From: Selaginella moellendorffii
Lineage: Eukaryota; Plantae; Lycopodiophyta
Length of the DNA: 64,000 nucleotides
Assembly (NCBI RefSeq): GCF_000143415.4
Contig: NW_003314332.1
Location: 372,001-436,000 of the forward strand
Direction: 5' to 3'
Of this stretch, positions 1 to 64,000 are shown in pieces. The notes below the pieces were generated by a model. It was not told where the DNA came from and made no database searches. It worked only from the letters and a program-made list of their open reading frames with translations. Made by a program: the position numbers and the translations under genes. Position 1 is the stretch's first letter, and every line of letters begins with the position of its first letter.

Positions 1-1194
1 CTGATATATGGTTGAGAACCGAGTTATCTTCGTGTTGCTGAAGAAACTCTTCTTCTTATTAAATAGGTTCTAGTCGAAGATCCGCATACGCATTGACTGA
101 TTTCTCCATCATCATGCAGTTGTGCTTTGAACTATTTCCTGTGTAATTAGAGTGGAACAGGAAAGATGCTAAACATGAGCATATCCCTCCCAAGAACTGG
201 CAGAGGAGTCCTGATGATAAGATCGAGCAAAAAGAGAAAAGACCCGATTTTTAGGGTTATAGAAAATAACCCTAAGAAAATAGCTTAGGGTTATATAAAA
301 GAAAATATAGATTTTAGTTTAATGTTCAATAATTCAATTTCTTCCTTAGAATATTCGATTGTTCCTGGAGGACAACTAGTTCGTGATTTGGTCATTTTAT
401 TATTATTACGTACATTAAAACCCAACTGAGAAGTATAAGATTTTGGCATGGAAATTGGTCCAGCCGTCACTCACTCATCTATCTACGGGACAAAGTGTCT
501 AAATTGAAAATTCCATTAACTAATATGTTCTCCCAAAGCAGAGGTGGTTATTTATGAGCAGTCATTGCTACAGACAAACCATGAGGCATGTTTAATCACT
601 CCTTGGGACTTTTCCGCAATAGCAAATGCATTATATCTTGTCTTGTGAATCCTTATTATGACAACAGCATTAAAATGTTGGCTGCAACTCAGAAGAATGG
701 TTTCGCTCAAGGCTTAACTCTTGTGGTAAACCTCCCAGGCCTGGGATCTTGTATTAACGAAAACACTACTAACCATATTAATTGTTATGGAGGGTTTCGG
801 AATGAAAATACTACCATGAAATATGTATTAGTACTGCTAGACTGTTGTGTGAATAATGTTGATGGAAAACTTGAAATATGAAATTGTCTAGAGATGTAAG
901 AAAAAAATTAGCTGGAAAATCCAGAATATGATTCTTTATTTATTTTATTTTATATTATTAGTGATATTTATATTTTAAATAATAATATATAGATAAAAAT
1001 TTGCATTTATGAGGTCTAATTGTATTGTCCATATACTAATATTAAAAGCTTTATACTAATATTAGTGTAGTGGGATTTGATAGCCGTTGAATTAGTTTCA
1101 ATCTAGACCACTCACTCATGTATATAAACTAAGGTTTTTGGGCTAGTTGATATGCACATTTTATATTCTATTTCCATATTCCATGCACTCACAT

Positions 1195-1212
1195 TAGTGG
1201 AGATGAGGGGTA
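1195..1212 (+). promoter_or_regulatory. Putative primer-binding site complementary to tRNA-Ala 3' end
   Basis: TAGTGGAGATGAGGGGTA follows a ...CACA putative LTR end at 1193. It is a 16/18 match to TGGTGGAGATGCGGGGTA, the complement of a plant tRNA-Ala 3' end recalled from memory. Confidence 0.55.
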
Positions 1213-4200
1213 ATTTCAATTGTCCCTAAGAAGAGCTAGGATTTTAGTGTTTTTCAATTATCTAAATTTCACTTTCCTTATAAGTTTTTTAATTTCTTCT
1301 CTTTTGTTTTTTTTTTCTTTTATCTTCATGGCAAAGTGGTAGCTTTCTCCTCTTTGGATTCTAGAGTAGTAGTTGGTGCAATTGCTTAATGTTATGTAGT
1401 TGTAGTTAAACAATTAAATTTAGTTGATGGTAGTATTCATAGCACGTGATACATCTCATCTTGCTCTTGTTGTTAATTTTTGTGTCCGACTGGAGTTCTT
1501 CCATATGAATCATGGGGATGATATGTACCATTAGTTCAATCACTTTATGGTGATTGCCACATATCATTCTTGGAAGATGCTCAATGTTTGCATGAGTTTT
1601 CCATGTGTCTCCAAGGGATGGTGATGTAGTGGTACAATGGTTTAAGTGTAGTCATTTATGTGAATTGGAGCATTCTCCCAAGCATCTTCAAACGTGCATT
1701 TGGACATATAAATGATTGTGATAATGCTTTTCAACAATTGCATCGTCTTCGTAAAAAACCATCTAAGTTAGTAATGCAATTTGGTGTTTGTTTTTAGAGC
1801 TTTTTACTTCGTGCAAAGCTAAATATGTTGGAGTGGATCAAGTTAAAATGTTGTGGTTAGCACTTTGTCAAAATATTGTAAAACTTATGTATACACTTGC
1901 TTTAGCCACCCTTGATAGTACTCTCCACTTGGCACAACATTATGAGACATTACTTCTTCCACTTTTTGCAACCTATTCTTTAACTCCACTTTTTATGGGA
2001 GATGGTCTTGTTTCAATAGAGGTTGATGCTGCTGTTACACGAGTTCAAGGACAAGGGCGAAGATATGGTTATAGCCGTGATGTCCGTTGTTGGGTATGTG
2101 ATGAAGTTGGTTACATTTATCGGCATTATTAGTGTTTTCCAAATTAGAGTCCTCCATTTCTTAAGTGGAAACCTTGGCATCAACAAAGTTTTATTAATGT
2201 TACAGTAATAGAAGGTTTAGACATTAAGATGCTTCTAGGAAACAAAGAATTGCACAAGTAGTAAAGGGTTCTTCCACAAATAATTTGGTCATCCCTTCAT
2301 CTTTCTTTTGGGAGTATCATCAAGGAATTCACTCAACATTAATTCATCAAGTGTTTACTTTCTAAGCTGATTTTTTATAACAAGATGTCTCTTATTATTC
2401 TCTTTATGTTGGTTGATACAGGCTTGAGTTTATCTTCTATTATTCAGTCTATTGCCATATGTTGCTGTTTACATTTGTGTCATATGGTAGAGCTAATTTT
2501 CATTCTTTTTGGCAATAGTTATACATATGCATATGCACAAGATGAGGTGGATCTAGTTGTGTGTGAAGGTGACCTCAAGTTTGAGCTTCGGTCATTATAG
2601 GTGGTGCCAAGTCAAGCTTTCGATATCATTCTTGAGATGGATTGGTTGTGGCACAATCATGCCAAATATGATTTTGAAACTTCTCCCCCTTGTTTAATAC
2701 TTTTTTATATTTTTTCCATTCCTCTCTTTTTTGTTCCACTTTATCCCTCTACTTTTATTTATATTTCCATTATTTCTTTTTATATTTCCGTCTTATTCCT
2801 TTATTCCCTTTTCAGATCCCTTTGATGGTCTTTGTGTTGACTAGCTCATGAAGGAGTATGCTAATTTCTTTGAATATGATTTGTTGTTTAGGGCCAAAAT
2901 TGTAATATATCATTTTATTCCAATTAGGGATGCTCATTTAGTCAAGGTTCTTGTTTATTGTCGATCACCAAAGGAGATTAGAATTTTAAGTACAAATGTC
3001 AAAGAGATGTTAGAAAAGGGTATTATCCTAAAATTGTGGAGTCTTTGGGTGTGTGAGCCTCATCTTGTGATAAAGCATGATAAGAGTATTCATTTCTGCA
3101 TTGATTATCATCCTTTAGATAAAATGATTATTTTGGATGTGTACCCTCTTCCTCACACTATTAATTTCTTAGATCATCTAGGGAGAAGTCGCTCCAAGTT
3201 AGATCTTGTTTTTGGGTACTGGTAGGTGTTGATGGTTAATAAGGATATTTTTAATATTATTTTTCGTACACTATTTAGTTTGTACTAGTTCTTGGTTTTC
3301 TAATGACTTTCCAATAGATGATAGATGAGGTTTCTTGCAATATGCTAGAGGTGACTATTGACTTTATTGATGATGTCTTGATCCACTCAAAGGGGATGTG
3401 GGAAGAACATATTTATAATGTTTGTAAGGTGTTAAATTGGTTGTAAAAAGCTGGTTTAAAGTTGAAGAAGTTGAAGTGTATGTTTGGGTCAAAGAACACA
3501 ACTTATCTTAGGTGTCATATTTTTGTAAGTTGATCCTAAAAAACTTGTGGTTGTTCTCTAATTCCTTACTCTGAAGTATGTGAATAAAGTGTAGTATTTT
3601 TAAGGCAATGTGCAATATCTCAGCCGTTTTATTGATCACTTTTTTTTATTGTACTACATTATTGTGAGTATTATTGAAGTTGTCAATATCTTCTTTTATT
3701 TGATTTATGGATTGTGAGGAGGCATTTATAAATTTTAAAGAGTTGTTGATGACTCCTTAGTTTTGGCATATCCTGACTACACATGACCTTTCATTTTGTG
3801 CATAAATGATTATGATATTGTTTTGGAAATGTGTTGATGCCAAAGAGCCCGAATATGCCTAATCAACACCATTTCATTGTATATAGAAGTTGTACATTAC
3901 AACCAATAAAGGCGAACTACTCTATAATAGATGAGTGTTTAGTAACAGTTTGGGATTTTGAGAAATTTCATGCATATCTATATAGTTATCATATGATTTT
4001 GAAATTATTCATCACCCAAGGTGTTTTATAGCTAATGTTGATGCCTTTTCTTGAGCTCCTCTTCCTTCTTTGCTCTCTTATCATGTTTCAAACAAGCCTA
4101 TTATTCTAACATTTATGGATTTTTTGGAAGAGAATTTTATGCTAATGGCAATTGCTATACTTGATGTTCAATGTCCACAAGGTGTGGAGCAAAATTTATC

Positions 4201-4690
4201 TTTTCTTGATGAGGTTTGTGAGGCTTAAGAAGTTGAACTGTAAATCTTACGGCTTTGTGATAGATTTAAGAATCCTCCATCACTTGCTAATGACTTGCCA
4301 TTTCGACACTTATATTCTCAATATCGCTTTGAGGATAACCTTCTTTATTTTGTGAAAATGGATTCTGATAATTATTTACAATTGGTGGTGCCTTGATTTT
4401 TATTGCTCACTTTCTCCATGTCTACTATAATTTTCCTATTCTAGATGGGTATAAGGGATATTGTCGTGTGACTAAGAAGCTGTGCAGGTGTTTCTATTAG
4501 TCAAAGATACAACATAATGTTATCTGGTATGTACATAATTGTATTTAATACCAAGCTCGTAATACTCCCTTTCATGCTCAATTGTAGTATCATGTTTGTT
4601 TGAGTTGGTGGCATTTGATATGATGGAGCCTTTTTCATGGTTGACTACTGACAATGAGTATGTCATTATTGCTTTTGACTATATAGGAGT
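1195..4690 (+). mobile_element. Degenerate Ty3/gypsy retrotransposon internal region (gag-PR-RT-RH-INT, many stops)
   Basis: Decayed zinc knuckle CWVCDEVGYIYRH (~2090), protease MLVDTG (~2407), RT motifs FCIDY..L / DVYPLP / DLVFGYW / FIDDVLI (2850-3400), RNase H-like NYSIIDECLVTVW (~3915) and integrase-like remnants to ~4690. Gene order is gypsy-type. Confidence 0.85.
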
Positions 4691-5100
4691 TTCTATGGTG
4701 AAACACCAACAAAATTTTGTACCCCTCTAACATATACATATAAAAAAGATGGCAAATAGCTATTCTAATCTGAATGTTAAAAGCTCCTATACCTTATGAT
4801 CATCCTTTTGAAAGTTTGAATGAATTGTTTCACCAAACTATCTATTTGTGGATGATAAACAATTGTGAAAGTGTGGTGTATCCCTAGCCGAGATGTTAAA
4901 ATATAATATGCCTCAGCCATAAATATGGGACCATTATCTAAAAGAATTTGCTCTAAACAAAAATGCTAGGACACCACTTGATTAAGGAGGAATGAGTATA
5001 TTATTATTGCTTATGACTATATAAGAGTTTATATGGTGAAACACTAATAGAATTTTGTACCCTTGTGACATATACATATAGAAGATATGGCAAATAACCA
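4653..5100 (+). repeat. Diverged ~110 bp direct repeat (4653-4762 and 4991-5100)
   Basis: AATGAGTAT..ATTATTGCTT.TGACTATATA.GAGTTT.TATGGTGAAACAC.AA.A.AATTTTGTACCC..CATATACATAT..ATGGCAAATA occurs twice. Confidence 0.8.
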
Positions 5101-8100
5101 CTGCCACACACCCTCGCTTTCATGCCTCTTATGTTGGTCCCATTCCGAATTTATATGTTATTTATGATAATTGTCTAGATTCGCCTAACAGGCATATCTA
5201 TAGAATGTAGAAAGTGTCATAAACCTTATGGTGTAGTTCTTGCGTCCTAATTTCATATCTAGTGTCATTCCATATTTAGTAAGTTTTCAACGTATCCCAA
5301 AGACTAACTCCTAGTACTAATGGTGAAAGTTGAAAGTGTGTGTTCTTAAAAAAAAAAGGGGGGGGGGGGGGGGGGTTTCTAAATGTATAGTAGGAATAGT
5401 GGTTAGATTGCATGACCAACTATTTAAGACATTAATTTTGCTTTTGTTGGGTTGTATCACTCTTTATTTTGCATCTAACTTGGGTCTAAGCATAAACTTT
5501 ATACTACTATAATTAATGGGGACCCTCCTCCTTGTGCTAGGCCACCAATATTCCAAAATTGTGCCAAATACCATTTAATACTGTTTTGCATGTACGAGTT
5601 GAATACGAGGAGTTGGTGCTTATAGGCAATATTGAGTGTGTACCAGACCCTCGTTTTATAGTGCAACAAACTTAGAGTTCAACTTCAAATATTCACTACA
5701 TTTGGTATCAAAGGAATTGTCTCAACAATTCCTATCTTACTTTTGTTGGAATTTCTGACTTGAGTTGCATATGCAGAGACTTTTCTAGTATATTTGAAGT
5801 GACTTGTGTAGGATTAGTTGGATAGCATCATTCAATAAAAATGTTGTATGCATATTCAATTATTGATAAAAGCGTGTATATAGCTGGTGAGATCATAAAA
5901 AGGAACTATGCTGATGAGGCTAAAACCTTTAAATGAGAAAATTAAGAGGAAAATACTCCTACTGGAGATGTTATAAAAGAGATTAAGGTTGAGCCAAAAG
6001 AGGAAGAGCCCGAGGTTGTAGCACCGGTACATATAACTCTTGGTTGAGATCAACAATTTATGAAAGGAAGTTCACAAATTGAAAAACAAGAACAATAATA
6101 GGAAGAAAGAAGTTAAGGCAACTAAACTAGTTAAACCTAAGCAACTGAAATTGAGGATGATGAAGTTCTACAAGTGCCCCTAGTTGCACAAGTTTCAAAG
6201 TTCAAACCCTCAAAACCACCCAATTTTAGAGGCATGTAAGACTATTAAATTTTGGAAGATCGGGTTTATGATATGGAAAATTATTTTATAGTGGTAGATG
6301 TAAATGATTGTATAAAGGTTACGTGCATGCAGTCCTTTCTCTTGATTATGCCAAAACTTAATGGTGCCAAATGTGCACTAAAAAAGGATAGATTAGGAAT
6401 TGAACTAAGATGTAGTCTTGTATCCATAAAGAATATTTGTTGGATGATCTTGGTATGAGATGTTATGTGGAGTTAAAGCAGTTGAAGTAGTATGAGGACC
6501 TTATACACTATGTTAATGCATTTGCTCAAAAGTGCATTATGATTGTAAATATAAATGATGAAGATGCTCTAAGCTATTTCTTAGAAGGTTTAAGTTCATT
6601 TTCTCGCAATGAGATTTTGAAGTTTAAGCTGAAGACATATCTAAAATGTAAAGGGGTAGCATAACAAATTCCCTTCAATCATTCACTCATGGAACAGTAT
6701 CAGCACATATATGTTGGTACCTTGAATAAGAATAAGAACTCTGGGAATAAATAAGATGATCGAAAATAAAGGATAGAAAGAAGGTTCCACCTTGAAGCTC
6801 ACAAGTGACAGTTAATAAGGGGTGGTTTGGGATCACTAACAACTTCTTTTGGTCCTAGGCTCTGTAATCCTCCTCTTGGTTATAAGCAATAGCAACCTAC
6901 AAAACCTACTCCTAGTAGAATAAGTAGTTATTACTTTTATTGTAGAGAGGTAGGACATATGTCCTTGAATTGTCCTAAAAAGCATAAGGCAAGATCTTGT
7001 GTTTATATCATGAGGGAAGATGGCGGTGGTGAAATTGAAAGTGTGGATGAGTTAGTTAATGCAGACTATAAAGAAAAGGAGGTGAATTACTTTGCTCAAG
7101 CTTTTCTCGGAGTCAATGCAAACATTAGTCTATTGATGTATCTTGTAGGCTTTATCCGCAAACACTGAATCCAAGTGATGATTGATACAGGAGCTATGCA
7201 CAGTGTGATATCCAAAGATTTAGATAAGTTGTTAGGATTAAAAGCTGAGCAGATGTCACTTATATATTTCCGGTTTGTAGAAGGTGGGCAAATAGCCAGA
7301 AAATTTATGAGTGATATTCTAATAAAAATATCTAAATGAAAAGAAATATTGGACTTAGTAGTGTTGAAGATACCAAACTTTCAAATGGTGTAAGGTACGG
7401 ATTTCTTCAACAAATATATTAAAGGGATTTATAGTGTTGGATAAAGTCACATCACATTGAGGTCAGAAAAATGTCCTAATGTGTCCTTCCAATTGCAAAA
7501 ACACTCCTTAAGGGATTGAGATGTTAAGTTCATGATTGTGAAAGCCACTCAAAAAGTAGTTAAGAAGAGATGTTGGAATTTTTGGATTCAAGTGATGGAA
7601 GTTAAGGGTGATAGTGATCCAGTTCGAATCGGTGATGGGGTTGATCCTTAGAATTGTTGGCAAGGAATCAGGATATCTTTCCGAAAAATTTGCCACCAAG
7701 GCTATCCCCGTTGATCATCAAATTAAGATTGTTCCAAATTCTAAACCACCTACAAAAGTTTCATATTGTTTAAACATCAAGGAGATGGCTAAACTCAAGA
7801 AGCAATTCATAGAGTTCCTTAATAAAGGTTATATTTGACTAAATAAGTCACCTTATAGGGTGTTAAGTCCTCTTTGTTATGAAAAAGGATGGTACAATGA
7901 GGATATGTATCGATTATTGAGCTCTGAATAAGATTATGGTAAGAAATAATTATCATTTGCTTCATATTGATGACTTGTTTGACTAACTCTTAAAGGCTAA
8001 GTATTTTACGTGACTTGATTTGCAGTCTGGTTATCATCAGATACAGGTGGCAAATCAAGATGCAAAGAAAACAACCTTCGAGACTTGGTATGCATTTTAT

Positions 8101-10207
8101 AAGTTCCTTGTTATGCTGTTTGGGTTATGTAATGCCCTATCTACATTCAATATAATAATGGATAGAATATTTAGAGATTACTTAGATACATTTGTTGTCT
8201 TGTATATTAACAATGTTTTAGCCTTTAATGAAATGTTAGAGGATCATTTGAAACACTTGGAATTGGTGTTTCAGAAGTTGCATAAACACAACCTATATGC
8301 TAAAGAAAATAAATGCGCTTTTGGACAATTGTGTTTAAACTTTTCTAGGTATATACTTGGTGGTAGTGTTATTGAGGTGGATCCAAAGAAAGTTAAAGTA
8401 GTGAAGTCTTAGGAAGTCCCAACCACTATATCAAATGTTCATTTCTTTCTCGGCTTAGTGGGATATTATTTCAAATTTGTTTACAAGTTTGCAAGTGTTA
8501 AGACTTCTATTGATTGAGTTAATGAAGGGTAGTATACCATTTTGTTGGACACCAGCTTGTCCGGAAGTTGTGGATGGTGATCCTGAGTATAAGGTTGAGG
8601 CAATTCTCTTGTCCCGCAAAGCAAGGGGTGGTCGTTCCAAAGAATATTTACCTAATATGTTAATCAACTTGAGAGTCTTTTAGCAATCTTATATATGCTT
8701 ATGAGCTTATCACAAAGTATGGAAATCGTAATAAAAAGTAGCTTTTATAAATTTTTGCAATAAATCTTGCAAATTAATAAAGTAATACATTTCAATCACA
8801 TGTTTTTTTTGTTTGTTGGTTTTGGGTTAGTTTTTGGTAGGCTGATTTTGGCACTTCGGTGCATGAGTTAATCCATAACCATGGGCATAATTATTATAGA
8901 TTGATCACAAATCCCTGCCTCTCTCTTATTGACCCATTTTTGTAAAGGGGCATGATCGTGTAACAATTTAATCTACCAATTTATAATAGTTGTCTAAATC
9001 TTTCTGATGAGGTTGACTTTTTCTCAAGGGAGTTAAGCCTCTCTCTTTATATCTCTGTAGGCAAGGGTGTATCATAAGCTAAGTGGTACTCAGAGTAGCA
9101 AGGGTAACTAACTCTATAAGTTATTTCCTTGCCAGTAACGGCTAGAGATTGTTTGAGTCTTCACGTCTTTTGATGTAGAGGAGAGGTAGTTTCCCCCACT
9201 CATTTAAATCAATGTGTTTCCCACAAAGTATATTTTTCATTAACTTTAGAAGTTGTTTCCTTGACGATTTGCTAAACTAGGGTATACATCAACAAGGATG
9301 CAATCTTCCCCAAGGGGGGGAGAGTGTCATAAATGTGACTTTGAATATTGAAAAATATTTATTGGCTAATCCTTATGAACACTTTTTCCTTACTGCCATG
9401 ATAGCAAGAGGTCGATACAATTGGTTCCCTTTATAGTTCCCATTGAGAAACTAGTCAATGCATGTGTACTTAAATTGAATAAACATAATGTAGGAACCCT
9501 TATGTGTTTTTTGCTGAGTTTACTCAACTTAGTTTGAGAAACTTATATTATTGGTTTGCACTTGTGAGTATCAAGAACCATTACGATATTGAGTCTATTC
9601 TCTCAATATTGTTACACCATATCTACCAGACACCCTTGCTTTCATACCTCTTGTATTAGTCTCATTCTGAATCTATATGCTATTTATGATAGTGTTTAGA
9701 TTCGCTTAAAATACATATTTATAGAATGTAGAGTGTCTTAAACCCCATGGTGTTATTCTTGCATCCTAATTTATGATCTAACACCATTCCATATTTAATA
9801 CATTTCAAACTTGTCCTAGAGACTAACTCTTGGTATTAAAAGTGAAAGCCCAAAGCATGTGTTCCTAAAGGGGGGGAAGGGGATATAGGGGGTTTTAAAT
9901 GTATAGTAAGGATAATAGATAAATTGCATGGTCAACCATCTAAGACATTAATTTAGCTAAGCTGTGTTGTTTCTTATTCTACATTTGGTTTAAATATAAG
10001 CCCAAGCTCCATGCTATTCTAATCGGTGGGGTACCTTTTTCATATTAGATCACTGCTATGCTGAAATTGTGCCAGACACTATCTGACACTAGTTTGTATA
10101 TAGGAGTTGAATACAGGGAGTTGGTGCTCATAAAGGATATTGAATGTGTACAAGACTTTTGTTTTATAATATAATAGCCTTGGAGTTCGGCTCTAAATTC
10201 AAGTACA
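5064..10207 (+). mobile_element. Old chromovirus-type Ty3/gypsy LTR element with RNaseH/integrase deletion
   Basis: Diverged LTR copies ~5100-5700 and ~9620-10207. PBS TGGTATCAAAG (Met type) at 5703, PPT AAGGGGGGGAGAG at 9312-9324 followed by TGTCA. Gag knuckle YCREVGHMSLNC (~6940), MIDTGA (~7178), RT 7700-8410, then a jump directly to chromodomain-like PEYKVEAILLSR (~8582). Confidence 0.85.
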
Positions 10208-10489
10208 ATATACCCACCCTAGGTAGAGTATGGTTTTAATAAGCCATGTAAGGTATTTAAATAAATAGTGCCATCCATATTTGGATTGAGAGTATTGACC
10301 ATTTAATCTCCTAGAGAAGATAAAGCTAACTCTTAAACACTTTATCAAGTCATTTTAATTATCTATCTATGTTCACTTTAGCTTTGGACTCTCTAGCATT
10401 CTCATTTACAGTGTAGGTATAGCCTTTCTTGGTCATAAAGTCTAGGAGAAGGGTGAATTAAGAACTACCTTAAAAGTGTCAACTTGCAT

Positions 10490-10850
10490 ATTTATATGAA
10501 CCTTTGAAACCTTAGAGTGCTTTAGATCAAATATCCCTAAAAACCATATATATAGACTTTCTGGAAAGTCATTCAACCTAATATTATTTAAACTTAATGA
10601 TGTTTAATCATATATATCCCAAAATCTTTAACCGATTTGAAAAGGGGATGCACTTTTATTCATGAGCTTTTTCCCTTTATATTTAAACTCTTAAAGATTA
10701 TCTCACCATGCTTGAAAAGGTCATTTATTCTAATAATATTCAAACCTAAGGACACTTAATCTCAACTATTCTAAAACCTTTAACTAATTAAAAAAAAGTG
10801 CATTATTATTCATGGGACCTTTATATTTGAACCCTTATGAGTTATCTTTG
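10490..10850. repeat. Degenerate AT-rich ~150 bp tandem repeat
   Basis: GAAA.GTCATT.A..CTAATA.TATT.AAAC.TAA.GA...TTAATC at ~10564 and ~10714; TGCA.T..TATTCATG at ~10649 and ~10799. Confidence 0.5.
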
Positions 10851-11663
10851 AAATCATTGTTTTTGGTTGGTTACATCATACACATATGGCTCTTTATTAA
10901 TAATTAATAATTATATTTTATAATTTTTTTTTTTAAAACTAATTTAATGATTATTTTTTAATCTCATTACCAATTATCTATATAATATTAGATAGATATA
11001 GGTTCTTCTAATAAAAAGTATAACTAGTAAAATTTTCAGTGGTATTATTAGGGTTTTTATTTGCTAGGTAATATCTCTTTAATAGATGTAAACAAGTTTA
11101 CTAAAGTATATAATAGTTTTGTCAAACTTTTAGTGTTGTTGCTTTCATGACCAAATATTACCATAGATCTATAGTATGTGCATCAATAATAGGATTCTAC
11201 AAATTCTTTGTGTTACAAAAATTTTGTATGAACAATGCTAAATTGAAAAGATTAAATTCCATAGTTTTGTAATATATAATACATCATTGAAAACTTTATT
11301 TTATTTAATTTTAAGCATAATTCTTGAGCTAATTGTAAGTTACATAATTAAAAAATTTCTTTAAAGTGAATAATTACAATACTCGATTATTATATGTCGC
11401 CTTTGGCATACGGCTTGCAAATTGCATCCTCTGCCTCGTCAAGGACAATGATTGGTGATTTGAAGCACAAATGAAAGGTTTTTACAGACTGAAAGACATG
11501 GTAAGCTTCTGTCATTCTCATGCAATGCTTGACTTGATGCGAACAATCTGAGTTTTCAGCACGCAAGGAGAAGAAAGCTATTTGCCAAGGCTGTGTTTGA
11601 TTTACAACGAATCGTATCAGGAAAATGTAATGCTTGGAGTAAACATGAATGTGAATGAACTTC

Positions 11664-12734
11664 TTAATTCTTTTCAAGGTTCTGCTTGTACTCTTGGCTC
11701 TCCAGGAATGGATGAATCATGTCGAACATATGTGGCTCGCAGTACAAGTCGTTTGGCACGTCCTCCCAGTGAAGCGACACCTTTCTCAGAGCCTCGAGCA
11801 GCAGCTCGACGAGGATCTCGCAACCCTTTGGCGAGATATGCATTCCGTCACTGCCAAGAAACATAGAAGCATCACGAAGTTTTCTAGCAAATAAGATCAG
11901 TCTGTAACCTGAGGCACTCCGTCTCCCAGTTCTCCACACGCTTGATCGCGTTATGTAAATCAACAACGCCAACTTTCATCTCCTCGGCAACGGATAGACA
12001 AGCTTGAGCATAAGCTTGAGCTCGCTCGTCGGTACGATCGAGCCAATTCGGTGCTAGGGGACCAAATCTCTTCCTGGAGAAACAATCCCAAGAAACTATC
12101 GAGTGATGCCAAAAAAAAAAAAAACTGACCAGGAAAGGGCTCGTCGAGCTTCGTCATTGATAGGAGGGGGAGTTATCAGCAGCACTCGAGTGGAATCCGA
12201 GAGAGACTAAAACGAGAAATCTTTTAGTACGAGTTACGAGCTCATGGAGAGGGATCGATCGATAGTAACCTGGCAATACTCACACATATAACGCAAGTTT
12301 TCCTTGTATTCGGGAATAGGGACAAACTGGCCTTTGCCACTGGGAAGTGGAAATGCGGCATCGTTTGTTCCCAGGAAGATCACAATCAGAGCCGGCTGCT
12401 GGGACTCTGGAGAATCCTGCAAAGTAGCAACGAGAAAAGAAGATGAGCAACAAAGAAGAAGAACTTGAGCGTTTCTTTGCAAGCACCTTTGGTAGGAAGT
12501 GTGGGAGAGCTGCTCTTGCTCGGCGGGTATTCCAGCCTCTGTATCCACGCAGTAAAATATCAGCCTGGCACCATTTGATAGATTTCCGGTTACTCGGGAA
12601 GTGGGGATTCTAAGAGCACATCCAACCTTTCGCGAGTAGAGATCCGCGAGCACCGCGCCCCATCCTCCTGGGCGGAACGAGTACTCCACCATGGACGCGC
12701 CCAGCAGCACGAAAGCCGGTCGCTTGTGCGCCAT
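11664..12734 (-). CDS. SGNH/GDSL esterase, IAH1/CPRD49-like (multi-exon)
   Basis: Exons give LLGASMVEYSF..GGWG, ADILLRGYRGWNTR, IFLGTNDA, LLITPPP and DGMHIS (catalytic D-x-x-H), separated by short GT-AG introns. Confidence 0.9.
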
Positions 12735-13753
12735 GGATTGGAGCGAGCTCAGCGCCCTACACTGCTATAACGTACAAACTCATGGAAGTCTTAAATCACG
12801 AGGGACCCAAGAAAGTTTGGAAACTTTCGACGTAGCCCAAGGCAAAGATCATACAGCACGCTCAACTGGACACGATCGATTCTCAGGAGAAAAAGAAAAG
12901 AAAAGAAAAACCCCAGAGATTTGGGGGAATAGCCCAAATCTCAATCCTAGCGAAGCTACGTTGTGCTAGAAAGAATGCCAACACGCCACGACACCATGTA
13001 CACGATTTTACATCCGAAAGTGACGCTGACAATCAAGCAATCAACTTCGAGAAAAGACTTCAAAGTTTCTCAACTTGATTGATACGTGGCAATAGGGATA
13101 TTATTGAATAATTCTAGACTATTTCTTATAGTCTCTTCCCTATAAGCTTCCTTAGCTGTGTTTGGGTGGAAATTTGAACCAATGTAGATTCCACCCCTCG
13201 ATTACTTCCCATCACTATAGTATCACTCTTGTAACCTCATGTGAACCACTATTCGACCCAAGATTGTAGAGTAGCAGCTACTCCTGTAGGCTCCAACTAT
13301 TTTTCTGGAATGGATTTATGAGAATAACAGGTTAGATTGTACAGCGAGAGAGATTATTAGTAGCAATGAACTTAACTATGCCAAAAAAGAATCAATTGGA
13401 GTTCAAGAGACACTGGATTTGTCTCGCTCCGGCGCGTTTTCCTTGTGGCAGGAAGGCTACTTTAACCTTGCGGAGTGTGACGGCCACACCAGAATCAAGT
13501 CGTTCTCTGCGAGTTTAATGGTAATTCTGCCAGCGCTTTGATCCATTCTGACAGAAACTCTTTGCATTGCAGGTTGAGAAAAGAAACAACCTTCTTGTCA
13601 AGGTTTATGTTGCCTTGAACTTGTGATGATGTGCATCCTGGTGAGGTTTCATGAGAGTTTTAGAAGCGCTTGCTAGTAGAAGTTTTGCAGACTGGGGTAA
13701 AGATATCAGCGACCGTTCACTCGGTGCTCCTGTTTTCAGACTGCAATGGATAA

Positions 13754-13965
13754 ATGTTCGAGCGTATCCAAAAGAATGGTCAGCATTTTAACGACGCAGG
13801 AACTTGGTTGATTTTTTATTGTGTTTTTCCATTTTATCAAGTTTCCTCTTGTTCCACAGTACTGTATGCACCCTGACATTTGAAGATTTCCTTCAACACA
13901 CTACTACAGAGGTAGATGGAACAACTGTGTTACATGGCAACTAAAGCTCCCTTCCACCCCAAAAG
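13754..13965 (+). pseudogene. SEN1/UPF1-family (MAA3-like) helicase pseudogene fragment
   Basis: MFERIQKNG..ILTTQ, then an intron with a damaged donor, then YCMHPDI*RFPSTHYYRG and a frameshifted KAPFH. This matches the family motif SLFERL..G...LTTQYRMHP.I..FPS..FY.G. In-frame TGA at 13881. Confidence 0.7.
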
Positions 13966-14499
13966 GTTCGTTCGATCTTTTGAAATCATCAAGATTGGAT
14001 TTGCAGCGTCACCGTGGTTTGTCAGAGAGTTTGTGCTGCTTCCTCACCCCCGCCAATATTGGTGCCAGCTTGGGCCCAGATAATTTATCAGAGAAGGGAG
14101 GTTCCTTCTTAATTGAACACAAATCAATCCAATGATTACATGTACACAAACATTCATGTAATCTATCATTAGATTGATTTAGATCTTCTCCTGTTCAATT
14201 AAGAAACAAAAAAACACAACCTTAAAAGAACCTTAGAAGATGGTAGAAAGTTAGATATTTGTCTGGCAGCTTCAAAAGAGAAATAAATCACTCGACTCGA
14301 AGAAAGACTTGATACTATTGCCCAAATTTTCTGCAAGCAAGACCCCCAAAAGTAGCAACACAAGAGATCCCATGCAGAAAAAACTGTCTCAATAAAACCA
14401 AGTCAACACTCTCAGTCAACGACCACTGAAGTCAACCAAAAGTCAGCGACCCTAGCGCTTCACCTTCTGACAAATCGAGGTCCCTTCCACTTTCTCCTC

Positions 14500-14530
<31 letters not shown>

Positions 14531-14541
14531 TAGAGAGAGAG
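14500..14541 (+). repeat. Compound (GT)n(GA)n microsatellite just 5' of WOX ATG
   Basis: TGTGTGTGTGTGTGTGTGAGAGAGAGAGAGATAGAGAGAGAG read directly. Confidence 0.95.
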
Positions 14542-14544
14542 GCG

Positions 14545-15390
14545 ATGGCGCCTGGATCAGCGACTCCTTCTCCATCACGACCCACTGGTAAGAAAACCCA
14601 ATGCGCTCCTCCCCCCTCCAATTTCTCCTCACATTCCCCCAGGATTTGTAGTGGCCGAGTCGCAAGCTCAGACGCCGGCGGTGATGCCAATTCCTGTCAT
14701 CCCTGTGGCCGTTCCAGGTTAGAAGAAGATCAGCCAAGTTACAAACGCTTACTAGAGGAGGTTTCTTCGTTTTTCCTCCTTTACAGGAAGTTCGTCGCCA
14801 TCGCTGCTGCTGATGCAGAGGCAGCAGCTGCCAATGCCGGCGGCGCTTCCGACAACCGCGGACAGTCGAGTCATGACCGAGGATCAGCTCGCGCAGTTCG
14901 CCGAACAGATCAGGCAGTTCTCAGAGATCTCTCGCTTCAGCATCCAACGCCAGAAAGCGAGCATGGACGCTGAGAGGCAGCGTCGAACTCACAAATCTGG
15001 TAAACAACAAAAACAAAATCTCGTTTTGATGCTAGAAAAAGAGAAAAAGAGAAAACAAAATCCACCTTTACTGATCTTCCAGGATTCCGAGGCTCGTCCA
15101 GCAACACCGAACGGCCACCCGGAGCCACTCGGCCTCGCTGGAAACCAACGCCTGTCCAGATATCAATCCTTGAGTATATATTTGAGAACAGCGACTTACT
15201 TCCAGGAGACAAGGACATCACCATCATCACCGACGGCCTCCGGCTCTATGGGCCAGTCGAGGAGGTGAACGTCTTCTACTGGTTCCAAAACAGGCGAGCT
15301 CGGGCCAAGCGGACTGCAAATCAGGACCACCACCCAAAGGTCAGGAACTTTGATCCTGCAAAAACTTTAGAACCATTTGAAAAGCTGTAA
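14545..15390 (+). CDS. WOX: WUSCHEL-related homeobox transcription factor (4 exons: 14545-14587, 14643-14717, 14788-14999, 15083-15390)
   Basis: The spliced frame is consistent (phase-1 introns). The last exon, absent from the ORF track, encodes RPRWKPTPVQISILEYIFENSDLLPGDKDITIITDGLRLYGPVEEVNVFYWFQNRRARAKR. Exon 3 has MTEDQLAQFAEQIRQFSEI. Confidence 0.92.
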
Positions 15391-15414
15391 AAGGATCTCA
15401 CCATGAAGCTCGTT

Positions 15415-17418
15415 TCATTGTCGCGAAGGTGTTTGAGCATATATGTTGGCCATCAGATCGTAAGTTGCCGCACTGTCCGTCGCTTCCTGTAATGACTTGA
15501 AAGCAGCCTTTCCCACCTCGACGTTCTTGAGCTTGCAACAGGCAGCTAGAACGGCCAACCATGCTGCCGTGCTTGGTCCTGTCTCCGCCATAGCTATCGC
15601 TTCGTTTAGTTCGTCAGCTCGTCCAAACAAATCAGCCATGCACCCGTAGTGCTCAATCCCTGGAGCTACTCCAAACTTGGAAGCCATAGCTGCAAAGAGC
15701 TGTCTGCCTCTGTGAACCAAACCAGCATGACTACAAGCGCTGAGAACACCAACGAAAGTTACCACATCTGGTTGCACACCTTCGTCCTGCATTCTCCCCC
15801 AAGAATCAAACACCAATCCAGTGTTTCCCTGGTGACTGTATCCTGTTATGAGCGTATTCCAGCTGATCAAGCCTCTTTCCCGAAGCAAATCAAAGAGCTG
15901 CTGAGAGGTTGCCATTCTTCCACACTTTGCATAAAAATCCACAAGACAATTCGCTGTCACTGCCTCGTCTTCAAGGCCATGCCTGCACACCTCGGCGTGA
16001 ATTTCTCTTCCGACTTTAATCAAGCCTGCTGCAGCACAAGCCTTCAACGCAGCGACGTAAGTCTGGCAATTTGGTCGACAACCTCGTCGCGTCATGGAAG
16101 AAAACAAATCCAAGGCTTGCTCTTCTTCCTGTGTTTCAGCATAGCCGAGAATGAGTGCAGTCCACAACACCACACCCGGCCTTGGGATCCTGTCAAAGAG
16201 CCTTTTCGCGTCCGCCAAGCTCCCACACTTTGCATACAAGTCCACGAATGCACTCGCCAGGAAGGTACTTGAGTCGTGTCCAAGGTTTGCAGCTCGAGAG
16301 TGCACAGCCATGGCTTTTTCCAGGGCCGCCACCTTGATAGGCTTTCCATCTATTTTCGTGTGAAGTTCCTTGGTTGCTAGAGTGGTGCATGCCTTGACAG
16401 CAGCAACGAGCATCTGCGCATCCATCTTCTCTTGCGTGAGTGAAAGTAACTCCAGAGCCAGATTTTCCTGCCCGTTCTCAACATATCCCAGCATGAGTGA
16501 CGTCCACGACACGACACTGCGCGTCTTCATGCCGTCGAACACCCTTTGAGAATCCCAAATGCTTCCACACCTGGCGTACGAGTCCACAAGAGCGTTGGCC
16601 AACTGAAGGTCTAGCTCGCCAAAACCGTCCAAAGCTCGCGAGTGAACTGTCATGACTCTTTCCAGGCACACCGCTTTCACTGCTTCTTTCTCGGCCAGTT
16701 TGGTGCATGCCTTAAGGACCGCAAGTAACGTCCGCGAGTTTGGCTTGCACCCCTGAGCTTGCATTTCCCGGAACAAATCCAACGCAGCATCTGCTTCACC
16801 GTGCTCGCAGTAACCGAGCATCAAAACAGTCCAGGAGACGACCCGACGATCTTCCAGAGCGGCAAAGATGCTCCGAGCGTCGGCCAAGCTTCCACACTTC
16901 GCGTACATGCCAATCGCTGTGTTTGACAGAAAAGCATTGGAGCTCAATCCAGCTTTTGCTGCCTCGGAAAGCAAAGCCATACCTCGATCCAAAGACAAGA
17001 GCTTGACAACCTTCCCACCCTCCAGTTGCTGGCCCTGTTCTTTCTCCGCCAGCTTGGAGCACGCTTTGATCGCCGCAACAAAGCTCCGGCCATCTGGAAC
17101 ACAGCCTTCGTCAATCATCCTCTCAAAAACTCTCAAGCTCGTCTCTTCCAAATCATTCTCTACATACCCCAGCATCAGCGTGTTCCATGTCACTGCGTCG
17201 CATCTAGCCATGCCGTGGAACACCGCAACCGCGTCCACAAGGCTCCCGCAATTAAAATACACATTCACAAGCGCATTCGCGACGAAGAGATCTTGCGCCA
17301 GGCCTCGGCGAATCGCGAGAGCGTGCGCATTCCTCGCCCGAGCGCCATCCCTGGCGATCGCGCAAGCCTTGAATTCGGCGACAATGGCGAAAATCTCCCC
17401 ATCGCGCATCCTCCGCAA
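15415..17418 (-). CDS. PLS-class pentatricopeptide repeat protein (intronless, truncated E domain, no DYW)
   Basis: 667 aa ORF with repeated NALVD.YAKCGS...A..VF, VVSWT.LM.GY, PD.VTFVGVLSACSHAGLV..G and EHYGCMADLFGRA. Confidence 0.95.
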   Translation of the reverse strand: MRRMRDGEIFAIVAEFKACAIARDGARARNAHALAIRRGLAQDLFVANALVNVYFNCGSLVDAVAVFHGMARCDAVTWNTLMLGYVENDLEETSLRVFERMIDEGCVPDGRSFVAAIKACSKLAEKEQGQQLEGGKVVKLLSLDRGMALLSEAAKAGLSSNAFLSNTAIGMYAKCGSLADARSIFAALEDRRVVSWTVLMLGYCEHGEADAALDLFREMQAQGCKPNSRTLLAVLKACTKLAEKEAVKAVCLERVMTVHSRALDGFGELDLQLANALVDSYARCGSIWDSQRVFDGMKTRSVVSWTSLMLGYVENGQENLALELLSLTQEKMDAQMLVAAVKACTTLATKELHTKIDGKPIKVAALEKAMAVHSRAANLGHDSSTFLASAFVDLYAKCGSLADAKRLFDRIPRPGVVLWTALILGYAETQEEEQALDLFSSMTRRGCRPNCQTYVAALKACAAAGLIKVGREIHAEVCRHGLEDEAVTANCLVDFYAKCGRMATSQQLFDLLRERGLISWNTLITGYSHQGNTGLVFDSWGRMQDEGVQPDVVTFVGVLSACSHAGLVHRGRQLFAAMASKFGVAPGIEHYGCMADLFGRADELNEAIAMAETGPSTAAWLAVLAACCKLKNVEVGKAAFKSLQEATDSAATYDLMANIYAQTPSRQ

Positions 17419-17972
17419 GAGCCCTAAAATCTTAGAACCCTAGGCACAACTCATCGAATATTCTCTTTCAAACAAGAAAGATTCTAAGAATATTCTCCGC
17501 ACCACTTGGAAAATTTCGGTTGAAAATTTCGCGCCAAGAACGGTTGGGCATGTTAGATTGCTGTACACAAGATTGGACAGTTTTAATCGTGTAACGCCCA
17601 AACATCATAAAAATAATAGCGCAGAAATCTAACAGAAAGTATCGCTTCATGTTCCTTGCATCCCAAGTCCAAATCGCTGGATTGGGGAGGTATTGTTTAA
17701 TCGATTCGGTGGTTTTTTTTCATGATCATGGGATGGTTTCTTCACGGCTATGGTGGCGATGGCGGATCCCATGGCGGAGAGGCGTCGTGCCATCCATCAC
17801 ACACCAAGTCATGGGAATGCACGTTATGCTATAGTGATCCTATGGGACCAATCTCTTGACTATATAAGCCACACCCATTCCACCCCCATTCATTGTCTCG
17901 TGCTTAAAGACTCTCTTAGATTCCCTCGTCTCTCTTCTCTTGATCTTCCCTCCAAGAAGGAGAGAAGAACAA

Positions 17973-18659
17973 ATGGAGATGTCTCTTCCAGCGATTTCTC
18001 TTGCGATCTTCCTGCTGCTCGCAAGCGTGTGTGATGCTTCGTACTACCGCGAGAAGAAGAACAAGTACGTCGATGAGAAGTATCATAACAGGGGATCATA
18101 CTACTTCAACAAGTACTACGGCTACGCCTACAAATTCAAGCGATCCCCGCCGCCGCCACCGCCGCCAATGAGGAAGAAACCATCCCCGAAGCCGTCGCCC
18201 TGGCCGAGCACTCCATCCATCCCAGCGCCGCCACAATCGAGCCTGGCGGCCCAGTTCATGATGCCCCAGAACGATGCGCGCGCGCGATTGGGATTGAGGC
18301 CACTCATCTGGGATTCCAAGCTCCAGGCATTCGCGGAGGATTGGGCGAACCAGCGCGCGAGATATGGGAATTGCTACCTCCAGCACTCGAATGGGCCTTA
18401 CGGCGAGAACATCTTTTGGGGCGGCGGCAAGGCCTGGAGCCCGGCCGAGGCCGCCAATGCCTGGATCGAGGAGCGCAATTGGTACAACTATGGATCCAAC
18501 TCGTGCCAATCCGGGCAGCAGTGCGGCCACTACACCCAGATCGTGTGGAGGGATTCCGAGAGGATTGGATGCGCGCGCGTTACTTGCAGCAGTGGCGATG
18601 TTTTCATGACTTGCAACTACGATCCTCCCGGGAACTACATTGGCGAGAAACCCTACTGA
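17973..18659 (+). CDS. PR1: Secreted PR-1/CAP-domain protein with Tyr/Lys-rich and Ser-Pro extensin-like N-terminal extension
   Basis: Signal peptide, then YYFNKYYGYAYKFKRSPPPPPPP. CAP motifs HSNGPYGENIFW and CGHYTQIVW, and C-terminal CNYDPPGNYIGEKPY. W-box TTGACT and TATA at ~17856-17867. Confidence 0.93.
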   Translation: MEMSLPAISLAIFLLLASVCDASYYREKKNKYVDEKYHNRGSYYFNKYYGYAYKFKRSPPPPPPPMRKKPSPKPSPWPSTPSIPAPPQSSLAAQFMMPQNDARARLGLRPLIWDSKLQAFAEDWANQRARYGNCYLQHSNGPYGENIFWGGGKAWSPAEAANAWIEERNWYNYGSNSCQSGQQCGHYTQIVWRDSERIGCARVTCSSGDVFMTCNYDPPGNYIGEKPY

Positions 18660-18838
18660 TTGATTCGATCGATCCATTTTGTGGGATCTATCAAATCGAG
18701 AAGGAAGCGTTGACCATTGAATAAGCTTGACCATAGACGCCCGGTCAACTGCTGAGGTGTCGCATTATTTAGTTGATATAAAACGGAATAAAGAATTTTA
18801 CCATTTCTTCGTTCTTGTTTTAGGGTTCTTTCTTTCCC

Positions 18839-20767
18839 ATGGTCACCATGGATGGAAGAGCTCCCGATTCTCTCGGCGCGGCCATCGCCACGGCTGTGGA
18901 GCGCATCGGTAAGCTCCAGGAGGCGTTTCTTGCGGTGCGGAGCTTGCGAGGGTCTGCCCTGGCCGTGGAATGGAGCGAGCTCAAGGAGGATTTGAGCGAC
19001 AAGGAGCAGAATCTCAGGCAGAGGTACGAGCAGCTAGTTGCCATGGAGCGGGATTTCGAGGCCCGGAGCAGGGAAATCCAAGGCAACATCGCCAAGCGCG
19101 ACGCCGAAATCTCCGACAAGGAAGACGCCTTGAATCAAAAGGACCGGGATCTAGCAGTGGTAGAGGCAGTAGAGAACCAGCAGCAGCAGGGCAAAGAGCC
19201 AGGAATCCAGCCAATGGACACCGACATTGTCGTGGATTACTCTCCAGCAAAGATCCCACCGCTCAAGGACTCCTCTTCTTGCGACGCTGGGAATGCATCC
19301 CAGGACAAGGCGGCGGAGGTGAGAGTTCGTCCATATCTTAAGTCGCTGTGTGAGAACATGGATGGAGAAGGGCTCAGGAAGTATGTGATCGATCACAAGA
19401 AGGACATGGGTGCTCTCCGGATTGAGATGCCGTCGGCTCTGCAGCACGCTAGCGATCCGGCACGGCTGGTGCTGGATGCGATCCAGGGGTACTACCATCC
19501 ACCGGAGCTCGATTCTAGTAGCAACGAAGTGGGATCTTCCGCTCCCGCCAACCGGAGAGCTTGCATTCTTTTGCTAGAGGCATTGTCGTCGGTACTTGGT
19601 GTCGATCATCCAGAGGTGCCACTCGATATAAAGTTTCTGGTGAGGGAAGTGGCCCAGCAGTGGAAGTCCAACATGGACATCCAGGATGGCCCCGAGGGGA
19701 ACTCTTTGGATGCTCAAGCGTTCCTTCAGCTCTTGGTAGCTTATGGTCTCAGCTCCGAGTATGATGAGGAAGAGCTGTGCAAACTGGTTCTAGCCGTCGC
19801 ACGACGAAAGCAGTCGCCTGCTCTTTGCAAGGCTCTTAATCTGTCGCATAAGATTCCGGGTTGGTCTTCTTTAGCTCCAGCGTGTGTGAGAGAGCGAGGG
19901 AGGAGGATCCTCTCTATTTCCTTCTTTTCCTTTTTGCCTAGATTTTTTCTTCTTTCTGGCTGCCTGTGTGTTTGGGACTCTAGGATTCATTTCTTTGTGC
20001 TGCCGTTCTAATGAAGTGTTTCTTGTTTGGTTTTCTTTGCAGAGATCGTGGATCATCTTGCTGCTGATGGAAAGCAAATCGAGGCTCTTGCGTTTGCACA
20101 CGCATTTGACATGATGGACCGTCTAGAGCCCGTATCTCTCCTCAAGACTTACTTGAAAGACGCACGAAGGAACGTTCACAACAAGCCTGGCAATGGTCCC
20201 AAGGGTCAGGTAAGCACTGCTTCTTACTAGGTAATCACTCAGACATTCCCTTGCTCGTTGCCACAGGTCGATGCCGTGACTAAAGAGCTAACCGCTGTCA
20301 AGAACGTGATAAAATGCATAGAGGACTACCGGCTAGAAGACGACTACCCGTCTTCCCCGCTACACAAGCGAGTAGTTCTTTTAGAGAGAACCAAGTCGGA
20401 GAGGAAGAGAACAGGTGGCTCGGTTAAAGGTCAGGCAAAGCGTCCGAGAAACGGAGGCTACGACAGAAACTACTTTAACAGGCCAGCGGACAAATTCCAA
20501 GTTTTCAGCGAGGTCCCTTACAGCCTCGCCCCGGCGCCAGCTTACGATGCTCGGCTTCCCGCAACATACTCAACTTACGCTCCAGCGGGTGTAGCAAATG
20601 GCAGGAGTAGAACACCGGCAGGGGGGAGCTATGTCTACTCGGTCGATGGCTCTATCTACAGCTCCAACATTTACGGAACACAATCTCCAGCGCCTTACAC
20701 CAGTTACCAGATTGCTCCCGGGCTTCCGCCGCCACCACCGACTTACCAGACAACTTTCATGCACTAG
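18839..20767 (+). CDS. FRIGIDA-like protein (exons 18839-19859, 20043-20209, 20267-20767)
   Basis: LCENMDGEGLRKY, ASDPARLVLDAI, RRACILLLE, DAQAFLQLLVAYG, PVSLLKTYLKDA, ELTAVKNVIKCIEDYRLE. Confidence 0.92.
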
Positions 20768-20938
20768 CTGGGTGGAAAGGAATGGGAGCTCTCGAGAATA
20801 AACAGGGGTGGATGTACATCAAGAGGAAATAACAAGCAGCTCATTTTCTTCTTTCTTTCTTTCCTTTTTCCCCCGTTTTTTTCCGAAGGTTGGTGCTTGC
20901 TATTTGGAACTTCTTAGGTTTTTACTCTTCCAGGAAGA

Positions 20939-22670
20939 ATGAAGACATTGGCGCTGCCTTGTGGTGCCATGGTGCCACTTTGTCTCGTCCAGGTAACTGG
21001 GTTCTCGTTACTTTGCTTTGTTAACTCGTTAACTTCGCAGAGAGTGAGCGCTTCAGCTGTGGTTTATCCGGTTGGGAGCTTGCACAAGACAGTGCCAAGA
21101 CGTTCTGTGAGTGAGTTTATATTCTTTTCTTTGTCTAATTGTGTTGCAAACAGGCTTGCTGCAAAGTTGTATCCACAAAAGCAGCAGCATTTGACGATGT
21201 TTTCGGTTTTTCTGCGAAAGAAGAAGGATCTGGGATAGAAAATGCGGGTGGTGCCAATGCAGCTCGTGCGAAGAGGAGTAACTGGTAATCCTTGTCTGCC
21301 TTCTCACTTACAATCTTAGTTTTATTTATTTGTTTTCCAGGAGGCAAGGAGGTCTTGTTATCACTTTGATTCTTTCCTCGGTTGTGTTCATCGCATTTAT
21401 TTTCGTCGATTCTTTGCTATGGAGAGCTGTCCGACGTTCCAGTGCTACGTTTCTTCTCACAGCTCCATTTGTTTGCTCGCTAGTCGCAACTGGCTGCCTC
21501 GGATCATACTGCGTGCCGCTGCTTGCAAAGCTCAAGGCCCAGCAGATATTTCGAGTAGAGGGCCCGGCTTCGCATCTTTCAAAGGCTGGAACACCAACAA
21601 TGGGTGGCCTGTTCTTTATTCCGGTGGGAGTCGGTGTTGCGAGAGCTGCAACCAGATTTTCGTCCACAGAAGTAGCCGGAGTAGCAGCAGCGACCCTGGT
21701 TTTTGCAGCTATTGGCCTCCTAGACGATTTTCTGTCGCTGGCGAAGAAGCATAACTATGGAGTTCCAGGACCTTTCAAGTTTCTTCTCGAGGTTTGCTGA
21801 TTTTGTTCTCAAGTTTTTTCTTTCAACAAACAAGCTCCTTGTAGGTGGTCAGTGGCGTGTGTTTCTTCTTCTGGCTGGATTCAGCGGGCTTGCCTTCTCC
21901 GTACAAAGTGTATGTCAATGTCAGCTCAAGTTTGGCCGATATCTTCTCTTTTCTTTTTTTCGGTTACAGGAAGAATCTGGTGCCTTTGCCACCTCCAGTA
22001 GGCTTGTGGAATATTGGCAAGTGGTATCTTCCACTCACTGCCTTTTGCTTCGCAGCAATGGCCAACGGTGTCAACCTCACAGACGGTCTGGATGGTCTTG
22101 CTGGCGGAACTGCTGCTCTGGCTTTTGCGGGAATGGCCGTGGCTGTTCTTCCCATATATCCTGGTAAGCGTAAGCAGCATTGAAAGCTTGCCATGACCAG
22201 TCTCTCTTCCCTTGCAGCTCTGGGAGTTTTCGGAGCATCCATGGCCGGTGCTTGCGTGGGATTCTTACTGCATAACCGGCACAAAGCGTCCGTGTTTATG
22301 GGAGACACCGGCTCCCTCGCTCTTGGAGCGGCTCTTGCAGCGATGGCCTCATGCACGGGCTTGTTTCTTCCTCTCTTCATTGCATCGGGCGTGTTTGTCA
22401 TCGAAACAGTCTCAGTCATGGCTCAGGTAACCAGCACCATCTTTCGTTCTTTCTTCTTCCACTGTCAGCTCTCTTTTCCTATCATAGGTTGCTTACTTCA
22501 GGTATACGAAGAGAGTTCACGGAACTGGACGCCGTTTGCTGCGAATGGCACCCTTCCATCACCATTTGGAGCACCTGGGGATGGAAGAGTTACACATCGT
22601 CGCTGGAGCATACCTCGTTTCAGCTCTTCTAGTCACATTCGCTGCTCACGTCGGCCTTATTTCGGCTTGA
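20939..22670 (+). CDS. mraY: Phospho-N-acetylmuramoyl-pentapeptide transferase homolog (plastid peptidoglycan pathway), multi-exon
   Basis: [68 protein letters not shown]; N-terminal extension compatible with a transit peptide. Confidence 0.95.
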
Positions 22671-22840
22671 AGAGAGGTAAACATCATGCTCGAGGAGAAC
22701 CATTACGCGTTTTCTCAATACAGATTACATATATCTTCTGGATCTGAAGATGCATTGACGAAGAGGGGACCGGAGACAAAGAATGAAAAAATGCTCCTAG
22801 GCAACTGTGAGTGAGGTTCTTTCTTTTCCTCTTTTCCTTT

Positions 22841-23447
22841 TCACGCTGTGGTCGAGGCCACTGGGACTTTCTGGTCTTCCCCCGGCTGCACGATGACAAA
22901 GTTCACAGTCGAGGGAGACCCGCCAGCAACAGGTGATTGATGGGAGGAGTGATCCGGTTTGTGTCTCTTTGCTCCAGATTGCTCCAGATTGCTGGGGACA
23001 TGAGGAGCAGCTTCAAATGCCGGGCTGTGATCCGGTGCTCCTCGTCGCGTCTTGGCCAGGAGCACCGTCTCAGCTCGGAGCTGCTTGCAAACTTCTCGGA
23101 CTCTCCTGATCCCTGTGACACAAACACAACAGTGAGTCAGACTAGTTGGGGTTGGAAGGAGGGGGGGATATTTTTTCTCATTTTTTCTGGGATAGGGGGG
23201 AGAGATTTGCCACCCAACCAACCTCGTCTCAGATCCACAGCAGCTGTTGTGTTGTGGTACATTTGGGTCTTCAAAACCTGGAGATGATCAATCACCAAAC
23301 ATCAGCAGTTGGAACCCTAAACATGGGAAATCCACACACCTGAATCACAAGAGGCCTCAACTGTTGGACTGCTTGTTCCAGCTCAAAATACCGGTTTGGT
23401 TCGCCTAATAGCTGCTGCTGCTGCTGGTACAAATGTTGCTGCTCCAT
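22841..23447 (-). CDS. Hypothetical ~145 aa protein (3 exons)
   Basis: MEQQHLYQQQQQ..RYFELEQAVQQLRPLVIQ / VLKTQMYHNTTAAVDLRR / IRRVREVCKQLRAET... joined by two short GT-AG introns. No family recognised. Confidence 0.6.
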
Positions 23448-24028
23448 CCCCCACCTCCAATTGCGATTCCACACAAAACCCACCCAAAACACTGGGAGGA
23501 AAAAAGCCCTACCTAAAAAGCTATTCCTCTTTCCCCTTGGATAAATAAAAGAAATAGCCAAGGAATTTATTTCTCTCCTCTCTACAGCTTTTATGATATA
23601 GTAATCACACTTTAATCAAGTGGCACTTGAAACACTTCCAAGATCTATATACCAGCTAGCATACGTTTCATGCTAAACTTACTTGCCACCCTCCTTGATC
23701 TGGATCATCGCTATAACGTTTGTTTGTCACCAAAATATTTGTGCAACGCTTTGATCAACACCTTGTCTACAAACAGCTTCTTCAGATCGAGTCTGGAACC
23801 GGGCTCACGATTTGCCCTTGATCCGACCCAAACCTTCTGTTTTGTTTAAACTCTTGATCGATCTCGTCATGGCATACTTCCGGCTATCTGCATTGTAAGC
23901 TTGATCTAGTCTTTCCCAAAATCAGGTTCTGCAACCGTGGCCTCCAGCCAAAACTCTTTACACCATCTTCATCTTCAAGAGAAGGAATAGCTTTGGTCCA
24001 TTCAAACTATTCAACAGTTGGGAAGGTT

Positions 24029-24680
24029 TCATGGAAGCGTCAGCTTTTGGATTTTTTGGGATTTGTGACTGGTTTTCTTCTTGCCGCTCGGACGAGCCCT
24101 CGACTTTACATCACCGTCTTCGATCGGGCATGTATTCACCACGGTCCTTGTCTGATCGTCTTCGTAAACCACTGTTTCTGTGACAGGGAACAACATTATT
24201 AGAGAGGAATGGTTCCTTGTCTAGCACACCTTCCAGATTATCGCCTTCCGCTTGGTCGTCAACTTCCTCGGGATCATGAGAACTCTCGGGATCTTGTTGC
24301 AATCCAAGCGCTTGTTTTCTGAGCAGCCGCCTCTGTGAGGCAAAAACAATAGACTAGAAGTTAGACAAACCTTGATGCAAGAGCTCTGCGCAGAAGACGG
24401 GATTGATCTAAGATTCGTCTCTAGAAATGTTTTACCTCTTGCCTCGCCGCGAGTTTTTTCTTCCTCTCCTTTGCTTGCTGCTGCATAGCCCCTGCCTTGC
24501 GCCTCTGATTCTTTCTCTTCCTGAATCCCGTCAGGAACTCCCTACAGACAACACAAGCCCAGCCTCGCATTCTCGCTGCCGCTCCAAAATCCACACTTAC
24601 CTGCGCTTGGCCTCGTCGAATTCCACGACAAGCCCCTTGTCGCGCCGCGCGCGCTTGGCGCCACCCCCCGGCCTCGCCAT
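24029..24680 (-). CDS. RRP17: Ribosomal RNA-processing protein 17 (Nop25 domain), 4 exons
   Basis: VVEFDEAKR / EFLTGFRKRKNQRRK.A...KERKKK..RQE is the Nop25 signature. The frame closes at TGA 24029. Confidence 0.85.
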
Positions 24681-24923
24681 AGCCGAGCTGCCCTAAAACC
24701 CTCACCTTGCCCCGTCAGCCCTAAGTTTCAAACGCATCTATCAAATCCACCACGTGGGATAAAGTGAGGCAAATGCCAGTCAGAAGTTCTGGCACGAGCT
24801 TTTTGGAAGCGCTAGGGCGGTGGAGGGCGTCTTGTGCGTCGCATTCCTGGTGAGTTCTCAATCCAGGCGATCGATGTGGTAGATTTTGGGGCGCTGATGG
24901 GAGAATGTGATGTAGATTGAGCA

Positions 24924-27173
<2,250 letters not shown>

Positions 27174-27336
27174 ACTTCCTCTTAAGCTAATCCAATCCTA
27201 GATTTTTCACGTTTAAATGCTTGAAACCCTAGCAATGGCAAGGTATTGAGTGTCTCTCACGCATTCTTCCAGCCACCGCCGCGCAGCGGGCGATCGATCG
27301 ATGATAGGGCAATGATCACGGCGAATTGCGACGAGG

Positions 27337-30027
27337 ATGGAGCAGCGGGCCCATCAGCCGAGGGCAATCGGTGACTACATCACCAGCCAGGAGATTGGAG
27401 CAGGGTCTTTTGCGGTGGTGTGGAAGGCGCGGCACAAAATCACAGGGCATGAGGTCGCGATCAAGGAGATTGGCACTGAGAAGCTCAATAAGAAGCTCCA
27501 GGAGAGCCTCCTGTCGGAGATCTCCATCCTCAAGAAGGCGAATCATCCAAATATCATCCGCTTGCATGCTATTGTCGAGGTACTGTTTGAGCGCTTGTGT
27601 GAGGGATTTTTCTTCCTTTTTCGCTGTGAATGAATGGCATGGATTCGCAGGCTCCCGATCGCATCTATCTAATTTTGGAGTACTGCGCTGGTGGAGATTT
27701 GGCTGGCTACATTCATCGCCATGGCAAAGTTGGTGAATCGGCTGCCAGGAATATCATGCAACAGCTTGGTATGTGGAAGAATTCCTAGTTCTAACGAGGG
27801 AATCTAAAGGTTTTGATGGATAGGTTCTGGCCTCCAAGTTCTTCGGAAGAACAACTTGATCCACAGAGACTTAAAGCCTCAGGTATGCTTTCAAGAGTCC
27901 AGTTCTTCGCCACTGTTTTACTTCTTTGATTGAGGACAGAACTTACTGCTATCAACAAACGATCACAATGCTGTTCTCAAGATTGCTGACTTTGGATTTG
28001 CGCGGTATAGCTCTCCCTTCCTTGCTCCATGTTTCTATATCTTGTTTCTTTGCTTGCAGGTCACTGCAACCTCAAGGTATGGCGGAGACGCTTTGTGGCT
28101 CACCTTTGTACATGGCTCCGGAGATCTTACATTGTCAAAAATATGATGCAAAGGTACGTGTCTATGTCGTGTAGAGGCTGCTTTGCTCACCAGCCATTCC
28201 TTGTACAGGCTGACTTATGGAGCGTTGGGGCTATCCTCTATCAGCTTGTTCTCGGAAGGCCGCCATTTTCCGGAAATAATCATGTCCAGGTAGGTAAGCT
28301 ATAATCCTTGAAGCAAAGTCTTAACTTTCGTTGTTTCTTCGTGTTATAGCTTTTGCAAAACATAACAAAGAATGAGGTCCAGTTCCCTCATGCAGCTCAG
28401 CTTCATCCTGATTGCATTGATATGTGCCGTAAATTGCTTCGACGGAATCCAGGTTGGCATCTCAATGTAGAATTTCTTTGCCTGACACACCTTTGTGTGT
28501 GTAGTTGAGCGTCTTTCGTTTGAGGAGTTCTTTAACCATCCCTTTATGAGGTAAGAAGTTAGTTGGATTTCCTCAAGTGCTTGAAATTTCTGTCTGTTCC
28601 CGTAGGCCAAGCTCGTTGAGGCCGTTTCATAAAGCCACTCATACGGACGTGGACTCCTTGGATTCTCATCAGGAAGATTGTTTCCCTTTCCTGATTGATG
28701 AGGAACCGCAAGGCACAATCGATATTCCTGTAAAGCAGCCACCGCAAACTCGAATCACAGGCGTGAAGCTATCAAATTCACCTCCTAATCTGTTCAAGGA
28801 GCAACGAGGCATTCCAGATCATGAAGAAACTGGGAAGGTTTATCATATGGCAGAGGCTGAGGCTTGCCAGGACGCTGAAGGATCCAGTTCTCCAAGAACA
28901 GGTGCTTATGTTTTTTAATTTCCTTTCTCCAAGCTCATTGTTTTATCTTTCCCTTCCGTTTTTTTTTTTTTTTTTTCAGTGGTGGATTCAATGGAGTATA
29001 TAGAGCGAGACTATGTGGTAGTAAAACGGTTCACTTCACCAGAAGCACTGTCGCTAACATTCAGTGCCTCTCCGAATGACCAGCATGGAAGCAAAGGAGG
29101 ATCACCTCATAAGAACTTTACAAAGTCTTCATCGCCAGTTCTACATGCTCCTCTTTCCGGTGGTGCTGGCAGTCGAGGTTCCACACCACCAGGTTTGTCT
29201 GAAGGATACCATCATCCTGATTCTGGCGACACGCTTGAAGCACCATCTCCTCACCCCGCAACGAGGATATCTTCGCTGCAGTGTTGTGCTCGCTTGGTGG
29301 CCGAGCTAGCCACAGATAAGGTTCGTTTATACTTGTTTTACTTTTTGGTGTGGAGCCCCTGGTTTTGCAGTTCAACTCTGGCCATCCTTTGGAATCACTC
29401 TCTGTGCATTTGATATGCCTTGCGATTTGGAAGGAAGCGTTGCAAGTGTGCCATGCCTGGGCAGCACCGGCAACTGGTCCCCGAGGCTTGGGAATGCCCA
29501 GAGATCAAGAAGGCGCTGCCACTTGCACGCAAGTAGAACACGAGTTTTCTCTCGCAGTTGATCGAGGTGATGGTTATGCTGCTCACTTGCGAAGCATGGA
29601 CGGTAAGCGATCCAGACACTATATCTCGTTTTCATTCCAACTTACTCTTTCGATTCTCCAGGGAGCGTGGAGATGCCAGACGCAGTCGAGATCATCTTCC
29701 AGGCAGCCCTGACAGTCGGCCGAGCTGGAGCGGTAAGCTCTCAAGTTTCCAAGTTTCTTCCAAAGATTTAGAGCTTTCTCTCACAATCTCGCTTTCTCAC
29801 AGGTGGAAGAGCTCATGGGAAACGTAGCAAACGCAAGCGTGGCTTATGGAAAAGCCGTGACTTTCCTCTACTTCCTACTCGTGGAGGGCCCTTGTTTGCA
29901 GCTAAATCCACCCCTGGCACTGACGCTCGGGGACAGGCAACGATTAAAACGCTACGCTGATATGATAAATGCGCGACTAAAAACGTGTACAGCACAAAGG
30001 GACCTCCCACAAGCTGGGAGAAGTTAA
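27337..30027 (+). CDS. ATG1: Autophagy serine/threonine kinase ATG1, multi-exon
   Basis: IGAGSFAVVWKARH, ESLLSEISIL, HRDLKPQN, KIADFGFA, ETLCGSPLYMAPE, AIM-like DYVVV and C-terminal EMPDAVEIIFQAAL region. Confidence 0.94.
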
Positions 30028-30280
30028 AAAGAGTGAAGAACAAATCACGGGCCACAGCACGGTGGTGGTAATGTATAGAGACGTACCATGTAATGTAAAT
30101 AGTAATAATCCACGATAAGCTAACGGCTTTGTTGTGAGCCGTTGAAATCTCAGATGTGGCATCGACGGTGGAGGAGCTATTTTTGGGGTGGGACGGGCTG
30201 ACGTGCGGAAGACGGGCCGTCGTTGACGGACGTCACATAGACTTACGGCCGAGGGGAAAAACATTTTGGAGGTCTCGGCT

Positions 30281-33200
30281 ATGGCGGAGGACGCTGCCGA
30301 GAGGCGCATGGAGCGGCCGCTATTCGGAGTCTCGCCCCCGACGCCTACTGCGAGGTGAGCAATCGAAATCTTTCCTCCAATGTGTATCGCGGTAGCGCCG
30401 TCGCTCGCCGTGATTCTGGCGCTGGCAGCTGTGCTGTGCGAGTAGCTTGCGAGGGGATGTGATCTTCGGGGTTGTAGGGGTTTAGCGGCATCGCATTGGA
30501 TGGCCATTGCTCTAATTTCTCTCCTCCTTGCAGCTCCGCGGGTCCAACCCTTGCCGTCCAGGGAAATTATGCGAGCATAGATTGGCATGGCCTAGCCCAG
30601 AAGAGGCCAGCGATTTCAGGTACCAGTGCTGGGCCGCCTCGCCCTGCTGTTAGCACAAGCACCGCAGCCGTGTCTGGATCGAGCTCTCACAGGCACCTCT
30701 GTAGGCCATGGGACTGTGGGGATTTACTGAGGCGTCTATCCACGTTTAGAACCAGCAACTGGAATGCCCAGGTAAGGAGTTTAGTTTTTTTTTCTGTGCT
30801 TTCTCTTTGCTTTTCCTGTTCTTAGAATCCTTGACAGCTTGAGCATAGATAGATTTACTTGGAAAAGTTCTTACTGCTCGAGGAAAAGCTAATACCCTCT
30901 CGTTTTGGGATTTCCTAGGTGATCGGTCCGGCCGTTTGCGCAAGGAAAGGCTGGGTCAATGTTGACGTTGATATGATCGCGTGTGAGGGGTGTGACACGC
31001 ATCTCAGCTTCGCATTACCACTGCAGACTGAAGGTACTAGCAATCAATTGTCAAACATGCTTGAATCGGCGCTTCGTACGTTGTAGTTGAAGCTGCCTCA
31101 GAATCGTTTCGGAAGCAGCTGGAAACCAGCCATCAGAGGTCTTGTCCATGGAAGGGGAATGCGTGCTCCGAGTCCCTGGCACAATTCCCAAGCTCTGCTA
31201 TGGCTTTGATTGGTGGTTACAATGATCGGTGTGACGCGCTGCTTCAACTTCCTAGTCTTCCGGTTGTCTCAACTTTTGCAGTTGATCAGATGAGGCTGTC
31301 CAGAGGTCCTCAGATTGAGCGCCTGCTTTCACTGCCTGCCATGCATTTCCCGGAAAGAAATGGAGCGGGACCATTGACAGATGACTTTGTCAAGGTACAG
31401 TGGATAGTTTTTCTACAGTGTCCGGATTGTCACTAACAAATCATGGGCTTTCCATCTGCAGGCACAGAGGATCATAAGCTTTTGTGGCTGGGAAGCTCGG
31501 TTGCTCCCACACGCTGGAGATCTCGAAGACTACTCAGCCCACTCTTCACGAAAGCCTAACAAGGCTTCTGCGTCCCTCAAGCGGGCGAAGCGGACCATGC
31601 CAAGATCTGATAAAGAAGGTGACAGCAGGGGAGCCAGACAGACCGCTTCGACGCTCTTGGAATGTGTCTACTGCGGAGCCAGCGTTCCTATTTTACGCTT
31701 TCAGACAGTTGCTCGTCCGGGTGGCGGAAGTACAGGTTCCGAGTATCCATCGTCGGACAACAAAAGTCTTCCCCTAGTTCGAGGAGCCAGCGCAGCGAGT
31801 AGCATCGACATTTACAAGAGAAGGCAGCGGTTGGAAGGTGGTGAAGCTGGCGAAGCGACAGAGCAGAAGCCACCATCGCTGAGTATCACAGCAGCAAGGG
31901 CCTCGCCAACCAACTTGAATGTCACTCCTGTAGCACGACCAGAACAGCAGCCGGAGGGAAGTGAGATGGGAGATTGCGGTGTAGCATCTTACGAGTCGAG
32001 AGGGCCACGGGATGATCACCAGGGAACAGCAGCTCAGGGTGACAGTTCCACGTACGTGCCACAGCTCAGGGCTGAGAGCGCTGGGGGTACGAATGGAGAT
32101 TTTGACAATGAAGACGAGGGAAAGAACGCTGCCGAATCCTCAAAACGCAAGCGCGTGCCAGAGAGCCTAGCAGCTGATCAGCACTCTCTTGGAATGGCTG
32201 TCAGTGGCAACGCTGCTACGTGCGAGCAGGAAGGCGAGACCGAAGACCGGAAGAACAAGAAGGTCTGCATTGGGCCGGCAACCGCCATTGAACGGACTGT
32301 TAGCCTTGAAGTCCCTGACAACACTTACAACAGGAGTGCGAGAAGCTTGCCAGTACGTCAGGAGAACCTGCGAAGAAGAGTCACCAGAGAGTATCCATGC
32401 TCGTCGTCCGTGAATGCCATAGATACCTGCTTCCAGAACAAGATGGAAGACTCTATGGACAGCGTGGAGTTCGCTCCCCAGGATGATGCCCAGCAGCACA
32501 CTGCTGCAAGTGGATATACAGAGAACGAGTGGCTGTTTGACGAGCCCAACAGTACTGTTCAAGGACAACAGAGCAACTCTTATGCGCCGGCGGCTATCCA
32601 AGAACAGGCGACCGGGGAAACTAATGCTGCTGTTATCAGCACTGGCACTGCTACTGGATGCGGTGGAAGCGTCGGTATGGCAGGCATTCGACTCGGCAGT
32701 CAGAGGGTTCAGAGCAACGAGGCTGATATTCAAGGAGCGGAGTTATCTGAACTTCAGACCGAGAGTGTCGCGGGAGAACCAGCTGACGCCGTGGTAGACG
32801 CAGTAGTGGATCAAGGTGACCCTGGCCTCGTTTGCGACTCAACGCCTCTAACAGCAGCCCAGGACTGTGCCGGTGGTGGGGACGAGTCAGGGGAAAGTGG
32901 CTCCAAAGCGAGCCTAAGGCCACGCAATGGGTTTTCAGAAGAGCGAACCATAGACACGACAAATGCCGTGGTGACTGGGTGCTCCATAGGAACTATAGCG
33001 AAAGAGATGACGGAGGGGTCCGTGGAGGTGGCAGCAGTCGGTGATAACGTTCGAGCCGTCAATGTTAACAGTGCTCCAACAGGTACTTACCATTTCCTTT
33101 GATTGACTGACTTGTTTCTGAATGGAAACTCTGGAACAGTGAAAGAAGCCGAAGACACGCTTTTCGATCCGATTCGTTGCCATCGGAGCTTCTGTCCTTG

Positions 33201-33503
33201 GGTGAACGGCCTCGTTTTATCGGCTGCGAATGGCACGTTTGGCCCGGGGCCTGTTTACTGCGGGTGGCAGCTAACTGTGGATGCCTTGGATGCTTTTCAC
33301 CAGCAGGAGAACGCCTCTGCCGGAGTGACCGAGTCGGAATCTACAGCCTCGATGTGCAAGGTAAAGAAGAATGAAAAGTTTCTACTCGTGAGATTACTTA
33401 ACTCTGTATGGTTTTGTTTCAGGATGATGGCCGTGGACGAATTTTTGCTCAGGGAAGCTCATCGCAGCCTTGCAACGGGAGTAGCAGGCTGGAGCCCAAT
33501 TGA
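30281..33503 (+). CDS. C3HC zinc-finger (NIPA/ZC3HC1/Rsm1-like) protein, multi-exon
   Basis: CRPWDCGDLLRRLSTF, CARKGWVNVD.D.IACEGC, HQRSCPWKGNAC, LCGWE, LECVYCGA, FDPIRCHRSFCPWVNG and CGWQLT. Confidence 0.9.
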
Positions 33504-33710
33504 TGGCTTGAAGTTGTGAATCACACTAAGTGGTAACTCTCTTACCAGTAAAGTTCCATTGGATCATTATCTACTTTTTAGAAGAGCATTGGTGCTGATT
33601 GTTCATACATGTAGTTGATTTGTTTTTAACACACTTGATTGAGGAGAGCAACTACTGCATCACAAACAAACATTCTTTTTTATTCTCTCTTTTACTAGCT
33701 CAGAGACAGA

Positions 33711-34824
33711 CTAGAGTTTGGCAGTAGCAGTTTCCAAGCGAGCATTGACAGTGTCCCAGTTGACAAGCTCTCTCAGGAACGTCTCCACGTAATCTGGGCG
33801 GCGGTTCTGTAATCAAATCATGGTCAGCTTCTTACTTTGATCGGTTGTTGCTAAAGCTAACCTGGAAATCCAGATAGTACGCGTGCTGGAGAAGAAAGAA
33901 GATGATAAGAAGCGAAGAAAACGAAGAGAAAGCTTACCTCCCAGACGTCGAGGACGAGCAGTGGCTGCAAGGTCACGGCCATTAGAACTGGACAAGATCG
34001 AGAGAGGGAGGGAAAGAGAGCAAACTTACAGTCTCCCCGGACACGAGTGGATTCACCGCGTTGGCTGTTTTCTGGACGATCAGCTTCCCGTCCTTGACTG
34101 CAAGCAAGAGGGACGAGATTGTTTGCGTGGAGGAGAGAGAAGATCGAGCTTACGGGAGAGCCAGGCCCATCCGGATCCAAACTGTGTAGTGGCGGCGGTT
34201 TTAAACTCCTTGACGAAGTTGTCGTAGGAGCCGAGGTCCCGGTTGATCAAGCCGGAGATATCGCCACTGGGAGCCTTGCCCCCTTTGGCTGTCATGGAGT
34301 GGAAGAAGAAGTCGTGGTTCCATGCCTGCCAAAGAGACAATTGTGAGAGATCTCTTCTCGAGACAATGGAGAAAGAACTAAGCTATAGACCTGCGCGGCA
34401 TTGTTGAAAGATGGCTGGGCGTTTCCACCGCCATAAGTTTTGGTGATGATGTCTTCCAGCTTGAGGCTCTCGAGCTCCGTCCCAGAGATTTGCTTGTTGA
34501 GGTTGTCAATGTATGCGCGCTGGTGCTTCCCCCAGTGGAACTCCAGCGTCGTCTTGCTCATGAATGGCTCCAGCGCATTCTAGAACACACAGCCGAGAAA
34601 AGAAAGGAGGAAATCCAATCGATCGCAATCGCGCAGCGCGTTACCATCTCGTAGGGGAGCGGCGGGAGCTCGAATTTGGCAACCACGGCAGACATTCTTC
34701 CCGACGATCTCGCCCTCCTTCTGCTCCTCACTGCGATCGCTCTCCCTGTGATCGATCCCAGCGATGGCGATGGCGGCGAGCGCGTGTGTGGCACAACCCC
34801 TAGGCCTATCGCTGCCTGCGCCAT
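33711..34824 (-). CDS. FSD: Chloroplast iron superoxide dismutase, multi-exon
   Basis: Transit peptide, then [59 protein letters not shown]. Confidence 0.95.
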
Positions 34825-34840
34825 ATCTTCCACGAGCAAT

Positions 34841-34906
34841 GTACTACCTATGTACTAGCAAGAAATTTTCTATTTACACGCAGCGTACTTCAAAAATGGT
34901 AGTACT
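34841..34906. promoter_or_regulatory. Cluster of four GTACT copper-response (SBP/SPL7-type) cores upstream of FeSOD
   Basis: GTAC at 34841, 34852, 34885 and 34902, all within about 80 bp of the FeSOD ATG. Confidence 0.7.
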
Positions 34907-35055
34907 ACTTCTATCCAACGGCTGCAAATGGACGGCAGCGATGTGCCCTAAATTTAAGCCCTTTCCTTAAAACTGGATAGCATATTCGCATCTCGTGCCT
35001 TTTTCTAGGGTTCTTGGTGTGGGCAAAAGGGTAAATTGCTATTTAGGGTTCCGCG

Positions 35056-35681
35056 ATGCCGGGAGGGAACGTCGATGCGACTCTGTATGTGAGTAAGTGA
35101 AGCGCTGGGCATTGGAAGATGGTCTCTAAGATTTGCTTTTGTAGGTAATCTGGATGATCGAGTGGACGAGCGAGTGCTGTATGATATAATGGTGCAAGCG
35201 GGACCTCTGGTAGAAGTTTACATTCCCAGAGATAAAGAGACTAAACGCCACAGAGGGTATGGATTTGCAGAGTATGAGAGTGAGGAGAGCGCAAGCTACG
35301 CGCTCAGGCTTTTCTCTGGGCTCGTCACACTGCACAACCGGCCTGTGAATTTCGCGGTATGGGAAAAGAGGATATTTTTTTGGTTCCTCGATTGATGAAT
35401 TTCTTGCAGTTCTCTGGGGGTGCGAAGAAAGTACCACAGCAGCAGCAGCAGCAACAATCAAGCTTGTTCGATCCAACACTGGATCAAACACCTCCCAGCA
35501 GCAAGTTTGAGAGATTTCTATCGGCTTCTTCGTCGTCAGACAGAGGTGAGTTTCGTGAAATGGTCTTGAGTGTGTCTAATCGTTTTGGTTTCTAGAGTCG
35601 TATTATTCAGGCCAGCACCGCTCCTCGCGTTATAGTTCCCGAGTTGCGATGCTTGTCCAAAGAACTAACCACAGGCGCTAG
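35056..35681 (+). CDS. Single-RRM RNA-binding protein (SF3B4/RBM7-like), 4 exons
   Basis: DATLY/VGNLDDRVDERVLYDIMVQAGP (RNP2) and HRGYGFAEY (RNP1); short introns. Confidence 0.88.
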
Positions 35682-35876
35682 TAACTATAATGATTGTTAT
35701 GTTAGTACCATTGACTTCCAACACTTAGTCTGCATATCAACCACAACGTAAATACTTCTCACCTCAAAATTACATTGTAAAGGACAATCTTCTTACTCTT
35801 GGAAATATTGCCAGTGGAAATACTAAGTCATGAACTTTACAACTTTTGTTGGAGAGAGCAATTGACGAAGTGGTGA

Positions 35877-36931
35877 ATGGTTCCAGAAAGCTTTTGCTCA
35901 AACAACGCGTACTTCTTTCTCGAGACTCGTCCACTCTTGATGGCCAAGTTTCAATCTAAGCTTCACGACGAAGGTGAAGAACCTCATACAAGCAATCAAA
36001 AGGGACATCTTTCCATTTCCAGATCCGAAAGTTATCATGGAGTTTTCTTCCTCGTTTATCATTCTCAATTCCAGGGCTTGTTTGTGTTCGACACCAACAA
36101 GGAGGCGTGGAGCGAATGGCCAATGTGCCACACTCACAACCAGTTGGAGCTCTCTTGCCCCTGTTCTCGCTTGCTCTGCTTCACCAATGGCTCAGGCATC
36201 CATGTCCATCACACACAAACAAACCAGCGGGAGGAGCTAGCAAAAATTACTGGTTGTATCAGGAGAGCTACTTCAATATCTGGCACTGCTCCTTGTCCCC
36301 GGATAATCAGAGCTTGGAGCAAGTGGTATACAACGAAGCAAAGCGCGAGGTGATTCTTTACGACTCGGGCGATGGAGCTCTAGAGGCTCACAAGAGCAAA
36401 CTCGATAGCAAGGAGTTGGAGCTCTTGAGCGATGTCTGTCTTGATCGGAACAACAACAAAGCCTACCACCTCTACTGTTGTGGCGAGTTGGCCACTTACG
36501 ATCTGGAAAGCCACGAGTTGTCCTCCAAGTTGGAGATCCTGGAAGGTTATGTCTCCGATGCTTCTCTCGACTTAAACATATCAGTGGTGGCGTGCAAGAA
36601 CAACGCATTCATGGTGGGCTATCTGCTAGTGGAATGTGGTAAATACGATCACATTGGTATATGGAAGCTTGACATGGAGGGCAAGAGATGGGAGCTTGTT
36701 TCTAAAGTTCCACACTCCGATGGGTACGTAGAAGATGAGGAGGGCAACGGGAGTTATGACGAGGATGTGATAGCGTACCGGATTACTCGTTGCTGCAGCG
36801 ATGGAGTTGACAAGATCTGGATTAGGTCATGTGGATGTATAGTGTGGATGCCGACACACGGAGAAAGCTTCCAATCTATTCACAGGCTAAAAAGGCTTGA
36901 CATTGTAATAAATTGCATTTCTTTCCTTTGA
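35877..36931 (+). pseudogene. Frameshifted F-box-associated/kelch-like beta-propeller gene
   Basis: Overlapping ORFs 35877-36353 and 36107-36931 with LFVFDTNKEAWSEWP, LATYDLE and IGIWKLDMEGKRWELVSKVP, typical of plant F-box C-termini. No F-box motif seen. Confidence 0.4.
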
Positions 36932-36985
36932 GCTCGATAAAGCTGTTTCTACATCTTTCCCGTTGACCAAATATCCTGTTAGTAC

Positions 36986-37167
36986 GAGTAAGTGAAGCGC
37001 TGGGCTTTGGAAATGATCTTGTGGTGTTTTTCTTGGAAGTAATCTGGATGATCGAGTGAACGAGCTCAAATGGTGCAAATTTCTGGTAGAAGTTCACATT
37101 CCCAGAGACAAAGAGACTAAACGCCACAGAGGGTATGAGAGTATGAGAGTGAGGAGAGCGTGAAGCT
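36986..37167 (+). pseudogene. Partial decayed duplicate of the RRM gene (intron 1 and exon 2)
   Basis: GAGTAAGTGAAGCGCTGGGC..AATCTGGATGATCGAGTG..CATTCCCAGAGA.AAAGAGACTAAACGCCACAGAGGGTATG copies ~35091-35297 with deletions. Confidence 0.9.
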
Positions 37168-37749
37168 TGTGGTATGCCACGTGGCACTTAGGGGGTTTCA
37201 TTTCTCGATTGTGGTATCCGAGCAACCACAGCAATGCTGCAAAGATGAAGCAGAGAGCCCAAGGAGAATCTCCAATAGGATCAGGATTAGGAGATTGTCT
37301 GGGGTGAATGTTTTTCACAAGGTATTTAAACTAGCAATTGGCTTCTTAGTGATTCACTTTTTTCAAGTGGGTGCTGTTTTTATTTGGATATAGACTTGGT
37401 TCTCATGGTGTGCAATTTGTAAGAGGGTAAAAAATAAAGTCACAACAATATGGTGTCCATCTGGCAGTTTTCTATGGGTTTAGCATTAAATGTCAATCCC
37501 ATTGCAATGGATACCCCATGAATGTTAGCTTAATGGGTGGATGATGTCCTTATAATATGAACATTATGTTATACCTTTGTGCATAGATCCCACATAATTT
37601 TATGCTTCCTCAAGGGTAATTTTCATCGTACTCAAGATGGCAAATTACCAAAGTTTTTACGAAGTACTCTTCAGATGAATTTAGCTTAAGACAACTAACA
37701 TCATCATATATTGGTGAAAGAACACATAAAGAGCATCAAGAAACCTTTT

Positions 37750-40700
37750 GAATCTCCACAAATAATTAACCATTATTGAATAGTATGATTGAAATGAAGG
37801 TTTTGATGAACTAAGTCATCTTGAAGAACAGTACACACTACACAACAAATCCTAATACTTAATAAAACAACCTTAAAAGCAAATTCCCGAGTCAAAAAAG
37901 CTTGACACCCATTGACATATCAATAAACATCAAGAAACAATGAAATTGACTAGGAATCAAACTTGAACAACTCCAATTGATTCACTAATAAATTAATCTC
38001 AAATCTTGAAGCACTTCGACAAGAAGGAACTCGACTCACATCAACCCTTAACCTTGAAGAGCCAACTGAAGAAATCAACTTAAGAACTGAAGATAAACCA
38101 AAGAAACTTTACATCGCCAAAAACCTTGATATTGACTTCAAGGCAAAAGAAATTAATCTTTTCGATAGGTACAAAGATGTTTTTGCTTAGTTATATACAG
38201 ATTTGCAAGGAATTCCTCCCAAGATTTGCATGCACCAAATCAAGCTTTTACCTCAAACTATGCCAAGAAAGAAAGCAACTTGTCAAATGAACCCCAACAT
38301 GCAAACAAAAGTTAAAGAAGAATTCAATATGTTCGAAAACACTGGCTTCATCTACCCTATTCAAAATCCAAAATAACTATCACCACTAGTCATTATCCCC
38401 AAGAAAAAGCAGCAAACTTAGAGTCTATGTCAACTATAAAAAGCTTAACAATGCAACCTAAAATGACACTTTCCTGATTCCATTCTCTAACAAAATTCTC
38501 AATGTAATAGTTGGACACAAAATTTACTCATTTCTTGATAGCTTTAGCAGCTACAATCAAGCTTATATTGCATCTGAAGATCAACACAAGATAGCTTTCA
38601 TTAGTCCTTGGGGTGCTTATACTTATTTATAGATGCCTTTTGGTCTTTCTAACACATTATTTACTTTCCAAAGAATCATTGCTAAGACATTTTGAGATTA
38701 TCTCACTAACTTTATGCAAGTTTTTATGGATGACTTTAGCATCTTTAGCAGCAAAGAACCAACACCGGTGAGTCTAGAGAGTGCAAATCTTCTCTTCGAG
38801 TGCAACCCAACATAGGAGAGGACAAGGGCACTTAACAACTAGCTACACAAGGTCAGCCTCTATGAGTTCTCCCGCATTATGGAGAAAGACTACAAGATCA
38901 ACATTACCAAGATGATGCTTCTGGCTTTTCAACAAGAGATGGTGTGTGCCAAAGAACATAAATATATCTTCACTACAGGCTATATCACATGGGTATTCAA
39001 GCTTCCAATCGGCAGAAAGAAAGTCTCATCTGTGTCACACACAAAAGGGATGCCACCAGGATGCATCAAGATCATCAGGAATTACACCTCCAGAAGCTCA
39101 CTTCAAATGAGCAATATCACCAACAAGGCAAAGCCAAGGCTTAAGTTCCTCATCTCAACTCCTGAAATATGCAAGTCAAGTAGCTTCGCTAGCAAAGCCA
39201 TCGCAATCCTCTACAATGACTTGCAACACAAAATCAAAGTGGACATTGCAGGCTACCTCCATAAAAAACTCATTAAGGAAATTCACTTAAGACATTGACA
39301 TCTCTAAAGGGGAGGGTAGGGGTTATTAGTCAATTAGTCAATAGTCAATGAGGACATTGACATCTCTAAAGGGGGGTGGCTACAAAAAATGATTCACAAT
39401 GGCCAGAAATGTAAAACTCTCGCACTCCTCTACATCATTACACTTGTGCCAATTCTCGACATAGCATTTCCACTCAGCATGAAAGTACCTTCAACAACAC
39501 TGCAAGCAAGAATGTGTGTTGAAGAGGAGGGAGGATCTGCTCCACAAATCTGATGAAGAAGACAAAGAGAACAAAGAAGAAGAGGACGAGAAGGAGCTCT
39601 CGCCACCAACAACAACTCCACCAGCAAAAAGGAGCAAGATAACAATAGTCTTGCCTCCAAAGAACAAGACAAAATCAACCCTAAGCCAAATCAAAAGTAT
39701 TCTCTCCAAGGAAGAACTGGAAGAGAAGAGTTAGGTGTAAGGAACCGACTCCCCGAGATGTCGTAGGCTAAAGGATCCCCAAAAGCTTGACCGAAATGAC
39801 AAAGAGTTTATCGGATGGGACCAAGTCGAGGATCGAGTCCAAGACCGACTCTAGGACCGAGTTCGAGATAGAGTCCGGAATAGAGTCCGAGACCGACTCG
39901 GGGACCGAGTTCGAGTCCGAGTTCGAGACCGAGTTCGAGACGGAGTCCGAGATCCGAAATCGGGTCCGAGACCGAGTCCGAGGTCGAGTCCGAGGTCGGG
40001 TCCGAGATCGGGTCCGAGATCGAGTCCGTGATCGAGTCCGAACCTGAATCCGAAGTCGGATCCGAAATCGGGTCCGAGATCGAGCTAGAGACTAAGTCCA
40101 AATACTAATACGGGTCAAGGGGTGAAAGCCCAAAGCGTGCGTCTCCCAGGGGGGGGGGGGCTGCAGGGGGTTCCAAAAGTATAGTAGGGATAGTGAGGTC
40201 CAGGAACCAGTTTTGAAGGGACTCTCCAGTTGGGCTTCCAAACCGACTTGAGGTTGGGACTGGGACCGAGGGGCCTTGGGTGGGAGTGAGCATGGACTTG
40301 GCTGGTGCCGGAGGGGCCATCCAAGGAAGTGCTCAAGAGCAGCTCCCACTCCCGAAAGGGAAACCGATTGCGGTGCTCCCGGCTCATGTGGAGTGGTGCC
40401 CCACTTGAGTACCATGCGGCTCATTGGTCCTCGCCCTTCCTAGGGGCTTGGGCCTTCCTTCGGGATGGAAGTGGGGGGCGAGAGGTACCCATACCGGGCC
40501 GCTAGGCCACGGTGTTTTGCCCCGGCGTCCCGAAGCAAGTGTTGCCCTCAAGACTTGGGATTTAGAGGGTCCCATGATCAAGTCTTGTGGTACCAAGGGA
40601 TGTTAGGAACCTGGAAGCTTGGTGTGCTTGGCTGCTTGTGCTTGCGGGGAGTGTAGCCGAACCTTAAGTCCAGTCTAACCCGGGGAGGGGGATTGAGAGT

Positions 40701-41410
40701 GATTTGGGAATCCGTGGAAGGATGGCTAACACTCCGTTGCTCGTGCAGTGAGTAGCTGAAACCAAGTAGGAGCTGGTACCATAGGCGAAAACCTTGGCAA
40801 GGGAACTTAGCAAAAGCCAGGGCAGTGTTGGACGGATAGACGAGGTAAGCTGGCAAATTGGAAAGGAAAAATTTGTGGCTTACATTAGGAACACACTCAG
40901 AAATAGAGTCAGGAATAGAGTTAAGAAATCAATCTTAACTCTGTAACCACCTTGACCAATTGCGTAATAGTTCACACCAAGAAAGAAGGGCCAGCATCCC
41001 CACCCACAGAAACGCCAGTTGACAACAACATGATGCCACAGCACCGCGAGCACCACAGCAGAGAGCATCCAGACCAGGAACGACACAAGGAGCTAGAGCA
41101 AGAGCAACAATATGAGCTAGAGCTGCCACATCAGCTGCTCAACTTGTCTTTCCTCCAATTTGTTGATGAAGTCCAACACCTCCAGCCGACACCGTAGATG
41201 CCAATCTCGGTGGACTTCGCATGGAAGTTCCATGACGAACAAATGAGTGTTTTTTTATGTGATGGAGTGCAAGCTATGATCAACACTATCATCTTCCAAC
41301 CCTTGGACACAAAGCTCAACAAGATCTAGAGCAACATCCAGCAGCTCAAAAGGAGTGTTCGAGGTACGTCCTTCATGTCAATATATGCAGAGACACGTCA
41401 ATGACCAGCT
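37750..41410 (+). mobile_element. Degenerate non-chromoviral Ty3/gypsy (Athila/Tat-like) remnant with extra 3' ORF, interrupted by a solo LTR
   Basis: RT remnants DVFA, MHQIKL, YSFLDSFSSYNQ, MPFGLSN, MQVFMDDFSIF (38170-38750). A decayed acidic ORF at 39516-39734 continues at 40890-41400 across the solo LTR. Confidence 0.7.
39736..40884 (+). mobile_element. Solo LTR of chromovirus family A with TTAGG target-site duplication
   Basis: TGTAAG...CTTACA termini; TTAGG at 39731-39735 and 40885-40889; homologous to the LTR parts at 43302-44094 and 49312-49780; internal GAGTCC/GAGACC array 39820-40090. Confidence 0.93.
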
Positions 41411-43301
41411 CATGTTGGGGGAATGAAGGGTGCTCCCCCAACACTTGCTCTAGCACAAGAAATGCTCCAATGTATGCCCCTCTCCCCCCCTTTTGCCCTT
41501 GTGAGGCAAGGGTTTTATATAAGGAAGATAAGGAATATTTTAGGATTTGAAATTACTCTCACACTCTCTAAGTGGCCATGCCTTAACATGTGACCATGAT
41601 GGATTGCACTGGCTCCAAATATGCAAGAACTCTCCAAAGAGTGTAAAGTGTACTTCTGTTGTTGATGCCAAATGCTAGTAACTACATGAACTAATAGAAA
41701 CTCTAGAAAACAAAGTGGGAAAAGAAAAGAAAAAGAGTATAAGTGAAGTTTGAAGATCCCGTGGGAAACCCTATAGTCAAACTAGATGATGTAAAAGAAA
41801 AAGTGAAGAAAAGTGTGAAAAGAGAAGACAAATAAAAGAAAAAGAGTGAGTATTTAAAACTTAACTGTACTTGGATTTTAGCTTAGGAAAGTGTAATATA
41901 CAATGCAACCTTGTGATGACTTCAAGTAAGCTCCAAGAATTGGCCAAAATTAAGAATGAAAGAAAGGTAAAAGAGGGGATGCATTGCCCAAAGGTGGTAA
42001 GTGTACAAATGATGAAAGATGGAGTGATATGGTGGAGTGTTGAGATGGTGGCGACACTTTGAGGAGGTGGCCATTTCTAAAAGTGTCAAGCCTATGGTCT
42101 AATATGTTGGACTAAAGAAAACCGCAGCTGGAAAGGATGGCATAGTTGTTAGATTGCCAATAAAGAGAGGTGGCATGTGTCTATTGAGTGTTGGAGTAGG
42201 AGAAATTAGCTTCGGCTTCTGTGGTCTCACCTAAGAATCCACCTAAGTGCCTTGAGTGAAGAGGTTCACCTAGTTGGAAGAAAGTCACTCCAGAAAAGCT
42301 AGCATGTCATTAGCAAATGGTCGCAATGATATCTCAAAAACAACACATACAAAGGAGGTGATGTTTTTTGTTGATATGGTGTAAATATGACCTCAAATGT
42401 GGATGATGGTGAAAGAATGAAAGATGTAAGATAAACATCTAAAAATAAGAGTGGGCAATGCTTGTGGAAGTGATTAGTGATGGATTTGTGAATGTGGATG
42501 ATATGGAATGTGCATGGGGAATGAATGGGGTAGAGTAATGGTAAGGGAAGGGCCAAAAAACCTAAAATATAGCCTGAGCCAAGTGAGAGACCTCCATGCA
42601 AATGGCAATATAACCTGAGCATGAAATCCAAAGCAAGAGCCATGGTCCAGTGAAGAAACACCCTCTAAAAATAAGAAAAGAAATTGTGAAAGTAAAGAGA
42701 AAGAAAAAAAGCAAATGAAAAAAAAGAGAAAAGGAACATCTCATCGGATGAAGTGTTTGAAGTGAGAGTGGTTGTGAGCATGTGGGAGCTCATATCTGTC
42801 AGTGCTTCTAATGCTTTGAGTGTGTGATCTCCAATGCAAGGACTAAAGCCAAGTATTCTACTAGTGAGGGAAGATCCTTCATTGAAGTTGAGTCCAAGTT
42901 TGGGGCTGAATCTTCAATGCAACACACTTGGATTTGTATCAGGGGCTCTATGGTAGAAAACTCTGAATTCAAAGAGCTAGAACTCATATACAACATGTCC
43001 AATTGGCTTGATTCTTTCTTTCAACTATTTGCCTGGATGTTACCCTTTGTCTCTAAAAATGGTATGACAAAACACACCTAGAGTCATCAGTTACAACAAT
43101 TTTTGTGGGAAGATGCTGGCTGTGTGACACCTCAAACACTTGCTAAAGAGAATTGAATTCAGTTGCATCCTATGAAAGATGGGCCTAGTCTAGAGTGACT
43201 TTATCATCAAGCTCCATGAGAGAGAGTTGGTTCCAAGCAAGAAACAAGTAAAGAAGCCCATCCTCAATCGGGAAACACTCCAAAAAGTTGGATGTAGAAG
43301 C

Positions 43302-46300
43302 TGAGTGCAACACTTGCTTTGGGACATCGGGGTGAAACACCGTGGCCTAACGGCCTGGTATGGGTACCTTTACCCCTCCACTTCCATCCCGAAGGGAAGG
43401 CCCAAGCCCCTAGGAAGGGCGAGGACCAATGAGCCACAAGGTACTCAAGTGGGGCACCACTCCACATGAGCCGGGAGCACCACTGTCGGTTTCCTTTCCG
43501 GGAGTGGGAGCTGCTCTTGAGCACTTCCTTGGGTGGCCCCTTTGGCACCACCCGAGTCCATGCTCACTCCCAACCAAGGCCCCTCGGCCCTAATCTCAAC
43601 CTCAAGTCAGTTTGAAAGCACCATTGGAGAGTTCCTTTAAGACTGGTTCCTAGACCTCACTATCCCTACTATACTTTTGGAACCCCCTGCAGCGCCCCCT
43701 CCCCCTTGGGAGACACACGCTTTGGGCTTTCTTCCTTGACCTGTATTAGTACTCAGACTCGGTCTTGGACTCGATCTCGATCTCGATCTCGGACCCGACT
43801 TCAGACTCGGTCTCAGACTCAATCTTGGACTCGACCTCGGATCTGATCTTGGACTCAACCTCAGACTCGGTCTCGGACCCGATCTCGGATCTTAGACTTT
43901 GTCTCGAACTAGGTCTCGAACTCGGTCTTGGAGTCGGCCTTGGACTCGATCCCAGACTCTATCTCGAACTCGGTCTTAGAGTCAGTCTTGGACTCGATCT
44001 CAGACTCGATCCCATCTGATGAACTCTTTATCATTTCGGTCGTGCTTTCAGGGATCCTTTAGCCTACAACACATCGGGGAGTTGGTTCTTTACAACTCCA
44101 CCACCCATAGAAGAAGTTTGATGCCCACATTGAATGTCTCTTTTTAATCCTACGACTTGTTGACCATGTCTTCAGGGGCATCCCCCCACTTAGCAGTGTG
44201 CTTAAGTTAGCCTCCCTGGCCAAGAGCCCATAACAATAGAATATAGGTGTCCCTATACCCCTCACCTCACCATGCCCTAGTATGGGGTCGGGACTTGAAC
44301 CCAGCTTTGCTTTACTAGGGGGTTGGGACTTGAAGCCAACCGCCGTAGAATATGTCTACGGATTCGATATCCCTGCAGGGAGTTAGGCGTAGTTCCCTAC
44401 GCTTGGTTGACCTAACTAACCCATGCTAATTAGCTTACTTTCAACACGCCTTTGGGTCCCAACACATGCTATTGCTCAACTTCACAAATTAATACTTTAA
44501 TTAAACTTTGCATAAGTACATAGAGTTTTGTCTTGCAGAAATTCCTCCATTACATCTCACACGTTTGCTAGGTTCTCCTTTGGTTCCCATGTTGCTTCAT
44601 AGTGTGGAAATCCTTTCCACTTCACATGGAACTCCCTCGCTTCGTGTCTTTGTCGTTTGCTCTTGTGTGCATTGAGGATGGCCTCAACTTCGTATTCCTG
44701 GATAACCTTAAATAAAGGTCTTACTTGGTCCTTGCAAAGCAGATCCTCAAAGTATAGCTTGAGTAAGTTCATATGGAACATTGGGTGCATCTTCCCCATC
44801 TCTTGAGGAAGTCGAAGGCTGGTAAGCCACCTTACCGATTCGTGCCTCAATCTCGTAAGGCCTTGCAAACCTGCTTAAGGAACTCAAGATTAGTTCATTT
44901 CTAGAAATACATGCATTTTTACCTCTAGGTTAACTTTTGGCTGATCCCACTTGGTAGCATGAGGTTCTTGGTGTTCAGCCACACCTTCTCCCTAGTTTGG
45001 AACTCTACATCCCGGTGCTTCTGGTTCATGTACTTGGTATGGTTTTGTTGAGCCCGTTCCAAAGAATCCCTCACTAGCTTCCAAATATTGAGTCTTTCCG
45101 CCGTGAATGCCTCCACCACGGGTAACTCTCCATGATACTTGGCCACCCCGAGTTCCATAGAACCTTCAATAGCTCACCTATTGATGACTTCCCATGGACT
45201 CACCCCGATATTCGAGTGGTGAGTTGTTATAGCACATTTCCGCAAGTCCCAAATGAATTACCCAATCAGTTTGGTCTCTCGAGACATAGCATCGCAAATA
45301 ATCCTTCAACTGCCTATTCACCTTTTCCATTTGTCCGTATGTTAAGAAATGTTAGTGCCATCAAACTTGACTTAATACCCAATACCTGTCTGTGGGTGAT
45401 AGGCTGCGCTGAATTTCAACTTGGTGCGATACTGTTCCAGGAGAGTTCTCCAGAACCTACTGGTGAAGATCTTATCTCAATCTGAGATGATCTCTTCTGG
45501 CCTTCCCCGTACTCAAACCACTTGTTCGAAGAACAGCTTCGCCACACCTTCCACATCCACTTCCGTTGTGGTGGGTATGAAATGTGCCATCTTCGAAAAT
45601 CAGTCTACCACCACGAATATCGCATCAAACCCCTCGTTTGGGGGAAGTCCCGTAATGAAGTCCATCGTAAGACATTTCTATGGCCGATCTAGAATTGGGA
45701 TGCTTTGTAACAAACCCCCACTAGCCTTAGTCACGGCTTTAACCTGTTGACATCTTGGACATGTCTTTACATAGTCTTGAACGTCCTTAGCCATATCTAG
45801 CTAGTGATACTTCCTCTTGAGTAAGCCTATCATCTTGGGCACTCCGCCGTGTCTTGCAAGAGGTCCGTCATGACACTCTTCTAAGGCTACCTTCCTTAGT
45901 TCCCTTTTTGGAACATACACCCTCGTTTGTTTATAATAGATGAGTCCATTGCGTTTCGCATAACTTGTTTTCTCTTCCATTGGCAACTCACATCTCTGGT
46001 GAGCTTCTCGTGCCTCTTGGTTCCTCAGCAACACTTCTTGTACTAGACCATCATTCTCAAATGTTGTCCGCACATCGTCCCAAAAGGTTGCTGTGGTGCT
46101 AGATATTGCCAACTTCAAGCTTGCTTTTCGACTTAGAGCATCTGCCATGATGTTGCTCTTCCCAGGTTTATACAGAATCTTACAATTAAACTTAGCCAAA
46201 GCATTGGCCCACCAACCTTGTTTCCCTCTTAGGTTGGGTTTGACAAGAAGTGTTTCTTTGCCATATTATCCGTGTAAAATTTGAAGTGCTTCCCAAGGTA

Positions 46301-49300
46301 GTATCGCCACTCCTTGAGCGCTTTGACCACCACAAATAATTCCTTCTCGTAGGTAGGCCACTTTCGCTGAGCTTTGTCCAACTTCTTCAAGAAGAATGCC
46401 ACTAGATGGTTGTCTTGCTTCAAAACTGTGCCCAACGCAAAGTCTGAAGTATCTGTTTCTACCTCAAAGTCCTTACCAAAGTCGAGTAACATCAACATAG
46501 GTGTCTTCCTCAACTTCCCTTTGAGGTGGATAAATGTCGCCTCGCATTCTACTGTCCATACCATCTTCCCTTTACCCATTTGATTCATTAAAGGCAAGGC
46601 TACTCTCGAATAGTGTTTGATAAACTTTCAGTAGTAGTTGCATATCCCCATAAACGCCCTCAACTCATGTACATTTGATGGTCGCTCCCATTCTTGGATT
46701 GTTGGACCTTCTCAGGGTCCACCTTGAGCTCGTCCTTGCCCACCACATGCCCGAGAAACTTTACCTCTTGTTGAGTAAAGTCATATTTGCTCTCTTTAGC
46801 ATACAGCTTGTATTCCCTTAGTTTCTCAAACACCTTCATCAAATGTTTGACATGCTCGCCTAGTGTTTTGCTATAGTTCAGGATGTCATCAATATAGATA
46901 ACTACAAAGTGATCTAGATAGGGTACAAAGATGTGGTTCATCAGTGCCAAAAGTGTTGCCAGCACATTGCACAGCCCAAAGGGCATCACTAGAAATTCAA
47001 AGTTCCCATACCTTGTTCGATAGGTTGTCTTCTCGACATCTTCCTCTGCTACCCTAATCTAGTAATATCCCAACTTTAGGTCAATCCTCGATAAGTATTT
47101 TGCCTTTCCCAACCTATCAAACAGGTCCTCAATCCTTGGCAAAGGGTACTTATTCTTCTTTGTATACTTGCTGAGCAACTGGTAGTCTATGCACATGCAT
47201 ATAGATCCATCTTTCTTTTTCACAAATAACACTAACGCCGCATACGATAACTTCCTCAACCTAATATACTCTTTGTCCACCAATTCTTTTAGTTGGTGCT
47301 TGAGCTCCTCGAGTTCCTTTTTGTTCAAACGATAGGGGGGACGAAACACTACCTTAGCACCCTTGACCAACTCAATCTTGTGCTCTATCGGTTGTGTGGG
47401 GGGCAACCCCGCTAGTAGCTCCTTCGGCATGGTATCTTGGAATTAGTCCAACACCCGTTGGATCACTAAAGGCACTTCTTCCGTTCTTGTATTTTTGTCA
47501 CTCTTCACCGAGAGTAAGCACAAAAATGTTGCCTTAGTTCCTTTAGTGAGTTGTCCTCTCATGGACACCAGGTTTAAGCAGGAGTCTTTGGCCTTACATT
47601 GCCCTACCTTTAGATCTTGGGGCTCCACCTTGGATCATTCTCCCTGGGCATTCGCCAGTACCACAAGGTTCCTACCTTATCCATGCAGGGCTATTATGAA
47701 CCGATTAAATCAATCCATCCCGAAGATTACGTCAAATCCCGCCATGTCCAACACAGTGAAATCTATGTCTACTTTCCAAGTCACTACTTTGACTCTCGCT
47801 TGTCGAAGTACTTCATTGGTGCTTTGGCTACCTTGAACAAACTTTATCGTCCTTGGTTCACCCAGCCGCTACACTGTTAGTTCGGCTTGCCAGACTATGT
47901 CTGCAGCCACAAAATTATTTGAAGCACCCGTGTCAATAAGGATCTTAACAAAGCTACCTTCGAGCTTCCCTTGGAGGGTTAGTAGATGTTGTAAACGACT
48001 CTCTACCAAAGTTGCTCGTGTAATGAGTAACTTTGAGTTAGGGACTAGATCACATACCTCAGTTTGAGTTTCACCCGACTCAATGGCCATATTGGCTCTG
48101 GCCTTCTTCGAGTAGGGATATTCCCTCGAAAAGTGTCCCGCTTCACCGAAGTTGTAGCATACGTTGTTTCCCACGCTGCTAGTAGACTTAACCTTTTTAT
48201 CTGTGGGTTTGTCTCTTTTTGCTTGACTCCCCCACGTACTTGCTCGCTGGCCACCGGATCTGCCCTTCTGGAACCAAGGACTCATTCTTAAAAAACTCTT
48301 CTTGAATTTCCCTTTGCAATATATTCCCCTTGGTTTGGCCCCTTTGCTAAATGTGGACCCCGACCCTGTCATGTTCCCCTTTCGCAAGTTATCATTGAAA
48401 TGCACCTTGATAGCCGCATCCAACGCTTCCTTGTAGTTGGTCAAGTTCCAACGCATCACCTCGCTGCGAGCCTAGGTTTACAAGCCTGATATGAAGGCAT
48501 AGAACGCATCCATATCACCCATATCCGTGACAAGTATCCTCTTTGCCATAAACTCATTCACATACTCTTGAATGGTTCCGGTCTGTTTCAGTGTACTCAG
48601 CTCATCCTTTAGGTGTAGAGTAGCATTCGGAGGAACGTAAGTCGCACAGATCCTCGCCTTCATCATTTCCCAAGTGTCCATCAGTCCTTCATTGGCCTCT
48701 ATTATTCTCCACCAAGACTTGGCATTATCTGCCAAGTATGGTTTTGCACATGGGACCTTCTCTGAGCTTGGTAACTGCAACACTTGAAAGTAGTTCTCCA
48801 TGTCATAAAACTAATCCTCCACCACTTTATAGTCATTCACTCCCTTGAAGACTGGTGGGGGCTTTGGTTTGTACTTGGAAATTGTTTGAGGGATTGATTC
48901 CACTTTGGTCTATTTGACCTTGTTTGGTTCTGCCTTAGTCCCTGCCAAAGGGTCTGCACCTTCTGCTCTGCTAGCATCTGCATTCTTTTGCCTTCTTCCG
49001 CTTCTCGTCATACTTGAGCTTGCATACGAGAGTCTCTAGTAGGGCATTGGTTTGTGCCAATCTTCCTTCTAAAATATCAAATCGAGCCTTAGATGACCGA
49101 ACCTCACCACCAGACTCCTGTTTGGAAGTTTCCTCACTGGAGTCCTCTTCATGCAAGGATTCCTCATCCATAGCCTCTTGTTCGACCGGAGGCTCTAGTT
49201 CTGGAGGAGGTTCAGTCTCCACCTTGGTTTGTTTACTCCCTACCTTCGCCATCTCCCAGCAATCTGCCTCTATCCTTAGCTAAAATTGAAGAAAAGGCTC

Positions 49301-49780
49301 TGATGCCAAATTGTAAGCCACAAATTTTTCCTTTCCAATTTGCCAGCTTACCTCGTTTATCCGACTAACACCGCCTTGGCCTTTGCTAAGTTCCCTCACC
49401 AAGGTTCCTGCTTATTCTACCAACTCCTACTTGGTCCTACTTGGTTTCAACTACTCATTAAATGAGTAATAGAGCGTTAGCCATCCATCCACGGATTTCC
49501 AAATCTCTCCCAATCCCCCTCCCTGGGTTAGACTGAACTTAAGGTTCAACTACACTCCCCAGAGGCACAAGCAGCCAAGCACACCAAACCTCCAGGTTTC
49601 TAACAACCCTTGGTATAACAAGATTTGATCATGGGACCCTCTAAATCCCAAGCCTTGGGTGTAACACTTGTTTTGGGATGCCGAGGTGAAACACCATGGC
49701 CTAACGGCCCGGTATGGATACTTCTACCCCCCCACTTTCATCCTGAAGGGAAGGCCCAAGTCCCTAGGAAGGGCGAAGAC
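43302..49780 (-). mobile_element. Chromovirus Ty3/gypsy element (family A), full gag-pol with stops; both LTRs truncated
   Basis: 5' LTR remnant 49312-49780, PBS TGGCATCAGAGC (~49297-49308), gag 49252-47870 (CYNFGEAGHFSREY), protease ILIDTGAS, RT YIDD, RNase H ETDTSDFALG, integrase, chromodomain YEVEAIL..FHVKWKGFPHYEATWEP (44557-44700), PPT ATGGGTGGTGGAGT, 3' LTR 44094-43302. Confidence 0.95.
44150..44410 (-). ncRNA. Structured RNA cassette in chromovirus 3' UTR (two T-loop hairpins, GACA hairpin, four-way junction)
   Basis: Minus strand reads GGTTGGC-TTCAAGT-CCCAACC, CTAGTA..GGG-TTCAAGT-CCC..TACTAG, GGGTATAGG-GACA-CCTATATTC, then a three-arm junction. Homologous to 54596-55010. Confidence 0.6.
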
Positions 49781-50483
49781 GAGCCTGGGTAGGTTTTGAG
49801 CTCATGAGCTCATGAGCTAAGCTCACAGCTTCTCAAACACAAGAAAAACATTGGTTCGTCCCGAACCAACATCTTTCCATTTTTCAAATTTTGATTTAAT
49901 CTATATTTCCAAGTAAATTCGACCAATAAAATACAAATATAAATATAGATCTGAACACTAAAAGCAATCTAGAAACACTTCTCAAGCTCCGCAACTGTAA
50001 GGCTTGCCTGGTGGATGTGATGGTCGATCTTAGGATCTTGGTTTAGTTCCTGCATAAAAATGTAATAGATGTGCTTGCAGGCTAAATATACCTTTCCCCT
50101 GTTCTCCCGCTGTGTAAAATCTGGACAGGTACAGGATGGATTTTCGCAGATTTTAACAGTGTAGCTTGTACCCTTTGATGACTCAGTCACAATAATAAAC
50201 TCCTTAGCCATAGCATTGATGTAGTTTGTCTTTGTGATTGTGCACTTTAGTGTGAGACACAAAATCCCTAGGCCCCAAAGTGGAGCCGGAAGGGCACCAC
50301 ATGGTAGTGGCCGAAGCGAGAGCCAAAAGAGCGTAACACGTTTGGACCAAAAGCTCCGACTTGAAAAGTCAAGAGCGGGAGTGGAACTCCCAACGAAGTG
50401 CTCGAGGAACGAGCACGAAGCGAGCAAAAGGCAAGGCACCAAAAAGGGACCCAAAAGGACCAACACATGACACGTGGGAGTGT

Positions 50484-51113
50484 CCGAAATGGACTCGAGT
50501 TGGAGTCCGAAGTGGAGTCCGAGATGGACTCGAGTTGGAGTCCGAAGTGGAGTCCGAGATGGACTCGAGTTGGAGTCCGAAGTGGAGTCCGAGATGGACC
50601 CGAGTTGGAGTCCGAAGTGGAGTCCGAGGTGGACCCGAGATGGACCCGAGTTGGAGTCCGAAGTGGAGTCCGAGATGGAGTCCGAGATGGGACCCGAGAT
50701 GGAGTCCGAGGTGGACCCGAGATGGACCCGAGTTGGAGTCCGAAGTGGAGTCCGAGATGGACCCGAGATGGAGTCCGAGATGGAGTCCGAGGTGGACCCG
50801 AGATGGACCCGAAATGGAGTCCGAGATGGAGTCCGAGATGGACCCGAGATGGAGTCCGAGATGGAGTCCGAGATGGAGTCCGAGATGGACCCGAGATGGA
50901 CCCGAGATGGAGTCCGAGATGGAGTCCGAGATGGAGTCCGAGATGGAGTCCGAAGTCGAGACCGAGACCGGGACCGGGACCGAGACCGAGACCGAGACCG
51001 AGATCGGGACCGAGACCGAGGCCGAGGCCGAGACCGAGCCCGAGCCCGAGTCCGAGTCCGAATCCGAGTCCGAGTCCGAGTCCGAGTCCGAGTCCGAGTT
51101 CGAGTCCGAGTCC
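50484..51113 (+). repeat. Higher-order GAGTCC/GAGATGGAGTCC/GAGATGGACCC tandem array in LTR U3 (also 56436-57070, 59766-60205, 62946-63575)
   Basis: 6-, 11-, 12- and 35-bp units read directly; these are the source of the low-complexity ORFs. Confidence 0.95.
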
Positions 51114-54100
51114 GGAGCCTGAGAGGGTGAAAGCCCAAAGCGTTCGTCTCCCAGACCCTGGGGGGTTTGGTGAGCCCCAAAAGTATAGTAGGGGGAGGAC
51201 TGCAGTGGAGCCAGTTTGGCCAGGAAAGGCCAGTTTGGCCCAGGAAGGCCGGACCCAGTGTTGGGTGATGAGCTGCCCACTGGGAAGTCCAAGACTAGAG
51301 TGAACACAGACCGACAAGCGGGGTAGCTTGGTGAAGTGTTCAAGAGCCGGCTCTAGTTCCCCCGGGAGATCGACTGGCCGATGCTCCCAGTCCAAGTGTG
51401 GGTGGCACTACCTACTTGGATACCTGGTGTGGCTCAATGGAACCCGCTCTAAGCCCATGGCTAGAGCACCCAAGGGCAGAAGGCGAGGAGAGTACCCAGG
51501 TGGCTCGCGTAAGGCCACGGTGTTCCGAAATGTTGTCCCAAAGGCCCAGACTGTGGAAAGGAAGAGGAGCAGTCCTCTAGGGTAGTGACCAAGGACACAG
51601 TCGTGTGGTGAGGAAGTCCCAGAGGACCGTGGGACTTAGCGGTCGGGCCTGTGGGTCTCGGTCCAATGGCAGTGTTGGCAAACACGGCCAGGGGCAGAAA
51701 GGGACTTAGTGGGGACTGACAGAGGGATATTGGGGAAGGCTATTCCCCTTGTCGGTGGGCATCCTAAGGATGCTAAGGAGTGGATCTGAGATGACCACTC
51801 ACGGATGGTTTGCCTAGTCTTGGGGAGCCAAGACTGTGATGCAAGTGGTATTGGACTACCAGTGTGGCAAAGGTGATTGGGCATGGCCTTAGCGTAACGG
51901 GCTGCTATGTCGGTGGTACCTTTGAGTGTCGGTCATGGGATCGGACACGTGGAGCACTTGGACCAAGTGCAAAGGTTGAGTGGCATGGATGCCATTCTCG
52001 GGGCTAGCAAGCCCCAAGTCCTGAATGGGACTTATGGAGGTTGTGAATGAGACTCCTCCAAGCGGTCGGAGGTGTGGTTAAGTGACTAAAGTAGAATGGA
52101 AAATTTAGTCTCTTACAATTTGGTATCGGAGCTGTTCCTTAGTCCGACTTTTATTGGTGCTCAAGTATATCACCACTAGTGTTGGCATCGGAAGGTCCAA
52201 GGAGTGGGCCTATCCTTGAGGAGTAGCAACTCGGGAAGACATGGCTCTCCATTACAGTTCATGTGTGAACTTGTAGACGAGGTGGTGGATAGAAAAGGGC
52301 CAATAATGGAACGACTTTGGGATCTTGGGAACAGTGCAAGGTTTTCCTCATTGAGTTGAGGAGGTGATCCAGATGAGCGTTTGACTCAGCAAACGGGCTA
52401 ATGTAGTTGGGGTAAACAACTATAGTTGGGATCACGGGGAAGATAGAGACTCCAAAAACGATAAAGGAGTCACAAGTTTATCCTCACATGGTTGAGGCTG
52501 GTGCTCATGAAGGTGAGACTGGAATGGATGACCGTGAGAGGTCAAGTATGGATGAGGACACGAGTCCTCGAAATGGTAGCCGGGGCTACCTCTAATAAAT
52601 GCTGGAACAACCCAAGGAGTTGGGGGTGTATTAAGTGGATGAGTTGGTATTCTCATCACATGGACAAGTAGTCCTAAGGGGCAAAAGTTGCCCTAGAGAA
52701 CAAAATCAAGTGTCGGAGTAACAATTGTGAAAATAGTCCTTTTGAGTAGGACAGGAATGCAAGAAGTGTATTCCAGTGAGCTAGTGCCTCACAAGTAGGA
52801 CCTTACGGGTCGGTGGATTAACCAAGTCCAAAACTGCTAGACAACTCAAGTAGAGTCAAGGGATGGTCCTAAAAGGACTGATAGAAGCATTTGGACTGAG
52901 GTGTGTTTTACCCCACGAAGGATGGGGGGGGATCATAGGATCCAACGATGAGAACAGAGAGTATCTCATCGATGGCAAAATATGCCATGCTAAAGTTATG
53001 GGAAAGATGTTCCCAGAAGAAAACAACTTTGACACAAAGTTGTGTGTGACCTCTATGGTGTAGTGCTAACGCATGGTTGGCATGAGAAAGAGCGGTGTTG
53101 GTCTTAGCAAAGACTTAAACACGAAGGGGAAGTGTCATAGAGGTAGGCTCGTGGAGCTGATGGTGTGGAGACACCAAATGTGCCAAGGTGTGATACCTTG
53201 AGGCTATGTTGGTGGGTTCATGAGAACCCCTTGCCAAAGGAATCCCAATGGAAATGGGAATGGCATAGCCTATGCGGCAGAGCATGCAGTTGGAGTGCGG
53301 TGACCCAGATAATGATGGAGGTGTGCAAGCACCAAGCAATGAGTTGTAGGACTTGACAACTATGAGGCAACTAAGCAAGAGGTGCAAAATAACTGATTAA
53401 ACGGGTAGAAGGTAGCTACCCAAGACTTCTAGTATAGGGAAGTCGGATATACCCTTACGGGGGATAAGTTTCTTATGTTGCGATATAGTAAGTCAATGTC
53501 ATAAAAGGAAATACTCATTGTCAAGAAAGCCATCATTGGGACACCCGAACACTCTAGAACACCAGAAGGTGGTGTTTGATATCGCGAGGGCAATGGATAA
53601 AGCCCAAGGGACTAAGTCCCTAGCGAATGATGGATAGAAGGTGCTATCCAAATGTCCAAGGTTGCGGAGACAGGAGAGGACTGTCTACCCAAGTTGGACA
53701 AAGCCAAAAATGGAATTTTGGCAAGGCTAGTGATGGGCATGTAAAGGCCCATAAGCAACAAATGTAATCCCAGTGTGTGGGATTATAAGCTGAGCATACC
53801 CGGATTGAGGAACCACTCCCTGGGCTATTGGGTAGGTTCATCCCTAAGAATACTTGCTAAAGCATGACAGAAAGTGCAAAGCTATCCTCCTGGTCTGGAG
53901 GAGAATGACCGAAGGAAAGGTGTGAAGCCAAAGGCAAGTAGTATTGGGATGGAACTGAACCATAAAAATCAAAGGACATATCCAACAGTGGTTATGAAAG
54001 TTGGGAGTGGAGAAGCAAGAGGGTGCTCGAGGATGTTGTTGCTAGCAACCGTGATGCCATGGAGAGTCTAAAATATGGAATTGTCCATGTTAGACTATAT

Positions 54101-54595
54101 TGCAACTATAAAGCTTGCGAAAGGGGAGGCCTTAGCAAGCTGAGGGACAGAGCTCCTTCAAGGTTCCCAAAGACGATTCTAGGTAGCGTAGTACCTAGAA
54201 AGGCCAAGTGTAAATGGTTCATGGAACGCGCGAAATTAGAGTGGCGCAGCAGAAGCGTGGTCTTGAAGCTTGCCATGAGGCAAGGTTATCAAGGTTAGGG
54301 AAGTAGTTCCCGAGTGTTCAAAGAGAGGGCTTTGAACGAAAGTCGATGGTCAAGGACTTTCACGCTTATGCAGGAACCATGTTACAATGGTCGGAGGACT
54401 TGCCAAGTGAGATTGGCACGTCGGGGGAACAAAGACCCTAGTTGAAGGTGATAACTTCAAAAAGGGTGGGCCATGGGGCCGAGCATGGAGGAGTCCATGC
54501 ATGATCACAGACATGTCAAGTGAGAGGACTTGGCAGTGTGGAGGAACTAGGTTCCTAAGCTGTGATCTGTAGCGCGCTTTAAAAATAGGTTGGTG

Positions 54596-55010
54596 CACCG
54601 GCGTGGGGAGTCACACCAGGCATCTAGTGTGATGCCGTCCGTAGATGCATATACGGAGGTTGGGTTCGAGTCCCGACCCTCTAGTGCTTGGGTTCGAGTC
54701 CCAAATCACTAGGGCGTGGTGATGGTTTGGAATATGAGGACACTCATATTTCGGTGGTCATGGACTCTCAGTGGGGAGACTGGTTTGGGCACACCGCCAA
54801 GCGAGGGATGCCTCGGAGTCGTGATGCACGGTTAGATTGCCTAGTGTGAAAGCTCAGCATATCTAACTTGAACGCTTTGGTGCAAGTGGCACCAAGGTCG
54901 TGGTGAGTGAGATGGGGACACCTAATCTCAGTTGCTATGAACCCTTGGCCGTAAGGGCTAGCTTGGGTGCACCGCCAAGTGTGGGGGATGCCCCCGGGGT
55001 TATAGTCAAC
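54596..55010 (+). ncRNA. Structured RNA cassette in LARD interior (hairpin series, two T-loop/B-box hairpins, two copies of GACA hairpin plus four-way junction)
   Basis: GGTTGGG-TTCGAGT-CCCGACC (54658-54678); CTAGTG.TTGGG-TTCGAGT-CCCAA..CACTAG (54681-54712); GAATATGAG-GACA-CTCATATTT (54730-54751); junctions at 54754-54829 and 54931-55010. Confidence 0.65.
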
Positions 55011-58000
55011 AACTTGGAGGTCTAGAAAACCAAGTACCTCTTGGCAACTCTGTTAAGGTGCCAAGGTGAGATCACTAGGTGATCTTATGGCCAGATAAGG
55101 ACAAGGTCCTTGGTTGGCTAAGGAATGAAGTTCCTGGTTCAAAATGTTGAAATTGAACTGTTTAAGGTGGTGTGGCTTGGTCGTGATAACCAAGTGGGAA
55201 GAGCACCTAAGGGAAATAAACTATGTCCATGCGATGGCATAGTGAGTCCGAGGAAAGTAGTCTCTATAAAAGACCCATGGGAGGGTCACGAAGTTGGGCC
55301 ATGGATAGAGCCCATAGCAGAAGATGCTAAAGAGACGTACTAGGGGTGAACATCCTCCGGACTTGGCAAAGAAGAGTCTTTGCTATGGAACCGAAACAAT
55401 ACCTCAAGGAGGGAGGTAGAGATTCGATGTTGCTTGGTGCAACAATCAACGGATAGGAGCAAAAGATGAATGGCCAAGATAGGGCCGTGGAATCCCTTGG
55501 AAGGAATCCAAGTGACAAAGTTAGGCGAGGAACACTAATGTGTTGGACGCTAACAAGTTGCGGGAAAGGAAGTGTGTTTCCAAGGAGGGATTCCGAATTG
55601 CTCCGATTTGGCAAAAGTGGAAGCTCCAAGGGGGGGAGCGGTAAGGTAGCCAAATGATAGGGCCATGAACGGCCCTAGCACAAACTGGAACTTTGGCACG
55701 AAATAGAAGAGAGGATGATGGTGCCCTCGAGTAGAGAACTTCCTAGGATGGGAAGTGGAGTTGCACAAAAGGTGCAAGGCAAGGTGTCGGAGACACCTAG
55801 GAAATTGACTCCAAGAAGTCAAAATCCAAAGTTCCAAAGTGCAAAGGTTATATCGATGGAAATTGAAACTACTCGAGAAGGAGTAGTGGGTTTGACTTAG
55901 AGAAGGGTCTCTAAGAGGTTTAGCAAGAACTAAACCAATAAAAGGAGAGAACCAATCCTTGTGGTCCAATCAGTCTCTAAGTTGGGGAGACTACCCTCCT
56001 TAGAGGATAGGCAAGGCATGGTGAGCCTTTGGTGTCAAACCATGGAGGCATATGCAAAAGGCATGGTGAGCCTTCAATGTCAAACCATTGACAAATATTG
56101 GCTAGGTGCCAAGGATGGAAATGGTAACACATATGGGTGTTACTTTACAAAATGGTTTACCGTTCGATGAGGACATCGAACTTCGTCTATGGGTGGTGGA
56201 GTTGTGAGACACAAAATCCCTAGGCCCCAAAGTGGAGCCGGAAGGGCACCACATGGTAGTGGCCGAAGCGAGAGCCAAAAGAGCGTAACACGTTTGGACC
56301 AAAAGCTCCGACTTGAAAAGTCAAGAGCGGGAGTGGAACTCCCAACGAAGTGCTCGAGGAACGAGCACGAAGCGAGCAAAAGGCAAGGCTCCAAAAAGGG
56401 ACCCAAAAGGACCAACACATGACACGTGGGAGTGTCCGAAATGGACTCGAGTTGGAGTCCGAAGTGGAGTCCGAGATGGACTCGAGTTGGAGTCCGAAGT
56501 GGAGTCCGAGATGGACTCGAGTTGGAGTCCGAAGTGGAGTCCGAGATGGACCCGAGTTGGAGTCCGAAGTGGAGTCCGAGGTGGACCCGAGATGGACCCG
56601 AGTTGGAGTCCGAAGTGGAGTCCGAGATGGACCCGAGATGGAGTCCGAGATGGGACCCGAGATGGAGTCCGAGGTGGACCCGAGATGGACCCGAGTTGGA
56701 GTCCGAAGTGGAGTCCGAGATGGACCCGAGATGGAGTCCAAGATGGAGTCCGAGGTGGACCCGAGATGGACCCGAAATGGAGTCCGAGATGGAGTCCGAG
56801 ATGGACCCGAGATGGAGTCCGAGATGGAGTCCGAGATGGAGTCCGAGATGGACCCGAGATGGACCCGAGATGGAGTCCGAGATGGAGTCCGAGATGGAGT
56901 CCGAGATGGAGTCCGAAGTCGAGACCGAGACCGAGACCGAGACCGGGACCGAGATCGGGACCGAGACCGAGACCGAGGCCGAGGCCGAGACCGAGCCCGA
57001 GCCTGAGTCCGAGTCCGAATCCGAGTCCGAGTCCGAGTCCGAATCCGAGTCCGAGTCCGAGTCCGAGTCCGGAGCCTGAGAGGGTGAAAGCCCAAAGCGT
57101 TCGTCTCCCAGACCCTGGGGGGTTTGGTGAGCTCCAAAAGTATAGTAGGGGGAGGACTGCAGTGGAGCCAGTTTGGCCAGGAAAGGCCAGTTTGGCCCAG
57201 GAAGGCCGGACCCAGTGTTGGGTGATGAGCTGCCCACTGGGAAGTCCAAGACTAGAGTGAACACGGACCGACAAGCGGGGTAGCTTGGTGAAGTGTTCAA
57301 GAGCCGGCTCTAGTTCCCCCGGGAGATCGACTGGCCGATGCTCCCAGTCCAAGTGTGGGTGGCACTACCTACTTGGATACCTGGTGTGGCTCAACGGAAC
57401 CCGCTCTAAGCCCATGGCTAGAGCACCCAAGGGCAGAAGGCGAGGAGAGTACCCAGGTGGCTCGCGTAAGGCCACGGTGTTCCGAAATGTTGTCCCAAAG
57501 GCCCAGACTGTGGAAAGGAAGAGGAGCAGTCCTCTAGGGTAGTGACCAAGGACACAGTCGTGTGGTGAGGAAGTCCCAGAGGACCGTGGGACTTAGCGGT
57601 CGGGCCTGTGGGTCTCGGTCCAGTGGCAGTGTTGGCAAACACGGCCAGGGGCAGAAAGGGACTTAGTGGGGACTGACAGAGGGATATTGGGGAAGGCTAT
57701 TCCCCTTGTCGGTGGGCATCCTAAGGATGCTAAGGAGTGGATCTGAGATGACCACTCACGGATGGTTTGCCTAGTCTTGGGGAGCCAAGACTGTGATGCA
57801 AGTGGTATTGGACTACCAGTGTGGCAAAGGTGATTGGGCATGGCCTTAGCGTAACGGGCTGCTATGTCGGTGGTACCTTTGAGTGTCGGTCATGGGATCG
57901 GACACGTGGAGCACTTGGACCAAGTGCAAAGGTTGAGTGGCATGGATGCCATTCTCGGGGCTAGCAAGCCCCAAGTCCTGAATGGGACTTATGGAGGTTG

Positions 58001-59224
58001 TGAATGAGACTCCTCCAAGCGGTCGGAGGTGTGGTTAAGTGACTAAAGTAGAATGGAAAATTTAGTCTCTTACATTTAGCTCTTTTGCCATCTTGATCTT
58101 TTCTTGTGCACCTTTTGAAATGGAAGACCTATATTGTACAGCCTTCCCATTCCTAGCTGGTCATGTATGCCGGTCTAGTGTTGATATTGGTGGCATAGCA
58201 GTACTAATAGCAACATTTGAGAAAGTCTTTAGCTTGAAATCTGCTCTCTCTAGACTTTCAATCTCTTCTTTCAAAAGATTGCAGCTTCGCTCAACTGGCC
58301 ACTCCTCTGGCACAGAATTTGGCTTCAAAATAATTGAGTTGTGGATCCAGCATCAGTCCCACAATAGTAAATCCAGCTTGACTGGCGGCCCTTCACTCCT
58401 AGATCTCGACAACCCTAAAAACATGGCACTGCTGAAGAACTTGAACCTAAGCGCACAAAAGCGAGACACTGACCTCAACTCCCAATCATTCCAGAGCAAC
58501 ATGCATTGCTCATGGCACTAACTCTTCGAATTGCCTAGTTGATACGAGAAACTGGCTCACGAGAAATAACCTTTTCATCCTCTAGCACTGGACTTACTTG
58601 TGTAACAACTAGCACCTCCTCCACTCCATGTTTTTTAGTTCTTTTTCGGTGTCGTGGAACAGAATGGTAGTCAAACTCTGGACGGTGAGAGCTAGAAGGA
58701 GTGATGTTTGACCCATCAAATGTCTGTCGACGCTTCATACGGGCTATTCTCATGTCCCCAAGTGGTTCATAACTTGATTTCATAGGAGTTCCAGCAACAA
58801 CTTCCTCCACCATCTTAGACATTGACCCTATTGCTGGTGTTGTCCTTCTACCAACCCGCTCTTGAAGCCTATCTAAGTTCGGACCTGTACTAGCAAACCT
58901 TGCTTCCTGTGCAGCCAAAGCTTTTGATGACTGCTCAAGAGATCTAGTGAGGTCGGAGAGTGTAGCTTCATAGAGGGACACTTTTCCTTTCCCTGCTTTG
59001 GAAGCTCTCCAACTCCAATGTTTGCTCTCATAGAGATTAATTGTTGGTGTAAGTGCAAAATCATCAAGTGGTTGATCCTACAAAAAATGCAACATTTGAA
59101 TGTGACAAAAAAGAAAATGAGAGAAAGCTTACATGGAGAGTATAATGACCCCACTGAAACATTCGAACTTCCCACCATGCAAGCCAGCATTCCATTTGTG
59201 GAAGGTTTTCAATTGGCACTTTGT

Positions 59225-59419
59225 TGTAAGCAACCAAAGGGAACGACTTGAGAGACGATCCATGGGGTTCAAATATAGAGGGAAAGGGCCCATGAACAAG
59301 AGTGCACCCCCTTTTCCAATCGGTTAAGGGTCTTGGGATATTTTGGAGTTAAGCGTCCTTGGGTTTGAATAGTACTGGGCTGGGTGACCTCCCGGGAAGT
59401 CTAAACTCAGGAGTTTACA
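59225..59419 (+). mobile_element. Cassandra-type TRIM solo LTR carrying a 5S rRNA-derived core
   Basis: TGTAA..TTACA termini; TTTGT TSD at 59220-59224 and 59420-59424. 59347-59401 AGTTAAGCGTCCTTGGG...TAGTACTGGGCTGGGTGACCTCCCGGGAAGTC matches the plant 5S A-box/IE/C-box. Confidence 0.9.
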
Positions 59420-59531
59420 TTTGTCTCCTTCACGCCACCATATGCACATTTCATTTGCCTTTGCCTTGTGCTCCTCTTTAGTTGGTGCATCTATCCATTT
59501 CCGACAAAGCTACTTGAACTTGTGATGGAAG

Positions 59532-62263
59532 TGTGAGACACAAAATCCCTACACCCCAAAGTGGAGTCGGAAAGGGTGCCACGTGGTAGTGGCCAAAGCG
59601 AAAGCTAAACGAGCATAACACGTTTGGACTAAAAGCTCCGACTTGGAAAGTCGAGAGCGGGAGTGGAACACCCAACAAAGTGCTTGAGGAGCGAGCACGA
59701 GCCAACCAATAAGCAAGGTTCCAAAAAGGGACCCAAAAAGGACCAACACATGACACATGGAAGTGTCCGAAAAGGACCCGAGATGGAGTCTGAGACGGAG
59801 TCCGAGATGGACCCGAGATGGAGTCCAAGATGGAGTCTGAGATGGACCCGAGATGGAGTCCGAGATGGAGTCCAAGACGGAGTCCGAGATGGACCTGAGA
59901 TGGACCCGAGATGGACCGAGACGGAGTCCGAGATGGACCCGAGATGGAGTCTGAGATGGACTGAGACGAAGTCCAAGATGGAGTCCGAGAAGGACCCGAG
60001 ATGGAGTCCAAGGTCGAGACCGAGACTGGGACCAAGACCGGGACTGAGACTGAGACCGAGACTAAGACTGAGACCGAGATCGAGACCGAGACTGAGATCG
60101 GGACCGGGACCGGGACCGAGGCCAAGGTCGAGACCAAGGCCGAGACCGAGCCTGAGCCCGAGCCCGAGTCCGAGTCCGAGTCCGAGTTCGAGTCCGAGTT
60201 CGAGTCTGAGAGGGTGAAAGCCCAAAGCGTTTGTCTCCCAGACCCTGGGGGGTTTGGTGAGCTCCAAAAGTATAGTAACGGGGAGGATTGCAGTGGAGCC
60301 AGTTTGGCCAGGAAAGGCTAGTTTGGCCCAGGAAGGCCGGACCCAGTGTTGGGTGATAAACTGACCACTGGGAAGTCCAAGACTAGAGTGAATACAGACC
60401 AACAAGCGGGGTAGCTTGGTGAAGTGTTCAAGAGCTAGCTCTAGTTTCCCCGGGAGATCGATTGGCTGATGCTCCCAGTCGAAGTGTGGGTGGCACTACC
60501 TACTTGGATACCTAGTGTGGCTCAATGGAACCTCGCTCTAAGCCCATGGCTAGAGCACCTAAAGGCGGAAGGTGGGGAGAGTACCCACGGGGCTCGCGTA
60601 GGGCCACGGTGTTCCGAAATGTTGTCCCAAAGTCCCAGTCTGTGGAAAGGAAGAGGAGTAGCCCTCTAGTGTGGTGACCAAGGACACAGTCACACAATGA
60701 GGAAGTCCTAGAGGACAGTGGGACTCAGTGGTCAGGCCCGTGGGCCTTGATCCAGTGGTAGTGTTGGTGGATATGGCCATGGACGGAAAAGGGGCTTGGT
60801 AGGAACTGACAAAGGGATATTGGGGAAGGCTATTCCCCATGTCTGTGGGCATCCTAACGATACTAAGGAGTGGATCTGGGATGACCACTCATGGACAAAT
60901 GGCCTAGTCTTGGAGAAACGGGATTGTGATGCAAGTGGTATTGGACCACTAGTGCGGCAAAGGTGAATGGGCATGGCCTTAGCGTAACAGGCTGATATGT
61001 CAGTGGTACCTTTGAGTGTCGGTTTTGGGACCGGACACGTGGAGCACTTGGACTAAGTGCAAGGGATGAGTGGCATGGATGCCATACTCAAGGCTAACAA
61101 GTCCCAAGTCCTGAATTGGACTTAAGGAGGTTGTGAATGAGACTCCTCCAAGTGGTCGAAGGTGTGGTTAAGTGACTAAAGTAGAATGGAAAAATTAGTC
61201 ACTTACAATTTGGTATTAGAGCTGTTCTTTAGTCTGACTTTTATTGGTGCTCAAGTATATCACCATTGATGTTGGCATCGGAAGGTCCTAGGAGTGGGCC
61301 TATCCTTGAGGAGTAGCATGTCGAGAGAACATGGCTCTCCACTCAAGTTCATACGTGAACTTGGGCGCAATGTGGTGGATAGAAAAGGGCTAGTAAGGGA
61401 ACGACTTTGGGATCTTGGGAACAGTATAAGGGTTTCCTTAGAGAGTTGAGGATGTGATCCAGATGAGTGTTTAACTTAGCAAACTGGCTGATGTGGTTGT
61501 GGTAAACAACTACAGTTGGGATCACAGGAAAGATGTAGACTCCAAAATAATAAAGGAGTCACAAGATTACCCTTATATAGTTCAGGCTGGTACTCATAAA
61601 TTTGAGACCGGAATTTGTGACCGTGGGAGGTCAAATACAGCAGAGGACACCAGTCCTTAAAATGGTAGATAGAGCTACCTCTAATAAATGCTGGAACAAC
61701 CCAAGGAGTTGGGGGTGTGTTTAAAGATAAGTTGTTATTCTCATCACATGGACAAGTATTCCTAAGGGGCAAAAGTTAACCCCAAGAAAATCATCAAGTG
61801 TTGGAGTAACACTTGCAAAGATTGTCCTTGTGAGTAGGATATGAGTACAAGAAGTTGTATTCCAGCTAGTTGGCACCTCAAAGACTAAGACCTCGCAGGT
61901 TGTTGGATTAGCAAAGTTCAAATGTTGGATGACTCAAGTGGAGTCAGGCAATGGTCCTAAAGGATTGGTTGAAGCATTTGGACTGAGGTGTATGGTGCCT
62001 CATGAGGTATGGGGAGGATCGTAAGATCCAAGTATGAGAACAGTAGGTATCTCATTGATGGCAGAATGTGCTATACTAAAGTTGTGGGAAAGATGTTCCC
62101 AGAAGAAGGCAACTTTGGCCCAGAGTTGGGTGAAAACACTATGGTGCGGTGCTAACGGATAGTTAGCATGAGGAACAACTATATTGGTCTTAGCAAAGAC
62201 CTAGACACTAATAAGTAGTGTCATAAGGGTAGGCTCGTGGGGCTGATGGTGTGAAGACACCAA
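59532..62263 (+). mobile_element. Older, truncated family-B LARD copy (LTR 59532-61207, PBS 61211, interior to ~62263)
   Basis: Colinear with 50251-53177, with many transitions. Confidence 0.92.
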
Positions 62264-62710
62264 AGAAGACATTCAGCTCTTGCCGCGAGGCATTTTCGTT
62301 TGCCACAAAGCTAGAAAGAGAGCTTCTGGTCGACTTGGGGATTGCTAGAATTGATTTTGACCAAGCCATCATCCCGTCAGAGTCATCTTGTGCAGTTGTT
62401 CACCTATCCACACCAAATTCTGTCGCTATTAAGCATACACCTCCAGCTCTTGAGAACTTTGTCAATGAGATGCGGCAGCTAAAGGAGATCATTCTGCAAC
62501 AACAATCACACCATGACAAACTGCTCTAGGAGCTGGTGGAGTCAAAGAAAGAGGCTGCTACAGCTCGGGAACACAGATTTAAGTCCCGTTGGTGCACTCA
62601 CTGCGAGACGAACACACACAACACACAGCGTTGCTTCAAGCTTCACCTAGAGCTTCGGCCTCCATCTTCTCAACGTGCCCAACAACATCCCTTCACTGAT
62701 AACTCCACAC
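62264..62710 (+). mobile_element. Retrotransposon gag fragment
   Basis: CCHC knuckle WCTHCETNTHNTQRCFKLHLELRP (~62590-62660) after a coiled-coil-like segment with an in-frame stop. Confidence 0.7.
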
Positions 62711-64000
62711 TGTGAGACACAAAATCCCTAGGCCCCAAAGTGGAGCCGGAAAGGGTGCCACGTGGTAGTGGCCGAAGCAAAAGCCAAATGAGTGTAACAC
62801 GTTTGGACTAAAAGCTCTAACTTGGAAGGTTGAGAGCGGGAGTGGAACTCCCAACAAAGTGCTCAAGGAGCGAGCACGAAGCGAGCAATAAGCAAGGCTC
62901 CAAAAAGGGACCCAAAAAGGACTGACACATGACACGTGGAAGTGTCTGAGATGGACTCAAAATGGAGTCTGATATGGAGTCCGAGATGGACCTGAAGTGG
63001 AGTCCAATATGGAGTCCGAGATGGAGTCCGAGATGGACCCGAAGTGGAGTCTGAGATGGAGTCCAATATGGAGTCCGAGATGGACCCGAAGTGGAGTCTG
63101 AGATGGAGTCCAATATGGAGTCCGAGATGGACCCGAAGTGGAGTCCGATATGGAGTCTGAGATGGAGTCCGAGATGGACCCGAAGTGGAGTCCAATATGG
63201 AGTTTGAGATGGACCCGAAGTGGAGTCCCATATGGAGTTTGAGATGGACCCAAAGTGGAGTCCGATATGGAGTCTGAGATGGGACCCGAGATGGACCTGA
63301 AGTGGAGTCCGAGATGGACCCAAAGTGGAGTCTGATATGGAGTCTGAGATGGACCCAAAGTGGAGTTCGATATGGAGTCTGAGATGGACCCGAAGTGGAG
63401 TCCGATATGGAGTCCGAGATGGGACCCGAGATGGAGTCCGAGATGGACCCGAAGTGGAGTCCGATATGGAGTCCGAGATGGGACCCGAGATGGAACCGAG
63501 ACCGAGACCGAGTCCGAGTCCGAATCCGGGACCGAGACCGAGTCCGAGTCCGAGTCCGAGTCCGAGTCCGAGTCCAAATACTAATACAGGCAGTTGGGTG
63601 AAAGCCCAAAGCGATTGTCCCCCGGGGGGGGGGGGGGGGGGGGGCTACGGGGGGTTCCAAAAGTATAGTAGGGAGAGTATGGGGGTTGAAACCCAGTGGA
63701 GCCAGTTTGGCCCAGGAAGGCCAGACCCAGTGTTGGGTGATGAGCTGACCACTGGGAAGTCCAAAACTAGAGTGAACACGGACCGACAAGCGGGGTAGCT
63801 TGGTGAAGTGTTCAAGAGCCGGCTCTAGTTCCCCTGGGAGATCGACTGGCCGATGCTCCCAGTCCAAGTGTGGGTGGCACTACCTACTTGGATACCAGGC
63901 ATGGCTCAATGGAACCTCGCTCTAGGCCCATGGCTAGAGCACCCAAGGGTGGAAGATGGGGAGAGTACCCAGGTGGCTCGCGTAAGGCCACGGTGTTCCG
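62711..64000 (+). mobile_element. Family-B-type LTR (runs off window), mosaic with family A
   Basis: Starts TGTGAGACACAAAATCCC with no PPT upstream; repeat array, TATA module and 5S-like segment present. Confidence 0.9.

What the first reader, a model, noticed from the sequence alone, without database searches (positions are those of the whole stretch)
54596..55010. Covarying structured-RNA cassette shared by a non-coding LARD and the 3' UTR of its likely autonomous chromovirus
Seen: the same ordered series of stems occurs in the protein-free LARD interior and, on the sense (minus) strand, at 44150-44410 between the chromodomain and the PPT of family A. The GACA-hairpin plus junction module occurs three times (54716-54829, 54900-55010, 44158-44275). 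Stem sequences differ but pairing is kept: GAATATGAG/CTCATATTT, TGAGATGGG/CCTAATCTCA and GGGTATAGG/CCTATATTC, all with a GACA loop, and CTAGTG/CACTAG vs CTAGTA/TACTAG. The junction has three inner arms with conserved loops (GCAC.CCG, GATG). An upstream GTGGTG can pair with the loop CACCGC, which would form a pseudoknot. Inference: this is a conserved cis-acting RNA element (packaging, dimerisation, export, translation or possibly catalysis) retained and duplicated in an element that lost all coding capacity. I do not recognise it as a known RNA family.
Basis: partly seen in the sequence, partly recalled or inferred. Interest (0 to 1): 0.85.

Follow-up and report, generated by a model that had tools for sequence, protein, structure and literature searches.

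The report
Shared structured RNA domain with tRNA-like hairpins
A non-coding retrotransposon of the clubmoss Selaginella and a broken copy of its protein-coding partner share a folded RNA domain of about 260 bases, including two hairpins identical to a tRNA T arm, whose pairing has been kept while its letters changed; it is probably a signal that lets the non-coding element use the partner's proteins, but this rests on only three copies in one window.

Summary
The window is from Selaginella moellendorffii. A complete LARD (50251-58074, + strand, TSD TTTAG) and a truncated, heavily broken chromovirus copy (family A, 49780-43302, - strand) share LTR ends, the PBS, a hairpin plus PPT of 40 nt, and one interior block: the cassette. 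It has two parts. X (LARD 54596-54715; A 44410-44274) is a row of five hairpins. M is a GACA hairpin plus a four-way junction, present three times (54716-54833, 54894-55014, 44273-44155).

For M, 95% of pair cells are standard pairs and 13 of 38 pairs changed on both sides. No shuffle matched this, and slid controls gave 34-50%. X is conserved rather than covarying.

Two X hairpins match real tRNA T arms letter for letter. The whole LARD interior is equally hairpin-rich, so folding energy does not single out the cassette. No relative was found in any collection I could reach.

Rfam, ARAGORN and ribozyme models give nothing, and the proposed pseudoknot has no support.

Best reading, which is inferred: a cis-acting recognition domain from the partner's 3' UTR, kept in the LARD for mobilisation in trans. 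The function is untested. Interest is moderate.

The parts
50251..58074 (+). Complete LARD: two LTRs and a non-coding interior, flanked by the 5-bp target site duplication TTTAG (50246-50250 and 58075-58079)
   Evidence: LTR pair 98.2% identical. Ends and TSD read. No ORF above 139 aa in the interior. No protein remnants.
50251..52117 (+). LARD 5' LTR (TGTGAG...CTTACA), with a 12-nt tandem repeat of about 50 copies at 50482-51110
52121..52132 (+). LARD primer binding site TGGTATCGGAGC, two bases (AT) after the LTR
   Evidence: Family A has the same AT spacer and TGGCATCAGAGC at 49308-49297.
54596..54715 (+). Cassette domain X in the LARD: hairpins H0-H4. H3 (54662-54682) and the inner part of H4 (54688-54704) are tRNA T-arm look-alikes. 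H4 as a whole is a 13-bp hairpin.
   Evidence: Fold z -3.3. Helices. T-arm motif 4 matches in the window vs 0.36 expected. The 17-mer is identical to the T arm of real tRNA genes in 19 of 20 loci.
54716..54833 (+). Module copy M1: leader, P1 hairpin with GACA loop, outer stem P2 and arms A, B, C (four-way junction)
54834..54893 (+). Spacer between M1 and M2. It forms two hairpins and has no counterpart in family A.
54894..55014 (+). Module copy M2. This is the copy closer to family A's (71% vs 63%) and shares its 3' flank GTCAACAA.
56163..56202 (+). LARD pre-PPT hairpin (7 bp, AGGA loop) and purine tract directly before the 3' LTR, shared with family A
   Evidence: 87.5% identity to 44134-44095. 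Sequence.
56203..58074 (+). LARD 3' LTR
43302..49780 (-). Family A chromovirus copy, truncated in both LTRs (5' LTR remnant 49780-49312; 3' LTR 44094 down to about 43302)
44539..48801 (-). Family A gag-pol (gag, RT, RNase H, integrase, chromodomain), broken: at least 3 frame changes and about 20 in-frame stops
   Evidence: Pfam hits on ORF pieces. Counts and outer bounds only.
44274..44410 (-). Cassette domain X in family A's 3' UTR (same order of hairpins; T-arm look-alikes at 44337-44325 and 44302-44290)
44155..44273 (-). Module copy M3 in family A's 3' UTR
44095..44134 (-). Family A pre-PPT hairpin remnant and purine tract before the 3' LTR

Best explanation
The cassette is a cis-acting, structured part of the element's genomic RNA. 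It arose in the 3' UTR of a Selaginella chromovirus lineage and was kept, with the M half doubled, in a LARD that lost all genes and depends on that lineage's proteins.

Shown:
- The two elements are partners by anatomy. They share LTR ends, the AT spacer plus PBS, and the pre-PPT hairpin plus PPT.
- The cassette is the only other interior stretch they still share.
- The sense-strand RNA can fold into X (five hairpins, two of them tRNA T-arm look-alikes) and M (a GACA hairpin plus a four-way junction).
- M's pairs have been kept through many two-sided changes.

Inferred:
- The fold is read by the partner's Gag or Gag-Pol, so LARD RNA is taken into particles together with, or in place of, the partner's RNA.
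- The repeated units (two T-arm hairpins, two M modules) act as multiple binding sites.
- The T-arm look-alikes may use the protein surface that also selects the primer tRNA.

In the LARD the cassette sits 1.2 kb from the PPT, so the role is not tied to the PPT itself.
For: - Partner anatomy.
- The cassette and the PPT block are the only significant interior matches, while the rest of the LARD interior has no nucleotide or protein similarity to family A.
- M module: 94.8% of 96 cells are standard pairs. 10 of 33 pairs changed on both sides, against 4.7 +/- 1.4 in shuffles (0 of 500 shuffles reach it). With partners slid by 1-3 columns, 34-50% are paired and 0-4 pairs changed on both sides. Three more two-sided changes lie in the outer part of P1.
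- M1 and M2 sit in one young LARD (LTRs 98.2% identical) and are only 62% identical, yet both keep every helix. This divergence therefore happened while the lineage was replicating.
- X: paired columns are 85% identical, other columns 57%, plus 16 gap columns. Hairpin H1 has a different sequence but sits at the same place.
- Each M copy alone folds to the same junction.
Against: - There are only three M copies and two X copies, from two elements in one window. The structure was derived from the same sequences on which it was counted.
- In 150-nt windows the whole LARD interior has a mean z of -2.7 (+ strand) and -3.0 (- strand), so the cassette is not thermodynamically special and the strand is not settled by energy.
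- In wider context the junction is not the minimum-energy fold of M2 or M3. The mean pair probability is 0.26 and 0.38, against 0.76 for M1.
- X shows almost no covariation.
- There are no expression or binding data.
- No relative was found among 5.8 billion proteins, 1.84 billion representatives or 241 million metagenome records.
- A distant chromovirus (L005) has essentially no 3' UTR and no cassette, so the domain is not general to chromoviruses.
Confidence: 0.4

Rival explanations
1. Host-factor element: the same folded RNA works through host proteins rather than the element's own. It could act in nuclear export, stability, translation or transport of the unspliced RNA. The T-arm hairpins would be read by enzymes or carriers that normally recognise tRNA.
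For: - Two hairpins are identical to real tRNA T arms.
- The cassette works at two different distances from the PPT.
- The structure conservation is the same as for the best explanation.
Against: - Nothing in the sequence distinguishes this reading from recognition by element proteins.
- The RNA is not a recognisable tRNA as a whole.
- The T arms are internal, not at a 3' end.
Confidence: 0.2
2. Passenger: a tRNA-derived or SINE-like piece was captured once in the common ancestor's 3' UTR, for instance by template switching onto a packaged tRNA, and has simply been inherited. The hairpins reflect its origin and local duplication, not a function.
For: - T-arm identity to real tRNAs.
- Local duplications: a 28-nt period across the two T arms and M1/M2.
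- The whole interior is hairpin-rich anyway.
- tRNA-derived sequences in Selaginella LTR elements are on record (Helenus-1_SMo, PMC10886601).
Against: - M1 and M2 are 62% identical, yet about 95% of pairs are kept and 13 pairs changed on both sides. Neutral decay would not give this.
- The cassette stayed alignable while the rest of the interior did not.
- There is no tRNA-wide similarity, no target site duplication and no tail around it.
Confidence: 0.2
3. Nested miniature LTR element (TRIM, Helenus-like): M1 and M2 would be its two short LTRs and the spacer its interior. M3 would be a solo LTR in family A.
For: - M1 and M2 are about 115-nt direct repeats 178-184 nt apart, and each can be read from TG to CA.
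- Selaginella has a TRIM with 120-bp tRNA-like LTRs and an 85-bp interior (PMC10886601).
Against: - There is no target site duplication around M1-M2 or around M3.
- The spacer has no PBS after M1 and no purine tract before M2.
- The X-to-M junction and the 3' flank GTCAACAA are conserved between the LARD and family A. This fits one inherited block, not two independent insertions.
- The T-arm motif lies in X, not in M.
Confidence: 0.03
4. Self-cleaving ribozyme, or an internal RNA polymerase III promoter or other DNA-level element.
For: - A four-way junction is one ribozyme architecture.
- A T arm coincides with the downstream promoter box of tRNA genes (own knowledge).
- z-scores are equally low on both strands.
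Against: - No ribozyme or tRNA family matches at gathering score over the whole window, or at E up to 10 around both cassettes.
- ARAGORN finds no tRNA.
- G-U pairs in P1 and P2 would be mismatches on the other strand, and folds of the - strand are 13-17 kcal/mol weaker across M.
Confidence: 0.05

Closest known systems
LARDs and their conserved non-coding core (barley Sukkula type; Kalendar and co-workers, as cited in PMC7215508)
   Same: Long LTRs, a PBS and PPT, a protein-free interior of several kb that 'specifies well-conserved RNA secondary structures', and dependence on an autonomous partner.
   Different: - A lycophyte host.
- The partner can be named from the same window.
- The shared part is a discrete block of about 260 nt from the partner's 3' UTR.
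- The structure was tested here for two-sided changes, and it contains tRNA T-arm look-alikes.
Non-autonomous LTR elements carrying small-RNA-derived sequence: Cassandra (5S rRNA), Helenus (tRNA-like), including Helenus-1_SMo of S. moellendorffii (PMC10886601)
   Same: An LTR retroelement that carries a piece looking like a tRNA. Same host species for Helenus-1_SMo.
   Different: - In those elements the small-RNA piece lies in the LTR and is thought to serve as a pol III promoter.
- Here only the T arm is tRNA-like, it lies in the interior or 3' UTR, it is also present in the protein-coding partner, and it is part of a larger fold.
cis-acting RNA domains of retroviruses and yeast Ty elements (packaging and dimerisation signals, transport elements in the 3' region, tRNA-like or tRNA-binding segments that help primer use); own knowledge, not tested
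   Same: Structured, repeated non-coding RNA units in the genomic RNA that act in cis and must be kept by any defective element that is to be mobilised in trans.
   Different: No sequence or model match to any such family in Rfam. The function here is inferred, not shown.
Viral tRNA-like structures at the 3' end of plant RNA virus genomes (e.g. PMC8127992)
   Same: Use of a T-arm/T-loop mimic within a viral or virus-like RNA.
   Different: Those sit at the very 3' end, mimic a whole tRNA and can be aminoacylated. Here the hairpins are internal, doubled, and not part of a recognisable cloverleaf.

Membership tests
LARD (large retrotransposon derivative) | Two long LTRs, a PBS and PPT, and a target site duplication | tested here: met
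   LTRs of 1867 and 1872 bp, 98.2% identical. PBS at 52121-52132. Purine tract before 56203. TSD TTTAG.
LARD (large retrotransposon derivative) | Interior of several kb without gag, pol or env | tested here: met
   4085-bp interior, longest ORF 139 aa. tblastn with chromovirus polyproteins and the family A pieces gives nothing below E 0.27.
Chromovirus (Ty3/gypsy with chromodomain), for family A | Order gag - RT - RNase H - integrase - chromodomain on one strand between LTRs | tested here: met
   Pfam Retrotrans_gag, RVT_1, RT_RNaseH_2, Integrase_H2C2 and Chromo on successive ORF pieces of the - strand. The genes are broken.
tRNA or tRNA-like structure | T arm: a 5-bp stem with a 7-nt loop of the tRNA type | tested here: met
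   The 17-mer of LARD hairpin H4 occurs at positions about 49-65 of predicted tRNA-Lys, -Arg and -Val genes in 19 of 20 bacterial loci checked. There are four such motifs in the window, all in the two cassettes.
tRNA or tRNA-like structure | Whole cloverleaf recognisable by tRNA models | tested here: not met
   ARAGORN finds none in the window. No Rfam tRNA match even at E up to 10. Local alignment to real tRNAs stops at the T arm.
tRNA or tRNA-like structure | Position at the 3' end of the RNA with an acceptor end | tested here: not met
   The cassette lies upstream of the PPT and the whole 3' LTR in both elements.
Retrozyme or other self-cleaving ribozyme | A match to a ribozyme core (hammerhead, twister, HDV-like and others) | tested here: not met
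   No Rfam family at gathering score in 64 kb. No ribozyme family at E up to 10 around either cassette.
Helenus-type TRIM | Two short LTRs around a PBS and PPT, a 5-bp target site duplication, and the tRNA-like part inside the LTR | tested here: not met
   No duplication flanking M1-M2 or M3. No PBS or purine tract in the spacer. The T arms lie outside the repeated unit.
tRNA-derived SINE | tRNA-related head with both promoter boxes, a tail, and a target site duplication | tested here: inconclusive
   Only the T-arm part is tRNA-like, and no tail or duplication is seen. The upstream promoter box was not scanned, because I hold its consensus only from memory.
Known retroelement cis-RNA families in Rfam | A covariance-model match | tested here: not met

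The most novel reading that the evidence does not exclude
A lycophyte chromovirus lineage uses tRNA mimicry inside its genomic RNA. Tandem T-arm hairpins next to a four-way-junction module would form a recognition domain that couples genome selection to the machinery that handles the primer tRNA, or to host tRNA enzymes. A gene-less LARD would persist by carrying, and doubling part of, that domain. This would be a new class of retroelement cis-RNA, and a direct handle on how non-autonomous LTR elements are chosen by their partners.
Probability: 0.15. Interest if true: 0.7.

Novelty: new variant of a known kind. Interest (0 to 1): 0.45.

Why it matters
How gene-less LTR retrotransposons (LARDs, TRIMs) are recognised by the proteins of their autonomous partners is largely unknown in plants. 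Usually only LTR ends, the PBS and the PPT can be pointed to.

Here a discrete fold of about 260 nt is the only other thing the two partners still share, and its pairs have been kept through two-sided changes. That makes it a concrete candidate for the recognition signal.

The tRNA T-arm look-alikes suggest what kind of protein surface might read it. If a genome-wide census confirms the pattern, the domain would merit an RNA family entry and would make partner recognition testable in an early-diverging land plant.

Tried and rejected
Searches for relatives:
1. The chromodomain piece against 5.8 billion proteins gave no hit. Against 1.84 billion representatives it gave only distant chromodomain proteins and chromoviruses of algae, fungi and metagenomes, at most about 50% identical.
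2. The RT piece gave at best 56-62% identity, to angiosperm elements.
3. A 22-base cassette pattern in 241 million metagenome records gave one match, inside a 634-aa ORF of an unrelated contig, taken as chance. The same pattern in viral contigs gave none. A second pattern gave one match (L002) that the model does not support.
4. Two Selaginella loci reached through PPR proteins (L003, L004; 46 kb) are gene-dense and hold no cassette. A third look-up found nothing, and a Tanacetum locus came without DNA.
5. The 3' flank of a distant intact chromovirus (L005, L006) has no 3' UTR to speak of and no cassette.

Readings rejected:
6. Nested TRIM: rejected (see rivals).
7. Ribozyme: no model match.
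8. Pseudoknot between the GGUG leader and the arm-B loop: no covariation. The change in M3 weakens the pairing, and there is a competing partner upstream.
9. Folding z-score as a mark of the cassette: rejected, because the whole interior is alike.
10. The truncated second LARD copy (59532-62264) lacks the cassette, but it ends before the homologous position, so it says nothing.

Slips, as the rules ask me to report:
- None of these is written in this report or was sent to a tool, with one exception. One degenerate position in the PBS pattern was chosen from memory.
- The T-arm claim was re-based on tool results.
- brought in 118 uncultivated viral contigs by a 17-nt pattern. I did not open, identify or use them.

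Consensus lines printed by the alignment and model tools were not used.

Full report
**Source and layout.** The window is plant DNA. A 667-aa PPR ORF (15418-17418, - strand) is 98% identical to a Selaginella moellendorffii protein, and it has CAP-domain and FRIGIDA-like neighbours.

From about 39.7 kb to the end, the window is a cluster of LTR retroelements.
- A complete LARD lies at 50251-58074 on the + strand. Its LTRs are 1867 and 1872 bp and 98.2% identical. They begin TGTGAG and end CTTACA. The 5-bp target site duplication is TTTAG.
- Its PBS, TGGTATCGGAGC, sits two bases after the 5' LTR, and a purine tract sits directly before the 3' LTR.
- Its 4085-bp interior has no ORF above 139 aa and no trace of gag or pol.
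- This copy is dead. gag-pol (outer bounds 48801-44539) shows at least 3 frame changes and about 20 in-frame stops against a distant intact polyprotein. Both LTRs are truncated.

**Are the two elements partners?** By anatomy, yes.
- Family A's LTR also ends CTTACA and is followed by AT and TGGCATCAGAGC.
- Its 3' LTR is preceded by the same 40-nt block as in the LARD, a hairpin plus purine tract, 87.5% identical.
- The tandem-repeat part of the two LTR families is 68-73% alike, in the orientation expected.
- That this PBS matches the initiator tRNA is my own knowledge and was not tested.

**The observation.** A sensitive comparison of the whole LARD interior with family A gives just two significant matches, the PPT block and the cassette. 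Aligned directly, LARD 54596-54833 and family A 44410-44155 are about 68% identical. I divide the cassette into X and M.
- X (LARD 54596-54715; family A 44410-44274) is a row of five hairpins, H0 to H4.
- M is a leader, a 9-11-bp hairpin P1 with a GACA loop, and a long outer stem P2 enclosing three arms, which makes a four-way junction.
- Arm A has 4-5 bp. Arm B has 5-6 bp, with an 8-nt loop GCACACCG, GUGCACCG or GCACACUG. Arm C has 4-5 bp, with a loop GAUG or AUG.
- A covariance model of M finds three copies in the window and nothing else: 54716-54833 (M1), 54894-55014 (M2) and 44273-44155 (M3). The next hit has E 0.24.
- M2 is the closer counterpart of M3, at 71% identity against 63% for M1, and shares its 3' flank. 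The LARD therefore carries X-M1-spacer-M2 where family A carries X-M3.

**Is it more than chance, and is the structure real?**

For M:
- On the model-based alignment, with my structure restricted to columns that are in register in all three copies, 94.8% of 96 cells are standard pairs.
- 10 of 33 pairs changed on both sides. None of 500 column shuffles reaches either value.
- Sliding the partners by 1-3 columns drops pairing to 34-50% and two-sided changes to 0-4.
- The outer half of P1 cannot be put in common columns because M2 has a one-base bulge. Counted from the loop outward, all 9 shared positions pair in all three copies, and 5 of them changed on both sides. The total is therefore 13 of 38 pairs.
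- The broken pairs are nearly all in M3, the old copy. Its differences from the LARD are often CG to CA on both strands of a stem, as expected from decay of methylated CpG.
- The cleanest comparison is M1 against M2. They lie in one young LARD and are only 62% identical, no more alike in paired than in unpaired columns, yet each keeps every helix.
- The caveats are serious. There are three sequences, the structure was derived from them, and two of them are paralogues.
- In a wider sequence context the junction is the minimum-energy fold only for M1. The mean pair probability is 0.76 for M1, 0.26 for M2 and 0.38 for M3.

For X:
- With two sequences there is little to count: one two-sided change in H0 and one at the top of the outer stem of H4. 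H1 is a hairpin of unrelated sequence at the same place.
- What X shows is conservation. Paired columns are 85% identical and the rest 57%, with 16 gap columns.

- Hairpin H3 and the inner part of H4 are tRNA T arms. The motif occurs four times in the window, twice in each cassette, against 0.36 expected.
- The 17 bases of the LARD's inner H4 hairpin are found, letter for letter, at positions about 49-65 of predicted tRNA-Lys, -Arg and -Val genes in 19 of 20 bacterial loci that I checked.
- The likeness stops there. ARAGORN and the Rfam tRNA model see no tRNA, and local alignment to those tRNAs covers only the T arm.
- The two T-arm hairpins are a local 28-nt duplication that predates the split of the two elements.
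- The cassette is not thermodynamically special. In 150-nt windows the whole LARD interior averages z -2.7 on the + strand and -3.0 on the - strand. It reads as a string of short hairpins, purine-rich, with CCAAG as its most over-represented 5-mer.
- Across M, the + strand folds are 13-17 kcal/mol more stable than the - strand folds. Several pairs are G-U. Both points fit an RNA of the sense strand, but the z-scores do not decide it.

**Known families.** No Rfam family matches, at gathering score over the whole window or at E up to 10 around either cassette. That includes ribozymes and retroviral elements.

A nested TRIM of the Helenus kind, described from this very species (PMC10886601), does not fit. 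There is no target site duplication. There is no PBS or purine tract in the spacer. The T arms lie outside the repeated unit, and the junctions to the flanks are conserved between the two elements.

The pseudoknot is possible on paper, but nothing covaries. The same GGUG can also close the X domain by pairing with an upstream CACC.

That LARD interiors hold conserved RNA structure is an established idea (PMC7215508, citing the original LARD work). My literature searches found no description of this domain, or of T-arm hairpins in the 3' UTR of an LTR element.

**Relatives elsewhere.** I found none. The details are under 'tried and rejected'. In short, no protein closer than about 50-60% to family A is in the collections. 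One metagenome pattern match is a chance hit in an ORF. 46 kb of other Selaginella DNA has no copy. A distant intact chromovirus goes from the pol stop almost straight into its purine tract. The truncated second LARD copy in the window ends before the homologous position.

**Mechanism.** The shown facts are shared partner anatomy, a single shared interior block, maintained pairing in M, conserved stems and T arms in X, and a position that is free relative to the PPT.

From these I infer a cis-acting RNA domain that came from the partner's 3' UTR and is kept because the LARD needs it to be handled by the partner's proteins. The most likely role is selection of the RNA for particles, with the repeated units as multiple binding sites (confidence 0.4).

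A host-factor role (0.2) and a functionless captured tRNA-derived passenger (0.2) remain open. The passenger reading is the one that the two-sided changes argue against. That the fold is under selection for some function I put at about 0.6-0.65.

**Novelty and verdict.** This is a new variant of a known kind: a conserved structured domain shared by a non-autonomous LTR element and its partner, here with tRNA T-arm mimicry in the interior rather than small-RNA sequence in the LTR.

Interest is moderate (0.45). The pattern is clean and gives a concrete candidate for partner recognition. But it rests on three copies, and the function is inferred.

The functional test lies outside what this report may propose. 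The genome-wide census with a phylogeny-aware covariation test is the decisive descriptive step.

My slips are stated under 'tried and rejected': motifs recalled from memory in my reasoning, one degenerate base, and unopened viral contigs.

Noticed in passing
window 15415-20011: Host gene cluster: an intact 667-aa PPR ORF (- strand, 98% identical to a S. moellendorffii protein), a CAP/PR-1-like ORF (17940-18659) and a FRIGIDA-like ORF (18839-20011). This identifies the source as Selaginella moellendorffii.
   Followed up: partly
window 39736-40884: Solo LTR of family A (1149 bp, TGTAAG...CTTACA) with the 5-bp target site duplication TTAGG on both sides. It is 84% identical to the LTR remnants of the family A copy.
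   Followed up: yes
window 50482-51110 and 56434-57071: The LARD LTRs hold about 50 tandem copies of a 12-nt unit (higher-order periods 35, 93 and 174). This array produces spurious ORFs of 200-400 aa on both strands. The same kind of repeat links the LARD LTR to the family A LTR.
   Followed up: partly
window 52118-56202: The entire LARD interior is purine-rich (A 30%, G 30%) and folds well below its shuffles almost everywhere (mean z about -2.7 to -3.0 on either strand). CCAAG is the most over-represented 5-mer (23 seen, 6.4 expected), often as one side of short CUUGG/CCAAG stems. The interior may be built from many diverged hairpin units.
   Followed up: partly
window 54592-54599 and 54966-54973: The 8-nt palindrome GGTGCACC occurs twice in the LARD interior, both times inside the cassette: once at the 5' edge of X and once spanning the stem end and loop of arm B of M2. 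A self-complementary loop could let two RNAs pair loop to loop. M1 and M3 do not have it, so it is unsupported by comparison.
   Followed up: no
window 44155-44410 vs 54596-55014, and 44134-44095 vs 56163-56202: Many differences of the old family A copy from the LARD are CG to CA (or TG), including in both T loops and on both strands of the pre-PPT hairpin. This looks like decay of methylated CpG after insertion and explains most broken pairs in M3.
   Followed up: partly
window 59532-64000: A second LARD copy is truncated after 1 kb of interior: LTR 59532-61210, PBS TGGTATTAGAGC at 61211, interior alignable only to 62264. It is followed by unrelated DNA and a further LARD LTR from 62712 to the window end. 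No cassette is present, but the homologous position is not covered.
   Followed up: yes
window 35091-37223: Two repeats of about 200 bp (35091-35291 and 36986-37160, 77% identical) lie near a PBS-like TGGTATCCGAGC at 37212 and enclose a 274-aa ORF without a Pfam match. This is possibly another small LTR element.
   Followed up: no
window 5101-5680 / 9623-10188; 10553-10878 vs 59222-59403: In the AT-rich first 12 kb there is a direct repeat of about 580 bp at 73% identity. A piece of about 150-300 bp there is also similar, in inverted orientation, to DNA just right of the LARD. These are other repeat families and were not identified.
   Followed up: no
L005 4617-4700: A distant intact chromovirus from a metagenome (1489-aa polyprotein) has its pol stop followed almost at once by a purine tract and AT-rich LTR-like DNA. 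A long structured 3' UTR is therefore not a general chromovirus trait.
   Followed up: partly
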